A stretch of 64,000 bases of DNA from assembly GCA_964187785.1 (NCBI GenBank), contig OZ076409.1, positions 44,704,001-44,768,000 on the forward strand, read 5' to 3'. The notes under the pieces are model-generated. The model searched no databases. It had not been told where the DNA came from and worked only from the letters and a program-made list of their open reading frames with translations. How positions within the stretch are numbered: the stretch's first letter is position 1; every line of letters begins with the position of its first letter. Below, in pieces: positions 1-64,000 of this stretch. The position numbers were made by a program, and so were the translations under genes. This DNA is from Amphiscolops sp. MND2022 (taxonomy: Eukaryota).

Positions 1-363
1 ATAACTCTCTTCTAGGCATTCTCTCGTTTACGCGGCGGTTTTTTGTTGCTTGTTCACATTTCTGGCAGGTGCTTAGTAAAACATGCTCAGTGGTAAACCA
101 AAATTGGCTTGAACGAAATTTTCAAAGGATAGATTTTTCATTTTTGATAATCCTGTCAGCTGTTAAAGAAAATTGGGTGGCAACAGGGGTACGTTACATA
201 CTATTCTGTGACTTGAAATCTCTCTTTGAAACTTGGAGCCTTATAAAATTTCTGACACCAGACACGCGTCTTTGTTTCTTTAGATAATGATCACCATATT
301 TGATACACTTTTGCTTTGCTTACTGTTGTCCACTTTCAATTCTTAAAAATCTTTTTTTTTCAG

Positions 364-445
364 CTCCAACCAAAGTTCAGAGTGCAATTTTTTCGGATGT
401 CTTCAATGAGAATGGTGACCCCGATTTGACAGGCAGCAAAATAAG
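364..445 (+). CDS. Host exon, start of FN3 domain (xPTKVQSAIFSDVFNENGDPDLTGSKIR)
   Basis: tttttttcag| acceptor, AG|gtaac donor; the phase-2 end joins exon 3000 in frame. Confidence 0.7.
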
Positions 446-3400
446 GTAACTATTTTTGGCAAAATCCAAAGCGATGAAGACGTGAAAAGTTCAAGCGTAG
501 TGGCAATACCAAATGTTTAGTTCTTTTGGACAAAGCAAAAAGTTCGAATATCTCAAATATACCCTCTTAAATGCTCAAAAACTATTTCCAATGTCAGAGT
601 TTCAACAGATTTAAATTACCACGTTTCTGCTTTTCTCTGATAAAATCTTTTCATTTCTATGGTTAGCACCAATGGTTAATTCGACAGAGAAAACCAATAC
701 TTATGGCAAAATACGTTTCGAGCAAAAAAATTTAGTTACTGCAAATGAGAACTTTTTGTCAATGGAGACATGTTTTTGTTTATGAATAATTAAAACATAC
801 ATATACAAAATGTGTAATTCTTTGTCCAAGAACAGTTTCAAGTACTTTTATAGAAACCAAACATTGTTAAGAATATTACTTCAGAGACAAAATCTAACAA
901 GAAGTAGCACTGCTATATTTTTCTTATAATGTTACATCAGAAAATTTCCAAGTGGGGCCCTTCTGGGTAAGGAAAAGAATTTATTTTGTCTTAAAATATT
1001 TAAAAACCCGATCTTGTAACATTTCTTCGAAAAATGTTGGTTAAAAAAGTCCAACAGTTCCAAAATTATCCAGAGGTGTGACCCTTCAAGCTCGAAAATG
1101 TTCCTCTATGTTCAAGCCTCTATGTTCCTATGCTCGCAGAACGCTTTGTCCCTACTAAAAATTAGAGAGAGCTTCAGATGACAAAAATTCGGAAAAAGTT
1201 GCGTAGTGCAGAAAAAGGGACCCTTTGGTCCTTCCTCTAACAATGCGGGTAAAAAAATTGGTTTAGTGAAGGACTCGAACCCACGTACCGATAGAAAGCT
1301 ATTGTACGATATTTGCAATCAAGTGATCAAGCATTAGTCGATTCAAAACTGCAGTTCAAAGGATTTGCTGAAGTTCATTAGGTCTGACTGCTAAGCAATG
1401 AATAATGTTGTTTGTTACTGAAAGCGCAAAGAAAGCGAAATTGACTTAATATCCGAAAAGGTTCTAACAGCGGAAGCGACGACTCAAATTTGCGCTCATC
1501 TGATTGATCGGAACTTTCAGGCATTTATTATCGAAACATTACATCAAAATCAGTCACAAGTAGTATTACAGAATTGTGGAAATGTTGGCGTCCGACTTTC
1601 CAAAAATATTGCTGTCAAGTACTGAGAGTTTCTTCTGAAATCAGTACATTGAAATATTCTCTTGTTCTCTTGTTTTGGTACGCTTTGGTACCAAATAGCA
1701 AAAAGCCCAAACATCAACAGCGAAAACTCTCAAGGTGCCTTTTTTCTCATGACATCCAATTGACAAAAATCCCAGGCAAAAAGTTCATTAAATTTTGATC
1801 ATAAGGACAACGATAATCTTTGGTTTTGAATTTAAATGAAAATTCAAATTTTTGAACATGGTATTTTAAGGAAATTTGAAATTTTTCGAAATTCAACACG
1901 TCTGAAAAACGACTTGTCACAAGAAAAATCTCACTCGATCGTTTTTGTAGCCATTACAATGCCTTCAATTTTCATGTTAAACTTTTTTCTAAAAATGCGT
2001 TCTCGAAAAAAGAACAGCTGAAAATAGTTATTGAAGCTCGAAGCAATACTTTTATCAAGTAAAAACCTATTTTTTAGTACAACAACCGGTTTCCGAGATA
2101 TGCATGATAAATTTCGGAAAATTTCAAATTTTGGAAAAAAAATAAGCCTAGTGTTTGTGACTGGCCCCTTAATGCTTAAGCGGCGCTTTCTGAAAAAAAG
2201 TTTTTTCAATCAGCAAATTTAAATTTGCAACAACACCAAATTCTCTAAGCAAGTTGAACTAGATCTGTTACGCCTTTCTGTCAACAAAATACACTAGGGT
2301 ACCACAAGCTAAAGACACCCAATTTTGCTGACGAAAAATTCCAAACTGCAGAACATTTTTACATACACAGTGAATTGACCCCGCAATAGAACAACATATT
2401 TTCTTTTTTTTTTACTTGAGCTGAGAAGTGCTTAGGCACAGGCTATCACAATGAATCCAGGATGAAAACCTAAAAGCTGCAGAAAAACATATTTCTGCAG
2501 AAATCTTTAAAGAAAATCTGCACATTTCTGTAAAGATCTTGCAGATCTCCACACTTCTGTAAAGATCTTGCAGATCTGTATGGATCTTCAAGATTCAGTG
2601 CAACGATCTTTGCAGAACCCTGCAGAAAAAATCCTGCAGATCTTTACAGATTCGCAAAGATTGAAAACCTGGGACCTGCAACCGATACAAACAGAATGCC
2701 CTAACCACTACATCATGCTTCCTCTTGATATATTTAATGCTGGCACACTATTGACTTTAGAAACTTGTATTAAGCATTACCAGAGGTTAAAACTGATGAG
2801 TGAAAAGACCAGTAAAAAGAGAGTTTCAAAAAGACCATGGCACAGTAAATTGAGATCAGAACCGCAAGGTAGAGAGATATTTTTCTCAAAAACTACTGAA
2901 CATGCATTGCTTACAAACTCACCAACTCTCACTGAACTTAGGCATAAATAGGGAAAAGACCAGCGTCCTGTGGGAGTAATTCAAAAAACTTGCTATCAGG
3001 TTAGATACAACGTGGGGAGCTGGCAGAGTCGATGGGTTTGCAGTAACAGTCAAGACCGCAGGGCTCGATGATGAAGAGAAAATTGTTTCTCTCGCCAATC
3101 CAGAGCTGAGTCCAGAGACTTTCACTGTGACTGGACTGCTTCCAGGAAGAAACTACGTGTTTGAAGTGAAGTCTATGCTGGGAAACATCAGAGCACTTGA
3201 AGCATACACATTCTCTTTCTCAACTTGTGAGTGTGAATTCCATAAATATCTTACAGAATATAGACTAGAAACTGAACTTTCAAAAAAATTACACGAAATT
3301 TGAGCGAAATTATGAGTTGAGTGTAAACGCCACAAGGGTAAACTGTGCCGAATAGAAAACTCAGGTTATTGGAACAAAAAAACAAAGATTTTTACATAAA

Positions 3401-6400
3401 GGATTCATTTCTCAATTGCTTGGCTTTTTGCAGTGATTAACCACCAATTACCATCAATTTGCAATGATCAACTTTGGCTAGTCCTGAAATGTACTCAACT
3501 CTTGACACTGGCATTGTGGACTTTCATCATAATTGTAAGAACCTGTTAAAATTCAACTAGCAGAGGTCTTTCAGCGAAAATAATAACCTTGACTGATAAC
3601 TAACACTACCTTGCGTAGAATCATACCAAGCTTTTGGCTACCTTGCGATCCGGGCTGACAACTCCTATGATAAAATTTTTGGACAGTCGTTGTATAGACT
3701 TGTGTTAGTCAATTCTGAGTCACCCACTTTTGATTTCAAAAGCTCAACTTTCACGAATCTTTGAGTTTTAATAAGAATAACACGTATACTGTCGAAAATC
3801 TCCTTCAGCATTTCATCGATGAATAATTTTAAGGTGTTTTCAATAAAACGAGATACTTTATGTGTTTGAATTGGCAACACTGTATAGCATTTTTGTCAGG
3901 GAAATTATACGCGGAAAAAAAACAGAACAATTGTTAGCTCATTAAGGTTTCCCAGATAATGATGCACGCTTTAATGGAATCCCACAAAATAAAATCTGTC
4001 GCAAATGAATCAAAACCATTTGATCTTAATACCTTAAATTTCGCAATTCAAATTTCTGTTGACAATTTTCGAATCCAAATAATTTTTGACAATTAAACAG
4101 GAATGCAAATCTAAATTCAAAATTATCACGGATTATTCACTGTGTTGGCTAACATCAAGATCTCATCGTTCTTTGCCAAAGCCTTTTCTACTGTCTCTTT
4201 ACAGTAATCAATCAACTTCTCGACTTTCACGCCCCTATCTGTTTTATTGACTGCTTCTTCGATGTCAGCTTGATATTTCTGCAACTCAACCTTCAACCCA
4301 TCACACTTGACTAATATTCTGGTTATTTTAGTTTCAGTTGTCTTGTCCATCCAAGATCTTTATAGCGGACAAATACGAAAAACATAAAATGTAAAGGATG
4401 TTTTTTGTGTATCGTTTGCCAAAGTTAAAAACTTTTCTTTTCGGAATGTGTGTGGTACCGTCAACACTGAATGAAAATTTAAAATGAAATAAATATTTGA
4501 AGGAGTTTGAGTTTCAAATGTTTTCCGTTAAGCGGTTTGAGCAAAATGTTTAGAGTTTTGAAACATAACTAAAAATTTTTTGGGATAACTAAAAAGAGAT
4601 AACAGTTTTTTGTCGGAACATTAATGAAATTTCGGACAACTGATTGAAGGGTTGAGTACCGGTCGGGAGATCCGTGGAAACTTCTTTTTGACTGCACTTC
4701 GCCCAGCTTCGGATCAGGTTCGGGTTGCTAGCTTAGTCCAGTCACCAGTGGGTCGCGGCACCAGAAAATGTGCTCGTCTTCACCGTTGAAGTCAAAACGG
4801 TTGTGTTTGAAGAATGTTTTAATAAAAGAATAATGATGGAATGTAATGTTAACTGTTTTACACAATGAAGGTCTTGTGTCAAAAGGAGTATGACGGCAAA
4901 ACACTTTTACTTTATATGAGTGGTAAACAAAAGCTAGTTTACGGAATTCTAAAGGTCAAACGTACCAGAATCGGGAGTATACTGTACGGTACGAATTACG
5001 TAACCAAAGTAACGTGATACGGAGGACAACATTTTCGGTCAAGTACAAATCTACTTAATTGCCTTTCAGGTCGTTGAGACTTTTGCATCAGAAGCATCCT
5101 CCGGGCGCGAAAGAGGTGTTGGATCAAATACTGGAACTAGCTTAACAAGAGGACATTGTATGTACCTGTTTTGGTTCGGACATCCGCCGTCGATGCCATA
5201 TTTTAAAGACAAGCTCCTTCCAAGAGGATAGGCCATTGATTTATGCCACACGAATCTAAGGATGGGAAAGAACAACAAGGTCCACCCAACAAAAAGTGGT
5301 TAGGTGTAAGGGCTTCGATTTCAGTCGGGTCGTTGCTTACGGATGTTAAAGGTGGGGCATTTTGTTTTTTGAGGCAAATGGACGTTTGGAGAACTTCGTC
5401 AGTCAACCAGCGACTGCCGAGTATTACATAGAGAACTTGTTTGCAACTACGCTCCATTTGCTCCCATGTTACCCTGTGGTGGGAGCACCAGCATGATTGA
5501 ACTTCCACCTAATCTTCCTGTTAGCAAGTAAAGAGGGTGCTTTTTACTCCAGTTCTCGACGAAAAGGAGAAACTTTTTGTCTGCACCAACGAATTTGGTG
5601 CTGTTGTCGGAGAAGATAACCGACGGTTGTCCGCGTCGGGAGAAGGATCGCTCAATACCCATAACACCTGAGCTTGCGTCTAACGATGATACTACTTCAA
5701 TGTGTATGGACCGATATGTTGAACAAGTAAATAAGAAGCACCAGCGCTTCTATGTTGACCGGTGGACTGCGATGTGGAACGGGCCGAAAAGTCCACTCCG
5801 CAATTAGAAGATGTTCGCAGTCTGTAGCCCAAACGCTCAATTGGCAAATCCGCCATCATAGGGGCCAATGTTTCCGCATTACGTTCGCGGCATACGAAAC
5901 AATTCGACTTCACAGATCGTAAACCTGAACGACTTCGCAAAATGAAAAAGCGCTGCTGCAGCTGAGCTCTGACATAGTCGGAACCTTGATGACACTAGAG
6001 AGCGTGCAAGTGATGAACAAAAAGTTTCACTACGGGGTGACGGCCGTCCAAAATGATGGGATGTTTTGCATCAAACTCAGACACATTCAAACGCCTCGTA
6101 CGTCCTGCACAACGCAACAATCTCTTTGCTCCAACGAAGGGCGATAGTGAAACAATGCTGATGTTCGTCGGTCTTATCAGTGCTTTGCTTGATCTGTAAG
6201 AGAATATCGATGTTCGGGGTGAGGAGCCAATACAGCGTCAGCTGGGTTCTTATCAGTGTCTACATGGAATCACTGATCAACTGTGCTGTTCTTTAAAATT
6301 TCTGCAACTCTATTTGCGACGAAAGCCGGCTGTTTCTTGGTGGAGTTGAGCCACTGGACCACGATGATACTGTCGGTCCAAAGAATGGTTCGAGTGACAA

Positions 6401-9400
6401 TAAGTGTGAGCTCTTGCTCAACGTGGTAACTAAGACTTGCAGCAAGTAGCACTGCCAGCAGTTCAAGTTTTGCTACAGAAAGCGTTTTCATTGGCGTACG
6501 CGAGGTTGAGCGAAAACAAAACTCACATTCGTGTGTGTTGCACCAGCTATCTTACCGTGAAGATAAGCAACGGCGCAAACATAGTTCTGCAGAGCTGTCA
6601 CCATGTAGTTCAATATCCTCTGGTATGCCTAAGAAGTAGGACTTCTGGATTGAAAACTACTCAAGTTGTAACGGCTGCTTGATCCCTTCAGTTGACCACA
6701 CTTTACGCCGCCCTGAATTCGGTGCTCGGCACTGCGGATCGTTACCGAACAATGCTTGCTTCTGAGATTAAAAGGACTGTATCTTGACTTGGTAGGATCC
6801 AATGATCCCGAATTGCTATTCTTCCTTGTCTCTTAGCACGCCCAACTCTTCACAAGTTGAGAGTAACTAACGGCTTAAACTTGGCCGGTGTGTTCGTGTT
6901 AGGTACCTCCATATGTGTGCCAAGTTTCATGGCTCTAGGGTTAACAGTTGTCGAGCAAATCCCGACTGGGGGGGTTTTTCGATTTTATGACGATTGACTT
7001 TTCTTCAAATTTTCATCGAAGTTTTTTAGGAGTTTAAGTTTTGTTTCTCAACCAGCATGTTCTGAATCAAGTTTCTTTGCCTGCTGATGACTGGCGCCAA
7101 CATTGCCGGCCCTGTTTTTCTCCCGAAAAACACTTTTATAGGAAAGGGGTGCCCGTTTCACTACTGGTCGTTTCAGTTTGTCATCAATAGTCGTTGTCTT
7201 TCTGAGACCTCTAGATTCATAGTTATCTTTGTCAGTTGCTTGATGTGTTCTTTCTCTGCTGCAGTGATTTTCTACCCCATAATACACTTCGCCGACCATA
7301 AGGTTGTTTTCGACAAGTTGACATAACACAAAATATATCCAAAAAACTGTTGTCTCGTTTGAAGTGAAAGTTTCCCCATCATCCCAATCTTCGTCATCAA
7401 CGTCCGACATTCATTGAGTTCAACCAATTCTTTTTCTCTTGAATCTTTAACAGGTATGATACAAAATTGCTTCAGTACATTTAACTCGACTTCCATAATT
7501 ACTTCAACATCCAAAGAATAGATTTCCAGATGAGTCGAAAATGTCTCCATACAGTTTCCCAAGATTTGCTCTGCTACAAATTTCCTCATCAAAGTTGACT
7601 GACCGCGGGGGAGATATGTCAAAGAGAGTTCGTTCTCTAATGGTTCCATACTCAAGCTTTCAATTTGGCGTTCGGAAGAGATTATTGAATCATCCATCAT
7701 CATCACCAATAAATAAAGAAAATTTCCAACATTACGGCAACTGGAGTTTTTTCTTTTGTGTTCAATGCTTTCTTTGCATCCAATAGGAGCAGATTTGTGT
7801 TGTGAACTCAGTCGCTGCGCTACATTTTGCTCTTTGCTTACAGACACGTCGTTTTTCGTAGCTACTTCCGAGTTTTCTCCAAATAACTGCAACGCCGTGG
7901 AATTTTGCTTTCGCCTCTGTTTGTAGAGCTTCACAGAGCTTCTCTCACAACAAAACTTCAATTTCTTTTCATCTAGGTTTCTATCCGGCTCCGATAGATC
8001 ATCAAAAACTTCCAATTTACCGAAAGACCCATGCCGAGTCCACATTGCCTTGAAAAGTGCAGCCGGCCCATTGCAAGACCCGTTGCTCCAACTTGTTGCT
8101 GGTACTTTCAAAGAACACATTTGCGTTCTTGTCACTGATACGTTGTCTGTCAAATCATATAGCCAAAATGTGTCATCTCGTGTTCCATTCCCACTCAACT
8201 GAGATCTTTCCTCCGTTCCATGAATCAGGTTCCAGTTATGTTCAATCTTCCAAATACTTCTCTTCGATTGCTTGCGGTGGCCGTTGCTCAATTGAGTTTC
8301 ATCAATGTCGTTAGCATGTGCCACTGCGTCCATTCCAGAGTTTCCATTACCAGTCCAAGGGTTCCATAGATTACTATGACTCGGGATAGTTTCATCTAAA
8401 AGACTTTCATTGCAGTCGAAATCCGTTTTCTTTCCAAAGGTTGCATTCACGATTTGTGTTTCAATTTTAGCATTGCCTTTCGCGGGTTTATCATGTTTCA
8501 TTGCAACGTGACATAGCTTTTGATACATGACTATTTCATTCAAGTCTTCTGGCAGTGTATATCGTTGCTCATTCACAAAGTCATAACTTTTGACAAATTC
8601 ATAACATTTGTTTCTTTCTTCAAGAAGTAGAGTAATGTCATAGAACACTGTCACTTGGAATAGTTTCCCCTGTCGCACGTCCTGTAGTACGGTGGAAACT
8701 TCTGCTGACCTGCCTTGCAGCAGTTCAAATTGCACGCGCGGTTCTTCCGAAGTTTCATTTTTCGATAATGCATGGGCTAAGCTTCGATGCTCTTGCATTG
8801 TTTCAGTCATTGTGTAATTGAAAGTCTCCTCTGTTTGCACTACCAATTGCTCACTCATGACCAAGTGAATCTCTTCTTCCAAAACTTGTTCTGTATCCAC
8901 GAGGAGGGTTTCTGATCGGAAGTCTTGCCAGCCATTGTCTTTAAAGAACGTTTCTGGCCAGTTCCACATCCATTCTGCGATTAGATTTTTCGAGGTTCCT
9001 TTGTTTGCATTGCTTTCAACATTTGTCATATTTGAAACTTCATGTGCTTCACGTTTGATAGTTTTGTCTTGCAACTTTCCATGGTTTGGACACTTGTCTG
9101 AACACTTTATCTGCTCAGGTTTCCATTTTTTCACTGTACACTTTCCTTTTGTTGTCCAGTCAAGAGTTTTGAGCAAAACCATTTCTTCTTGCTTGCCCAA
9201 AAGTTCGTCTTTTCTTTTCAGCGATTCATTGTGATCACTTGAACTTTGTTTGCTCGAAGTTTGCTCTGTTTGAGTTTGCTTCACAGTTCTTATCATTGAA
9301 CAATTTTCAACGCTTTTTTGGTACGAGCGCCAATGTGAGCCAACAATACTCTTTGAATCAGTTCGCCCAAAACAGGGTTCTTTGTTGCTTCTCTGGTGTG

Positions 9401-12400
9401 ACTCTTTGTTCGTCACTTCATTCATGTTGTTCCGAGAGTGAAGGCTTTGCCCACCCCGTTCAGCTCCTGTAGGAGGCTTCATTGAGGCCGAGGATGCCTT
9501 GAAGGTCCGATAACATTTCTGAGGGCCTTTACTTGGTTGCAATTGCTTTGTCACTTTCTGTGATTGTGTCAGTTTTAGCTGCATTTCATTTCGCGCTAAA
9601 TCCATGTCGTTTTTTAAGACTTGTTTGGCTCTAGCGGTTTCTTCTTCGAGTTTAGCAATTTCTAATTCTTCTGCGAGTATCCTCATGTCCATCTACTCTT
9701 GTTTCTTTCGGATCTCGGCTTTGCGTCTTGCTGCAGCTAACTGCTCATCAATTTCATCTTGTTTCTTCAATGCTTCCAATTCTAGAAGAAGTATTCGTTT
9801 TGCATTTGATGACTTAGAACTAGCTGTTGTTCTGTTGCTCTTTGAGGTTGCTTTGACTGACCCTTTGTTGCTTGGTTCGGGTAACACTTTCACATCACTG
9901 ATTGATTTAATCACATCAGAGGGGTTGGATGCTCCAACAACGCGTCGTTCCTCTTCAGTTACCCTGCTTGATTGTGCCAGTGATTTCAATTCACTAGCTA
10001 CTTCCAATGAGCAATTGCGTTTTGTCGGGTTGAAGCTACTTTGCTTGAGCTTCCTTGTGCAAGGGCATCTCATTGCCGCGTTTGTAGAGATTCCACTTGC
10101 CATTTGCCGAAATTTCGTTTTGTTTGTCTCGTCTTTTGGACCCTTCGACATTGTCTTTACATCAGGGAACCAATATCCCCAGTTGGCTTCTAATTCCGCA
10201 AAGAATTCTTCCCATTCAGACACACTTCGACTGAGCTGTCTTTGCTTTTCTTCATTTTTGAGGTCCAACATAAGATCTACGTTATGCAACATTGCTTGTT
10301 TGTTTTCGCGATATTCGAATACCCAATCATTCAATTTACCTTTGCAAAGACTAGCGCCTTGCTCGTCAAGCTTGTCATCCAAGTCTTTAATCAGAGTCCG
10401 TAGTCGTCCAATTTGGGTGGCCACAATGTCCACATAATAGCGCCACACGTACCAGTCGGAATCATTTTCCAAATCTCTTGATCTGAGGTCCATCAGTTCT
10501 TGACTCTGATTTGTGTTTCTTTGATCAAATACATTTGTCATTCGAGGATGTTGCACCTCGAGCATTTCTTTCTTTCTGGCTTTCATTTGTTCAGATTGCA
10601 GTTTTTGTTTAACTGAGGGCTTTCTGACTACACAATAGTTGCTTGACGACTTTGTCACTTTTCCCAAATTCCGCAATTTGATAGTTCTGAAGTGTCAACT
10701 GCTCAACCCAGTAATCAATCGCCAATTAACGAAGAATCAACCCAAATGCGCTACAGCTTTCCAAAAATCGGTCACTAATATCATCGGGCAGATGATCATT
10801 CGAGCGTTGACCGTTGAGCCTCCATATTTCCTTCAGCAAGAGACGAGTTTTTACCGTGTAGGGTATGATGAGGTCAATAGGGTCAAAGACCGCTGAGACT
10901 ACGCTGAGTGATTGATTTCTAACAATCTCGACAACTGATTCCGCGGCTAATTTACAGTGTATCAGGTTTGTGATCCCACTTGACTTTAAGAACATGGGAA
11001 GCGTCGCTTGACTCGTTAGAAATGTCTTTCACTGGTTGGACTGCGTTATTGTTTGTTGTTTTCAATTCGTTAGCGAACTCGTGAATGTTACTCACATATT
11101 TAGTTAAATTGAAGCCACCCAGTTTCAATATGGTAACAAGTTGCTTGCTCAAAATAAAAGCTTCACTTTCCGACTGTACAGAAATTAGGAGGTCGTCCAC
11201 ATAAAAGTTTTGCTGAACAGCGAGAGCAGCCTCTGGATGTTCAGTTCGTTATCGACCGCTGTCTTCAACAATGCAAAGTTCGCACATGTCGGCGAATCTT
11301 TTGCTCCGAAAACATGCCGTGTGTTGAAAAATTGACACCGGTTCGGTGGGGTTCCCCCTCCAAAAAAACCGCATAGATCGTTGGTCCTCCTCAGGTACAC
11401 CAACTTGATGGAACATTCCTTCTATGTCTGCTGATAGGGCAAAAATGTGTTGAATGAAGCGCAACAAAAAGTGCAGTAAGTTCTGAAGAAGATCAGGTCC
11501 GATACGCAACACATTGTTCAATGAATGACCGTGGAACATGGAAGCTCCATTCAACACCCAACACACTTTGCCCGGTTTATGAGGGTTTACCACCGGATGA
11601 TGCGGTAAGTACCACTCTCTTGGTGTTCGACAGTTTGGGACATGTTCTTCAACTGCAATGATGTACCCTTTCTCGAGATCATCACTTACAGTTTTAAAGT
11701 ATACCTGCTTGAGTTACAAAATTTTCGAGAGACGCTGTTCGAGCGACTCGAACTGTATCAGACTTGAGTAATGATGGTCAGGCAATTTAACGCTGTCATC
11801 AGTCCAGAGCATGCCAACCACGTACCTTGTACCATCATGCTTTGTTGTTGAATCAAGGATGCTAACAGTTCACTGATCCGCTTTCGAGCGCTTGTCGGAT
11901 TGAATGTAGGTTCCGAATGTTTCAGATTCGTCCATGATTGCACTTGGTCTGCCAAAAGAGAACCTTCTGTCTTCGCTCTCATGCACGTTGACACCAATGC
12001 TGATGTGGATGGAACTGGTCCACTGAGAACCAATCCAAATGGCAGCCGAACTGCGACCAGTGCATTGCGATCATCCTTCTCGATGTATTCAATTGGTCGA
12101 ATCGCTCCAAAATCGTCTTGCCCTAAGATGATTTGTACGCCAGAATAGCTCAAGATCATAGGTTTAATTGGTTCCAAATGAGGGAAATTTTGCTTCAAAG
12201 TCGCTAAGTCAATTCGATCAGAACCAACACTTTAGTCGTTTTCGACATAAGGTGATATGTCAATGGCGAAATCAGGGTTACTATCAGAAATAAAGAAATA
12301 ATACGAACTGCAACTTGTTCTGTGTCAACTGTCTCGCTGGAGCTGATGCCGTTGAGAATTATCTTGACAGGCGCTCCATTAAGAGAGAGAGATTTTCGCC

Positions 12401-15400
12401 TAGACTTTCATCTCCAAGCTGGATAACTACTGGTGCAATTGGTAAAAGACCTTTCAAATTTGCAACAGATGCGGCGCACGTTGATTGAGAAGTCTGTCCG
12501 TCTTGATTCGCCTCTTTCGTTTTCCTGGATGAACCGGTAGCTGTTGACGTTTCGCGCGGAAAAACTCGCTCCACTCCATGGAGCAGAGTGTTATGACTGC
12601 TGTTACAATCTTTGTGAGTACTTTTGTGTGGCTTGAAACACTTTCGGAAACCGTGATTCCCATTCAATCAGGAAAAACAAATTGATTACTCGCAGCTACA
12701 TGAGCTCTCTGAGTAGGCGTTTTCTGGTTGAAAACCGCGCAATTTCATATCGCATGGTTGCCTTTACACACAAGGCAAGGACTCGATGCCTTTTTCGGTT
12801 TCGTTTGTGGATACAAAGACTTTCGTTTTTGATTTGGATTCATCTGCGTTTGGTTTTTGAGCGGTGGATTGCATCCGTTCTTGCGCCACGCTTTGACGCT
12901 GAGCCATTCTTCGAAATTCAAAAGAGTCGGCTGAGAAGAGAATTTTCGAACTGTGTGAAGAGACCAAGGTTTTTTAATAATCGGAGGTAGCTGGCTGTCG
13001 GCCATGCTCAGAAGCGATGCGCTTCTGAGATATGCTTCGCAGTTCAAAGATTTTAATACGCCGACTAAACTCGTGATTGCCAGAGAATAACTAAATCTGT
13101 TGTCCGAGTTGTGTATTTTCAATGGTGGAAAAATGCTGAGTTTATCCAGATATGCAAACTTTGGAGACTACCGTTTGAGGCTGTCTCAAGTTTTTTACAT
13201 CATTACTAAGCGACGACATGTCAACACGAGATATGGTGTTCCAGTCGCTTCGGGAGCCGTGGTTGAATGGCTGAAAACAGTGGTGTTTTGTTGCGGGGAG
13301 ATGTTGCTGCTGGAAAGGATGCGGGATTGTAGAAATAAACAGAACTAAACGGGATTGAGTACATAGAAGGAGCACTTGTGGCATTCGTTCCAGATAGCGT
13401 GCTTACTGTTATAGTTGTTGTACCCACAGTTGTTACAACAGGTGCTGTGAAAGACGACTCAACTAAGTGTGTCGGAGCTTCATTTGAAACAACGCTGTTA
13501 GATTTATGTGTTTCAAGAGAATCTCTGAACGTCACAATCGGTCGATCTGAAAACGGCTTCAAATTTGGCATGACTGATACGGATGAATTCACAGGAACGA
13601 TGGCTGCATTGGAAAACCCAGAAGGCGCATTATCATTCAGCGCTTTTACATGATGATTAGAAAATACGAATGTTTCCGATGCACTCCGAACATCGGTGCT
13701 ATCTTTTGCGTCAGCGTTGTTCGGCGAAAACAAGGTAGTAGAGTTTCCAGCTGGTGGGTGATCAACGTCTAGAGTAGCTGAAGATCTATTCCTAAAACCA
13801 CTGAAGTTCTCGTTCGAAATTGAGGTCGCTAGTTTTTCGGTCGGTAACGGTATAGAGCCTGAAAAAGACGGCGTTTGGTTCTCGGTTGAACTATTGTTTA
13901 CCCAATTCCTAACTCATTCTTCATCGTTATCACTGTCAGTTCTTAGTACTTCCACAACTTCACTTCCACCAGCATTTGCAGCAGACCCTTCGTCTTCAAG
14001 TTCCATTTCATTTATTTTGGCCTCAACCAGTTTCTTACGATTTTTTCCAATCAATTCTTCCATCTCAAAGCGTTGTTTTTTCTCTGCCAACAAAAGGAGT
14101 GCTGCATTTTGTTTCTCTACTTCTTCTCTCCTCAACTTTGCTGCCAGAAGTTATTTTCTGCGAGAGCTAGAAGAAACTGACAAAGACTTTGTTTTACCAC
14201 ATGAGAAACTCAAGTGACTAGGACACTTCGACGACATATGGCTAGACAATTTTCCCACAGAGGCAACATCAGTACATTCAACGTCATCTAATGTTTCAAT
14301 GTAGTCACGGGCATTTCTTACTATTACGTCATTATCCACAGTTAGATCAAGCAACCACTTTTCAAGCTGTTCTTTAAATGTCTCAGGGTTATTCACTGTA
14401 TTGGGTAACAACAAGATCTCATCGTTCTTTGCCAATGCCTTTTCTACTGTCTCTTTAGAGTGTTCAATCAACTTCTCGACTTTCACGCGCCTATCTTTTT
14501 ACTGACTGCTTCTTCGACGTCAGCTTGATAGTTCTCCAACTCAAAAATCAACCCATCACGTTTGGCTAATAATCTGGTCATTTTAGTTTCAGTTGTCTTG
14601 TCCATCCAAGATCTTTATAGCGGACAAATACGAAAAAAAATAAAGTATAAAGGATGTTTTTTTCGTATTTGTCCGCACCAGAACTTGTGCTCTCGTTTCA
14701 GTTGTTTCGTTTGCCAAAGTTGAAAATTTGTCTTTTCGGGTTGCGTGTTGTACCGTCATCACAGAATGAAAATTCACAATGAAAGAATTTTTAGAGGAGT
14801 TTGAGTTGCAAATGTTTTCCGTTAAGGAATTGAGCTAAATTTTTAGAGTCTTGAAACAGAACTAATAGTTTTTCGGGATAATTAGAGAGATCCAAAAGTT
14901 TTTTGTCGGAACATTAATGAAATTTCGGACAACTGATTGAAGGGTTGAGTACCGGTCGGGAGATCCGTGGAAACTTCTTTTTGACTGCATTTCGCCCAGC
15001 TTCGGATCGGGTTCGGGTTGCTAGCTTAGTCCAGTCACCAGTGGGTCGCGGCACCAGAAAATGTGCTCGTCTTCACGGTTGAAGTCAAAACGGTTGTCTT
15101 CCAAGAAAGTTTTTATAAAAGAATACTGATGGAAAGTATTGTTAACTGTTTTACACAATGAAGGTCCTTTGTCAAAAGGAGTATGATGGCAAAACACTTT
15201 TACTATATATGAGTGGTAAACAAAAGCTGGTTTACGGAGTACTAAAGGTCAAACGTACTAGAATCGGGAGTACTGTACGGTACGAATTATGTAACCAAAG
15301 TCACGTGATACGGCGTACTACATTTTCGGTCGAGGTCAAAACTAATTAATTTCCTTTTAGGTCGTTGAGACTTTTGCATCAGCAACATGTTCATCTCCAG

Positions 15401-18400
15401 GATAAATGGAATTTTTCATCGAAAATATATTGGCAATAGGCTTTGCTTTGCCTAAAAATAATAAAAAAACCAAACACGCGGAAAACTTAAAATAGATTAC
15501 GCAATGCAGACGCATTTACGCTGAATCAATATCTCAAAAAGTTAAAACTACGTTTTAATTCGGGTGGTGTGCCTCTCTTACAAAGTCATTCATTTCAGTT
15601 ATATCTTCCATTCCAACAGTCGTTCGACTCGATACAGTTCTCAAAGTTTTCCGAAACATTCTTGATGAAGCATATAACTTAGAAGAGCCAAAAAGATTCA
15701 AATCGATTCATTGTTTTGATTTTTTTCCAACTTTGTCGGTACTTACAACTTTTCCTGAATATTTCAACGGTTTTGAACGAACTCCACTTACCTCTTTAGT
15801 TATACTAACTTTTCTGTTTCGTAGTTGGATGTAATCCTGGAAATTGTGAATTGAATGGAGACACGTACCAATGCATAGCTGGTTATTTTCTCAACGCACA
15901 AACTGCTGATTGCCAAAGTAAGTATTGACTGTAATATCAAGTGTTAATTATATAATTCAAACGTTACCACAGTGGAAAATTTGAAACTTACTGTAAAAAC
16001 GTCTTTTTTTTCTTGCATCAAAAGTTTTATCAAGCGGGGCAGAAGGTAGTTGTATCGTATTTACTTTGTTAAGTCCATTAATTTGAAATATCAATAATGT
16101 GTTACAGCCAATTTATATAGCAGACCAAATCTGAACCGACAAAAATTATCCTTGTGTTGGAACTTTTGAAAGCCGTATTAATAGCGTTTTTAGGACTTCA
16201 ACTCTGAAACACTTCGTGAGTTGTATTGATTCTACGTTCAAGACTTCGAAATGCCTGACACCATGACCGTATAAAAGAAGTAAATAAAAAGTTCGTATTT
16301 TTTAACCTTTGTTTGCATTTTTAGTCGGCGCATTTTAGTAGAAAATGTGCCCGACTATTACAGTGGGTAGTTTTTTTTTTTAGACACGAAAGTGCCACTT
16401 TTCTTTCTGTCTTTTCTTTTTGTTCTTTGTTCAGTTCATTTCTTCAACAACTTGGCGAACCTAAGAAGCGCGTCCAAAACGAAAAAGAAAACAAAACAAA
16501 CAAAACCTCGACAACACACTAACGATCTCCCCTAAGCCTCCCCCCCCCTCACTTTTTTTCGGCACTGTGCGACTTTTTTTGAAACTTTTTGGATTGCACC
16601 AAAGGGTCCCCCCTTTATTTGTTTCGATATTTTAAAACACAATGGATGTCAAGAAATTCCAAAGGGTCCCCCCTTTTACATTTTTCGGCACTGTGACACT
16701 GTTCAAAAATCACATTTTAAAATTTTTTGGGCAATTTTTTTCAGTCCTTAAAGGGTCCCCCCTTCAATTTTTTTCATATTTTGCAACCAGCTGGAGTTTC
16801 ACAAAGCCCAAAGGGTCCCCCTTTTACATTTTTCGACACTGTGACACTGTTCAATTCATTTTTTTTCATATTTTGCCACCAGCTGGAGTTTCACAAAACC
16901 CAAAGAGTCCCCCCTTTTGCAATTTTGAGCCTTAGATATAGCGCCGACTTTGGCCGTTCTCGGCTTGTTTGTAGTTATTTTACCTTTGGCAAAAAAATTG
17001 CCTTTGTTTGCATTTCAACCGATATCTCCCTTATTCAAATTATGTTTACTAGCAAATTGCATCGCAAGTGATGATATCAACTGCAAAATCTCTGGATCAC
17101 AAGACCAATGCACAAGCGCAGCCTCGAGTTGTGAATGTGCCCCATTGTATCACGTCAACTCACAGGGATCTTGCACGAGTGAGCAATTATCATACTTTTC
17201 CTTGTTAAATTCTTCATTATTGAGTGTGGTGTTAATTTCAGCAATGATTCTTTTTTTTCAGTTTCGTGTTTGATTGACAGCACCCATTGCATATGTACGA
17301 GCAGGTTTGATGTTTCCCAATGCAAATGCCGAGCTGGTTACGTCATCAATGCTGAAGATGGAGGGTGCACCAGTTAGCAAAACTAACAATAACTTTTTGC
17401 GCTCAAATTGTATCTTTTACTTATAACTTACTTATTTAACCTAATAACTTTTCCACCTCCAGGTGTCCAACATAAATACTAAATAGTTAGGTTTTTAATT
17501 TTAAATGAAATGAACACAAAAGATCTTGACAAGCGTTCCATGTATCATGATTTGCCATGATCTTGACAAGGGTACCATGGTTAACCATGATTAAGCAAGA
17601 TTAACCATGATCATGGCAAGCGTTCCGTTCCATGGCTTCGAACACTGGGATGACATACTTCCAGAGAAAGATGATATTTTTCTGGTAGGATTTCCAAAGT
17701 TTTGATTTTATCTGTTTGTCATGCGTATGACTTTTATTTATCGTATTTTTTTTCAGCTCAATGTTCTTCACTTCAACAGTACTGTAAAGACATTCACGAT
17801 GACAGTATATGTACAGAAAACGACGATATCTGCAAGTGCGAGGATGGCTATTACCCTGCTTTAGAAGTCGACTCCACAACTGGGACTGGTCATATCAAGT
17901 GTCAGAGTAAGGGGAGCTTTCGGACCATGTGTTCAATTCCCCCCCCCTAAAAAAACTGCGACGGGGGAAAAATAATACAGAAGGTTCATATACCATTATG
18001 TCGACACTTTGCGTTGGAATTTTGGTCCAATAAAATAATTGATGTCGACATAATCCTATCCAGTATATTGACTGTCAGTTACAAGTTGCTCATTAGATTT
18101 TATAGTGGACAAAATTTGCGCCGAAATAGGGGCCTTTTTATACGATTTTGGCTTGTTCCGAACTTAAACTTCTTCTATTTTGTACAATAATATGAAAAAA
18201 TTATGGTAATTTTTTGCCTGAAGTGTCCAAATAGTTGTAGAAACCATCCTCTAAGTATTTAAATTCATATAATCTTCTCTTATTAGTGAAATAGTTTTAT
18301 TCAAGAACAAAATGTGCTTTCGTGTTGGGGGGGGGGTATATTCCCAGCAAGGTGTACCTGGAGAGGGGAAATAGATGACATGGTCCGAGCTTTCATTTAA

Positions 18401-21400
18401 CTTCATAATTTTTAGTCGGTGCTCTAAGAAATGAAGACCTTAAGAAGTAAAAGTTCTGATAGTGTCTTTTTGTCGATTTGTTTAATTTTCCTCCTAATCC
18501 GCTCAACTTGACCGAAAATGTCAACAAGGTCGCTCTCTATGAGATCAAAAAGTTTTTCTCTGGGTCTTTTCGGTACTGTTCAACTTTGTTTCAAAAATTT
18601 TTACATAAAAGAAATGCCCTCTTAGTTATTTTCTTTTCAGTTTGCAAAAAGACTTTTTGAACTCTATGGAATTTTTTGGCACATTGAGACTATTGACACT
18701 CTTTTTCAAAAACAACTTGGAGTGGAATAAGAAATCTTTTTGGTCCATTTGAGCCCTAAGCGGAGCGCTAATTTCTGCTGTTCCTGGCTTGTTTTAGTTC
18801 TTGGAGCTACAGTGAGTGAAATGATTTGCTTGCCCAATGAAGTTAATTCCGACGGAGAAGCTAATAGCAAATGCAGCTGTACGTCAGCAACTGATGTCCT
18901 AACATGTTCATGTGACTCTGGTTACGCAAATGACATTGAGCAGAATTCGGGTTTTTGTGTGGGTTAGTATCCCATCAAAACTTTTTCAACTGAGTGTTTT
19001 TTTACTGACAGGTTTTTAAAAGCTTCGAATTTCTTGGAGTTTTGTCATTTGTGATTATTTACTACTATTTTTGATGTTTTTGGGAAAAAGAAGAACCTTC
19101 TGTTTGTCCATACCATCTCCGCCACATATCCTCCCTGACAATTTTAAGGATTGCTTTCAAAATGGCTCAGTAGTTTGATTATGAGCACTTTCATACAGTG
19201 CGTCCTTCAGTGTTTTTTGTCATAATTATAATTATGTGATTATGTGATTATCACTATAGTGATACAACCGTTTTCTGAGAAAATTTCTACTTTTCATTCT
19301 TGTCTTGGTTTTCATTTGACATTTTGTTATTCCGTATTTTCATTGGATTTTGGTGAATTTGTCTGACAACAATATTTCTGGTAATCTGCCAAAGTCGTTA
19401 AGGTTGCTCGTTTTCAATGAAAGCTATTTCTCATCTCTTTTACTAATGAATATAACTAACGCATTGTTCTTCAACAAATCCTTGTTCATTAAAGCCTTAA
19501 GTGTTCAAACATTTGGTACTTGAAGGCGAGAACTCCTGCTAAAATTTTTCTGCTGGTTTATTCAAGTTCATAATACAAATTTGTATTATGAACTTGAATA
19601 AACCAGAAGAAAAAATTTTTGCATGAGTTCTCGCCTTCAAGTGGCCATATCGGCTAATTGATTACATTCGTAATTAGTTTATTACATTCGTAATTACAAT
19701 CGTAATTAGTCGATATAGCCACTTCCAGTAACTAAATGTTTTCCAGTACTCCAGTTTCCCGAGTATATTATACTTATGTTTTGGTTTCGGTCGGTAATCT
19801 TGTATTAGTTTTTTGCAGAAGTAAGACTCCTGAAGATATGTCTGTTTTTCAGAAGCGTTCTGCTATGCTGGCCAAGAATTCTGTCTGTGCGACAATGACG
19901 CCATCCCAACCACGTGCAAGTGTGCGGCAGGTCTGGGCCCCGTTGGTGATGGCACTTGCTTCCGTGAGTATAATTCCCATTGCCCTTTTGCGGTTCATAA
20001 AAAAGATGAGAAAAATAAGAGAAGTAAAACAAAAGCCGGTGAACCCACAAAACATCTGTTACAGCCAATTTTCGGTTTTTCCTTTCTGCCACACGCTTTA
20101 TTTACTGATTTTAACTTAATGAATTATAATTTGAATATTTTCAAATAATTCCTAAAACTAGTATTCCACTCTATTTTCAGGACGTCACACAAATGTACAC
20201 AATCATTTACAATTTTACCAATAAAAGATTTTTATGAACTCAAGAACGAGGAATGACACTACAAACTGAGAAACGACAGAAAATTCAATTTGGTCCCTTT
20301 CCCAAAATATTTACCTCAAAACAAAATTTTTTAGGTCAGGGAAACCAGGCGAAGCCTATTGTCCTCCTGATTTTCATATCCAGATTTCATTTTTCCCTGT
20401 TTCAATTTTGTGATATTTTTTGTGGTTTTTCAAATTCAGCTCTATGTTCCCTAACCCGGGTAGGTATGCATTTGCTTCTGGCATAAAACATTTAAAAAGT
20501 CTCTTGATTACGTTTTGATCTAAAAAGTTTTAAGCAAAAAGTCAGTTTCATGCTTTTTACGAGAAAAAAAACATGCAAAAAGTCGATGTTTCACTTGTTT
20601 CAAGCTTCTGATTTAATTTTTGGTGGAGCCATGTTCCTGGCTTCCTTTTACCATTTTTTCATTGAAGAATACTTTGGGTTTTTTGTCCGACGAAACAGGG
20701 CCAAATATTTCTTTTTTCCAATTTCTAATATTTCCAATTGAAAATCCAGAATCTTGAAAACATTTTGGCCGAAACAGCACTGAAAATGCTGGAAAGTTGG
20801 TGCTTCTCTATATCTTTCAAAGGTAGTTTCCCGTACTGGCACTCAACTGCAAACCACTGGTGGCCACCAGTGGACCACCGGTGGAGACACTTTAGGGCTA
20901 CCAATTTCGCTTTCACCGGTGACCACCGTTGGACACCGTGGACACAGTGGAAAATTTTTCAAAAAAAATGAGTTTTGAATATTCAAATCACGCGCTCGGG
21001 CATGTTTGCCCGTGAAATTTTGTTTGTCCATTTTTGATTTTTCTGTTAAAATGCGTGTTTTTTCTAGTTATTTGAAATCACTCATTACGATACATATGCC
21101 GCAAAAGTGGTTTTACATCCAGTGTAAAGTGTATTTTTCGTAAAACGAGAGCGAACCATATTCTAGTCAAATAGTGCACCGTGTTCATCGCGGATTGTGA
21201 TGCACAGTGTAACAAGAAATTTTGCATTGTGATCATTCAGCGTGGTTGTGTAAAGTCGTCACTTACTGTATTATGATCACTACGCGTACCGCCAAATCAC
21301 ACAGTGTAACAAGCAAAACACGTATCGCGTATCTGAAATAATAACGCGTTTTTATTGGCTGTTAATCGAACTAGCAAGATCTTGCTAGTTCGTTGCGGCA

Positions 21401-24400
21401 TATGTATCGTAATGCTGTATTTTGGTGAAATATGGCCCAAAATCGTATTTCTGATTTTCTGAAATTTGAACACTGACTGTATTTTCATTGGTGACCAGTG
21501 GTGGCAATGGAGCCACTGGTGTATTTATCAATGTTCACCGGTCGCTACCAGTGGAACTTCCGGTGACCACCAGTGAAATTGTTGATGGACCAAAAGCTGC
21601 GGATGCCACCTCAGTGGCCCACCGGAGGGACTTCGGTGGATCATCGGTGACCACTGGTGGACTGCGATTGGTTGCCAACCCGGGTTGTCGCAAAATGTTT
21701 CGCTAAAGCCATTTCTGTTGTCACATTACATGACCTCTACTTTTCAACGAGAAAACGTTTTTTTTCGGAAAGTTTGTTTTTTGCAAAAGTTTGTGAGATG
21801 ACGCTCACAGCTCTGATAAAAAGCATTCTCTGCGAGCCTTGCGATAAATACGAGCTTGTTTTGAGTTAGAAAACTTGAAGTATTTGAAAAGCTACAAGCA
21901 CCGTAGATCTTAAAAGAGGTCTTCGCATTTAAAATAGAAGCTCAAAATTTATTGTAAGTATGATTTAGAAGTGAACGACGGAGCTCTTTGCCGTTTTCAT
22001 TGCAAAAATTTAATGTAAGTTCTTGTGCGACAATAGATGTTCCACTAACTATAGCGGAGGTAGCCCCTTGGGCTCGAAATTCTTCAAGTTCCAAATCTCA
22101 AAGTGTGTTCTTGGAAAGGTTTTAATCGAATTTAGATGAGTATATTGTATTATATACTAGCAAAAAGTTTTTTAATAGACTACTGTACACCCGATGCCAT
22201 AAATACTCCGAACCCGAACTGCATGGAGTTTACAGATGGTCAAATTACAACCACCGAATGTATCAACCCAGAGTTAACGACGTGTCGTTGTGAGCCCAAA
22301 TATGCCATTTTCCATTTACAAGCTACAAGTTACAATCAATGCCTCCGTTAGTTTGTTTTTAGTACCATTCTAACACATTTCTTCTGTTCACTCCTCTTTG
22401 ACTCCTACTGATATCTAAATAGCAAGTCTGGAATTATTCAGTCATTTGTTTAGTTATGTTTTCGATTCTGTGAATAGTGGTGTCAGTCGTCAAGATCCTT
22501 TTCATGGTTTTTCGCCCACTTTTTTTTCCTGTGGGACCACCTACTGAATTAATTTAATTAATCGCCACGTTTTTTCCGATGTTATCAGTCAAAAGTTATC
22601 AGTCAGACATTAAAAGCATGACGACGAAACCAAACTTCTTTAAACTTGTCTGTTTACCTCTCATCGATATTTCTTGCAACTGATTTGTCTTCATCCAAAT
22701 CAATCACATTTAAGTATTTGCAAATAATGATTTTGATTCAGAGGATTTTCAGTCATTTCAGTCCAGAGATCCCAGGTTCGAATTGTAGTTTGTGCAGAGT
22801 ACTTTCTCATACTCAAGTTAGAAGCAATCAATGTAACTTATAGAAACAGTAGCCCTCGAAATGTCTTGGCATTTTACGGCTAAACAATTTCGTAGTACTT
22901 CTACAGTATAAAAAGGGACTGAGAATTTACTATGTGATATGTTTTCAAAAAAGTTCAAACTAACCGTAGAAACCAAGTAACTGTTACGTTTCAAATCTAT
23001 TCTTTAATCGTGTGAACGTGTCTCAATATGGTGTGAAAGGAGGATGTTGTTTAGCTGGTTGTTACTCACCCGTCACCGAGCATGACGAAACAGACCCCGA
23101 ACAGCTGTATCAGGATGCAGACAAGTGTACATGTACAGACCCCACCGACATAAAAACATGCGAGTGTCTCGCTGGTTATGTCTTAGACTTCACCGGAGCT
23201 TGTACAAGTTAGTTACAGTATACAGCTTTGTCAAAACTGGAATTTCTTGGAAATTTTAGGGTTGAAAAAAAATGTTATTTTAACACAAACCGTCATGTGA
23301 AAGTTTTTGCTCCGTCGCATTTTTGCTACGTTTGTAGCATTTTTGGGATCTCTTTCACTATATCCCTCCCTACAGCAAAAAGGGGGGTATTGCACATTCT
23401 AATAGCGCAGATCTGCTCTTATCTAACAACGCTTCTGATTGGCTGAGCGGGGATTTTGATAATAAGAACCAATAAAAAGTGTCGTTAGTTATGATGGGAT
23501 CAATTGAATTGAGAGAATAGCATGAGAGATAAGCCAATAGGAAATGAATATAAATGAGCCACAAATATTCGTTTTCTCTAGGGGGGACAAAGTGTAACGA
23601 GTCATATAGGGGGGGGGGGGGACATAGTGAAAGAGATCCCATTTTTGTTTTCATACACGCATGTATAAATCAACATGCAAATATTTGCATTTTTGCTGTT
23701 TTTAGCATTTTTTAGTCATGCATGCAGTCCATAGACTCGAAGTCAAATCATTTTTTCAAAAGTGCTAGTGAAATTTCTCATAGTTCTTGCATGTACCCTC
23801 ATATGTCTTTGTCTTTACGTGTCTCATATTTGTCTTAGAGCTGTGCCATTACGCTGCAGACGATTGCGTGAAAACTCTAGATGGTGTACGAACTACAACT
23901 GCTTGCACTGCAGGTGATTATCAAGACAAAACCTGTTTATGCAAGGACGGCTTCTATCCCAAAGTTCAAATCCTCACATTGAGTGTCGATCCCGAAGTAG
24001 TTGATTGCATCGGTAATTTTCCTTATCGTTTCACAATAAAAAAGAAATGAAATTTATTGCATCACTATTTTCGTTTAAGATACACTTCGGTACCAAAAAG
24101 CTGAAGACACTTGATTTCGTTGACAAAAAATTTCAAATACCGAAAGTTTCTGCAAAATCAAGTGACACGAGAGTCTTAAGAACAAAACTTTCTCGAATTT
24201 AGATGAAAAATAGAAGGGTACTTTTGTTTTGAAATCAAACAAAAATTACTAAAGTTATAACAGTAAGCTTGTTTTTGAAATTTGGCATTTTCTGAAACGC
24301 TTCATGTTATATCTCGAAAACCGATGCTCGGAACAAAAAATGCCTGCGACAAACTTGGTACCTTTAATTCAGATCTGTAAATTTTGAAATAAACACTTTT

Positions 24401-27400
24401 TTGGAAACGCGCTCCTAATGAATTTACACCACAAAATGATCACAAAATGCGAATTTTGTAAAAAAAAATTATGGTTCTGAAGGAATTACAGCAGTTTTTG
24501 GCTGCTCATTTTTAAAGGAAGCATTTTGAGAACAAGTGATGAACAAGTTAAAGAACGGTGCCAAGGCTAGTAAAAATGATCTAGTGAGGTTTTCCTTTTA
24601 ATCAGTAGTTTTCGAGATAATCCGTGAAAAATTTGAAAAATTCCAAGCCTCCTGAAAATACCATGTGATATAACGTTTGAAATTTTGACTCGATTTCGAA
24701 CCAAAAAATAACCGTTGTAATTCTGATCAAAATTTGAGAGACTTTCGTTCATGAGACTTTTATAATAAATTTGAAGATATTGCGCTTTGAAATATTCCGT
24801 CAGCCAAATTGAGTGTCTTGTTGGTACCCTAGTGTATCTCATCTCATCTCAATTAAACTTATCGAAAATTTTTCACTCTTCATTTTTCAAATAATGCGGA
24901 TACATTCTGTACATTCAATAAATATATAGTATCTCTCGTATTTCGACAGCAAAAAGAAACCAAGCATTACATCAACTGGTAAACCGAATTTAGCCAATTG
25001 AGACTAAACGCTGAAACTTTTTATCAAAATCAATTGACCTTATTCCAAAGAAAGAAGAAAAATTTGTTTTTGAATGTTATATATGAAGAGCAGTTAGTTT
25101 CATAATGTTTTACAGATATATTATAAAACATTACAAACCGTCAATTGTTTTCGTAAGTAGTTATTACAAACAATGTATTCTTTCTGATTTCAAAGATTTG
25201 TCACTAGAGATACTTGTTCTCAGAAATTGTATGTAACTAATTCGAGACAATTTTCGTATTTTTCTTCAATTTCTTCAATGAACGTAAATCATTTCTTTAC
25301 AATTTCAGCGCTTTCTAACGATGTGTGTGACCCGAGTGTTCGCAACATTGGCTGCGTTTGCACGGACTACCACGACATTGAAACGTGCTCCTGTACAACC
25401 AATTACGTCACTGACCCCAACAACCCTAGCATATGCTTAGGTTCGAGTTTGATGAAGAAACAGGCATACGCAAACTTATAACCTTGATTCATTTTTGAAT
25501 TCTTTCATTTTATTCACTACTTTTTGATCGCAAGGAACATCTTTGAACGTATCCTTGGTTGAAAAATTAATGCATGAATGCCTTACCAAATATTGAAACA
25601 TGCAGAAGTTCACGGCTTGAAATCGCTTGAAATCAGGAATTGGTAAGGTCTTTTCGCCAGGAATTGGTAAAATGTCAGAATGATAACAATTTATAAACTA
25701 TGTTGCAACATTACTTGAGGCAACCATGCGCATTGTCATACTCCATACTCGGCGTCATAAAGACCCAAAAAACGAGCGCAAAACGCAGAAAACTAACTAA
25801 AAATTATTGTGATGCGGTTTCCTCGCGCAGCCATTAACATTTATGGTATCGTCTAAATCAAGTTGTCTGTGCCATTGGTTTCACAGGTTGTCGAAGTTCG
25901 GTCATTTCGGAAGAAAGTAGAAGCAAATAGTCAGTTTAAAAGTCTATATTTTTGTTGTCTGATACATGAACACCGTTAGACTGCTCAATTTTCCATTTAG
26001 GACGACTCGCATTATGCACACCATTTAGCTCTACAACAATGCTGTAAATGTGCTTTAATTCGATCTTCTTTCAATATGGCTTCGAACTTGTCTCCTACCT
26101 CACGTCTCATTTTTCCGATCCTTTCATTATGTCTTTGTTCGGAAATCTGGCTCCAAGCTTGTATTTCGTTATTTACTTGCGTAGGATCTATCAACTGCCT
26201 ATTTAAACTTATCTCACTTAAATTTCCAGATTGATTATCAAAATTAACTAAAGATTAATTACCTTGTTGTGCTTTGTCTACCTCGAGTGAGCTCAATTCT
26301 CTTTCTTTTGAAGGGTTCCCGACTCCTGTTTTTTTTCTTTCCAATCTCTAGCAGGGTAACAATTGATTGGGTTTGAATAAACGTTTGAACTGAACTATTC
26401 AAGGAAAGGCAACTATTGGAATTGACGATATAAGGAGAGAAATAAACACGAGAGGGTGTATGAAAGTGAGAGAGATTATCACAAACGTGATGTATTGCAC
26501 TGGTATAAGAGGTAATAAAAAGCTTGAACAGTTCTTCAGGTGGATTAGCGAACTTGTGTTCGTATCCTATTTTCCAAAATGGGGACACACAGTAACAAGA
26601 CATTGCATTATTTTAGCGTGTCATGCTAACCTGATGCTAAAGATAACTTAAGTCAGATGACGTGTGTCTATTTTCAGAACAAGTAGTTAAAAATTGTACC
26701 CTACATAACTTTGCATCAACATCAAGTGGTCGTAAACAGTAACCATCATCCTTTCATTTCGTGGCTTAGGCAGCAGTTATGGACCAGCACAGCTGTGTAT
26801 TAAAATGCAACTCCGTCTACAGTAGTGATATTATTGAAAGCAACAAAAGGCAAATCTCAAAATCGAATATCTCTAAAACCAGTGATTTTTGAACAATGAT
26901 AAAAGTGAAAGTTTCTTGGATTTTTATCTAGTTTACAAATATGTTTGTTTCAAGATTATGCGATAAAAATTGTAGAAATTACGATTGGCCATTTTTAGAC
27001 AAATTTGGGCCGTGAAATCAAGCTTTTTCGAAAATACATGTATTAAGATACGCTTTTGAAATATAACCATATAAAACAAGCTCGTACTAATACAATTTAC
27101 AAAATTTTCGAGAAAAAAATATATTGTCAGATTCAAAATGCTTGAGAGAATTTTTTTGAAAATATTGTTTTGAAATCAAAAACTGTAAGTGGGTCAAAAA
27201 TTCAAAAAACTAAAAAAATGAAGTATTGGAAATTGCTCTCGACCATGGAAATGATCGCGTGAGACGTTATTTAGCCAATGAGATTTGTTTATTTGCACTC
27301 TTTCCGCGTGCTTTGTTGCTTTTAATAATATTACTACTGTGTACATCAACATTATGTTATGACGTGCTGTTGAGCATACTTGACATTTCGCAAAAAGTTT

Positions 27401-30400
27401 GATGACTCAGCAACATTATCCACAAGTGGGAAAATACAAATTAAGCGTAATAGATCAATAAAAAGCATACCTAGATGCCTAATTGCGCATATGCTAATTT
27501 AATACATCTGACGCGTTCGAACAAAGCACTTACATCAAGGAGTGATACTGCGTAGTTCACATCACTATTTTATATAATGCGTGATACAGTGAGAGTACAA
27601 GTATATTGGAGAGGGGTGTTAATGAAAGGTAATGTTAACACAGTTTGTTAAAAAAACTGTTTTAGTCTATGCTACTCAGAAGGTTTTGATCATCGTAATC
27701 ATTGCTGCTCCTCTGAGGATACCACATAGCTGTAGGGCTGTGAGAATGATCTGTAGGGATTAGGTTTAACATATTCTGCAAACTGTACGTATCTGTCATG
27801 CAATACGCAAGATTAGTAACAAACGAGGATGTTACCTGTACAGCACCGCCAAAAGGAAAGCACAAGTGAATATAAACAAGATTCATGAAGTGACGCTGCC
27901 ATACGCACATTGTCACAAGATCAGAGAAGAAAGAAACGAAAGGAGAAAATAGAAAATAAATGAACGCAGTTGACAACACAACATTGAAGAAATAAACTCA
28001 AACATTTTTACATGAATAAAATGTGACGTGGTCGTGATACATGCATCATCCATACATTTGTGCAGAATAAGCCAGTTTTATCTAGACATTAAACCCGCTT
28101 CTAGTATTTGACGTAGTTGTATTGAGTAGGTTAAATCGTGTGCTAAAAAGTACTTGCAATTTTATTACTCATTTCATAACCTATCATTTAGTCAATGTTG
28201 TTGCTACGACATTATCATATAGTAACATGTATTATCTTCAACGTTAGTGATACAATATCGGCATACTTTCACAAAAGCAATTATACTACATATAGTACTA
28301 GTATGTATTGAACAATGAATCATGTAACCATAGCAACGTACTATCACTGCACTCATACCATTAGACGCAAATTGCGCTACCAAACACAGGGTGCAAATTA
28401 ACACCATCACATAATGCAAAATGATTGGTTGATTAGGTCACGTGACCAACATCACCATACCAAACAGCAGGTGCCAACTGACGGCCATTAACTATTGCTA
28501 TACGACGACGTGCAGTTACCATCTACAACAACTTTGCAAAAACCTTCAGTTACAATATTTACCTGAAAATGGTCCTTCAATAATTCAATTAAACTTGAAA
28601 AACTTCCACATTTGTCTTTATGGTTAATACGAGATTTCAGACATCAAGATATATTCTAGTAGATATGAGCGGAATGGATAGAAGCAGCGACTCTGAGAGC
28701 GATAGTAGTGTACCCGAGATCCTTACGAGAGATCAAATAATCGAGTTCAAAAATGGTGATTTACTAAACTATCAGAATGATAATGATAGACATACAGTGG
28801 ACTTACGTTTTTCCGAAATGAATAAACAGATTAGCGACTTATCGAACCTCGTCCTAGCACTAACTGAAAAGATAGCCTCTAGCAATAGAGAAGGGAACGA
28901 ATTAAACACTGTCTCAATTGGACGCGAGACACATTCCGAAATGGCGACTGGAGTGGGATCAAGCAATGCCCAGACGAACCCATTGCGCTCATCAACATCA
29001 CACTACCCTCAGCCACCCGCACACCAGATTGACGACATAGTAACTGAAATCCACCACTTGAGAGATACCTTGACGGATTCTGTACATCATCCGAAGATTC
29101 TCCAGACCCAACTTCCTCTTTTCCTAGGGAACAGGGAGAAATATAACGAATTTGAACTTCTCCTACTCAATCATCTTCGACCACATCAACATGAACTGTC
29201 AGAAGAGCAGAAACTGACATACTTCCAGTGCTTGCTATGTGAGGATGCCATCTAGTTCTGGCAGTCATTCAAAATATTAAACCAAACAACGCTGGCACAA
29301 GTACTGCGTTACTTCAGAAAAGAGTATGCCAAAGACGATTTAAAAGAAGTGGCAAATACAAATTCGACCAGATGACCGACCGCTATGACCCTTCGGCAGA
29401 AACGTTTAATGATTTACTCAACAAAAACAAAAAAGAGGCCAAACAAGCATTTGGAGACAGATTGGGTGACATTACAGAGACGTTTCGGTTTGCAAAACTC
29501 CCCGTACAAAGGCAGAACGAATTAGCGATGGCAGGAAAGCACAGGGCTACAATGGAGGAAATTCGAACATTCGTACAACGAAGATGCCAAAATGCACAAC
29601 TCCTTCCAACTACCTCCAGTGCGCAACCATTCAACCAAATTAGTGCACCTCAGCCACACATTGCCACATCACAATCTTCCAATTCCCATCCCCAACAAAA
29701 CTGGGAAAACAAAAGAAGTTTGATGGACAATGCCGTCACTGCGGCATACACGGGCACAAATGGGCCAAATGTAGAAAACGACTTCGAGAAGAAAGTTAAA
29801 ACAATTCCACGAACCCGAACTCGCGAACTCGCGAACTGCAGCCCAGCCCAACCCAACAAACGAACAGAAATCCAAATACAACCCCAAATTGGTGCGCCAA
29901 ACTTGCGGAAAGGTGGGACACCCAGCCCGAGAGTGTTGCTACAGGAACACGACTGCGTCCGCATACCGTGGCGTCCCGTATAATAAACAGTCAACGGAGG
30001 AAAACAAGCAGTTCTGAAGTGACTTCAAATCGACCAACAAAAGGGTCTACAATACCATTGAGCTGTCCCACACAACACACGCAGAAGATAACGATACCGA
30101 AGAAACCAAAAGACATGATGACGAGGAAGATCCAAAAAATTCTAAAACCACGTCATCTTCCTCAATCAAACGAAAGTGCCCGCCCAAAACAACAACTACC
30201 CACTTCTACACCAACTCGACGGAAGACTTCAAACCACACGGGGTGGTAGTCCCGTGCCTCAACTTACACTAAGGAGACTACAAACTTCGTCATTACGAGA
30301 CATTCGACTGATAACTGCACCACTAAACCAAAAGAACGCAACCGACAACCCGAAGCCAACAACATGAAAACGTCATTTCCGAGCAATGACTTGAGCGACG

Positions 30401-33400
30401 AAACTAACGAAACCAATTAGCACTCACCTACAAAACCAAGCAACTCACCGAAGAAGACAAATAATGAAATCCGCCAGTTGAGCGCTACCCTGCAACTCAA
30501 CAAGAAATACAGGATGTCGTACGTACCACTCCAAAGCTGCTAGTTGAAAAATTCTGGCCTCCTTGACACTGGGGCAATTCAAAGTGCATTATCGGAAGCG
30601 GAACTTCGACGCATCCTAATAACTCATCCAGCTGCCCTTCTCCAAGAACTCCCCGCCCCGGAGTTTAAAGTTCAAATAGCCAACGGCAACATCGTGCCAG
30701 TGCGAAAAAAAGTGTTACTAAGTTTCTTCATTGGCTGCAAAATCTTCGAAGAAACATACATGCTGACCCCGACAATGGGAAACATACTCATTGGAATGTC
30801 ATTCTTCAGAAATAACTCCGTTACTCTAGACCTGGCCAGCAACATCGTCAAATTCCCGGACATAACCCTCCGATCAGTCAACATGATATTCAAGTACAAG
30901 TTGCTTGAATTGAAAACCACAATGACGACAGTAATCCAACCCAACCAACAAGTGTTCGTGCCAGTGGTGATTAAGCGTGACCTCGGAGACATCACTGGCA
31001 CTGTCAAAGGATTACTCGCGTTTGAGAGACGATCACACCTACTGGTCTCTCCGGCTCTCAGCGAAACTCGGGAGGGTCAGACCTACGTCCAAGTCACAAA
31101 CCCACTGGACTACCAAGTCACCGTGAATGTGGGTACGCCAATAGCGTCGTTCCAAATCATGACACACAAACAAGCCAGCAATTTGCAGCCGATGACCAAT
31201 CATCAACTCAATTTGATCTCACAACACCCAGAGGAAGCCACGGCAGTCTTGAATCAAGTTTTCCAGGATCCAATTGTAAAAACAGACTGACGATGGTACC
31301 CCACCTCTCAGACATGCAATGATCCATCAAAACTCAACAAGATTGAAAGACGAATCTATGATAAAATCGTCAAACTTAGGGGAGAGGAAAAGTTGGTTCC
31401 AACAGAGAGCGAGGAACAACGACAGGAATTTCTAGCAAACTTTCGGTGGGAACAATCAATACTGAACCTTCACGAGAAGCAGACAATCGAGGATTTATTG
31501 GGCAAGTACCATGACATCTTCGCTAGACACAGACTGGACATAGGAATCAACACCGAGTTCAAGATATAAAGTTGACTCCGAAGCACGACGAAACAGTGTA
31601 TGCTCAACCGACCGACGAACTTGAAAGATTATTTACTGGTTGAAATGGCGTTGATGCAGGAGTAGGGTATAATCACCACATTATCGTACAGCAAGTACTC
31701 CTCACCCTTATTCGCTCAACGCAAATCAAACGGGAAGCTCAGAATCTTTGTCGACCTCAGAAGATCTAACCATTTATTGAAGAATGATTACAACCAACAC
31801 AACCACCCAGTGACAACGATGGCCGATGCAGCACAACACATGGCTGGAAAACGATACTTTTGCAAATTGGACTGTTCACAAGCGTACCACTGCCTGCAGA
31901 TGGTCAGTCCAATCACTTGCATTCAATTTTGAAAGCAGAACCTTCGCCTTCCTCAGTTTAGCCCAAGGATTGAACCGGTCTCTGTCCGCCTTCAACAGTA
32001 CAGTTCGAGAGTACTTGGACCCCTTGGTGACGGTAGACAAATGCGCCCAATATGTTGACGATATCGGCATTGCAGCCAACACAGTCGAACTTGTCAACAA
32101 CGTTGAAGCAGTATTTAAAAAAATTAGACAGGCATTCTGAAGTTGTCAATGACGAAGTGTGCGGTCGATCACCCCGAGATCGAATTTCTGGGAAGAAGCA
32201 TTACCACCAAGGAGATCGCGCCAATCGAGGAAAAAATCGAAAAGTTTTTGAGGAACATCAAGTTACCGACGTCGGTGAAGTCACTACAACGGTATAATGG
32301 ATTTGTGCTGTTTTACCGCAGGTACATTCCGAGATTAGCTGGAAAACTGGTTCCTCTATACAAGTTGTTTCAGAAAAACGTCAGGTACGAACTCACCTAA
32401 ATATACAAAGATGCAATATTTGACATCAACGAGAACCGAACCTTGCCAATGCTGCAAAAATATCCTTACGACTGCCACTTCCTGACAAACAATTGGTGAC
32501 CATGTGCGATGCCTGTGAACATGCAGCTGGGTATGTCCTACCCATAGAGGACTATACAGACTCCAATGTTGGGCCGATGAAGTCATACGCCAGTAGCTTT
32601 CGGATCGCAGAGGTTTACCGATGGCCAGATGTCACTCACGATGAACGCGAAGGAGTTCCTGGCTATGAACTTTGCGTTTGATGAATTCGCACATATCTTG
32701 TGGGGTGTGAAGAAACCGACGATTGTCATGACCGACAACAAGGCCCTCACACGATTTTTCCAATCGAAGAGAATACCGCCCAAGCTGTGGAATTACTGCG
32801 ACCAGGCTCTCCAATTCGACTTCGTCCTGGCTCATGTATCTGGAGTCGAGCCCCGGCGGCGGAATACTTGTCCAGAATCGACATCAACCCTCAGGACAGG
32901 ATCCACCTCAAATTGCACGATGAGATATCTGTGTTCAAAGTTGAGATCGACCTCGCATCGAAAACGCCCAAACAAGATGATGACGAAGAAGAATGCATAC
33001 CCGACGAGACGAACGTGCCTGATGAAACGATATCACCAAACCCAACAATGCAGTCACTCCTGGCGATGTTCCCTCAATGGTGTCACGAAGACGAAGAGCA
33101 GTACCGTTGACGCATTGACGACATCAAGACCCAGGTGCAACTGTTTGTGACACCCTCTGACCCAACTCTCTTCTTCACCCGATTCTACCAACGGAACCAG
33201 GTTCATATGGTAAATCAGGTATGCCCTTCGGGTGTTTCAAAAATTGTTAGGGCTCAAGGCTTGAACAGTGAAAAGCAACGATTGATAAGGATCCTTGCTA
33301 AAGAAGAAACCCCATCCAGTCAAGTGAACTTTTCCAGTACGTTCTTTCAAAAACATTACACAAACCGTGAAAGGCTCGAAGTTGTAAACAACGTGCTGTA

Positions 33401-36400
33401 TAGTCAATTCTTTGACAACGTAGGAAACTTAGCTTACCGTCAAATCGTAGTCACTCCAGAAACTACGGAAGCCATAATCTGGACACTGCATAGCGACCCC
33501 ATGCAGGTACAACCTGGCGCTTCGAAAAATGCTAGGTGAAATTAGGAGAAGGTACTACGCCTAGAACTTAGCTGAAAAGGTACAGGAGTTTGTGAACAAT
33601 TGCCAAGACTGTATAAATGCGAAACCTGTATAAACTAGCACAGTTACAACACCATTTGAACCAATCTATGACCCCTGCAACGGTGCCAAAGACGTCCTGG
33701 AAATAGACTTAGTTGGTGAGCTACCGCAATCTAATGGGTACTCACACATTCTAATTGTCTGCGATAACTTCTCACGATATCTGTTTGCTGTTCCGATCCG
33801 GAAACCGGATACCAAATCTATAGTTGAAGCACTGTTAGACATATTCACGAAACATGCATATGTACCAAAGCATACCATTACCGATAAAGGCTCTGCCTTT
33901 ACTTCACCAGTCATCGAAGAACTGATGAGTACAGATGGGATTAAAGTATCTCATGCGACTGTCAAACACGCCCAAACAATTGGGATGATCGAGCAATCGC
34001 ATCAAAAGCTGAAACAAATCTGAAAAATAAACGTTGGGACCGGTACGTCAACCTCATCGTTATGGTTCACAACACGAGGTACCATCAAACTCTGAAATGT
34101 TCCCTGACTGAAGTCCTTCATTGCCGAGTACCCTACAATCCACTAGATCTCAAATTAGTCAACCCTCTAAGTTCGTCGAGGAACGCCACTGACACACAGT
34201 CACCAATGGACAACCTGAACGCTAAATTTAAAGAAACCTACACAAACATAATCCGAGCATTCCACAAGTACAAAGCGTGCTACGACCGGAAAGCGCAAGC
34301 ATCACCACTGAAAGTTAACGACTTTGCATCTTTTAAAGCCAGAAATCAGTACCCAATTGGAAAAACTACCTTTCTATTCCTTCAAGTGGGAAGGCCCCTA
34401 CAAGCTAGTTAAAGTTTTGTCACACTCTAAGAACATCGTTCTAAAAATAGGGACCTTCAAGACACAGTGTGTACACAGAATGAGGCTCCGCCCAATTGTA
34501 CCTTACGATCCAATTGAAGACTTAACAGACGACGCGAATCGTCATTACAGTGACCCTGATGCTATTGACGACCAGACATTATTCAATGATAACCTATCTG
34601 AATTCGAACGACCGACACCGATTGAAATCACAAATGAAATTGAAATCAACGAAACCGCAACTATAGACTCTGAACATGGAACGATTTATTATGAACGCAA
34701 GCAGGTCCGTGAGGTTCCATCTCCACCGAACTTTTCACCTGAAAACATCCGAACAGAAAACACACAACACACTGAATACGAGATTCCATCTGATACAGTA
34801 GCAACACCTCCGCTGGTTACTGAGAGCGAACAAAACGCCCTACTGAATGACGATGCGACGTCGACTACATCATCAACCGAAACGCCCGTACCTATAACAC
34901 ATAACAATACCACGCGATACAGCCTCAGAGAAGCACCCATCCCTAGAACATATAATAATCTTCTGGTTCATGAATTGCAAGCAAAACCTGCTCTCCTGAA
35001 ATTCATGGAACGAAAATCCACTAGTCAATAGAAAGTAAAAATTACATGCAATTATTTAGACATGACCCATACAACAACATGTACCCAACATACGAACATA
35101 AAATTAACTACCAGAGCGAGCTTGAATGAAAACTTTCCAAGGACGACTGATACTCACTGTCATACACACTCCGGATTACCGGCAGAGTAACGCTTTACTC
35201 TCTACCGAGACAGTTGACCGGAAAATAAATGCATACAACGCTGCTACCACTCAAAACATCACTACAGCAGTAATCTATAAGTACAAGCAATCAACATGTA
35301 AGCAATCAACATCACTAATTCAAGCAATTCATGTAAAATCGTAAGTGAAACCGACAAAAAGGGATTGTTCTGCGATTCCGAATGTAACGGACACACGCGT
35401 AAACATTCTACTTAATACTGATCAAAGAACACCCCGTGTTAAAGTAACAAGCCGGGACCGGCCCAAGTCGGCGCCATATCCAAGGCTCAAAAATAGCAAA
35501 AAGACTTCCAAGTGTCAAGTATTCGTTTACAGTAGTCGAAACTCGAAAATTTTTCGAAAATTTTTTTTTTGAAAAAATTACATACTAAAAAAATGGACCG
35601 AGTGGCGCGCCGGGGCTCGCTACCGCGAGCCCCTGGCGCGCTAACGTCTCACAATGCCGAAAAACTGAAAAGGGGGACCCTTTGAGGTTTTTCAACATCC
35701 ATTCTGTCGCAAAACATGAAAAAATTGAAGAAAAAAATTTTTTTATTTTCGGGAGAAAATCTCACAATGCCGAAAAAAACTGAAAGGAGGAACCCTTTGG
35801 GATTTTCCAACATCCATTCTGTCGCAAAACATCAAAAAAAATGCAGGGGGGACCCTTTGCGGAAAAAAAATTTCGAAAAAAAAATCCGAAAAAAATGTCT
35901 CGCAGTGCCGAAAAAAAATGAAAGGGGGGACTCTTTGGTCTCGCCCGGTATGATATGTTACGCGGAAAAACAGGTAAATTCATTTTGGTCCAGTTCGCTA
36001 GGCCAAATGGTGCTATTTGACACCATAATATTTTGTAGAACTTTTAAGAACTATTTTGGTCAGTTCGTGTGGATTGAAAAAAAAAAAAAAAAAAGAGTCA
36101 CTATAATAGTCGCGTTTCACTTCATGAAGCGCCGACTAAAAAACGAACTAAGCTACCCAGTTAAAGCTACATCAATCACACCTAAACCCCACCCACAGGC
36201 CTCACCATTCATCGTGTTGGCTGGGTGGGTGCGTCGTCAAAAATCGGGCTTGTGTGGTTGGCAGCGTCACAATGGGACGAAGCTTGCTGCTTGGGAAACC
36301 AGCGGCAAGTGGAGTCTGAGTTAGTTTTGTATAGAGATTTTGTGACGACAAACTCTTTTTCAAAAACCTGAACCTAAAATCAAGAGAAGAAACGACAGTA

Positions 36401-39400
36401 ACATGCAGTCGTCACACCCACTCGACTCTTAAGTCGTGAACGCCTTGTCCTTCCCGGTGATTCGTAGGCTTCGCCTCGTGCCAGAAAGAACACAGTAGAA
36501 ATCAAACACGCTCCAATGCAAACTACATACATGAAGTGAAATCCGAAGGATGGTCAATACCGCCCCTCACCTAACAAATAAATGTTAATCCATGGAAATG
36601 GGGTAACCCATCCCCAAGGACTGACAACTAAAAAGGACACACATCACGTATGATGCCGTCTGAGGACACACATCAACGAAGAATCTACCTATGAAATAAG
36701 TAGAACATGTAAAACAACTAAACCAAAACTACATGCATATGCTGACAAAACAAAACCAAGAAAACTAACTTATGTAAATTGATAAGTACTCATGAAACAT
36801 GTAAGCCACCCAGTTGAAATGCATTACATACAACTACACAGGGTGCCAAAAGAACCACTAATCAACATGAAAACATGCACAAACTCAAAATCAACACTGA
36901 AGTAAAGTACAAATGAATATTTAAGTCATGACGAGAAACAACAAAAAAACAATATATAGACATGTATCAGCATAAAGTCCATCAACAAGGTTGCCTTTCA
37001 GAAGAGTCTAGTGCAAAACGTTTCTGCCGACTCCCCGACGCTCCAGGAACGTAATCGTCCTTTGAATCATTCACATTAGCAAGACTCAATTTCTTGGATT
37101 GGCCAGGTTTCCCATCAGTTCTTCTGTTCCCCTTCTTTCCTCTGGAACTGCCTCCGTTACCACGCGCGCATCGTGATGAAATAGATACAGCACCACTGAC
37201 TCTTGTCAAAGACTGCACCGAACCTGTTTAAAAATGACAAATCGACTTCTGACTGAAGACAAGGCAGTTTAACTCCGAGCTTCCTTGGTAGTTTGCTACT
37301 TGTCGGGCTACTGAATCCACGATTCCCGCTACTCACAGGGCTGGTAATTACGGCCTCAATTACGTCCAATTGAGGTCAAATATTAGATCGGTAGTCGTCA
37401 GCCACCGGTGCCCCAGGCTTTACTACTTCGTTAGATTCGCAGGGATATTCGCAGGATGAAATTACATCGCACCAAAGTTTCGCTCAATCCATGCTTGAGC
37501 AGTTAGTCCCAAGGACACGAGCGATCCTCATCAGTCAAACGGGCCGTCCCCGTGTCAGTCCTTTCGCAGGTTCCAAGTAGACATTTCAACGAGCGACGAG
37601 TATGGCCATAGTAGTGCCCTTTTAGCCAGCTGCGTACAACATGCAAACTAGAACGAAGGGCATCAGCACTCATTGCCGTCTCTCCCACGTCTTCACAATC
37701 TAAAGCATCAGTACTGACAACACACACTCTGCACACTGGGTCGAACACCTCTCGCAACTGTGAAAAGCGACCCCAAGATGGGTACGATAACCATAGTGAA
37801 ATAACGTCATCGATCCCAATACCCGGGTCCCAGTCTGGCGCTTCCGGAACATTTGTGTAACTTCTCGGTTTTGCTGTTGGATCAGTCCACCGTCGTCAGT
37901 TTCCAGTATCCCGTAAAAGGTCAATACGGTACACGTCTCAACCAAGGAGTCTACCCGCCGATCGTCCGAACCACTTTGAATTAACACGGGGTCAAATGGA
38001 GTCAGACTGAAATACGTAATCCAATCCTGCCGGAATTCGGTGACTAATTCTTGACACATGCCAGCCAAAAGCTTCTGAACGGCTCGGTAAAAGTAAGGCA
38101 GCTGATCAGACACGTCGAATCGAAAATACTGTCCGAAATGAACCTTCTACAGCTCCTGGTTGGCTGGCTCCAGTTCACCACTCAGTGGTTGTAACAAGGC
38201 AGAAGTATAGTAGCTGGCAGGGATAGTACTAGCTGGGTAAACCAGTACGGCCATGGAAAGTCCGCACAAACGAGGACAAGCTTCCACAACTAAAAACAAA
38301 CAAACAAGCGGTAAATTCGAAACGTACTGGAATCATTCACCGCACACCGTAGCAGTACTATTACCACTGACACCCCCCCACACACACACGAACTCAACAA
38401 GATCCACTATAAGATATTCACGAAAAACACAACCACACACTGCGATCAAGGATGAACCGAAAAACGGCAAATCGCGGGCGCACCAAGGCGTCATCGAACA
38501 CCTGAGTTTCGATGGGGGCAGTCACTTGTAACCCGGAAGTTACTGATGGCCGATTACATCCGAAATAAACTGACAGGACACTCCACTGCTCAAAGATTTC
38601 CGCACAAATTGTTGCAAGTCGCTGTACACCCGATTCTCCGTACTGCACATACTGAAACGTTAAGAGACACATTCCAAAGCGTCAAGCCGGAATTAAAAAA
38701 TCGTTAGAAACATGAAATAGAGCACCTACACTACAACGACAATCCGCTATCCGCCGCTACGACTAACAGCACTTATGATGCATAATGCAATGAGCTCTAG
38801 ACCGGTTAACATGAAACTAAGGTTGTCATTACTCACACGTCGCAACTGAGGCAACCGGTCCAGCGCAGGATCTCTGATGACAGGCAAGAGCCGGTAGCAC
38901 AGGTAATCCAAAATTCCAATACGCTCGAGCCCCGCGAAACTGCCAATGAAAGCCTTTTGGAGATTGTCGTATATCGTCCCCACGTGAACAACCCCAGCAC
39001 AATGGGGCTCCGAGGTGATGTAATTAATGCCACGGCATGACCAACTCGGCTGTGCCCCTCTATCGCTACAGCCTGCAACCGGCCCACTTCGCACAAACAC
39101 AACAAAACTGGTACCAGAGTTTGAATGAAATGGGACTCCCAGCGGTCACCTCCGTCCACCACCGTTAAGACGATCGAGTCCACTGACTGCTCATTGACGA
39201 CATGGCATTCACAACGCCAGTACTGGCCATCCCGGCGGATTAGTAGGTAAAACGGACTGCGGGCTTTGACCAACTCATCTAATTGCTTATGGAAAAAAGG
39301 GTACAATCTATATAGGACTAAACTCTGAAACACACACGCCACAACCCATTACACGAAGGAAACCTAAAAACGTTTGACTTAGAAACAACAAAACTATCCC

Positions 39401-42400
39401 TCAGAACACGAAAAACAACCCTCCCCCCACAAAAACAAAATAAAAATACTATATAAACATACAAACATGAACCCATACACGCCAGTAACTTTCAATTCCC
39501 ACTATAGAATAGAAGCAAAACTCCAATTACCACAAAAAACACAAATTAGAACTCACCTGACATTGAGGGTACGTCAACGATCGCGTCTCAAGCTGCACCT
39601 CCGACTGCATGCAATTACTCCACGACTCCAAGCAACGAATCACACCTTCAAAGCGCACATGATTGGTAAAATTCACAACAAACTCACTGAGCTACAAGCA
39701 CAAGAATTGAGACCCAATAGGTGTTAACTGGGGACGGGATTGACTCGGCTGCTCTTCCTCCTCAATAGCGATCCTCTCTCAACTGAAAGGCTCAAGGTCA
39801 ATTTCAAGTAAAGCGGGGGTTCTGACATCCGCTCTTTCCGTATCCTTCGGTCTTAGACTGAACTCAGAGGCCGGCACGACTCGTGAAGAAGCGGCTGCTG
39901 CGTCATTATCCTGTATTTTGCTCTAACCGGGTATATTCGGCCCTTTTCCAGTGATTCCATAGGGACGATAAACTCGTCCAGCAATGCTTAAGTCTACTCG
40001 ACACAACAAGCAACGTGCATATCCATCCACCACCCGCTTGTGACGCGGGAAACCAACAAACGTCCCAACGACTCCAGAGACGAAATAAGACGGTTTGAAG
40101 ATTTTAGCCTTCCGACGTCGAACTATACCACAAACAAAACATAGCAGATCACAAACCGAGACAACACATGCTACCGGAGACCCTAAACACTTATTACAGA
40201 AACCCAAGTTTATAAAACTGAAACAAATGTTATGCTTTGTTCTGTCCAACTAAAACCTTACTACTAAAACTCCCTCATTTGATCTTTTGAGTTCTTACCA
40301 GGTTCAGCCGAAATGCCGCCACCACCAGCTACAGACGCAGTTGAACATTGCACACCAAAAGCTGATGGGACCACTGATGATGCATCCTTCTCAAACGCCT
40401 CCCGGCTCAATGCCACTGACGTTGATGGACTTGGGGGCGACTGCATTGCAACAGTTGACGACAAAACTGCACCTTGACCTCCAGAACCGCCGACTGGTCC
40501 AAGGGGCAAACAAGTCGCAACAATTTCCCCCAGAAGTGAAGTCAACGTTGCCATGAACTCGTTCACTAACGGAGCACCCACTGTACCGAGACGATCCAGC
40601 CGAGCGTCAACGGTGGCTTTCAAGAGACCGCCCATCTCCTTGGAGAGATAAGGGATAGCCGCCTCCAGATCACAGACTGACACAAGACGGTCAGACGAAT
40701 CCCCTAGAACAAGTACAACGCGTGAGAACATGGAAACTCTAAGCCAATGTACGGCCGGAAGATGATGCTGCGCTACACGCAACCTCCATACCTACACGTA
40801 GACAAGCCAACCAAGCACAGTCAGACAGTTCCAGAAAACAAAAAACAAGGATTAACATGCTTGCTTCGCTGAGATGCTTGCTCCCTCAAATTTGGGATAG
40901 AACTCGACGACGTAGAAGGTGCTTCACCGCGACGCCCAATCAATTGCTGAAGAGCGGTGACGATCTCTTCCAGAGTCAAACTTACTGCAATAAAAGTTCA
41001 ACGCAATAACTTACGATAAATTACCCCAGTGAGCATGTGTTTTTCCTGGGAAGTACAACAGAATAGCACGGAACAGCACTACATCCGTACTACACGTACA
41101 ACAAATTTTGTGGAGCGCTCAAAAACCAAACCGGGACAACGCCAGAAGAAAAAAAAACAAAAAAAGCCCAAGAAAGGTAATCGAGGAGCAGAAAACATTC
41201 ATGATACTACTTACGGAATTCGTCAGTTAATACGGCTTCCATAAAGGAATTGAATGTATCTGAGTTGACTGAGGGAAAACGGCCAGCGAATCGACAACAA
41301 GTGGGACTCACACCCACTTCAGCAGTTCCGCCGTCAGCCTCACTGACGACCTCCGCTTCTTCAGACGACATTACTTCCCCTTCGTCTACTAAACCGCCCT
41401 CCACAGATACCACAGTAGCGGCGACTTCCTCATCAGACAAAGCGATTGCCGACATCAATAACAACTACAATTTCTGAAAATATTGAGAAGAACGGGACAA
41501 TATTGTGAAGAACGGAATTTACCAAGGTTCGACGACACTTGCAAGGATCTGGTGAACTGATCACCTCCATTATCTAGGCAAAAGAAGCGCCTATCTACCG
41601 AAAACGAATTTCAAGTTCTAGAAATCGCATTCAATCAATGGTACATCCTCAAAAGACAACTCCTGTCTGAAGAAAAATTGAAAAACGCCAATTTTCGTCT
41701 TGTTCCATTTACTTATGCCTAGCATCCACCTGACCATGAAGCCTTCTACTTGGTATGCCGAGTTTGCCCAAGGAAAACCGACAATAATCGCCAATGATAA
41801 CAAACTATCAAATCACAAATCTAAACTGTAACTGTCAACGAGTAATTTCCCGCATATAACACGGTAGTTATTGTTTCCACACCCAACTTAGAATTGCCAA
41901 AACAGCACATTCGATGCCAAGAATTAACTGTTTCCGGTTCACTCACCTTTACTACCTCTACTCAAATCAGTATTAAAGCGCACGATTGGATGACGTGGCT
42001 ACTGACGTCACGACTATATGAACTATACTCTCTCACGACTGTACTTGCCGACTGAACGAACAACTTCTCGGGTTCCCTTAGAGATTAATACGCCAAATCA
42101 TATTTACTTCTTCACGCTTGTTAACAACTATTAAGTTCATTTTACTAAAACTGCCAACACTCCAACACCAATCTCAATTCTTTCGCTTCTCGTTCCCCGC
42201 GCATTCCTCTTTCTTTTCCAGAGGGGGAGTGTCATGCAATACGCATGATTACTAACAAACGACGATGTTACCTGTACAGCACCGCCAAATGGAAAACACA
42301 ATTGAAAATAAACAAGATTTCTGAAGTGACGGTGCCACACGACCAACGTCACAAGATCAGAGAAGAAAGGAACGAAAGGAGAAAATAGTGTAAAAAATGA

Positions 42401-45400
42401 ACGCAGTTGACCACACAACATTGAAGAAATAAACTCAAACTTTTATACATGAATATCTTGTGACGTGGCCGTGCTACATGCATCATCCATACATTTGAGC
42501 AGAATAAACCATTTTATCTAGACATTAAACCTTCTTCTAGTTTTTGACGTATTTGTATTCAGTACGTTGAATCGTGTGCTAAAAAGTACTTGCAATTTTA
42601 TTACTCATTCCATAACCTATCATATAGTCGATGTTGGTGCTACGACGTCATCATATAGTAACATGTATTATCTTCAACGTTAGTGATACAATATCGGCAT
42701 ACTTTCACAAAAGCAATTATACTACATATAGTACTAGTATGTATTGAACAATGAATCATGTAACCATAGCAACGTACTATCACTGCACTCATACCATTAG
42801 ACGCAAATTGCGCTACCAAACACAAGGTGCTAATTAACACCATCATATAATGCAATATGATTGGTTGATGAGGGCACGTGACCAACATCACCATACCAAA
42901 CAGCAGGTGCCAACTGACGGCCATTAACAATTGCTATACGACGACGTGCAGTTACCATCTACATCAACTTTGCAATAACCTTCAGTAACAATATATACCT
43001 AAAAATCGTCCTTCAATAATTCAAATAAACTTAAAAAACCTCCAACTTTGTCTTTATGGTTAACACGAGATCTCAGACAGCAAGAAATAATCTAGTAGAT
43101 ATTAGCAGAATGGATAGAAACAGCGACTCTGAGAGCGATAGTAGTGTACCCGAGATCCTTACGAGAGATCAAATAAACGAGTTCAATAATGGTGATTTAC
43201 TAAACTATCAGAATGGTAATGATAGACATGCAGTGGACTTACGTTTTTCCGAAATGAATAAACAGGTTACCGCTTTAACGAACCTCGTCCTAGCACTAAT
43301 TGAAAAGATATCCTCTAGCAATAGAGAAGGGAACGAATTAAACACTGTCTCAATTGACACGAGACACGTTCCGACAGTATCCCTCGTGTGCAGTGTCAAT
43401 GAGTGGTCCACTGAATTATAAAGCAAGCAGGTTGAGGGAAACTTACTGCATCGGATAAATTTCACCGCATGTTACGAAAAAGTATGTTTATTTAAAGCCT
43501 ACCCTCTTCACTAACTGCTCTGAATTTTTTCTATCAAATTTATTGACATTTCTAATTGCAGAAAGCATTTTCCAAGTCCGGAAGATGTCATTGTTGGTTC
43601 GTTTATCGTACTGTGTATGACAGTTTCCTCAATAATTGTTCCTAAACATATTCAAACAGACTTTCCGCTTTTTTAGCCTTAGGCGGTCCTCCACTTTTTG
43701 TTCAAGTTGAACTTTTATAAAACCGAATAATTGGCGTTTGTCCGGTTAGATTTTGGCAAGAAGGCGATACAAATTTCCTTAAAAAACTGTCAGTTTCAAA
43801 TCTGTATACGAGCTTTTAGTTGATATTGTTCTGTTAGTTTCTTTTTCGAACAATTGATGTTCGAAGGTGTTCAATTTTTTTTCTGAAAGCGTCTTCTAGC
43901 AATATAAGAAAAACTTAGCAATACCAAGGACCCTCTTGTTGCCTAATCAATTTTGCTGGCGCATAAAAATAATAGTCCTAGTGATCGTTCGAGACGAGAC
44001 TTCAATTCGACAAGATTTATTTTGGCCAAACCGAATAATTGGCTCCGTCTCCAAGTATCATGCCCGTCGTAGATAACTTGAAGAACAAGGAACATACCGA
44101 TAAAGCCAAATTCCGATTTCTTAAGAACACGGATCAAAATAGCTTCAGGAAAACAGAATGAAAATTATATATTACATTGCAAATGAGCCGTTCATTTTCT
44201 GTTTAGAGAGAACTTCATTTGATATTATTGTCACCAAAGAGGGTACTTTCGATGCTGATCTAGAGTCCTCAACCTCTGATGTCTATAACAGTTATTGCAA
44301 TGAAATCAAAACGGAAGTTAGTAAGCTGATTTGAAACATTCCAAATAAACTTTTTTGGTAAGTATAGTTTTTGCTTGAGTGAATCGTGTTAACGTTAAAA
44401 AGTGCACAAGTTTGAAAAAAATTAAACTCTGAAACGGAAATTGGTATGACTTTGGAACTTCTAAAAAATGCGCCTTAAAAAATCCATCCGTGTTCTGTAG
44501 ACACCCACTCCCTAGTTTTTCATCGTTGCAAATTTCTCTGAATCGCTAACCAAAGTATGAATTGAGTTTTTTGGGAGTGCAATTCAAACGGATCTTCAAA
44601 ATAGGCCATTTAAAAATGGATGGGTAAATCCTTATTTTTATGATCCATCCATACAGTTTCTTATTACACTGGCATGTGCACACTTGGAAAGTTCACCTAT
44701 TGCTACACTAGGGTACAAAAAATCCACTCGATTTCGCTAACAAAAAAATCAAAATTTCCCCAAAATACCATGTGAAATAACTTTTTAAATTTTCATTCGA
44801 TTTCACAAAAACTACCGTTTTAATTCTCATCAAAATCTGAAACTTCTCCACGTGAGACTTTTTTGTCAAATACATGTCATAAGAAAACGTTTACTGTAAA
44901 ACTTTTTTGTCTATGAAATTAGCTGTTTTTAGCTTTTTGGTACCATAGTGTATAACCAATGACTCACGGATTCAGTATGATTAGGATACAATTTTATCTT
45001 AATCATACTGAATCCTTGATTCCTGAATCCTTATTAATAAGCAAATCTTTGACAATTGTCAATTTTTTAAAACGTTTTCTGGCCTAATGAAAGTTGAATG
45101 AATAGCTACACGAGATTTGGAGATTTCCATTTAAACTCTTTCCAAAATTTTGATAATGTCAAAAGTAATAAAAGTGTTTTTTGTTTCAGGTGACAAATTT
45201 TTTCACGAGCCAACAGATCACCGTTTTGAGCATTGAGTGCAAAGAATTCATTGGAGGCAGCATTACTTCTAAGCTAGGGGTAAATTTTGAAGTGGAGGAT
45301 GGAGAGAACAGAGACACCGTAACAGCAGACAGGAAGCTGCAAGTTTATGACGCACTATCTACTGAAGCAGCTAGGACCACTCTGGAAATGACAGAGTTTC

Positions 45401-48400
45401 AAGTCTTGAGTCAGTGAAATAAGTTCTAAGCTTGAAAAAAACCCACAAAAATTCCGATGAAAAAAATCTTTGAAAACAACATCAGATGCTTCAATGCCCC
45501 GTTTTCCAGCTTCAAAGAAAAAATCTTGCGTAGACTTTCTTGCAAGAGCTGAGAATATGAATTTTGCCGGAATTATCTGCAGATATGGTAGTCCCCTGCA
45601 AAATTTTTGCAGAAACTATTTGATATTCCGAGATTCTGTAAGATTTTTCGGAAGACATCTGGCGAATCAACTACAATGATTGGGTTAAAAATTCTAGAGC
45701 AATGAGCCGTTGAAATTTAAGAATAGAGGCGTGTTTTACAGATGCAGACAACTCAGTATTTACAACTACTACTACAACTACGACAACGACCACTTCTACG
45801 ACGACAACGACAACAACAACTACCACGACTACTACTACAACCACCACTACAGGCGAGGCAGAAATTCACGAGATCTTTGGCGAGACCTCGCATATGAATT
45901 CGATGAAATTATTGAGTAAAATATTCACATAAGTTATGGAGAAGCTCGAACGAAGTTCATTGCACTGTTAAAATGACTGATTTACCTGAAAACGCATGCA
46001 TTTTGCCTTAAAGTATTTCAACTTTTTAAAAATTTTTCGATTTCACAATAAAGATAACCCTTGTAATATTGATCGAAAACTGAGAAAGTTTAGCTCGTGG
46101 GACCTTTGTGTCAATTGTGAAGCAAATTGTTGCGGTTTGAAATCGAGTGTCTTTAGCTTTTTGGTACCCTAGTTTAACTCAGGTAACTTTCTAGTTGCGG
46201 TTGCCCGAGACAACTTATCGGGCAATTTTCTCCCGCTGTTTTTACAGTGTATCATTTGTATTGCCTATGTATAGGCCCATAGAGTAATATATCCAAAGGG
46301 TATGAAATGCCCAAAGGGTATGAAAATAATCAAGTGTAAGTCAATCCCCGCGTAAAGACAGAAAAATTATAAAGCGTTATCGAACATGTATAACACTCAT
46401 TATTTTAATGAAAGCTCCAACGATGCATGCTTCCGAATCATATGCAAAGTGCCTGACTTCACGCAGTTCTGTATGAACCCAAAAATATCAATTTTTTGAA
46501 AATACATGTTGATAACACACTTTTACGTGAATGTCTGCCACTGGCACGTACTACAGCAACTCCAATTTCGAAGCAAGAGGAGGAAGAGACGAACACACTG
46601 TTGATCATTCTCATCGTAATCTCTTGTGTGTTTTTTGTGCTAGTAATCCTCATTCTCATTGCTCTTATCTTTTTCATGAGGAGTCAGCCTGAAGAGCCAC
46701 CTCCGAGAGGCAATGTTGAGAGGACTCCCACTTTCACATCTCAGGTGAACCACCAATGTTTTCACTCAATTTCGGACAAGAGGAGGAATGGCTGTGTTCT
46801 CTTTTTTCTTTTTTTTTTCAGGTTTTGTTGTTTTTGCTGATCTATATTGAGATTCATTTAAGTACGTCTAGACTCGGTTCGAGTCCTGCGCGAGAACAAA
46901 AGTTTTTATGCCTTTGGGATCATTCCGATCTAAACAACTTCTTTTCAGAAGTTTTCCAAACCGAAGTTCCTTTGATCTTTAGCAAGAGCAAGAGCTTTGC
47001 GAGCATTGAGGGCCTCTTAGGTCTCTTCGGCACTGTGCGATTTATCGGATAAAGTTTTTTTGAAAACTTTTTGAACACTTTCTTTGAAAAAACTTTCTTT
47101 AGGTGGCACTTTCTTCTTTTTTTTGTTTTTTGAGAACATCGGTTGAGAAAAATTGTTTTCCGAGCCGTAAGGGTAACCTATCTGTTTTTTTTGGCCCTGT
47201 GGGACTGATGAAAAGTTTCTCAAAAACTGTGAAAAGACTTGCGGTTTTTTCGGCTCTGTACAACTTTTCACGTATTTTTTTCTCGTTTGACTAGGCGTTC
47301 ACTGCTTTGGTTATTTTTAATGTATTCACCTTAGAATCGCGTTTTTTAACCGGAGGGTCAATGTCTTTGGGTGATTTTTGGCATTTTTTCAAACCTCGGA
47401 AATATCACGAGTCCTGGTTTTTTTGGTATTTTCAGATAAAGGTTGTTTTTTCTTTTACCTCGGAATGTATCCTTGGAAATATTCTGTTGTTATAGAATAC
47501 GAAAACCATCGCGCTGCCATTGTGCCTCTTGTTACTGCCTTTCTTCATCTACTTCTGTCAATAGGTACTAGATGCTGGAAAGTTATAGAGTTGTTTTAAT
47601 TTGGCCAAGGGGTTAACGCGTATTTTTCAGTGTGTTGTTATTGCGCGTTGTTGAGAAGAGAGAGAGAGAGAAGTTAATTTCCCCATTACCGCGGGGTGGA
47701 CGCCGAATAAGCAGTTCTGCTTTTCTAAGTCGGCGCCATTTCGGATACTATCTCCCCATAGCAAGCTATGGTACCATATTTGCAGCCAAGTGGTCAAGTA
47801 ATGGTGGACTTGAAGCTGTGGTTTCAAAGTGACTTGCTCAAGGTCACAAAGGTCTGACTGCTCACCGTTGCTCTTTTTGTTTTGCTTTTCTCCGCCAAAT
47901 GCGTTATTTTTTGTCATTGACCATACCACTAAGCCAGGGATGAAGAAGAAGAAGAAGAAGTTTATTTAACTGGATAGCATGAAACAAAATAATACAAATA
48001 ATTATTTATCATTAAAATTTATCCAGTTAGGACACCAGATGAGCATAATTGCTCTTCGAGCTAGTGCCCTTTTTGCATATAATAGAAGCACCAACTTGCA
48101 TGCTATCTTGCTCGGTTAAATGTTTTAGGCACAAAAATAGAGACAAAAAAGTTCTTTATTGTCAGTGATGTATAGGTCGTTGACAAGTTTTAGATGTTTT
48201 TTCAATTGCTCTTGGCTCAAATTTAGCAAGTTAGGGGGTATTAGGTTCAATTCAGTCAACCAATTATAAGCTTTCATTAATGAATTTGCTAAACATTTTT
48301 TCTTGACTACAGTTCGAGACGCAATTGGAGCGAAAACTCCTTTGGAGTTCCATCTTGTTGTCGTGTTGGACTTGGGCAATTTTTCAAAGTCTAGTAATTT

Positions 48401-51400
48401 CAATGGAGAATCAGATCTCATTTCTTTGAAAACTTCAGAAACCACTTCGTTCAAGAAAAGCTCGTAGACAGTATTGATTTTGTTCACAGCAAGTATTTCT
48501 TGCAAGGAATCTTGTCGTTTTCTGAAAAAAATAGCTCGTAGAATTCTTCTTTGTACACTCTCAATTCTAGATAGATTAGTTTTGGCCGCGGCTCCGTAAA
48601 TTAATAAGCCATATGTTATGATCGATTTAGCATACGCGTTGTAAAACATTAACAAACATTTTTTAGGGTACAGATGCCTTACGTGGTAAATTAAACCGCA
48701 GAATTTATTCAGTTTTTTCACAACATAATCTATGTGGTCTCTGAAAGTCAGCGTTGGATCAATGTAAACACCTAAATATTTGCAACAGGGTTTGTAATGT
48801 AAATGGTTATCTTTGATCTGAACTTCATCAGGTATGCCCCTTCCAAAATGAATCGCTTCACATTTATCGACATTGATTGTCAATTTGTTAGCATCGAACC
48901 AATGGGTCATTACTTTCACATCTTTGCGGATAAGAGAATCAGTTCTACGACCTGCTTTGATAACTGTCGTGTCGTCCGCGAACATTGTTAAAGAACTTTC
49001 GGTGCAAGCATTGTCTAGGTCATTAATATACAGTAGAAAAAGAAAAGGGCCTAGCACTGATCCTTGTGGAACACCACATAAAACTTTACCTTTCTTTGAT
49101 GTCTTGTCAAGAGAGTCAATGTATTGTAATCGGTTGGTTAAGAAAGTTTCAATTAGGTTGAAAATTTTTCCTCTGAAACCATTTATTTCCAGTTTGCGTA
49201 ATAAAATTGAATGATCAATCGTGTCAAATGCTTTACTCAAATCGACGAAGCAGGCTTGTCCTGTTTCCTTTCTATCAATTGAATCTCTGATATACTCAGT
49301 AATTTTAGCGATCGCGTGGATACATGACTTTTTAGGTCTGAAACCGAACTGATTTAAAGATAGGAGTTTACACTTTTCACTAAAGCCTAACATCCTTTTA
49401 AGGAGAACTGATTCAAAAACTTTGCTCAAGGGGCTTAACAAACTGATAGGTCTGTAGTTTCCTGGTTCTTTTTTATCACCTTTCTTGTGCCAAGGAATGA
49501 CCTTCGATACTTTCAAACATTCGGGAAAAATTTCTTCTGTTATGCATTTGTTTACGGCTTTTGCAAGATAGCATTCAATGATGGGAGAACAACATTTCAA
49601 AATTTCGTTTGAGATTCCATCATAACCTGCACTCTTCTTGTTTTTCATTTTGCATAAGATCTTGGAAATCTCCTGTTCATTAGTTTCGCTCAAGAGCATA
49701 GTCTTTGGTTGCATTTCAATAGGGAAAGTTGAAGATGTTTCTTGAATTTTTTTGGACAAAAGTGACCCGACACAAAGAAAATAATTATTTAAAATTTCAA
49801 CGTCAGGGAGATTATTTGCGTTTTCTGCCTGATTTTTCTTCGTTTTCAACGTTTTGTAGATTTGCTTGGGTGTTGGATTTTCCCCCAGTTTTTTGAAATT
49901 TTCGTTTCTTTTTTCTTTTCGGATTAATTTGGTAACGTTATTACGTGCAGTTTTGTATCGTTCGCGATTCGTTTTTGCGGGATTTTGAATCCATTTTTCG
50001 AACAAAATATTCCTTTTTACAATTGCATTTTTGATTTCGTTAGTGATCCAAGTCTCCTTGAAATGTTTTTTATTATTCTCAGCACGCTTTTCAGGTGCAA
50101 ATTTATCTACTGTTTCCATGATTGTTTTTGCCAATGCGTCCATGTAATCATTTGCATTCATATGTTGTGGGAGTTTTTTCAACTTTTGATCGAGAAGAAA
50201 GAGAAAATTTAGTGCCTTTTCCCCTTTAAGGTTTTTTAAATTCCGAACTTTAGCACATGGTGGATCATGTTGTTTGTTTGCTAAATTATGAGATACTTGA
50301 GCGGAAACCGTGAAATGATCGCTTATTGTTGTTTGCAAGGTTTCAGTTTCAATTGAATTAGTTGTAATAAAATGATCGATACACGTTTTTGACGTCGGTG
50401 TTACCCGTGTTGGCTCGAAATTTCTTATTCCTAGATTATAAGCACTTAGCAGATTTTTGTAATCTCGTTGAGCTTTCTCGTCTTTCAGTGTGTCGATGTT
50501 GAAATCTCCGAAGATTAAAATTTCCTGGTTCATTGAACTTAAGAAATACAGTAGTTTCTCCAATTCCTCGAAAGATCTGGCTAGTCTGAATGTCTCGGGT
50601 CTATATAAAACACAAAAAACCATCTTTTTATCAAAAAATGTCACTTGGAATATTGCGCATTCGATAACAGTTTCAAAATTGATCGACTGATACTCACATG
50701 CCTCTGAAAAATATGCTCCTACACCGCCCGACCTTCGTTTAGAAAAAGTTCGAGGTTTTGATTCAAAAGGTTGATAGCTTTTGATGTTCAACTTATCTAT
50801 AGGGTCATTTTCAGTTAACCAAGTTTCCTTTACTTGTCATCGTATCGAGAAGCAAAGCTAAGTCAGGTTGATGGAATCTCAAAGATTGAACGTTTAGGCC
50901 TAAAATGGTTGATCTTTTTGGTGCTTCATCATGAAAAGAAATAGCTGACATTTCAGAATTTTTGTTTCAGGATTCTCAATCACTGCTTCCATTAGATTCT
51001 TTATTGCGTTCGTCTTGGTTTGCAGCTTTTTTTGATGGCGGCGACTGTTTCTCTACCAGTAACGTAAAAAGTTTCTCAGTGAGATTGAATAATTTATCCA
51101 GCTTGTCACTCTGATCAGGTTGTTTCTCGTTTGAGGGAGAATTAAATGCAACGTGTCGATTTCGTTTGGCCGGTGTTTTCTTTTCATCCATGTTCACTTC
51201 GTTAGTGGGATATTTTTCCATGCCCCACTCAGTGAGCTCGCTTGAGGAGACCATTTTGTTCCCAATAGCATCAGCTTGTATACGGCTGTCCACCGGGTAC
51301 CATGTTTTATCATGTTCCGAAACCTTGACTCGTACTTGATTTTTGTGAGTAGCTGTTATGAAGTGTTTTTCTTTTCTACAGTAGTTGTAAACGTCGCGAT

Positions 51401-54400
51401 CATTTTCAGCAAGCCTTTCGTTGACATAAATAATTGACTTTGTTTGGGGATCAAAAAAAGAATTACGTTGTTCCCAAACTTTATCACGTTGATGATTGTA
51501 AAGAAATTTAACGATAATTGGTTTGTTTCTCCCATCACCGGGAAGATAATGACATGCTGCAATATCACAAGGCTCGATTGGAATATGTACTGACCTGATG
51601 ATTTCCACAATTTTATGTACCGGGTACTCACCACCATCTCGTACCGGGTACTCACCACCATCTCGTACCGGAGGACTTGCTTAAGGACCAACAATGGTGA
51701 GTTGAGAGAGATTCGAACCTGATACCGCCCCAGTACAGGCCGAATGCTCTAACCACTACGCCATGGTTTGCTTGCAAAGGTAAAGAAAAGACTGAAGAAA
51801 AGACTTTTGTTTTCTCGGCAATGCGTCACTTCTTTCTAGAATTATATCGAATGAAGAAGTTTCTTGTCATTTTTGATCATGTTAAGTCAGGCTAATATTT
51901 GGGTTAGCAAAAGCTGACGAAGGCATCAGGTGCACCAAAGGACTCTCTTGGTTTCATTACGTTGTTCAAATTTTTCAACTAAATTGAATGAGACCAACGC
52001 TCCTTTTTGTTTGTTTTTTTTGGCACTTTTTGGTCGCTAGGTGGGTCTTTTTTGGTTACGGATGGTTTCAAAAAAAGTACTGCTTATTTCAGGCCTGAAG
52101 GTCTTTTCTTGGCGTAACTTTGGCACTCTGTGACATTCATGGAAAACATTTATGTACCCCTGATACAACGTTACCTTCGATTATTGATTTTTCCTATTAG
52201 AAAATAGTTTTTTTTTCAGCGTAAAAGGTTCTGTACTTTTCTCATGTAAATAACGCCTTTTCTGTTGAAAATTACGGTATAACTAATCTTATAATTAAAA
52301 CGAATGTATAACCGAGTTTTTGTCGGACTGAAACTCGAGATGTATTAAGTGGCACCAGAAAATTTTTTCTAATTTGAAAATCATCATATGCGTATTATTA
52401 TGAATTATAACGATGAAAGTTCCCTTCGTCCATGTATTCTCATTTTAATCTCGAATTTTATTGGGTCTTACGAAGTCGAATACGGGGCGAGGACTTTCCG
52501 AAACGCTATCTCGGAACTCTATATGGACTCAATCGTGTAGGCGCATGAACTTTTTTTGAAACAAGAGAGACATCACAAGATTAAGATTTCCATGAACGTT
52601 TTTTGTCAAACAATTGAGGCCTGAATGTGTCTAATTTTCTTCTAAAGATATTTTTTTGCAGAATACAAAAAATATCACCGTGCCACTGTGCCTCTTGTTT
52701 TGCATTATTTGTTCGAATAGGCCTAATTTGTCATTCACTGTGGAATTTTTAATGCTTTCAAGTACCACTAGAACTAGAAAATTTTCTTCAAAAAACACGG
52801 AAAAGTTCAATGAGTGAACCTGAAAAAAAGAAGTGATCAAATCATGGAAGCTTCGACCTACATATAACCATATACACTTGCGCTAAGTTCTGTCCAATGC
52901 CTCAATCCGATTGCTTTCCATGTGATTCAGTGTATGAAAATGGCATGAAATCATGTGGTTTTGAACAGGGAAAGATATAACTTCCTTTCACAGTTACTAG
53001 GTGGTGGACATTTTAAAGTCGGTCGAACTTCTTCCATTGCATAAGTTCACCTTTTACTTTCTCTCTCGATTCTAAACTCCGACAGCCGTCCGAAAAATCT
53101 CGAAAGTTTCAGTTGCTTTAGATAAACAAGTTATAGTGTCAATTGATGGTCCCATCAAGCCTACATGGGCATATGAACTTTAGTTTTTCAGGGAATTGAT
53201 GAATGTTTCAGACTTTTAATGGAAAAAATGATAGTTCCCTTAAGCTCTATCTCTATTTATTATTCAGTAGCTGTTTCTGAGTACATGTATATGTGCGTGT
53301 GTTATTACAGCAATCCACTCTTCCCATGAAACAGATCTATCCCAACCTGGCTTACGAGAGAGAAGAAGCTGGCTTGCAGCCAACCAGTCCCCCTGCCGAA
53401 TTTGTGCCCTCTGGTTAGCTCTCATCTAAACTAAACAAGCCGGAACCGGCCCAAGTCGGCGCCCCGCTCAAGTTTCTGAAATATTTTCAAAGATTAAACT
53501 ATAACTATTGTTAAAATTTTATCAATTTTTCAGTGCCGAAAAATACCCGAAGGGATACGCATAACGCTCGAAAATAAGAAAATTACTTTTTGCCTCACTG
53601 CAAAAAAAACTCAGTTTTTCGATTTTTTTTTCATCGGAAAAAGTCTCAAAGTGCCAAAAATGGAACTTTTAAAGGGGACACTATTGAGAAAACTTGTATT
53701 TACAGTACTAAAAATACCGGAAGGTACCGAAAATACCCATAAGACTCGAAAACCGCGTTTTCTGTAACTCGAAACATCTAAAAATTAATGATTGTTTTTT
53801 TCATTTCAGTTTTTTTCACTGAAATAGTTTGGCTAAGTTGAAAAAATAAGGTCTTACAATACCGAAAAAAAATCGAAAGGGGAGACCCTTTTGTAACATT
53901 GAAAAATTCTGGTTGTATCCGGAATTCGGTATATCCAGTTAGTATCAAATACGGTATGGGTTATGTTATTGTCAAAGGGGACTCCTTTGCACTTTTTACA
54001 GCTCAAATGTAGTATGTAGATGGCCAAACGGGATTTTGCCAAAATGGAAGAACTTTTGGTAGAACTATTTTGGACAGTTCAGGTGTATTGAAAAAAACTG
54101 ACGAATAGCCATGACTATAGAAAGCGCCTACTAAAAATACGCAGACATAACTCACTTGATTTTTTAATAATTGTGATGCTTGCCAAAAAGGAAATGCTCA
54201 TATCAGAAGAATCAGCTGAAACATTTTAGAACTTCATAGTATTAATGCTAGTGAATTCACTTGAACTAAAAAATTTTTCAAAGCACTTTAGATAGAACAT
54301 GTTTTTGATTTTAAAAAAAAGCTCTTTTAAGGGGCAAAAAATGATCAGCTCGGTTATTCACCAATTATAGACGTTTTTTTCAGACCCAAATGAACGCTAC

Positions 54401-54406
54401 CTGTGA
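364..54406 (+). CDS. Multi-exon host gene (5'-incomplete): FN3 - 10x EGF-like - SEA - Thr-rich stalk - TM - cytoplasmic tail; mucin-like type I membrane protein. Exons: 364-445, 3000-3226, 15825-15917, 17053-17178, 17262-17372, 17757-17906, 18798-18962, 19853-19963, 22179-22346, 23055-23207, 23839-24012, 25309-25440, 44207-44316, 45190-45409, 45742-45852, 46557-46744, 53311-53413, 54384-54406
   Basis: Every exon has an AG acceptor and a GT donor (one GC). Splice phases are compatible at each junction, giving one open frame from APTKVQ to DPNERYL*. Domain motifs recognised by eye. Confidence 0.85.
3000..3226 (+). CDS. Host exon, fibronectin type III domain
   Basis: LDTTWGAGRVDGFAVTV...FTVTGLLPGRNYVFEVKS matches the FN3 LxPxxxY signature; cag| acceptor, T|gtgagt donor. 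Confidence 0.9.
4126..4768 (-). mobile_element. Truncated tandem copy of the BEL-1 leader and gag N-terminus
   Basis: Closely similar to about 14385-15061; ORF MDKTTETKITRIL...KALAKNDEILMLANTVNNP. Confidence 0.85.
4769..5096 (-). repeat. BEL-1 3' LTR, also serving as 5' LTR of a truncated tandem copy
   Basis: Direct repeat of 15062-15387; preceded by the integrase end and PPT-like CCGGAGGA; followed by a second PBS. Confidence 0.88.
5097..6666 (-). pseudogene. BEL-1 RNase H-integrase, disrupted
   Basis: TILWTDS..V.QW, FVANRVAEI, CFVCRERNA, ALTPNHFLLG. Confidence 0.9.
6667..10745 (-). mobile_element. Nested non-autonomous BEL-derived element (BEL-2) inserted in BEL-1 pol; 5' LTR not found
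   Basis: Interrupts BEL-1 between RT and RNase H. Ends with the BEL integrase C-terminal remnant KLKRPVVKRAPL...VFREKNRAGNV, then an LTR TGTTGGCGCC...TTACA (6667-7102). Confidence 0.75.
7272..10676 (-). pseudogene. Long gag-like ORF of BEL-2 (about 1130 codons, one in-frame TAG at 9693-9695)
   Basis: The 327-aa and 806-aa ORFs are contiguous in one frame; BEL gag-type Ser-rich plus coiled-coil segment; no intact RT or integrase motifs. Confidence 0.65.
10746..14606 (-). pseudogene. BEL-1 gag-protease-RT, disrupted
   Basis: Fragments: VNPHKPGKV...SLNNVLRIGPDLL, ADIEGMFHQV, FGAKDSPTCANFAL, DDLLISV, VFDPI. Confidence 0.9.
15043..15056 (-). promoter_or_regulatory. BEL-1 primer binding site TGGTGCCGCGACCC (second copy at 4750-4763)
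   Basis: TGG-initial motif 5 nt after the LTR end; resembles a tRNA-His-type PBS. Confidence 0.7.
15062..15387 (-). repeat. BEL-1 5' LTR
   Basis: TGTTGCTGATG...GAGCACA on the minus strand; direct repeat of 4769-5096; followed by the PBS. Confidence 0.9.
15825..15917 (+). CDS. Host exon, Cys-rich EGF-like module 1 (4 Cys)
   Basis: GCNPGNCELNGDTYQCIAGYFLNAQTADCQ; phase 1-1, |gtaagt. Confidence 0.85.
16323..16969 (+). mobile_element. Helentron-associated non-autonomous element (HINE/DINE-1-like), family 1
   Basis: 5' subTIR AGTCGGCGC with a nearby IR, internal AAAGGGTCCCCC tandem units, 3' subTIR GCGCCGACT (16941), stem-loop GCCG-TTCT-CGGC, TTGTT end. Confidence 0.75.
17053..17178 (+). CDS. 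Host exon, EGF-like module 2
   Basis: NCIASDDINC...CECAPLYHVNSQGSCT, 6 Cys; phase 1-1. Confidence 0.85.
17262..17372 (+). CDS. Host exon, EGF-like module 3
   Basis: SCLIDSTHCICTSRFDVSQCKCRAGYVINAEDGGCT; phase 1-1. Confidence 0.85.
17757..17906 (+). CDS. Host exon, EGF-like module 4
   Basis: QCSSLQQYC...ICKCEDGYYP...KCQ; phase 1-1, |gtaag. Confidence 0.85.
18414..18793 (+). mobile_element. HINE family 1, degenerate copy
   Basis: AGTCGGTGC start; TTGAGCCCTAAG...GCGC...GGCTTGTT end. Confidence 0.55.
18798..18962 (+). CDS. Host exon, EGF-like module 5
   Basis: ICLPNE...KCSCTSATDVLTCSCDSGY...FCV; phase 1-1; a second in-frame acceptor (ctacag) lies 15 nt downstream. Confidence 0.8.
19518..19642. 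repeat. Near-perfect ~125-bp palindrome (foldback MITE-like)
   Basis: ACTTGAAGGCGAGAACTC...CAAA|TTTG...GAGTTCTCGCCTTCAAGT. Confidence 0.8.
19853..19963 (+). CDS. Host exon, EGF-like module 6
   Basis: AFCYAGQEFCLCDNDAIPTTCKCAAGLGPVGDGTCF; tttttcag| and |gtgagt. Confidence 0.85.
20830..21683. mobile_element. MITE-like element with imperfect TIRs and CCACCGGTGG-rich subterminal repeats
   Basis: CCCG...GGCA...CCACTGGTGG at left mirrored by CCACTGGTGG...TGCC...CGGG at right. Confidence 0.5.
22179..22346 (+). CDS. Host exon, EGF-like module 7
   Basis: YCTPD...NCMEF...ECINPELTTCRCEPKY...QCL; phase 1-1. Confidence 0.85.
23055..23207 (+). CDS. Host exon, EGF-like module 8
   Basis: GCYSP...KCTCTDPTDIKTCECLAGYVLDFTGACT; phase 1-1. 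Confidence 0.85.
23345..23640. mobile_element. MITE with GGGATCTCTTTCACTAT TIRs
   Basis: Perfect 17-bp terminal inverted repeat. Confidence 0.7.
23839..24012 (+). CDS. Host exon, EGF-like module 9
   Basis: LCHYAADDC...ACTAGDYQDKTCLCKDGFYP...DCI; phase 1-1. Confidence 0.85.
24083..24834. mobile_element. MITE with CACTAGGGTACCAAAAAGCT-type TIRs and TA flanks
   Basis: TA|CACTTCGGTACC...GGTACCCTAGTG|TA; related ends at 2292, 44706-44950 and 46141-46172. Confidence 0.7.
25309..25440 (+). CDS. Host exon, EGF-like module 10
   Basis: VCDPSVRNIGCVCTDYHDIETCSCTTNYVTDPNNPSICL; phase 1-1. Confidence 0.85.
   Translation, partial: RFLTMCVTRVFATLAAFARTTTTLKRAPVQPITSLTPTTLAYA
27794..28941 (+). repeat. 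Gypsy 5' LTR
   Basis: TGTCATGC start; aligns with 42230-43376; followed by TGGCGACTGG. Confidence 0.93.
28620..30367 (+). pseudogene. Gypsy gag, disrupted; starts inside the 5' LTR
   Basis: MVNTR...; LPLFLGNREKYNEFELLL, KLTYFQCLL; zinc-knuckle remnants near 29720-29950. Confidence 0.8.
28942..28953 (+). promoter_or_regulatory. Gypsy primer binding site (TGGCGACTGGAG)
   Basis: TGG motif abutting the 5' LTR end. Confidence 0.7.
30544..35031 (+). pseudogene. Gypsy pol (PR-RT-RNase H-integrase), disrupted
   Basis: LLDTGA protease, YVDDIG RT, CDAC/TDNKAL RNase H, integrase with ITDKGSAFTS and WEGPY (GPY/F). Confidence 0.93.
35446..36137 (-). mobile_element. HINE family 1 copy inserted in the Gypsy 3' region
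   Basis: AACAAGCCGGGACCGGCCCAAGTCGGCGC...GCGCCGACT; internal TCTCACAATGCCGAAAA / GGGGGACCCTTT units. Confidence 0.75.
36982..41455 (-). pseudogene. Antisense multi-exon cargo gene inside the Gypsy element; hAT-transposase-derived (zinc finger plus degenerate core), decayed in this copy
   Basis: Minus-strand exons: 41473-41215 (ATG 41455), 40984-~40857, 40791-40299, 40122-39557, 39324-38837, 38725-~37000, with GT/AG sites and matching phases. ARCLLCRVDLSIAGR(G)LSSLWNHWK zinc finger; CQSLVLYRLYPFFHKQLDELVKARSPFYLLI; IFEQWSVLSVYF. Confidence 0.7.
42220..42229 (+). promoter_or_regulatory. Gypsy polypurine tract AGAGGGGGAG
   Basis: Purine run immediately before the 3' LTR. Confidence 0.85.
42230..43376 (+). 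repeat. Gypsy 3' LTR
   Basis: TGTCATGC...CCGACA; preceded by the PPT and followed by the TSD. Confidence 0.95.
44207..44316 (+). CDS. Host exon, SEA domain N-terminal half
   Basis: RTSFDIIVTKEGTFDADLESSTSDVYNSYCNEIKTE resembles the SEA pattern F..DL...S..Y; phase 1-0. Confidence 0.8.
44706..44950. mobile_element. Short MITE of the same TA-flanked family
   Basis: TA|CACTAGGGTAC...GGTACCATAGTG|TA. Confidence 0.7.
45190..45409 (+). CDS. Host exon, SEA domain C-terminal half
   Basis: VTNFF...IECKEFIGGSITSKLGVNF contains a SEA FxxGS[VI]-type motif; phase 0-1. Confidence 0.8.
45742..45852 (+). CDS. Host exon, poly-threonine mucin-like stalk
   Basis: ADNSVF followed by 29 Thr and 1 Ser using mixed ACN codons; ttacag| acceptor; CAG|gcgag donor (alternative in-phase GT at 45916). 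Confidence 0.8.
46557..46744 (+). CDS. Host exon, transmembrane helix and juxtamembrane tail
   Basis: LLIILIVISCVFFVLVILILIALIFFM followed by RSQPEEPPPR; CAG|gtgaac. Confidence 0.85.
48125..50951 (-). CDS. LINE ORF2: APE endonuclease plus reverse transcriptase (frameshift near 50830)
   Basis: GDFNID, TISDHF, YRPISLL, GVPQGSVLGP, FADDT, KYLGV; 888 aa open; N-terminal LNVQSL and KETWL are in different frames. Confidence 0.93.
50976..51608 (-). CDS. LINE ORF1, C-terminal part (RRM-type)
   Basis: DIAACHYL...PIIVKF...IYVNERL pattern typical of LINE ORF1; directly upstream of ORF2. Confidence 0.8.
   Translation of the reverse strand: MEIIRSVHIPIEPCDIAACHYLPGDGRNKPIIVKFLYNHQRDKVWEQRNSFFDPQTKSIIYVNERLAENDRDVYNYCRKEKHFITATHKNQVRVKVSEHDKTWYPVDSRIQADAIGNKMVSSSELTEWGMEKYPTNEVNMDEKKTPAKRNRHVAFNSPSNEKQPDQSDKLDKLFNLTEKLFTLLVEKQSPPSKKAANQDERNKESNGSSD
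51617..51768 (-). mobile_element. tRNA-derived SINE with a 24-bp tandem repeat at its 3' part
   Basis: A box TGGCGTAGTGG, B box GGTTCGAATC; GTACCGGGTACTCACCACCATCTC repeated twice plus a partial copy. Confidence 0.7.
53311..53413 (+). CDS. Host exon, cytoplasmic tail
   Basis: ttacag|QSTLPMKQIYPNLAYEREEAGLQPTSPPAEFVPS|gttag; its phase 0 start matches the previous exon. Confidence 0.7.
53434..54132 (-). mobile_element. HINE family 1 copy
   Basis: AACAAGCCGGAACCGGCCCAAGTCGGCGC start, AAGCGCCTACT end. Confidence 0.65.
54384..54406 (+). CDS. Probable terminal coding exon (DPNERYL*)
   Basis: tttttttcag| acceptor, phase 1, TGA at 54404-54406. Confidence 0.6.
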
Positions 54407-55784
54407 TTAACAGTGTGAAGTTTGGGGACGATAAACTTGCATTTCTCTGAACAGACTGGGCTATGCCTAGTACAAATCAAACTTTACTACAGGTGCTTGG
54501 GACTATTCTCATTCGACCATTGAAAAATTAGTTATTTAGCTAACTTTCATAATAATGAGAATTATTTTAGCAGAAGGATTTCATAACATAAATGTCAGAG
54601 TAGATTTCATTTCATTCGCAAAATTTAATGTCCGAGTTGAAATTTTTGATGCCTGCTAATGAAGAAAAATTTGGGAATTTCAAGAATTGTAGTTCAGTAT
54701 GTTATTCTATAGTCCCATAGTTTTTGGAATAACATATATGAAGAAATAGTATTCTTCATATCGAAAAAAGTTTCGGAAAACAACTGTCGGCCAACTTTGG
54801 AATGTTAGGCGACATCTTGATCAAGCCATAAATTATCAAAGGCTATCCTACAACTATCAAAAACAATAACGTACTAATACTCATACTATGTATATGCTAT
54901 CCATACTATAGTGCTGCCTTGTTACAAAAATAGTCCAGAAGTACTGTGATAAGATGTGATCTCCATGAAACGGTTTTTTGCTAGTTTGGAAACAGTATAT
55001 TTCTCTGAAATATTTCATTGTGGCATAGAACTGTTTACAAACAGTAGAAGTAGATAAGTATTCAGTGCGCTGAGTCTGTAGAAGTAACAAGTTTCCAAAA
55101 ACGCTGTTAGAATTTTTCAATATTGGAATACGAGTGAATTTGTTTTCAGTTCAATATGATTGAAACTCAGGATCGAAAAATTTTGGGATTTTGGTCATAA
55201 CTGCACTAGTTTTTTGTTTAAAAATGAAAAACCGTTTTGAAACTTGAAACACTTTGTAATTTTGGGGAACTGTGAGTATTTCGAATTTTGTGAGTCATTG
55301 AATATCTTAAAAATCACTGGCTATGAAAGAAAAGACTCAATAAAATTTGTAGAAATTTGTAGAAAAGACTGAAAAAGTGTTCTATGACCCGAATTCTAAA
55401 CCTTTTTCGTTAAGAATGAATAGCGCAAAAAAGTCAGTCACAGGCCTACAAAAATTACATCAAAGTATTGTTCTGAAGGAAGTATGAGATCATTTTACTT
55501 GGCTTGTTATTTTTCACTCCAGTGAATTTTTGAGAACGTTTTGAAACTAAAAGTAAGCGAACAGTGCCAAGACTAGCGACTTTTTCCCTGACGTCCTTTG
55601 AAATTTTCTTGCAATTTTTTTCAGAGCAAAAATATTTAAATTCTTAACATTGGTATACAGTACCCAATGCCATTAAAATGGAAGTATTAAAATGAAGTAT
55701 TAAAATGGAATGAAGTAATATGAATGTTTGAAAAAAGACAAGGGGTGTTAAATAGTAGTGAGAGCAATGACGCAACATGGATTG

Positions 55785-56614
55785 CCAGGTTTTCGATCTT
55801 TGCGAATCTGTGCAGATCTTGAAGTCGTTGCACTGAATCTTGAAGAACCATACAGATCTGCAGGATCTTTACAGAAGTGTACAGATTTTCTTTAAAGATT
55901 TCTGAAGAAATATGATTTTCTGCAGCTTCAAAGGAACCAATATACTGCATTTTGAGACTTCTTTAACTACTTTATCAATTTTTTTAGCTGACCAAGGCTC
56001 AGTCAGTTGATACTCTCGATCACAAAATGCTCGAGAAGGAAAATTTGTAATTTCGGTTTCTGGGGAATGTGTGGTATTGGTGAAACACGGAAATTTATCA
56101 ATTTCCGCTGAACTTTCCAGAAGTGGTTGTTCAACTTTGAAAGGCTGGTTTGCTTTATTGACTTCGTTTTTACTGATGAAAGTTGGCAACCTTCTGGGTT
56201 GGTGGATTTGTTGATCAAGTGTTGTTGTTGTAATATTTCGGGAAGATGGTTCGTTGTAGTAATTTTAGTAATTTTTGGTAACTCGGAATACGTTATAGTA
56301 ATTTATTGGTAACTGTTCGGATCTGTAAAGATCTGTAATCTCTACAGATCTGTAATCACTACAGATCTGTACAGATTGCTGCAGAAAAATGTTTCATCCT
56401 TTGGACATAAATGAGACTTCTCTGAGTTTTAAACAGTCTTATTATTTGTTTGACATCGCTGTGGGGTTTTTATTTTGTTTCTGAGTAAGTCATTTTTCTT
56501 CGAATCTGCACATATCTGCAAAGATCTACAAAAATTCTGCAGATCTGCACATACCTGCAAACGTCTGCAAACATCCTACAGATCTGCACAGATTCGCAAA
56601 GATCGAAAACCTGG
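55785..56614. mobile_element. MITE with 35-bp perfect TIRs and AGATCT-rich subterminal repeats
   Basis: CCAGGTTTTCGATCTTTGCGAATCTGTGCAGATCT and its exact reverse complement; related sequence at 2457-2672 and about 45530-45660. Confidence 0.75.
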
Positions 56615-57037
56615 GTTATGATATCATCAAGAAAATTTGAAAACTTTCCATGTTATATATCTATAATTTGCTGCCAAAACTGTTTCGACTATTATTTTTG
56701 CAGAAAATGCTGTTTGAATTGAAATTTATGGTATTATTGAGCGTGGTAATCTTTGATGAAGGAACTAATTTGTTCCGGAATAGACAGCTATTTTTGAAAC
56801 AAAAAATACCCAACTTCTTCAGTCTGCTTGTGACACTTCGTTTGCTACAATGCAAAAGTTGTGATCTCGGTCTGTTTCAAAGCATGGTTTTGGTTGTTGC
56901 AAAATTTCCATCAGAAACACACAGCTTTCGTGTTTATAAAGAAACGAACGTCTGGGAAAGATGTGATATGCAAGTTTTATATCAATACAAGACGCCCGCT
57001 AAGCACCGGGATATTTTCCGCTCAAAATGTAACGCAT

Positions 57038-57105
57038 CAGCACGGTTTCGAACCCACGACCTCGTGTCTGCCAGACAGACGCACTACTAACTGCGCCATG
57101 GTGAC
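57038..57105 (-). mobile_element. tRNA-derived SINE head or tRNA-like pseudogene
   Basis: A box TGGCGCAGTTAG, B box GGTTCGAAACC; poor acceptor stem. Confidence 0.6.
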
Positions 57106-57360
57106 TAGAATTTACTGAGTGGAGTAATAAAGGGAGATTTGGCAGATTTTTTTTTTAAAAAAAACGCAACACAGATTATGATTTTCCTCCCCAATTATAT
57201 GTGGGCGGAAAATACAAAGAATCATCATGATGATGTTTTTAGCTATTCGAGAGGGCTCACTTGTTTTGTTACAACACTATTCATTATGCGTGAGGACAGC
57301 ACGATAGTGAAGTTGTCTCGATACTAAACCTTTCATCGGGTTCAATCTACTTTAGAAAAA

Positions 57361-59620
57361 ACAAACGGAAACGGCCCAAGTCTAAGCCCCGGTCGAGGTT
57401 CAAACGAGTAACGTTCTTTAAATAAACGTTTTGACCAAATTAATATTTATCGAAAAATGTCGCACAGTCTTGAAAAAAAGCAGATCTTTCCCACAATCAT
57501 TGAGAAACAAATACGTTCCAGCAGATCAAAAAACTTCAAACACAGTGTCACGGTGCCGTGGAACGCAAAATTAAAGACCCTTTGTGCTTATTAATCCAGT
57601 TTGTTGCAGAAAATCATATCCAAAGAAGGGGACCGTTTGGCGACATCAAACAAATTTGGGAAAAGGTCTCACAATGCCGAAGAAAAAACAGTAAAATCTT
57701 CTGAGTTGTCTGTCTAGTAACAAAAGCTTCAAAAACTACGGTAACCAAAGGTGGTACCCTTTGGAGGCACAAGAGATGGCTTGCTAGTAAGGTAGGAAAC
57801 CCTGAAGAAATTCTGTGAAAACTGGACCTTCCAGTGGGAGTTCTGTGGTCTGGAGAAAGAAGAAGTCACTTTAAGAGTCGGGCATTTTTTAGGAGTCGGA
57901 AAAAATTTTCGACTACTTATGAAATCGTGCTGTTTTTTTTTCTCCCGACCTTTTCATGAAAATTTCAAATTTCTCAAAAACTGTCCATACGATTTTCACG
58001 AAATTTTGCACAGTCATTCTACACCCAAAGGAGCCCCCTGCGTGTGCAAAGGCATCAAAATCGTATGGCTGGGATGTGAGAAACGTAGCCAAAATTAGCC
58101 CAAAAATGGCCAAAAAACAGCCATTTTTCGACTTTTTTCGATTTTCTCAAAAACTGTCCATACGATTCGAACGAAATTTTCTACAGTTATTTTACAGCAT
58201 ATTAGAGTCCTATATGTGCAATGGCATCAAAATCGTACGGCTGGGATGTGAGAAACATAGCCAAAATTAGCCCAAAAATGGCCAAAAAAAGTCATTTTTC
58301 GATTTTTTTCGATTTTCTCAAAAACTGTCCATACGATTCGAACGAAATTTTCTACAGTCATTCTACACCATATTATGGTCCTTTATGTGCAATTTCATTA
58401 AATTCGTATGGCTGAGATGTGAGAAACATAGCCAAATTTAGCCCAAAAATGGCCAAAAAAACAGTCATTTTTCGATTTTCTTACAACTGTTCATACGATT
58501 CGAACGAAAGCGAGTCAGAAGGAAAAAGACTTAAGCCGACTCCTTTACCGCATATGCGGCTCTGGTTAGTTACACAAACAAGACGGGAACTTTTGAAGTC
58601 GGCGCTATTTCTGAGGCTCAAAAAGTTCAGTTTTTAAAACATGCGAAGGACGTTTTCATGAAAAACTCCTGTTTTCAAACCTCTGCCCTTCCTTAATAAC
58701 TCGCAATATAGTTCGGATATAACATCAAAAGTTCGGATATAGCGCTCCACTTCGGATATTAAGTCAAAAATTTGGATGGTATTGAAAAAAATATTGGATA
58801 TTTATTGTCAAAACCTAATATCAGACAAAAATGAAAATTTTGGAACAGTCTCATAGTGAGGAAAAATCTGAAAGGGGACCGTTTCGAATTTTTTAACAGT
58901 CATTTTGTTGCAAAATAACAAAAAACTCGAAGGGGGACCCTTTGGAGAATAAGAAATTATCGAAATGTCACGCAGTGCCGAAAAAAATCGAAAGGGAGGA
59001 CCATCTAGTCTCGTCTGGTTTTGTGGGTTATGTTTAAAAAAGTAAAAAACGAAAGGGGGACCTTTACACTAAGTTTCCACTGGCCAAACCTGGCCTTAGT
59101 AGTTTTAGTAGTTTCTGTAAAAAGTGGACCTTCCAATGTGAGGTCTGTGGTATGAAGAACAAGCCGGGAACGGCCCAAGTCGGCGCCATATCGATGGCTC
59201 AAAAATAGCAAAAGGATTTCAAAGTGTCAAGTATTCTCTTCTACAGTACCCGCATGAGGGAAAAATTGAAAAAAAACATCGAAATTTTTTTTGGTCCGGT
59301 AAGTCGCATAGCGCCGATAAATGTAAAAGGGGACCTCAAATGAGCCTAATTACCCTCTATCTCAAGCGCCAGTAGAAGTAGTGTGGCATTTAGTGTTAGT
59401 TTAAGTCAGCTTATAAAGCTTATAAAATCTGTCACTTCGTTGGTCTTAAAAAAATGTCACTGCAATAGTCTGCGTTTTTCTACGAAAAAGCGCCGATTAA
59501 AAAAAAGAAAAGGCACCACTATTGTCTGCGTTTTTCTACAAAAAGTGTCGACTAAAGTGGCCGACTGAAAACGACGAGAAAAACGCCGACTAAAAACGCC
59601 GACTATAAGCGCCAACTAAA
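57361..59620 (-). mobile_element. Cluster of three or more HINE family 1 copies (starts near 57361, 58577, 59158)
   Basis: Repeated ACAAG..GGAAC..CCCAAGTCGGCGC heads and GCGCCGACT ends. Confidence 0.65.
57891..58567 (+). mobile_element. HINE family 2 element with an internal ~170-bp tandem repeat (about 3 units)
   Basis: subTIRs AGGAGTCGG (57891) and CCGACTCCT (58536), 5' IR CGACT, 3' hairpin CCGCATATGCGG, inserted in a T run. Confidence 0.7.
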
Positions 59621-59644
59621 AACATCATTTGATGGAATATATAG

Positions 59645-59752
59645 TGTTGTATTTCAGAAGAGCAATGAATTGAAAAGAGAGAAAACAGACTGATTGATTG
59701 TCGTAATGTGGAAGAAAATCAAATTTCTATTTTTTGTATTCTAGTCTCAACA
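59645..59752 (-). repeat. BEL-3 3' LTR (108 bp)
   Basis: TGTTGAGAC...TACAACA inverted ends directly after the PPT; partner LTR is outside the window. Confidence 0.65.
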
Positions 59753-59807
59753 TCCCGCCCACCTTGAAGGATCCCTCAGAGATGATTCAAATAATTTCAG
59801 ATTTGTG

Positions 59808-60783
59808 ATGGCAGAATACGTGGGATCCGAAGAGGGAAGAAAGAGAAGTGGAAGACAGCCCAAGATGCCCGAGTTTAGGGAGTCTTTCAAAAGGACCAGA
59901 AGAGATGAAAAGAAGGAAGCCATGCCGACCTTCGAAGAGTTTTTTCTCTGGTTGGGGGTCTCCGATGTCTGCTCGAGGGGTAGAGGAGGTTCTGGAGCGT
60001 CGCGAGGAACCTGCTTTGCTGACTTCGAGCGTCGGGTGGCTGCCCGAAGAGGATTCGGTTAGAATTCCTTCTAGTTGAAAGAATGAACCATATAAACAAA
60101 AGGTGTCCAGAACTGTACTCGAACTGAAGATGAAGAAAATTGCAAGTATCTGTTAAACTTGATGCTTATCGGGGGCGCTGTTGTCTGCTAGCAGCTTCGA
60201 GGACCGGCCAGCGTCAGTGAGGAGAAGGAGAGAGGTGCAGAACGCCTTGGAGTTGCGGTCAAGTGTTCTGACTGGAGGAGGCTGTGAGGGGTCAGTTGTG
60301 CTACAGCAGCCCCTTCTGAGTGTAGTGGAGGAAAGGCGAGGATTGCTGATTCTGTTCGAACAGTCCAGTTTCCGAGCCTTTCATCATGATCTGCTGAAAG
60401 AAGGTGATGCATTTCTGACATTGCTAAGAGGAAGGAAGTTGTTGCTGACGTGCAACCTGTCAAATGTCGCACGAGAGCTGGATCGTCTGGGAAGGGATCG
60501 TAGAGAGGCAATAAGTAGAACCCTTCGCTACTTGCAGAGTCTGAAGAGTACGATGACCAAGCAGGTGTTCTGGGGCCTTCTGGAGCCTGGACAGTCTCTC
60601 TACCTTCCGTATGACTGGTTACACTCAGTCTGGACAGATGTGGAGGAGGGCCGCATTTGTCCAATGTTCTCTGTGGAGATGTCTGTGGACGAGGAGAGGG
60701 TGCAGCAGCAGCTCACTCTCGCTAATAAGTACACCGCGGTTGCTTGTCGAAGGCAGCAGCCAGGTGGAAGTCAACAAAGGTGA
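59808..60783 (+). pseudogene. JmjC-domain 2OG/Fe(II) oxygenase, antisense inside BEL-3; C-terminal 200 codons open, N-terminal part disrupted
   Basis: AFHHD (HxD, 60382-60390), LTLLRGRK, LEPGQSLYLPYDWLHSV (distal His 60622-60624); AATAAA at 60813. Confidence 0.8.
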
Positions 60784-63700
60784 CTATTGCAGGTAAATAC
60801 TTTGATAAGCCGAATAAATGTATGTGATAGTACTGGTGTGCAGACTATCTCCATGCCATTAAGTCGTAAGTTTTAGAAAGGGTAGTGCCATAAACTGTAG
60901 AAAGAAACCCATGTATCAGGAAAAGACTGCTGTACCCATAAATTTGTCCAGAAATTGGGAGAAGTGAAATTAACTTATCCAAAATTCAAATAAACGTTTT
61001 CAAAAAAGCTGAAATTTTTGGTTGAAAATGAATTATCTCAGTAATATGACATTTTTGACCTGTGTAACATATACGAAAACATGCCCTAGACACCTAATGA
61101 GGTAACGGTAGATAATTTATGCATGTAACATCAAACGGGGCAACAGTGGATAAAAATTGCCGAAGTCAGTTTTTGGGAATTTTTGCGAACATGAAATTTT
61201 TAAATGAAAATCGAAGTCAAATCAATCTGTAATTTGTCCTCTATTGCTCTGTGGTTCACCATACATAATTGGCTTCCTCCTGAGCTTGATAAAAGGTCGG
61301 ATGAGGTTTCAATTGGCTTTTTTAAACTCTTCTACTCTGTTTACATCGTCATTGCCGGAGAATAATTTTTAGATTTGAGCCATTTTCCACTTAATGGTGG
61401 CATGTTCTCTTCCGCGAGTAGCACTAAGTCACCAATGGCAAATTTCGGTCCTGCTGTGAGCCATTTTTTCCGTATTTGAAGTGTAACAAGATGTCGCTGT
61501 GCCATGATGATCAAAAGGATGATTTGAGCTTTTCCAGTTACTTGAATCTTTGGTTCATTAAATGTCTTTACCCTTGCAGTCTTGCGGGATCTGCTCCATG
61601 TGAGTACAAATGAGAAAATGTGCAGGGGTAAGTGAACGAAGATCATTTGGGTCATTCGACATAGCTGTTATTGGTCTTGAGTTCAAAATGGCTTTTATTT
61701 GTATGATGAAAGTATTGAGTTATTCATAAGAAAACTTCTGTATATCGACTGTTCTTCGTACGTGGCGCTTCATACTTTTAATTGCGGCTTGCCACAGCCC
61801 ACCAAAGTGTGGAGCTCTCGGTAAGATTGTGACCCATTCGATGCCTTTCTGAGAGATGAAGTTTGAAATTGAATCTTTGGTGTTCTCTTTGCTGAATAAT
61901 GATTGCATCTTTAGGAGATCGTTCCTGGCTCAAGTAAATTTGGTTTCATTGTCGCTGAATATTTTCGCTGGTTTTCCTAGTCTACCTGTGAATCGTTTGA
62001 GCGCAGATATGCATGATTCCTTTGTCAAATCTTGTACGATTTCCAAATGAGTTGCTCTGGTAGTGAAACAAACGAAGACTGTGATATATGTTTTGTTGTC
62101 TCGCTTCGTGGCTAATGGTCCTGCTAGATCAATTCCAGTGCTAGTGAAAGGGCGTGATTCGGTGATTGTTTCTGCTCGTAAATCAGCCTTGACTTAAGCT
62201 GGAATTTCGTTTGAGAATCGGCTACATTTACGCATTTCTTCATGATCTTTGTGACGAAACTTTCTCCTATAGGAATTCAATATTCTTCGCTACTGGTATT
62301 CAAAGTGAGCTGCCCCCACCATGAGAGGTAGTTTCATGAAAATATCGTTGTATCAAGCTGGCGAAGTTTGAATTGGCTTTGACTAGAAATGGAAACTTCT
62401 TCTTTTCAAGAAAATTACCTTGCGAAAGTCGTCCTCCGACTCTAATGTTGTGTGTTTCTGTGTCGAAGAATGAACAGAGATTGAGTAATTTGCTTGTTTT
62501 GGGCAATTCCTTTTGTGCTTGTAGAAGGCTGTATTCCTCTTGAAAATGTGTGGTTTTGCGAGAGATGAGAAAATGCAATTTTGCCTGTTGTAGTAGATGT
62601 GACGTGATTTGACTAGGAATTTTGTCTTTGTTGAACCTGGAATTGGCTATTTTGACACTAGCAATCACTCAAAATAGCTTATGCAATATTGAGTAGACAT
62701 TCTCTTTCAAAATTACCCGTGTTACTTTTTTTAGATAGACTCGTGGTAACTGTTTCTGTTTGATTGTCTTCGCATGGCTTTCTGTTTCTTTCTTCTCTCC
62801 AAAGGATTCTATGGAAGTCTTGTGGTTCTTTATTGAGTGCGATCTATCTGTACATTTTTGCAATGTCGGTCGAAAGTGCGACTAGATGAAGTCTGAATTT
62901 TATCAAAATTGAAAAGAGATCCTGTTGAATCATTGGTCCAACCATGAGAGTGTCATTTAGTGAAACACCTGAAGTGGATTTGGCGGAACCATCAAAAACT
63001 ACTCTGATTTTGTTTGTTGTGGAATCTTCTTTGTGGACACAATGATGCGGTAGAAAATTGATTTTTTCTGAGTCAATCTCGTATACCTCTTCAGGAACTT
63101 TCTCTAAATGCTGCAAAGTTATGAATTCATTCACAAAATCTGTTCAATCTTGCTTCAGTTTGTCATTGGCATGAACTCGTCTTTCTAGACTGAGAAATCG
63201 TCTTTTTGCTTGAACGTATTTATCTCCAAGTTTATGAGATTTTTCTTTGAACAGCATTTGAACTGTGAACCTGTTGTCCACTACTTTGGTAGTATCCTTG
63301 AAATGTTTTCCACAATCTATGTTATCTTGTATGAACTTTTCGACGGGTGGAAGTTCTTCTTACTCCCAGAATTTCTTTAGATCGAATGTTTCATTTATGC
63401 AAGGGAGGTTGTGAAGGTTGGACTGTAGCCTTGCGGGTGCTTGCCAGAGGCAACCCAACCAAAAATTGTGTTGTGAAATTTGAGACCATTCGGTTCCTCG
63501 AATTTTCCAACGCGATAAATGAGCCTGTCTTGTTGAAAGTTGGATCGACGAGTTCAACTGTCTTCATATTTAAAAGACCTTCTATGTAAAACGTTCTGCT
63601 GGGAACATTCTACGTTAGCTTGGGCTGGACAAAACCTGTTGTAGAAATCGATTTTACATAATTTTTGGACTTGAGATGCAACCGAACAAGTCTTGAATTG

Positions 63701-64000
63701 TGAGTTTTTGAGATGTCTTCAACTACAATGACTGTCAAATTCCGTTTTTCTCGTTTCATCCCCATTCTTTGAGGTGCTTCTTCACTAATGAAGTTTATTT
63801 CAGAGCCTATGTCAAGTAAAACTCAACAAGTATGAGTGTTGGAGGCGTGATCTTCAATTGTGACTATTGCGGTTGGCAAAACTCCTGCCGAAAGAAATGT
63901 CCTCTAATGCCCCAAAACAACTGAGTTGGACGTCTCCGCGTTTTTGGAGTGGGGTTCAACGTGTGAAAGCGTGTTATGCATGGCTTGGCATTTTTTGCAT

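Follow-up and report, generated by a model that had tools for sequence, protein, structure and literature searches.

A large clade of Ty3/Gypsy LTR retrotransposons in the genome of Amphiscolops sp. MND2022 carries an antisense gene with predicted introns, referred to below as the cargo. The gene is a constant and selected part of these elements in three lineages, and structure prediction gives its product the whole scaffold of a hAT transposase with a BED-like finger. We regard this combination as highly probable. We favor, with some reserve, the explanation that the product of this likely spliced gene, with a predicted hAT fold and likely free of catalysis, is a nuclear DNA-binding helper that keeps its own element transcribed or unsilenced. 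The gene was noticed in a 64,000-nucleotide stretch of contig OZ076409.1 (positions 44,704,001 to 44,768,000, assembly GCA_964187785.1), hereafter the window. A preliminary description, made without database searches, had proposed a Gypsy element with a spliced antisense gene derived from a catalytically dead hAT transposase, and this interpretation is supported overall; it had not recognized that the gene occurs throughout a clade, in three lineages, with loss of introns and swapping of modules.

Structure of the Gypsy element

The element in the window is a Ty3/Gypsy LTR retrotransposon, an assignment based on the order protease, RT, RNase H and integrase found with Pfam in the pol of an intact sibling. 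It has the TG...CA LTR pair, 4-6 bp target site duplication (TSD), primer binding site (PBS), polypurine tract (PPT) and PR-RT-RH-IN order of that group. The 5′ LTR (27794..28941, plus strand), which includes the start of the gag frame (ORF 28599-29255), pairs with the 3′ LTR (42230..43376, plus strand); these direct repeats of about 1.15 kb are 92.7% identical over 1147 nt. GTATC is found on both outer flanks (27789..27793 and 43377..43381, plus strand), which confirms the boundaries first proposed, and pol ends at 35031 as described. The PBS (28942..28953, plus strand) is a degenerate version of a 12-mer common to siblings of all three lineages, and the PPT occupies nucleotides 42219..42229 (plus strand). 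Both gag (28578..30140) and pol (30124..35031), on the plus strand, are broken. The former matches the gag of the intact sibling, which has a CCHC knuckle, at 49%, and the latter is colinear with the sibling pol and matches it at 67-78%. A secondary insertion at approximately 35440..36100, missing in siblings, is a dispersed repeat some 650 bp long, and a non-coding block located between pol and the 3′ end of the antisense gene (36219..36682) is kept across the subfamilies of type I, the lineage of the window.

The antisense gene

The gene consists of seven coding exons on the minus strand. Exon 1 (41215..41455), defined by sibling homology, begins at the ATG at 41455, homologous to the start codon of the siblings, and encodes an acidic N-terminus; a 5′-UTR acceptor is likely located immediately upstream. 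Exon 2 (40865..40984) appears to use a GC donor in this copy, judging from phase and sibling length. Exon 3 (40299..40703) is fast-evolving and of low complexity, and exon 4 (39557..40122) encodes a CxxC-x16-H-x5-H BED-like finger and the helices after it. Exon 5 (38837..39324) codes for predicted RNase-H-like strands with a degenerate first acid; exon 6 (38441..38651), which is open, holds an invariant Trp; and exon 7 (36982..38289) covers the remaining helical insertion domain, a C-terminal hAT-like region and a basic tail. Because exons 4 and 7 are broken, exon 5 has one frame break and gag-pol is interrupted as well by frame breaks or stops, the window copy is a pseudogene. A conserved GCCACGTCA-TCCAA box (41986..41999, minus strand), which 13 of the 21 type I loci scanned have at some 550 nt before the ATG, is a candidate antisense promoter, and the gene may have its own promoter just inside the PPT.

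All peptides quoted in the preliminary description are present in the window sequence. Its six exons had to be corrected to seven, since the interval 40984-40299 contains two exons and one intron. The junctions 41215/40984, 40299/40122 and 39557/39324 stand, as does the donor at 38837; the acceptor paired with it, 38725, is replaced by the homologous one at 38651.

In a young subfamily (LTR pairs 98.8-99.7% identical) seven GT-AG exons with phases 1,1,1,0,0,1 form one frame of about 1130 codons. Two of the three young copies tabulated are free of stops in all seven exons, and the third has one stop. At the exon ends reached by alignment in 40 sibling loci picked by their integrase, AG was found at 103/110 acceptors and GT at 120/124 donors, and shifted control positions scored close to zero unless the letters came from a conserved codon.

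Constancy and selection among sibling elements

A DNA search of the 1.07-Gb assembly with window nucleotides 37000-41500 gave 45 matches (213 candidates, 40 scored; here and below, candidate numbers are not copy numbers). In fifteen of 20 matching loci fetched at 20 kb, pol was on the strand opposite to the cargo and on the side where it was expected; the other five were rearranged or contained element fragments only. The integrase was also used as query (150 scored of 25,954 candidates) because selection by cargo was to be avoided, and the 10 kb downstream were inspected in 20 loci taken as every seventh row from row 8 and in 20 rows of the distant tail. Antisense cargo exons were found at the same position in 20/20 of the former and 16/20 of the latter, that is 36/40 overall, and no sense-orientation cargo was found in the 40 loci; the four cargo-less loci showed a deletion or interruption after pol. 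With exon 7 as query there were 899 candidates, and the 128 that were scored yielded 129 matches. By its position and constancy the gene can be classed as an antisense 3′ accessory ORF of LTR retrotransposons.

The cargo had a median dN/dS of 0.13 in the 8 pairs with measurable dS among the 55 pairs of 11 copies (dS was saturated in the remaining pairs, with dN of 0.23-0.64), and pol had 0.08 in 31 pairs. Although the cargo estimate comes from only 8 pairs, it indicates that the gene is under purifying selection.

A broken copy bearing another secondary insertion, as seen in the window, is what would be expected of a simple nested hAT or a passive passenger in a single copy. This reading is refuted by the constancy of the gene in siblings, by selection and by splice-site conservation. 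The gene is shared by three lineages whose RTs are about 60% identical, and a search for 12-bp TIRs with an 8-bp TSD around it gave no candidates in the window or in one intact sibling, so that the probability left to a nested insertion is negligible. The preliminary description had seen no TIRs and had named constancy in sibling copies and conservation of splice sites as checks on its proposal; the first observation was upheld in these two elements, the gene is always antisense where present, and sites and phases are kept across siblings.

Three lineages and modular exchange

A weak match next to one of the loci (E 0.002-0.007 in a set of 685 ORFs) was the lead to a second lineage, type II, and the corresponding search yielded 6,906 candidates, of which 150 were scored. 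All 10 type II loci fetched have pol upstream on the other strand; in nine the two LTRs are 96-99.9% identical and the PBS is the same. The core of the type II gene is a single frame of 870-927 codons preceded by small exons, and profile-profile comparison matched it, in colinear order, to exons 4-5 (E 2.4e-9) and exons 6-7 (E 1.6e-4) of type I. Type III, found by a representative search among the best 150 of 766 matches, is 25-38% identical to type II and is present in high number in the same genome (8,479 candidates, 104 scored). Ten further loci (8 type III and 2 intronless) have long direct repeats on both sides and the cargo always antisense; RT was found in eight of them and integrase only in one more.

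Types I and III have two introns in common, one located six codons before a conserved L(Y/F)P and the other, of phase 1, after 'DL'; the middle intron of type III differs in position from that of type I. Both the RT tree, which omits four of 31 rows that had no long match, the intended outgroup among them, and the finger-exon tree place type I apart from types II and III with full support, under midpoint rooting only. The simplest reading is that the two common introns are ancestral and were lost in type II. The elements would then be a natural experiment in intron gain and loss in a reverse-transcribed genome, with two introns kept in distant lineages and lost in one.

The finger exon diverges between lineages several times as much as RT, and comparison of cargo and pol distances gave a Spearman coefficient of only 0.45 (Mantel p 0.049). 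One recombinant copy shows 93-96% identity to one subfamily over LTR and gag-pol and 90-95% to another over exons 4-7, and a second combines one pol type with another cargo type. The cargo family likely exists in other assemblies too, since the best matches in this genome to two database proteins are only about 50% and 46%.

Predicted relationship to hAT transposases

The hAT-like nature of the product, claimed from the start, was borne out by the predicted fold but not by sequence profile detection. The predicted structure of a homologous natural ORF, a type II relative and not a member of the window's lineage, had Hermes as its best match. Its Hermes-like fold, at 10-11% identity, covers some 400 residues that begin in the catalytic domain, continue across the insertion domain and reach the C-terminus, and it includes an RNase-H-like domain, a large helical insertion and a C-terminal region. 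Type I exon 7 modelled alone did not fold (pLDDT 37.6). In Pfam searches, run at E≤1 on sets of 24 and 13 cargo proteins and at E≤0.1 on 45, neither Dimer_Tnp_hAT nor any other hAT family was matched, and a PDB sequence search gave no match of the cargo to hAT. Comparison with 10 hAT ORFs of the same genome gave nothing beyond a weak alignment of the conserved CxxC-x16-H-x5-H finger to the finger of one of them (best E 0.029). Pfam zf-BED did not match this finger, and the structural matches did not reach it. Since sequence profiles alone found no hAT, the assignment is made on the fold. Standard annotation overlooks the gene, which yields nothing in Pfam and profile searches and disappears under repeat-masking.

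The catalytic and motif residues of Hermes include D180, D248, R318, W319 and E572 (excerpts of PMC6027215); the equivalent cargo positions were mapped by motif analogy rather than residue-level superposition. In the first-Asp column, at the end of the first strand, D is found in 1/65 rows from all lineages. No R or W is found at the RW position in the aligned cargo rows, and the third-acid column has D/E in 12/67 rows. The helix expected to bear the third acid is a predicted loop. The second-Asp position is acidic in type I only (D/E in 13/14 rows), and an acid is kept two to four columns past the third position in types I (12/12) and II (27/28). The loss of the first Asp, which the preliminary description had noted, is thus supported by motif analogy, but type I is still acidic at the second-Asp position. 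By its sequence the cargo would not be an active hAT transposase, the residue set of active hATs being incomplete, and the protein has likely lost catalysis. We consider it very improbable that it is still an enzyme (nuclease or strand transfer) with relocated acidic residues: the predicted fold is complete and acids persist at the second or near the third position, but these acids vary by lineage, the first-strand Asp is nearly always missing, RW is absent, the third-acid helix is predicted as a loop, and TIRs were not found in the elements searched.

Proposed origin and function

According to the explanation that we favor, an ancestral intron-bearing hAT gene would have inserted antisense in the 3′ internal region, and its TIRs and active site would later have been lost while the gene was kept. 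A promoter of the gene itself, located just inside the PPT, would drive transcription, and the transcript would be spliced. The introns would survive reverse transcription because the genomic RNA holds them as antisense, and they would be copied intact. The protein, with its acidic N-terminus, finger, multimerising scaffold and the basic tail present at the C-terminus of the cargo proteins, would bind element DNA and recruit or exclude chromatin factors, a step to which we give about an even chance; it could be considered, as initially suggested, a DNA-binding protein adopted by a retrotransposon. The recombinant in which the finger-to-tail portion was exchanged while LTR and gag-pol were unchanged calls for caution about a strict co-specificity of protein and LTR, and the conserved non-coding block beside the gene may be an alternative binding target. 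More tentatively, and at somewhat less than even odds, a Gypsy clade could have domesticated a whole hAT transposase as a spliced antisense, sequence-specific anti-silencing or trans-activating factor that persists across RTs 60% identical and in more than one host genome, is module-swapped and drives mass amplification.

A protein of the same origin could instead act on the DNA intermediate, binding cDNA ends or target DNA and aiding import, tethering or target choice, in a role likened to that of retroviral accessory proteins or chromodomains. The scaffolds of hAT transposases form multimers and bind the ends of the transposon (excerpts of PMC6027215), the cargo is predicted to retain the whole scaffold, not the finger alone, and has a basic tail, and the same idea has been put forward for plant antisense ORFs (PMC7264820). 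We nevertheless consider it unlikely. The source of the protein would be a separate antisense transcript and not the Gag-Pol polyprotein, so packaging would not be automatic, and a cargo that diverges fast and is swapped while integrase is near 90% identical is a poor fit for an integrase partner.

Dead transposase derivatives often serve as repressors. The gene might be a self-limiting or competitive device that keeps its own element or rival ones repressed or, as a dead subunit, poisons active hAT transposases, or its antisense transcription might dampen the element. Active-looking hAT ORFs are present in the same genome, CENP-B homologues take part in retrotransposon surveillance (excerpts of PMC5418596) and antisense RNA regulation is discussed in PMC7264820. 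However, elements with the gene rank with the most amplified young ones of this genome (their LTR pairs are 96-100% identical, and first-look candidates number in the thousands), and heteromer poisoning is unlikely because the cargo is too diverged from the resident hATs for profile detection; we rate such a device as rather improbable.

Comparison with known systems

Domesticated host hAT genes (ZBED, SLEEPER and ZMYM types) are DNA-binding regulators that often have lost catalysis and gained introns. These are single-copy host genes, whereas the domesticating host of the cargo is a retrotransposon clade: one transposon would have domesticated the enzyme of another, as hosts do. The transcript of HTLV-1 HBZ is spliced. 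HBZ and APH-2 are, like the proposed cargo protein, antisense-encoded nuclear regulators of an LTR retroelement (excerpts of PMC11963269), but both are small proteins of the bZIP type whose expression the 3′ LTR drives, and they are unrelated in sequence and fold. With hAT transposases (Hermes; PDB 4d1q, 2bw3 and 8edg) the cargo shares the predicted fold, and its CxxC/H/H finger may correspond to their N-terminal one. It differs in that the first Asp and RW are apparently missing, TIRs and an 8-bp TSD were not found around it, it moves by reverse transcription inside Gypsy, and it has extra acidic N-terminal exons and a basic tail.

Antisense ORFs have been known in LTR retrotransposons for 25 years, but neither their origin nor their function has been established; for those at the 3′ end of plant and fungal Gypsy elements the origin is mostly unknown and similarity to other TEs is said to be lacking, and a search for spliced antisense transcripts has been urged (PMC7264820). 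Maize Grande gene23, rice RIRE2, Retand TRP28/PF04195 and fungal Boty are located, like the cargo, antisense between pol and the 3′ LTR, and the plant ORFs are likewise retained in most copies. The Grande ORF has its own upstream promoter and a protein shown to be nuclear, and DNA binding is predicted for TRP28 (PMC7264820; excerpts of PMC11963269). Unlike the plant ORFs, the cargo has a product of about 1100 aa, six introns and a predicted hAT fold; PF04195 had no Pfam match in the cargo proteins, and the word 'intron' is absent from PMC11963269.

VANC (VANDAL/MuDR) and PMD/MAIN (Gypsy, MULE) are, like the proposed cargo, transposon-borne accessory proteins of chromatin type, and PMD/VANC-type proteins are exchanged between host and elements (excerpts of PMC5418596 and PMC13547354). 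These proteins have another fold and origin, VANC resides in DNA transposons, and for the cargo an anti-silencing role is a proposal. The ORF3s of bdelloid rotifer LTR elements (DEDDy exonuclease, GDSL esterase) are also captured non-env genes of animal LTR elements and are common to different retroelement types, but they are enzymatic, not dead, and neither 'transposase' nor 'intron' occurs in PMC5408684, excerpts of which describe them. By these analogies the cargo likely resembles the plant antisense accessory ORFs, or VANC-type factors, in its mode of action. Our literature search turned up no description of a Gypsy element with an antisense gene derived from hAT. If, as the model suggests, the cargo descends from a hAT-like transposase, its origin and architecture are new with respect to known antisense ORFs; it would be an antisense ORF whose origin can be traced to another class of transposon, and a concrete candidate, open to experiment, for a DNA-binding regulator encoded by a retrotransposon.

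The plus-strand A/C skew that the preliminary description had reported as shared by the cargo region (AT +0.19, GC −0.16) and pol (+0.20/−0.13) was reproduced, and it is about 0 in the flanks. It peaks in the cargo introns (+0.39/−0.32), so that part of it reflects the composition of antisense introns.

Conserved, recombinant and coding portions of the Gypsy elements

The Ty3/Gypsy elements that harbor the antisense cargo gene include a non-coding region (nucleotides 36219 to 36682 of the window, and the 1.4 kb following pol in the sibling copies) that is 79-93% identical across subfamilies having pol sequences just 60-76% identical. This conserved region may act as a cis element or as a recombination hub. 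A search against Rfam returned no match for it, and the folding signal was inconsistent. The genomic loci L047-L048 and L061-L062 are recombinants, in which the antisense gene, or exons 4 to 7 alone, comes from a different subfamily than the LTR and gag-pol.

In the window copy and in siblings of types I and II, the gag frame begins within the LTR (nucleotides 28599 to 28941 and 43035 to 43376 of the window). An identical gag N-terminal peptide is found in the 5' and 3' LTRs, and the PBS is crossed by the gag frame in every lineage examined. Nine of 10 type II copies also include an open frame of 235-270 codons on the sense strand, immediately before or at the 3' LTR (for example, nucleotides 2654 to 3358 of locus L199); the one frame searched against Pfam had no match.

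Related sequences and other elements

Four cargo-family proteins (P0050, P0058, P0061 and P0239) are encoded on short contigs. The best identity found in the genome assembly (G000) for the two of them searched was only about 46-53%, which argues that the cargo system is likely present in other genomes. Open hAT transposase frames of 580-640 codons with intact DDE and RW motifs are found in the same genome (L122, L124 and L318-L320), and none showed detectable closeness to the cargo.

Equal-scoring copies are located at regular intervals of ~22 kb on contig C3 (near 56.94-56.99 Mb) and ~13.6 kb on contig C10 (near 2.57-2.60 Mb) of G000; these may be complete elements arrayed in tandem, or else repeats of the assembly.

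The window includes another LTR element on the minus strand (nucleotides 4130 to 15388), with repeats 86.5% identical and pol motifs that we take to be BEL/Pao-like. Its middle portion contains open frames of 806 codons (7275 to 9692) and 333 codons (9696 to 10694).

What the first reader, a model, noticed from the sequence alone, without database searches (positions are those of the whole stretch)
59645..61341. BEL/Pao retrotransposon carrying an antisense JmjC oxygenase gene between integrase and the PPT
Seen: BEL-3 runs on the minus strand. Its integrase ends near 61300, but the PPT (GGTGGGCGGGA) and 3' LTR come only at about 59760-59645. The gap holds a + strand ORF with AFHHD...LTLLRGRK...LEPGQSLYLPYDWLHSV and its own AATAAA. 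Known: HxD...H plus the conserved Lys and PxxWxH form the JmjC Fe(II)/2OG site (histone demethylases, JMJD5/6/7-type hydroxylases). Inference: the JmjC gene is cargo inside the retrotranscribed unit, possibly expressed from antisense LTR activity, and may act in anti-silencing or in modifying host or particle proteins. I know of no description of JmjC cargo in BEL elements. The 5' part is disrupted in this copy.
Basis: partly seen in the sequence, partly recalled or inferred. Interest (0 to 1): 0.87.

Follow-up and report, generated by a model that had tools for sequence, protein, structure and literature searches.

The report
Retrotransposons carrying their own JmjC oxygenase
Many BEL/Pao jumping genes in this genome carry, on the opposite strand, a selectively maintained extra gene for a JmjC (histone-demethylase-like) protein that likely helps them resist host silencing; the copy in this window is a broken one.

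Summary
The antisense ORF is exon 2 of a predicted two-exon, ~290-aa JmjC gene. It lies inside a BEL/Pao element bounded by two LTRs and a 5-bp target-site duplication. The window copy is dead (exon-1 frameshift, lost splice acceptor); 4 of 15 close copies are open.

Relatives at 24-99% identity sit in the same antisense slot in 34 of 36 divergent loci sampled. They also occur in a second assembly and in an env-like-ORF-bearing Gypsy family. H-x-D...K...H is invariant in 29 of 29 aligned members. dN/dS is 0.27 (p=1e-6) for the window exon, and JmjC distances track pol distances.

A family profile hits only KDM7-group structures (PHF8, E 1.4e-9), but the fold ties with JMJD5/FIH/JMJD6. The 2OG and substrate pocket is remodelled, and no PHD or JHD domain was detected. 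Best reading: an element-encoded oxygenase countering chromatin silencing (about 0.5). Substrate and expression are untested; no RNA run was listed. Ten literature searches found no JmjC cargo in BEL elements.

The parts
59640..59644 (.). 5-bp target-site duplication; its twin follows the 5' LTR beyond the window
59645..59752 (-). 3' LTR of the BEL element, internally deleted (108 of about 200 nt); partner LTR at window-equivalent 65254-65460
59753..59763 (-). polypurine tract
59795..59800 (+). splice-acceptor-like site just before the start codon, conserved across families
   Evidence: (13 of 15 rows; background 62 of 2164 ATGs)
59808..60057 (+). exon 1 of the JmjC gene (basic N-terminus); frameshifted in this copy (250 nt against 261)
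60058..60171 (+). 114-nt phase-0 intron, antisense to the genomic RNA; acceptor lost in this copy
60172..60783 (+). exon 2: JmjC core; His 60382, Asp 60388, Lys 60436, distal His 60622
60793..60798 (+). splice-donor-like site just after the stop codon (predicted 3'-UTR intron)
   Evidence: (14 of 18 rows)
61237..64000 (-). degraded BEL pol (protease to integrase, with internal deletions); gag and 5' LTR lie beyond the window

Best explanation
The element carries an antisense accessory gene for a JmjC-fold protein, kept under purifying selection across many BEL families, that is likely an Fe(II)/2-oxoglutarate oxygenase helping the elements escape chromatin silencing. SHOWN: position inside the LTR-to-LTR unit, copying of gene and intron to new sites, JmjC fold of the models, invariant H-x-D/K/H, dN/dS well below 1, broad co-divergence with pol. 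INFERRED: (1) An antisense transcript enters from the 3' LTR/PPT side and is spliced at the acceptor before the ATG (cis from the LTR, or trans-splicing). (2) The introns survive reverse transcription because the genomic RNA is the other strand. (3) The basic-tailed ~290-aa protein is nuclear. (4) It oxidises a silencing-related target: a repressive histone methyl-lysine as KDM7 does, or a silencing protein. It would act in trans, so dead copies like this one could profit from live ones. Step odds: maintained cargo 0.97; active oxygenase 0.75; counter-silencing role 0.5; histone lysine demethylase specifically 0.3.
For: Context: 34 of 36 divergent stretches and 15 of 17 own-family stretches have BEL pol on the opposite strand next to the gene. 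Different 5-bp TSDs in 6 of 6 copies checked. Selection: omega 0.27, p=1e-6 for exon 2; 0.16-0.25 for exon 1; 0.16-0.45 in 10 of 12 measurable pairs. H, D, K, H in 29 of 29. The profile hits 9 PDB sequences, all PHF8/KDM7A/PHF2/ceKDM7A. Models have pLDDT 88, and the top fold matches are JmjC enzymes (PHF2 Z 13.4, rmsd 3.9, 218 aligned). Mantel rho 0.61, p=0.0002, n=20. The retroelement clade falls on the KDM7-like side of a quick tree (SH-aLRT 85). Other mobile families here carry KDM2/7-like JmjC genes too. Precedents for transposon-borne epigenetic enzymes: PMC9289625, PMC12730594.
Against: No activity or expression data. The fold ties within 1 Z unit with JMJD5, FIH, KDM2A, JMJD6 and TYW5. 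Positions that, from recall, bind 2OG or methyl-lysine in PHF8 are changed: Thr at His-3 is Arg in 20 of 29, the Tyr at Lys-7 is found in 0 of 29, and the Phe after Asp is mostly Leu. No PHD or JHD domain was detected in 37 members, so there is no visible targeting module. A strict NLS pattern matched 4 of 9 full-length proteins. Many BELs lack the gene (1 of 2 blind picks), so it is dispensable for BELs in general. The two least-diverged pairs have omega 0.82 and 1.24.
Confidence: 0.5

Rival explanations
1. An active JmjC protein hydroxylase (JMJD5/6/7- or FIH-like) acting on a non-chromatin host protein (translation, splicing, RNA defence) or on the element's own Gag/Pol.
For: It is a JmjC-only protein of about 290 aa. 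The fold ties with JMJD5 (Z 13.0, rmsd 3.6, 190 aligned) and FIH (Z 12.9, rmsd 4.0, 213 aligned). It has Trp at Lys+2 like host JMJD4/6 in 28 of 29, and the KDM7 pocket is not kept.
Against: The sequence profile finds only the KDM7 group in the PDB. The tree groups it away from host JMJD4/JMJD6, with modest support. The termini are basic.
Confidence: 0.25
2. A non-catalytic binder or decoy that keeps the metal site for folding and sequesters a host chromatin factor.
For: Two of the recalled 2OG-binding positions are replaced.
Against: All three metal ligands and the 2OG lysine are invariant at 24-40% identity. An Arg at His-3 could itself bind the 2OG carboxylate (inference).
Confidence: 0.12
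3. A nucleic-acid oxygenase (TYW5-like) that modifies the primer tRNA or the element's RNA.
For: TYW5 Z 12.4, rmsd 4.2, 200 aligned; the tails are basic; an RNA-demethylase precedent exists in Gypsy (PMC9289625).
Against: No sequence hit to TYW5; the precedent is an AlkB enzyme, not JmjC.
Confidence: 0.07
4. Kept for the host's benefit or for self-restraint of the element (the antisense RNA or protein dampens transposition).
For: Antisense transcripts can form dsRNA (PMC7264820, passages).
Against: Selection acts on the protein frame and follows element lineages. Copies decay after insertion: 11 of 15 are broken.
Confidence: 0.04
5. Neutral passenger, one-off retrocopy, or shadow of a sense-strand ORF.
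For: The in-register reverse frame also shows omega 0.31. The single-sequence Pfam score is weak.
Against: That reverse frame has 1-9 stops in 22 of 22 rows. The gene keeps introns and has no TSD of its own, and the catalytic residues are invariant.
Confidence: 0.02

Closest known systems
KDM7 group JmjC demethylases (PHF8, KDM7A, PHF2, ceKDM7A) and KDM2A
   Same: Only PDB sequence hits of the family profile (KDM7 group); top or tied fold matches; H-x-D...K...H kept.
   Different: 10-17% identity; no PHD or JHD domain detected; pocket remodelled; borne by transposons in hundreds of candidate copies.
AlkB m6A demethylase of orchid Ty3/Gypsy elements (PMC9289625)
   Same: A 2OG oxygenase fixed as an extra ORF of an LTR retrotransposon, proposed as counter-defence.
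   Different: AlkB and not JmjC; plant Gypsy; described as a recent acquisition in Phalaenopsis; activity shown there, not here.
TET/JBP in fungal DNA transposons; SET in Phytophthora transposons; Vandal anti-silencing proteins (PMC12730594, Introduction)
   Same: Epigenetic enzymes or regulators carried by, and passed between, transposon lineages.
   Different: DNA transposons; other enzyme classes; not this fold.
[quoted passage not shown]
   Same: Same slot and orientation; Grande gene23 has its own promoter and a nuclear product.
   Different: Products of unknown function; here a recognisable enzyme with introns, in BEL/Pao.
Belpaoviridae / BEL-Pao (PMC8742986, PMC3118150)
   Same: LTRs, PBS, PPT, gag-pol order, size about 7 kb.
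   Different: Described with gag, pol and at most an env-like gene; no antisense gene in the text seen.

Membership tests
BEL/Pao LTR retrotransposon | Paired LTRs with target-site duplication, PBS and PPT | tested here: met
BEL/Pao LTR retrotransposon | Gag-PR-RT-RH-INT with Peptidase_A17, DUF1759, DUF5641 | tested here: met
   family copy, 1771-aa ORF; window pieces
JmjC oxygenases | Double-stranded beta-helix JmjC fold | tested here: met
   predicted models
JmjC oxygenases | H-x-D/E...H metal triad and 2OG lysine | tested here: met
   29 of 29 aligned members
JmjC oxygenases | Pfam JmjC above the curated cut-off | tested here: inconclusive
   window ORF below; relatives L138 at 30.3 and L156 at 24.0 bits reach 24; 7 of 37 match PF02373 at E<=0.05
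JmjC oxygenases | Fe(II)/2OG-dependent turnover | not testable with these tools
   needs an assay
KDM7/KDM2 histone demethylases | Nearest sequence group | tested here: inconclusive
   profile hits only KDM7 group; tree support 85 with a 39%-filled host fragment; fold tie with JMJD5/FIH/JMJD6
KDM7/KDM2 histone demethylases | PHD/CXXC reader and JHD helical domain | tested here: not met
   none in 37 members; only 1 JHD hit in the genome, at a host gene
KDM7/KDM2 histone demethylases | Thr/Tyr 2OG contacts and Tyr/Phe/Asn pocket (residue roles recalled) | tested here: not met
   the last-strand column is poorly aligned
KDM7/KDM2 histone demethylases | Histone methyl-lysine demethylation | not testable with these tools
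   needs an assay

The most novel reading that the evidence does not exclude
An old, retroelement-specific clade of JmjC enzymes with a re-engineered (Arg-type) 2OG pocket, shared between BEL/Pao and env-like-ORF Gypsy lineages and expressed antisense by trans-splicing, erases repressive histone marks. With the KDM2/7-like genes of the RAG1-like DNA transposons in the same genome, it would be an enzymatic anti-silencing arms race in an animal germline.
Probability: 0.3. Interest if true: 0.93.

Novelty: new variant of a known kind. Interest (0 to 1): 0.82.

Why it matters
BEL/Pao elements are described as gag-pol with an occasional env. Here many families keep a spliced antisense enzyme gene under selection, and two other kinds of mobile element in the same genome carry JmjC genes too. 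If the protein erases or blocks silencing, it would be an animal counterpart of plant Vandal anti-silencing proteins and fungal TET transposons. It would also give antisense pol-to-LTR ORFs, whose functions are unknown in plants, a directly assayable case. The remodelled active site defines a new JmjC clade whatever its substrate.

Tried and rejected
- Expression: no RNA holder was listed for a family stretch, so no reads were laid.
- Single-sequence Pfam and PDB searches were not significant. The first homologue search returned only 8 close family members.
- A search for longer cellular relatives of the DNA-transposon JmjC found none (weak evidence). No source names came with any homologue.
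- Nematode SL1 RNA was not found; nothing rang in the controls either, so this is uninformative.
- No conserved splice donor or TATA box was found in the LTRs, so the 5' end of the antisense transcript is unknown.
- A cassette swap in the window's family (JmjC and pol trees disagree) is not established: p-AU 0.055.
- An acceptor-like site about 550 nt after the stop recurs, but I read it as integrase codon constraint (inference).
- The host ORF I took for ribosomal protein S20 from recall had no Pfam hit.
- The ends of the Gypsy and DNA-transposon families were not examined.
- No complex prediction was run; it is not suited to an enzyme with its substrate.
- Ten paper searches listed no paper on JmjC cargo in BEL or other LTR elements. 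Repbase entries, subscription journals and supplements were not seen and may hold one.

Full report
1. OBSERVATION. The + strand frame 60163-60783 with the quoted motifs is there, opposite a degraded BEL pol. Alone it scores weakly against JmjC (E 0.12). The element is complete in outline: PPT 59753-59763, an internally deleted 3' LTR 59645-59752, and a partner LTR at window-equivalent 65254-65460 (94.9% over 78 nt). The same 5-bp duplication flanks both ends. A DNA search gave 22 matches at 81-100% (20 candidates scored). Of the 17 elements fetched at 10 kb, 15 show pol on the opposite strand. Five other copies with both LTRs each have their own 5-bp duplication, and LTR identity runs from 93.5 to 100%. 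The gene has therefore moved as part of the unit, recently and repeatedly.

2. GENE STRUCTURE. The ORF is exon 2. An intronless relative (P0011) aligns from ATG 59808 and leaves a 38-codon gap, which equals the 114-nt intron at 60058-60171. All 17 loci covering both sites have the donor, and 16 have the acceptor; the window copy is the exception. It is also frameshifted in exon 1, so it is dead; 4 of 15 close copies scored open. The same intron position occurs in five more distant elements, another position in two, and several families have none. An intron antisense to the genomic RNA would not be removed during replication (inference). Two more splice signals are conserved. An acceptor-like site lies 6-12 nt before the ATG in 13 of 15 rows (one variant, one with undefined start; background 2.9%). 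A donor-like site lies within 25 nt after the stop in 14 of 18 rows (background 9-17%). Both patterns were written after seeing the sequences. No conserved donor was found in the LTRs, so cis-splicing from the LTR or trans-splicing remains open. A few host ORFs show the same acceptor-ATG spacing.

3. EXTENT. A protein search gave 333 candidates, 150 scored, down to about 31% identity. I fetched 36 stretches spread by hand over that ranking, with more sequence on the expected pol side; 34 have BEL pol on the opposite strand, and L091 and L100 do not. Two BELs picked only by their DUF5641 score gave one with a new JmjC family and one without. That family's search gave 84 further matches. Of the top 150 of 6215 DUF5641 candidates, 14 have an antisense JmjC hit 0.46-1.03 kb downstream. 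This is a lower bound, using 79 of 84 and 32 of 150 hits. Two contigs of another assembly (JAAUXW010134478.1, JAAUXW010005763.1) show the same layout. The first is only 74% identical to its best match in this genome. A Gypsy family carries a member of the same clade antisense behind pol.

4. PROTEIN. The family profile matches 9 PDB sequences, all PHF8, KDM7A, PHF2 or ceKDM7A (best E 1.4e-9). The Atlas gives JmjC clusters at 0.95. Models of the window exon and of a full-length intronless member have pLDDT 88. Both match JmjC structures best; for the full-length model, PHF2, JMJD5, FIH, KDM2A, JMJD6 and TYW5 lie within 1 Z unit (13.4-12.4). H-x-D, K and distal H are present in 29 of 29 aligned members, 10 of which have unknown context. 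Against PHF8 (residue roles recalled), the Thr at His-3 is Arg in 20 of 29, the Tyr at Lys-7 is lost in all, and the Phe after Asp is mostly Leu. No PHD or JHD domain was detected. It has the fold and metal site of a JmjC oxygenase, but it is not a KDM7 by the membership test.

5. SELECTION AND HISTORY. Window exon 2 against a young copy gives 32/145 synonymous and 31/464 non-synonymous changes, omega 0.27, p=1e-6. The other frames give 0.78-1.44, except the in-register reverse frame (0.31), which has stops in 22 of 22 rows. Exon 1 gives 0.16-0.25 in 4 pairs, and gag-pol 0.45. Of 16 pairs, 10 give 0.16-0.45, the two closest give 0.82 and 1.24, and 4 are saturated. JmjC and pol distances correlate (rho 0.61, p=0.0002, 20 of 22 rows; 2 dropped for low RT coverage), and the main clades agree; related rows are not independent. 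The window's family is placed differently in the two trees, but not significantly (p-AU 0.055). In a quick tree the retroelement genes form one clade (SH-aLRT 99). It lies beside the DNA-transposon JmjCs and a host KDM7-type fragment (85); host KDM3 and KDM6 were left out. The donor is not established.

6. MECHANISM. Shown: cargo status, selection, fold and metal site. Inferred: antisense spliced expression, nuclear location, catalysis and target. I commit to a trans-acting counter-silencing oxygenase (0.5), because the nearest sequence group removes repressive marks (recalled) and other mobile families here carry KDM2/7-like genes. The remodelled pocket keeps a protein-hydroxylase reading alive (0.25).

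7. LITERATURE. PMC8742986 (whole text) and PMC3118150 (passages) describe BEL/Pao with gag, pol and sometimes env. PMC9289625 (abstract, Introduction, screen section) reports an active AlkB in orchid Gypsy. PMC12730594 (Introduction, passages) covers TET, SET and Vandal, with no JmjC mention. PMC7264820 (passages) and PMC11963269 (abstract) cover antisense ORFs of unknown function. PMC5408684 (abstract) shows enzyme ORFs shared between retroelement types. PMC6431247 and PMC8616336 (term look-ups) gave no transposon-borne JmjC. Ten searches listed none; Repbase, subscription journals and supplements were not seen. Unchecked AI notes from this scan report zinc-finger-JmjC genes in fungal Gypsy elements. 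That is a parallel lead, not support; a sequence look-up found no look-alike.

8. VERDICT. A real, old, selected accessory gene of many BEL/Pao families and at least one Gypsy family; a new variant of the known theme of transposon-borne epigenetic enzymes. Function untested. Interest 0.82.

Noticed in passing
L137:2231-2995, L138:2209-3105: Gypsy family with gag, pol (RT, RNase H, integrase), an antisense JmjC of the same clade (omega 0.25 between the two copies) and then an env-like ORF (basic cleavage-like site plus hydrophobic peptide, by eye; no Pfam hit). LTRs not seen.
   Followed up: partly
L135, L136, L151; L139-L142, L152: Two multi-copy families (dozens of near-equal hits) with a KDM2A/PHF8-like JmjC gene (E 2e-18) that keeps the Tyr and Phe pocket positions. 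They lie beside a RAG1-like ORF (Atlas 0.93), a BRCT-like domain and an ORF that looks Tudor/chromo-like by eye (no Pfam hit). Probably Transib/Chapaev-type DNA transposons; ends not mapped.
   Followed up: partly
L146, L143: Host KDM5 and two further ORFs have the same acceptor-like site 5-8 nt before the ATG. One lies about 180 nt behind the stop of a JMJD4-like gene on the same strand, a hint of operons and trans-splicing.
   Followed up: partly
L155:2999-3244, 92-355: Exons of a host KDM7/KDM2-type gene (JmjC C-terminal half and JHD), the only JHD hit in the genome; candidate relative of the donor.
   Followed up: partly
L033, L081, L083, L085, L087, L103; L090, L094; L069, L070, L074, L095: Three gene structures of the cargo: a phase-0 intron 70-72 codons before the first His, a phase-2 intron 15 codons before it, and intronless.
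   Followed up: yes
L075, L080, L088, L093, L096, L097, L095, L091: Tandem or partly duplicated elements with two or three JmjC copies 3-7 kb apart.
   Followed up: no
window 4130-15388 and 27794-42811: Two further LTR pairs with RT/integrase matches, the second Gypsy-like; neither holds a JmjC hit. An 806-aa minus ORF at 7275-9692 has no Pfam hit.
   Followed up: partly
window 48128-50836 (-): LINE ORF2 with endonuclease and RT.
   Followed up: no
window 57963-58460: Tandem repeat of about 171 nt, three copies.
   Followed up: no
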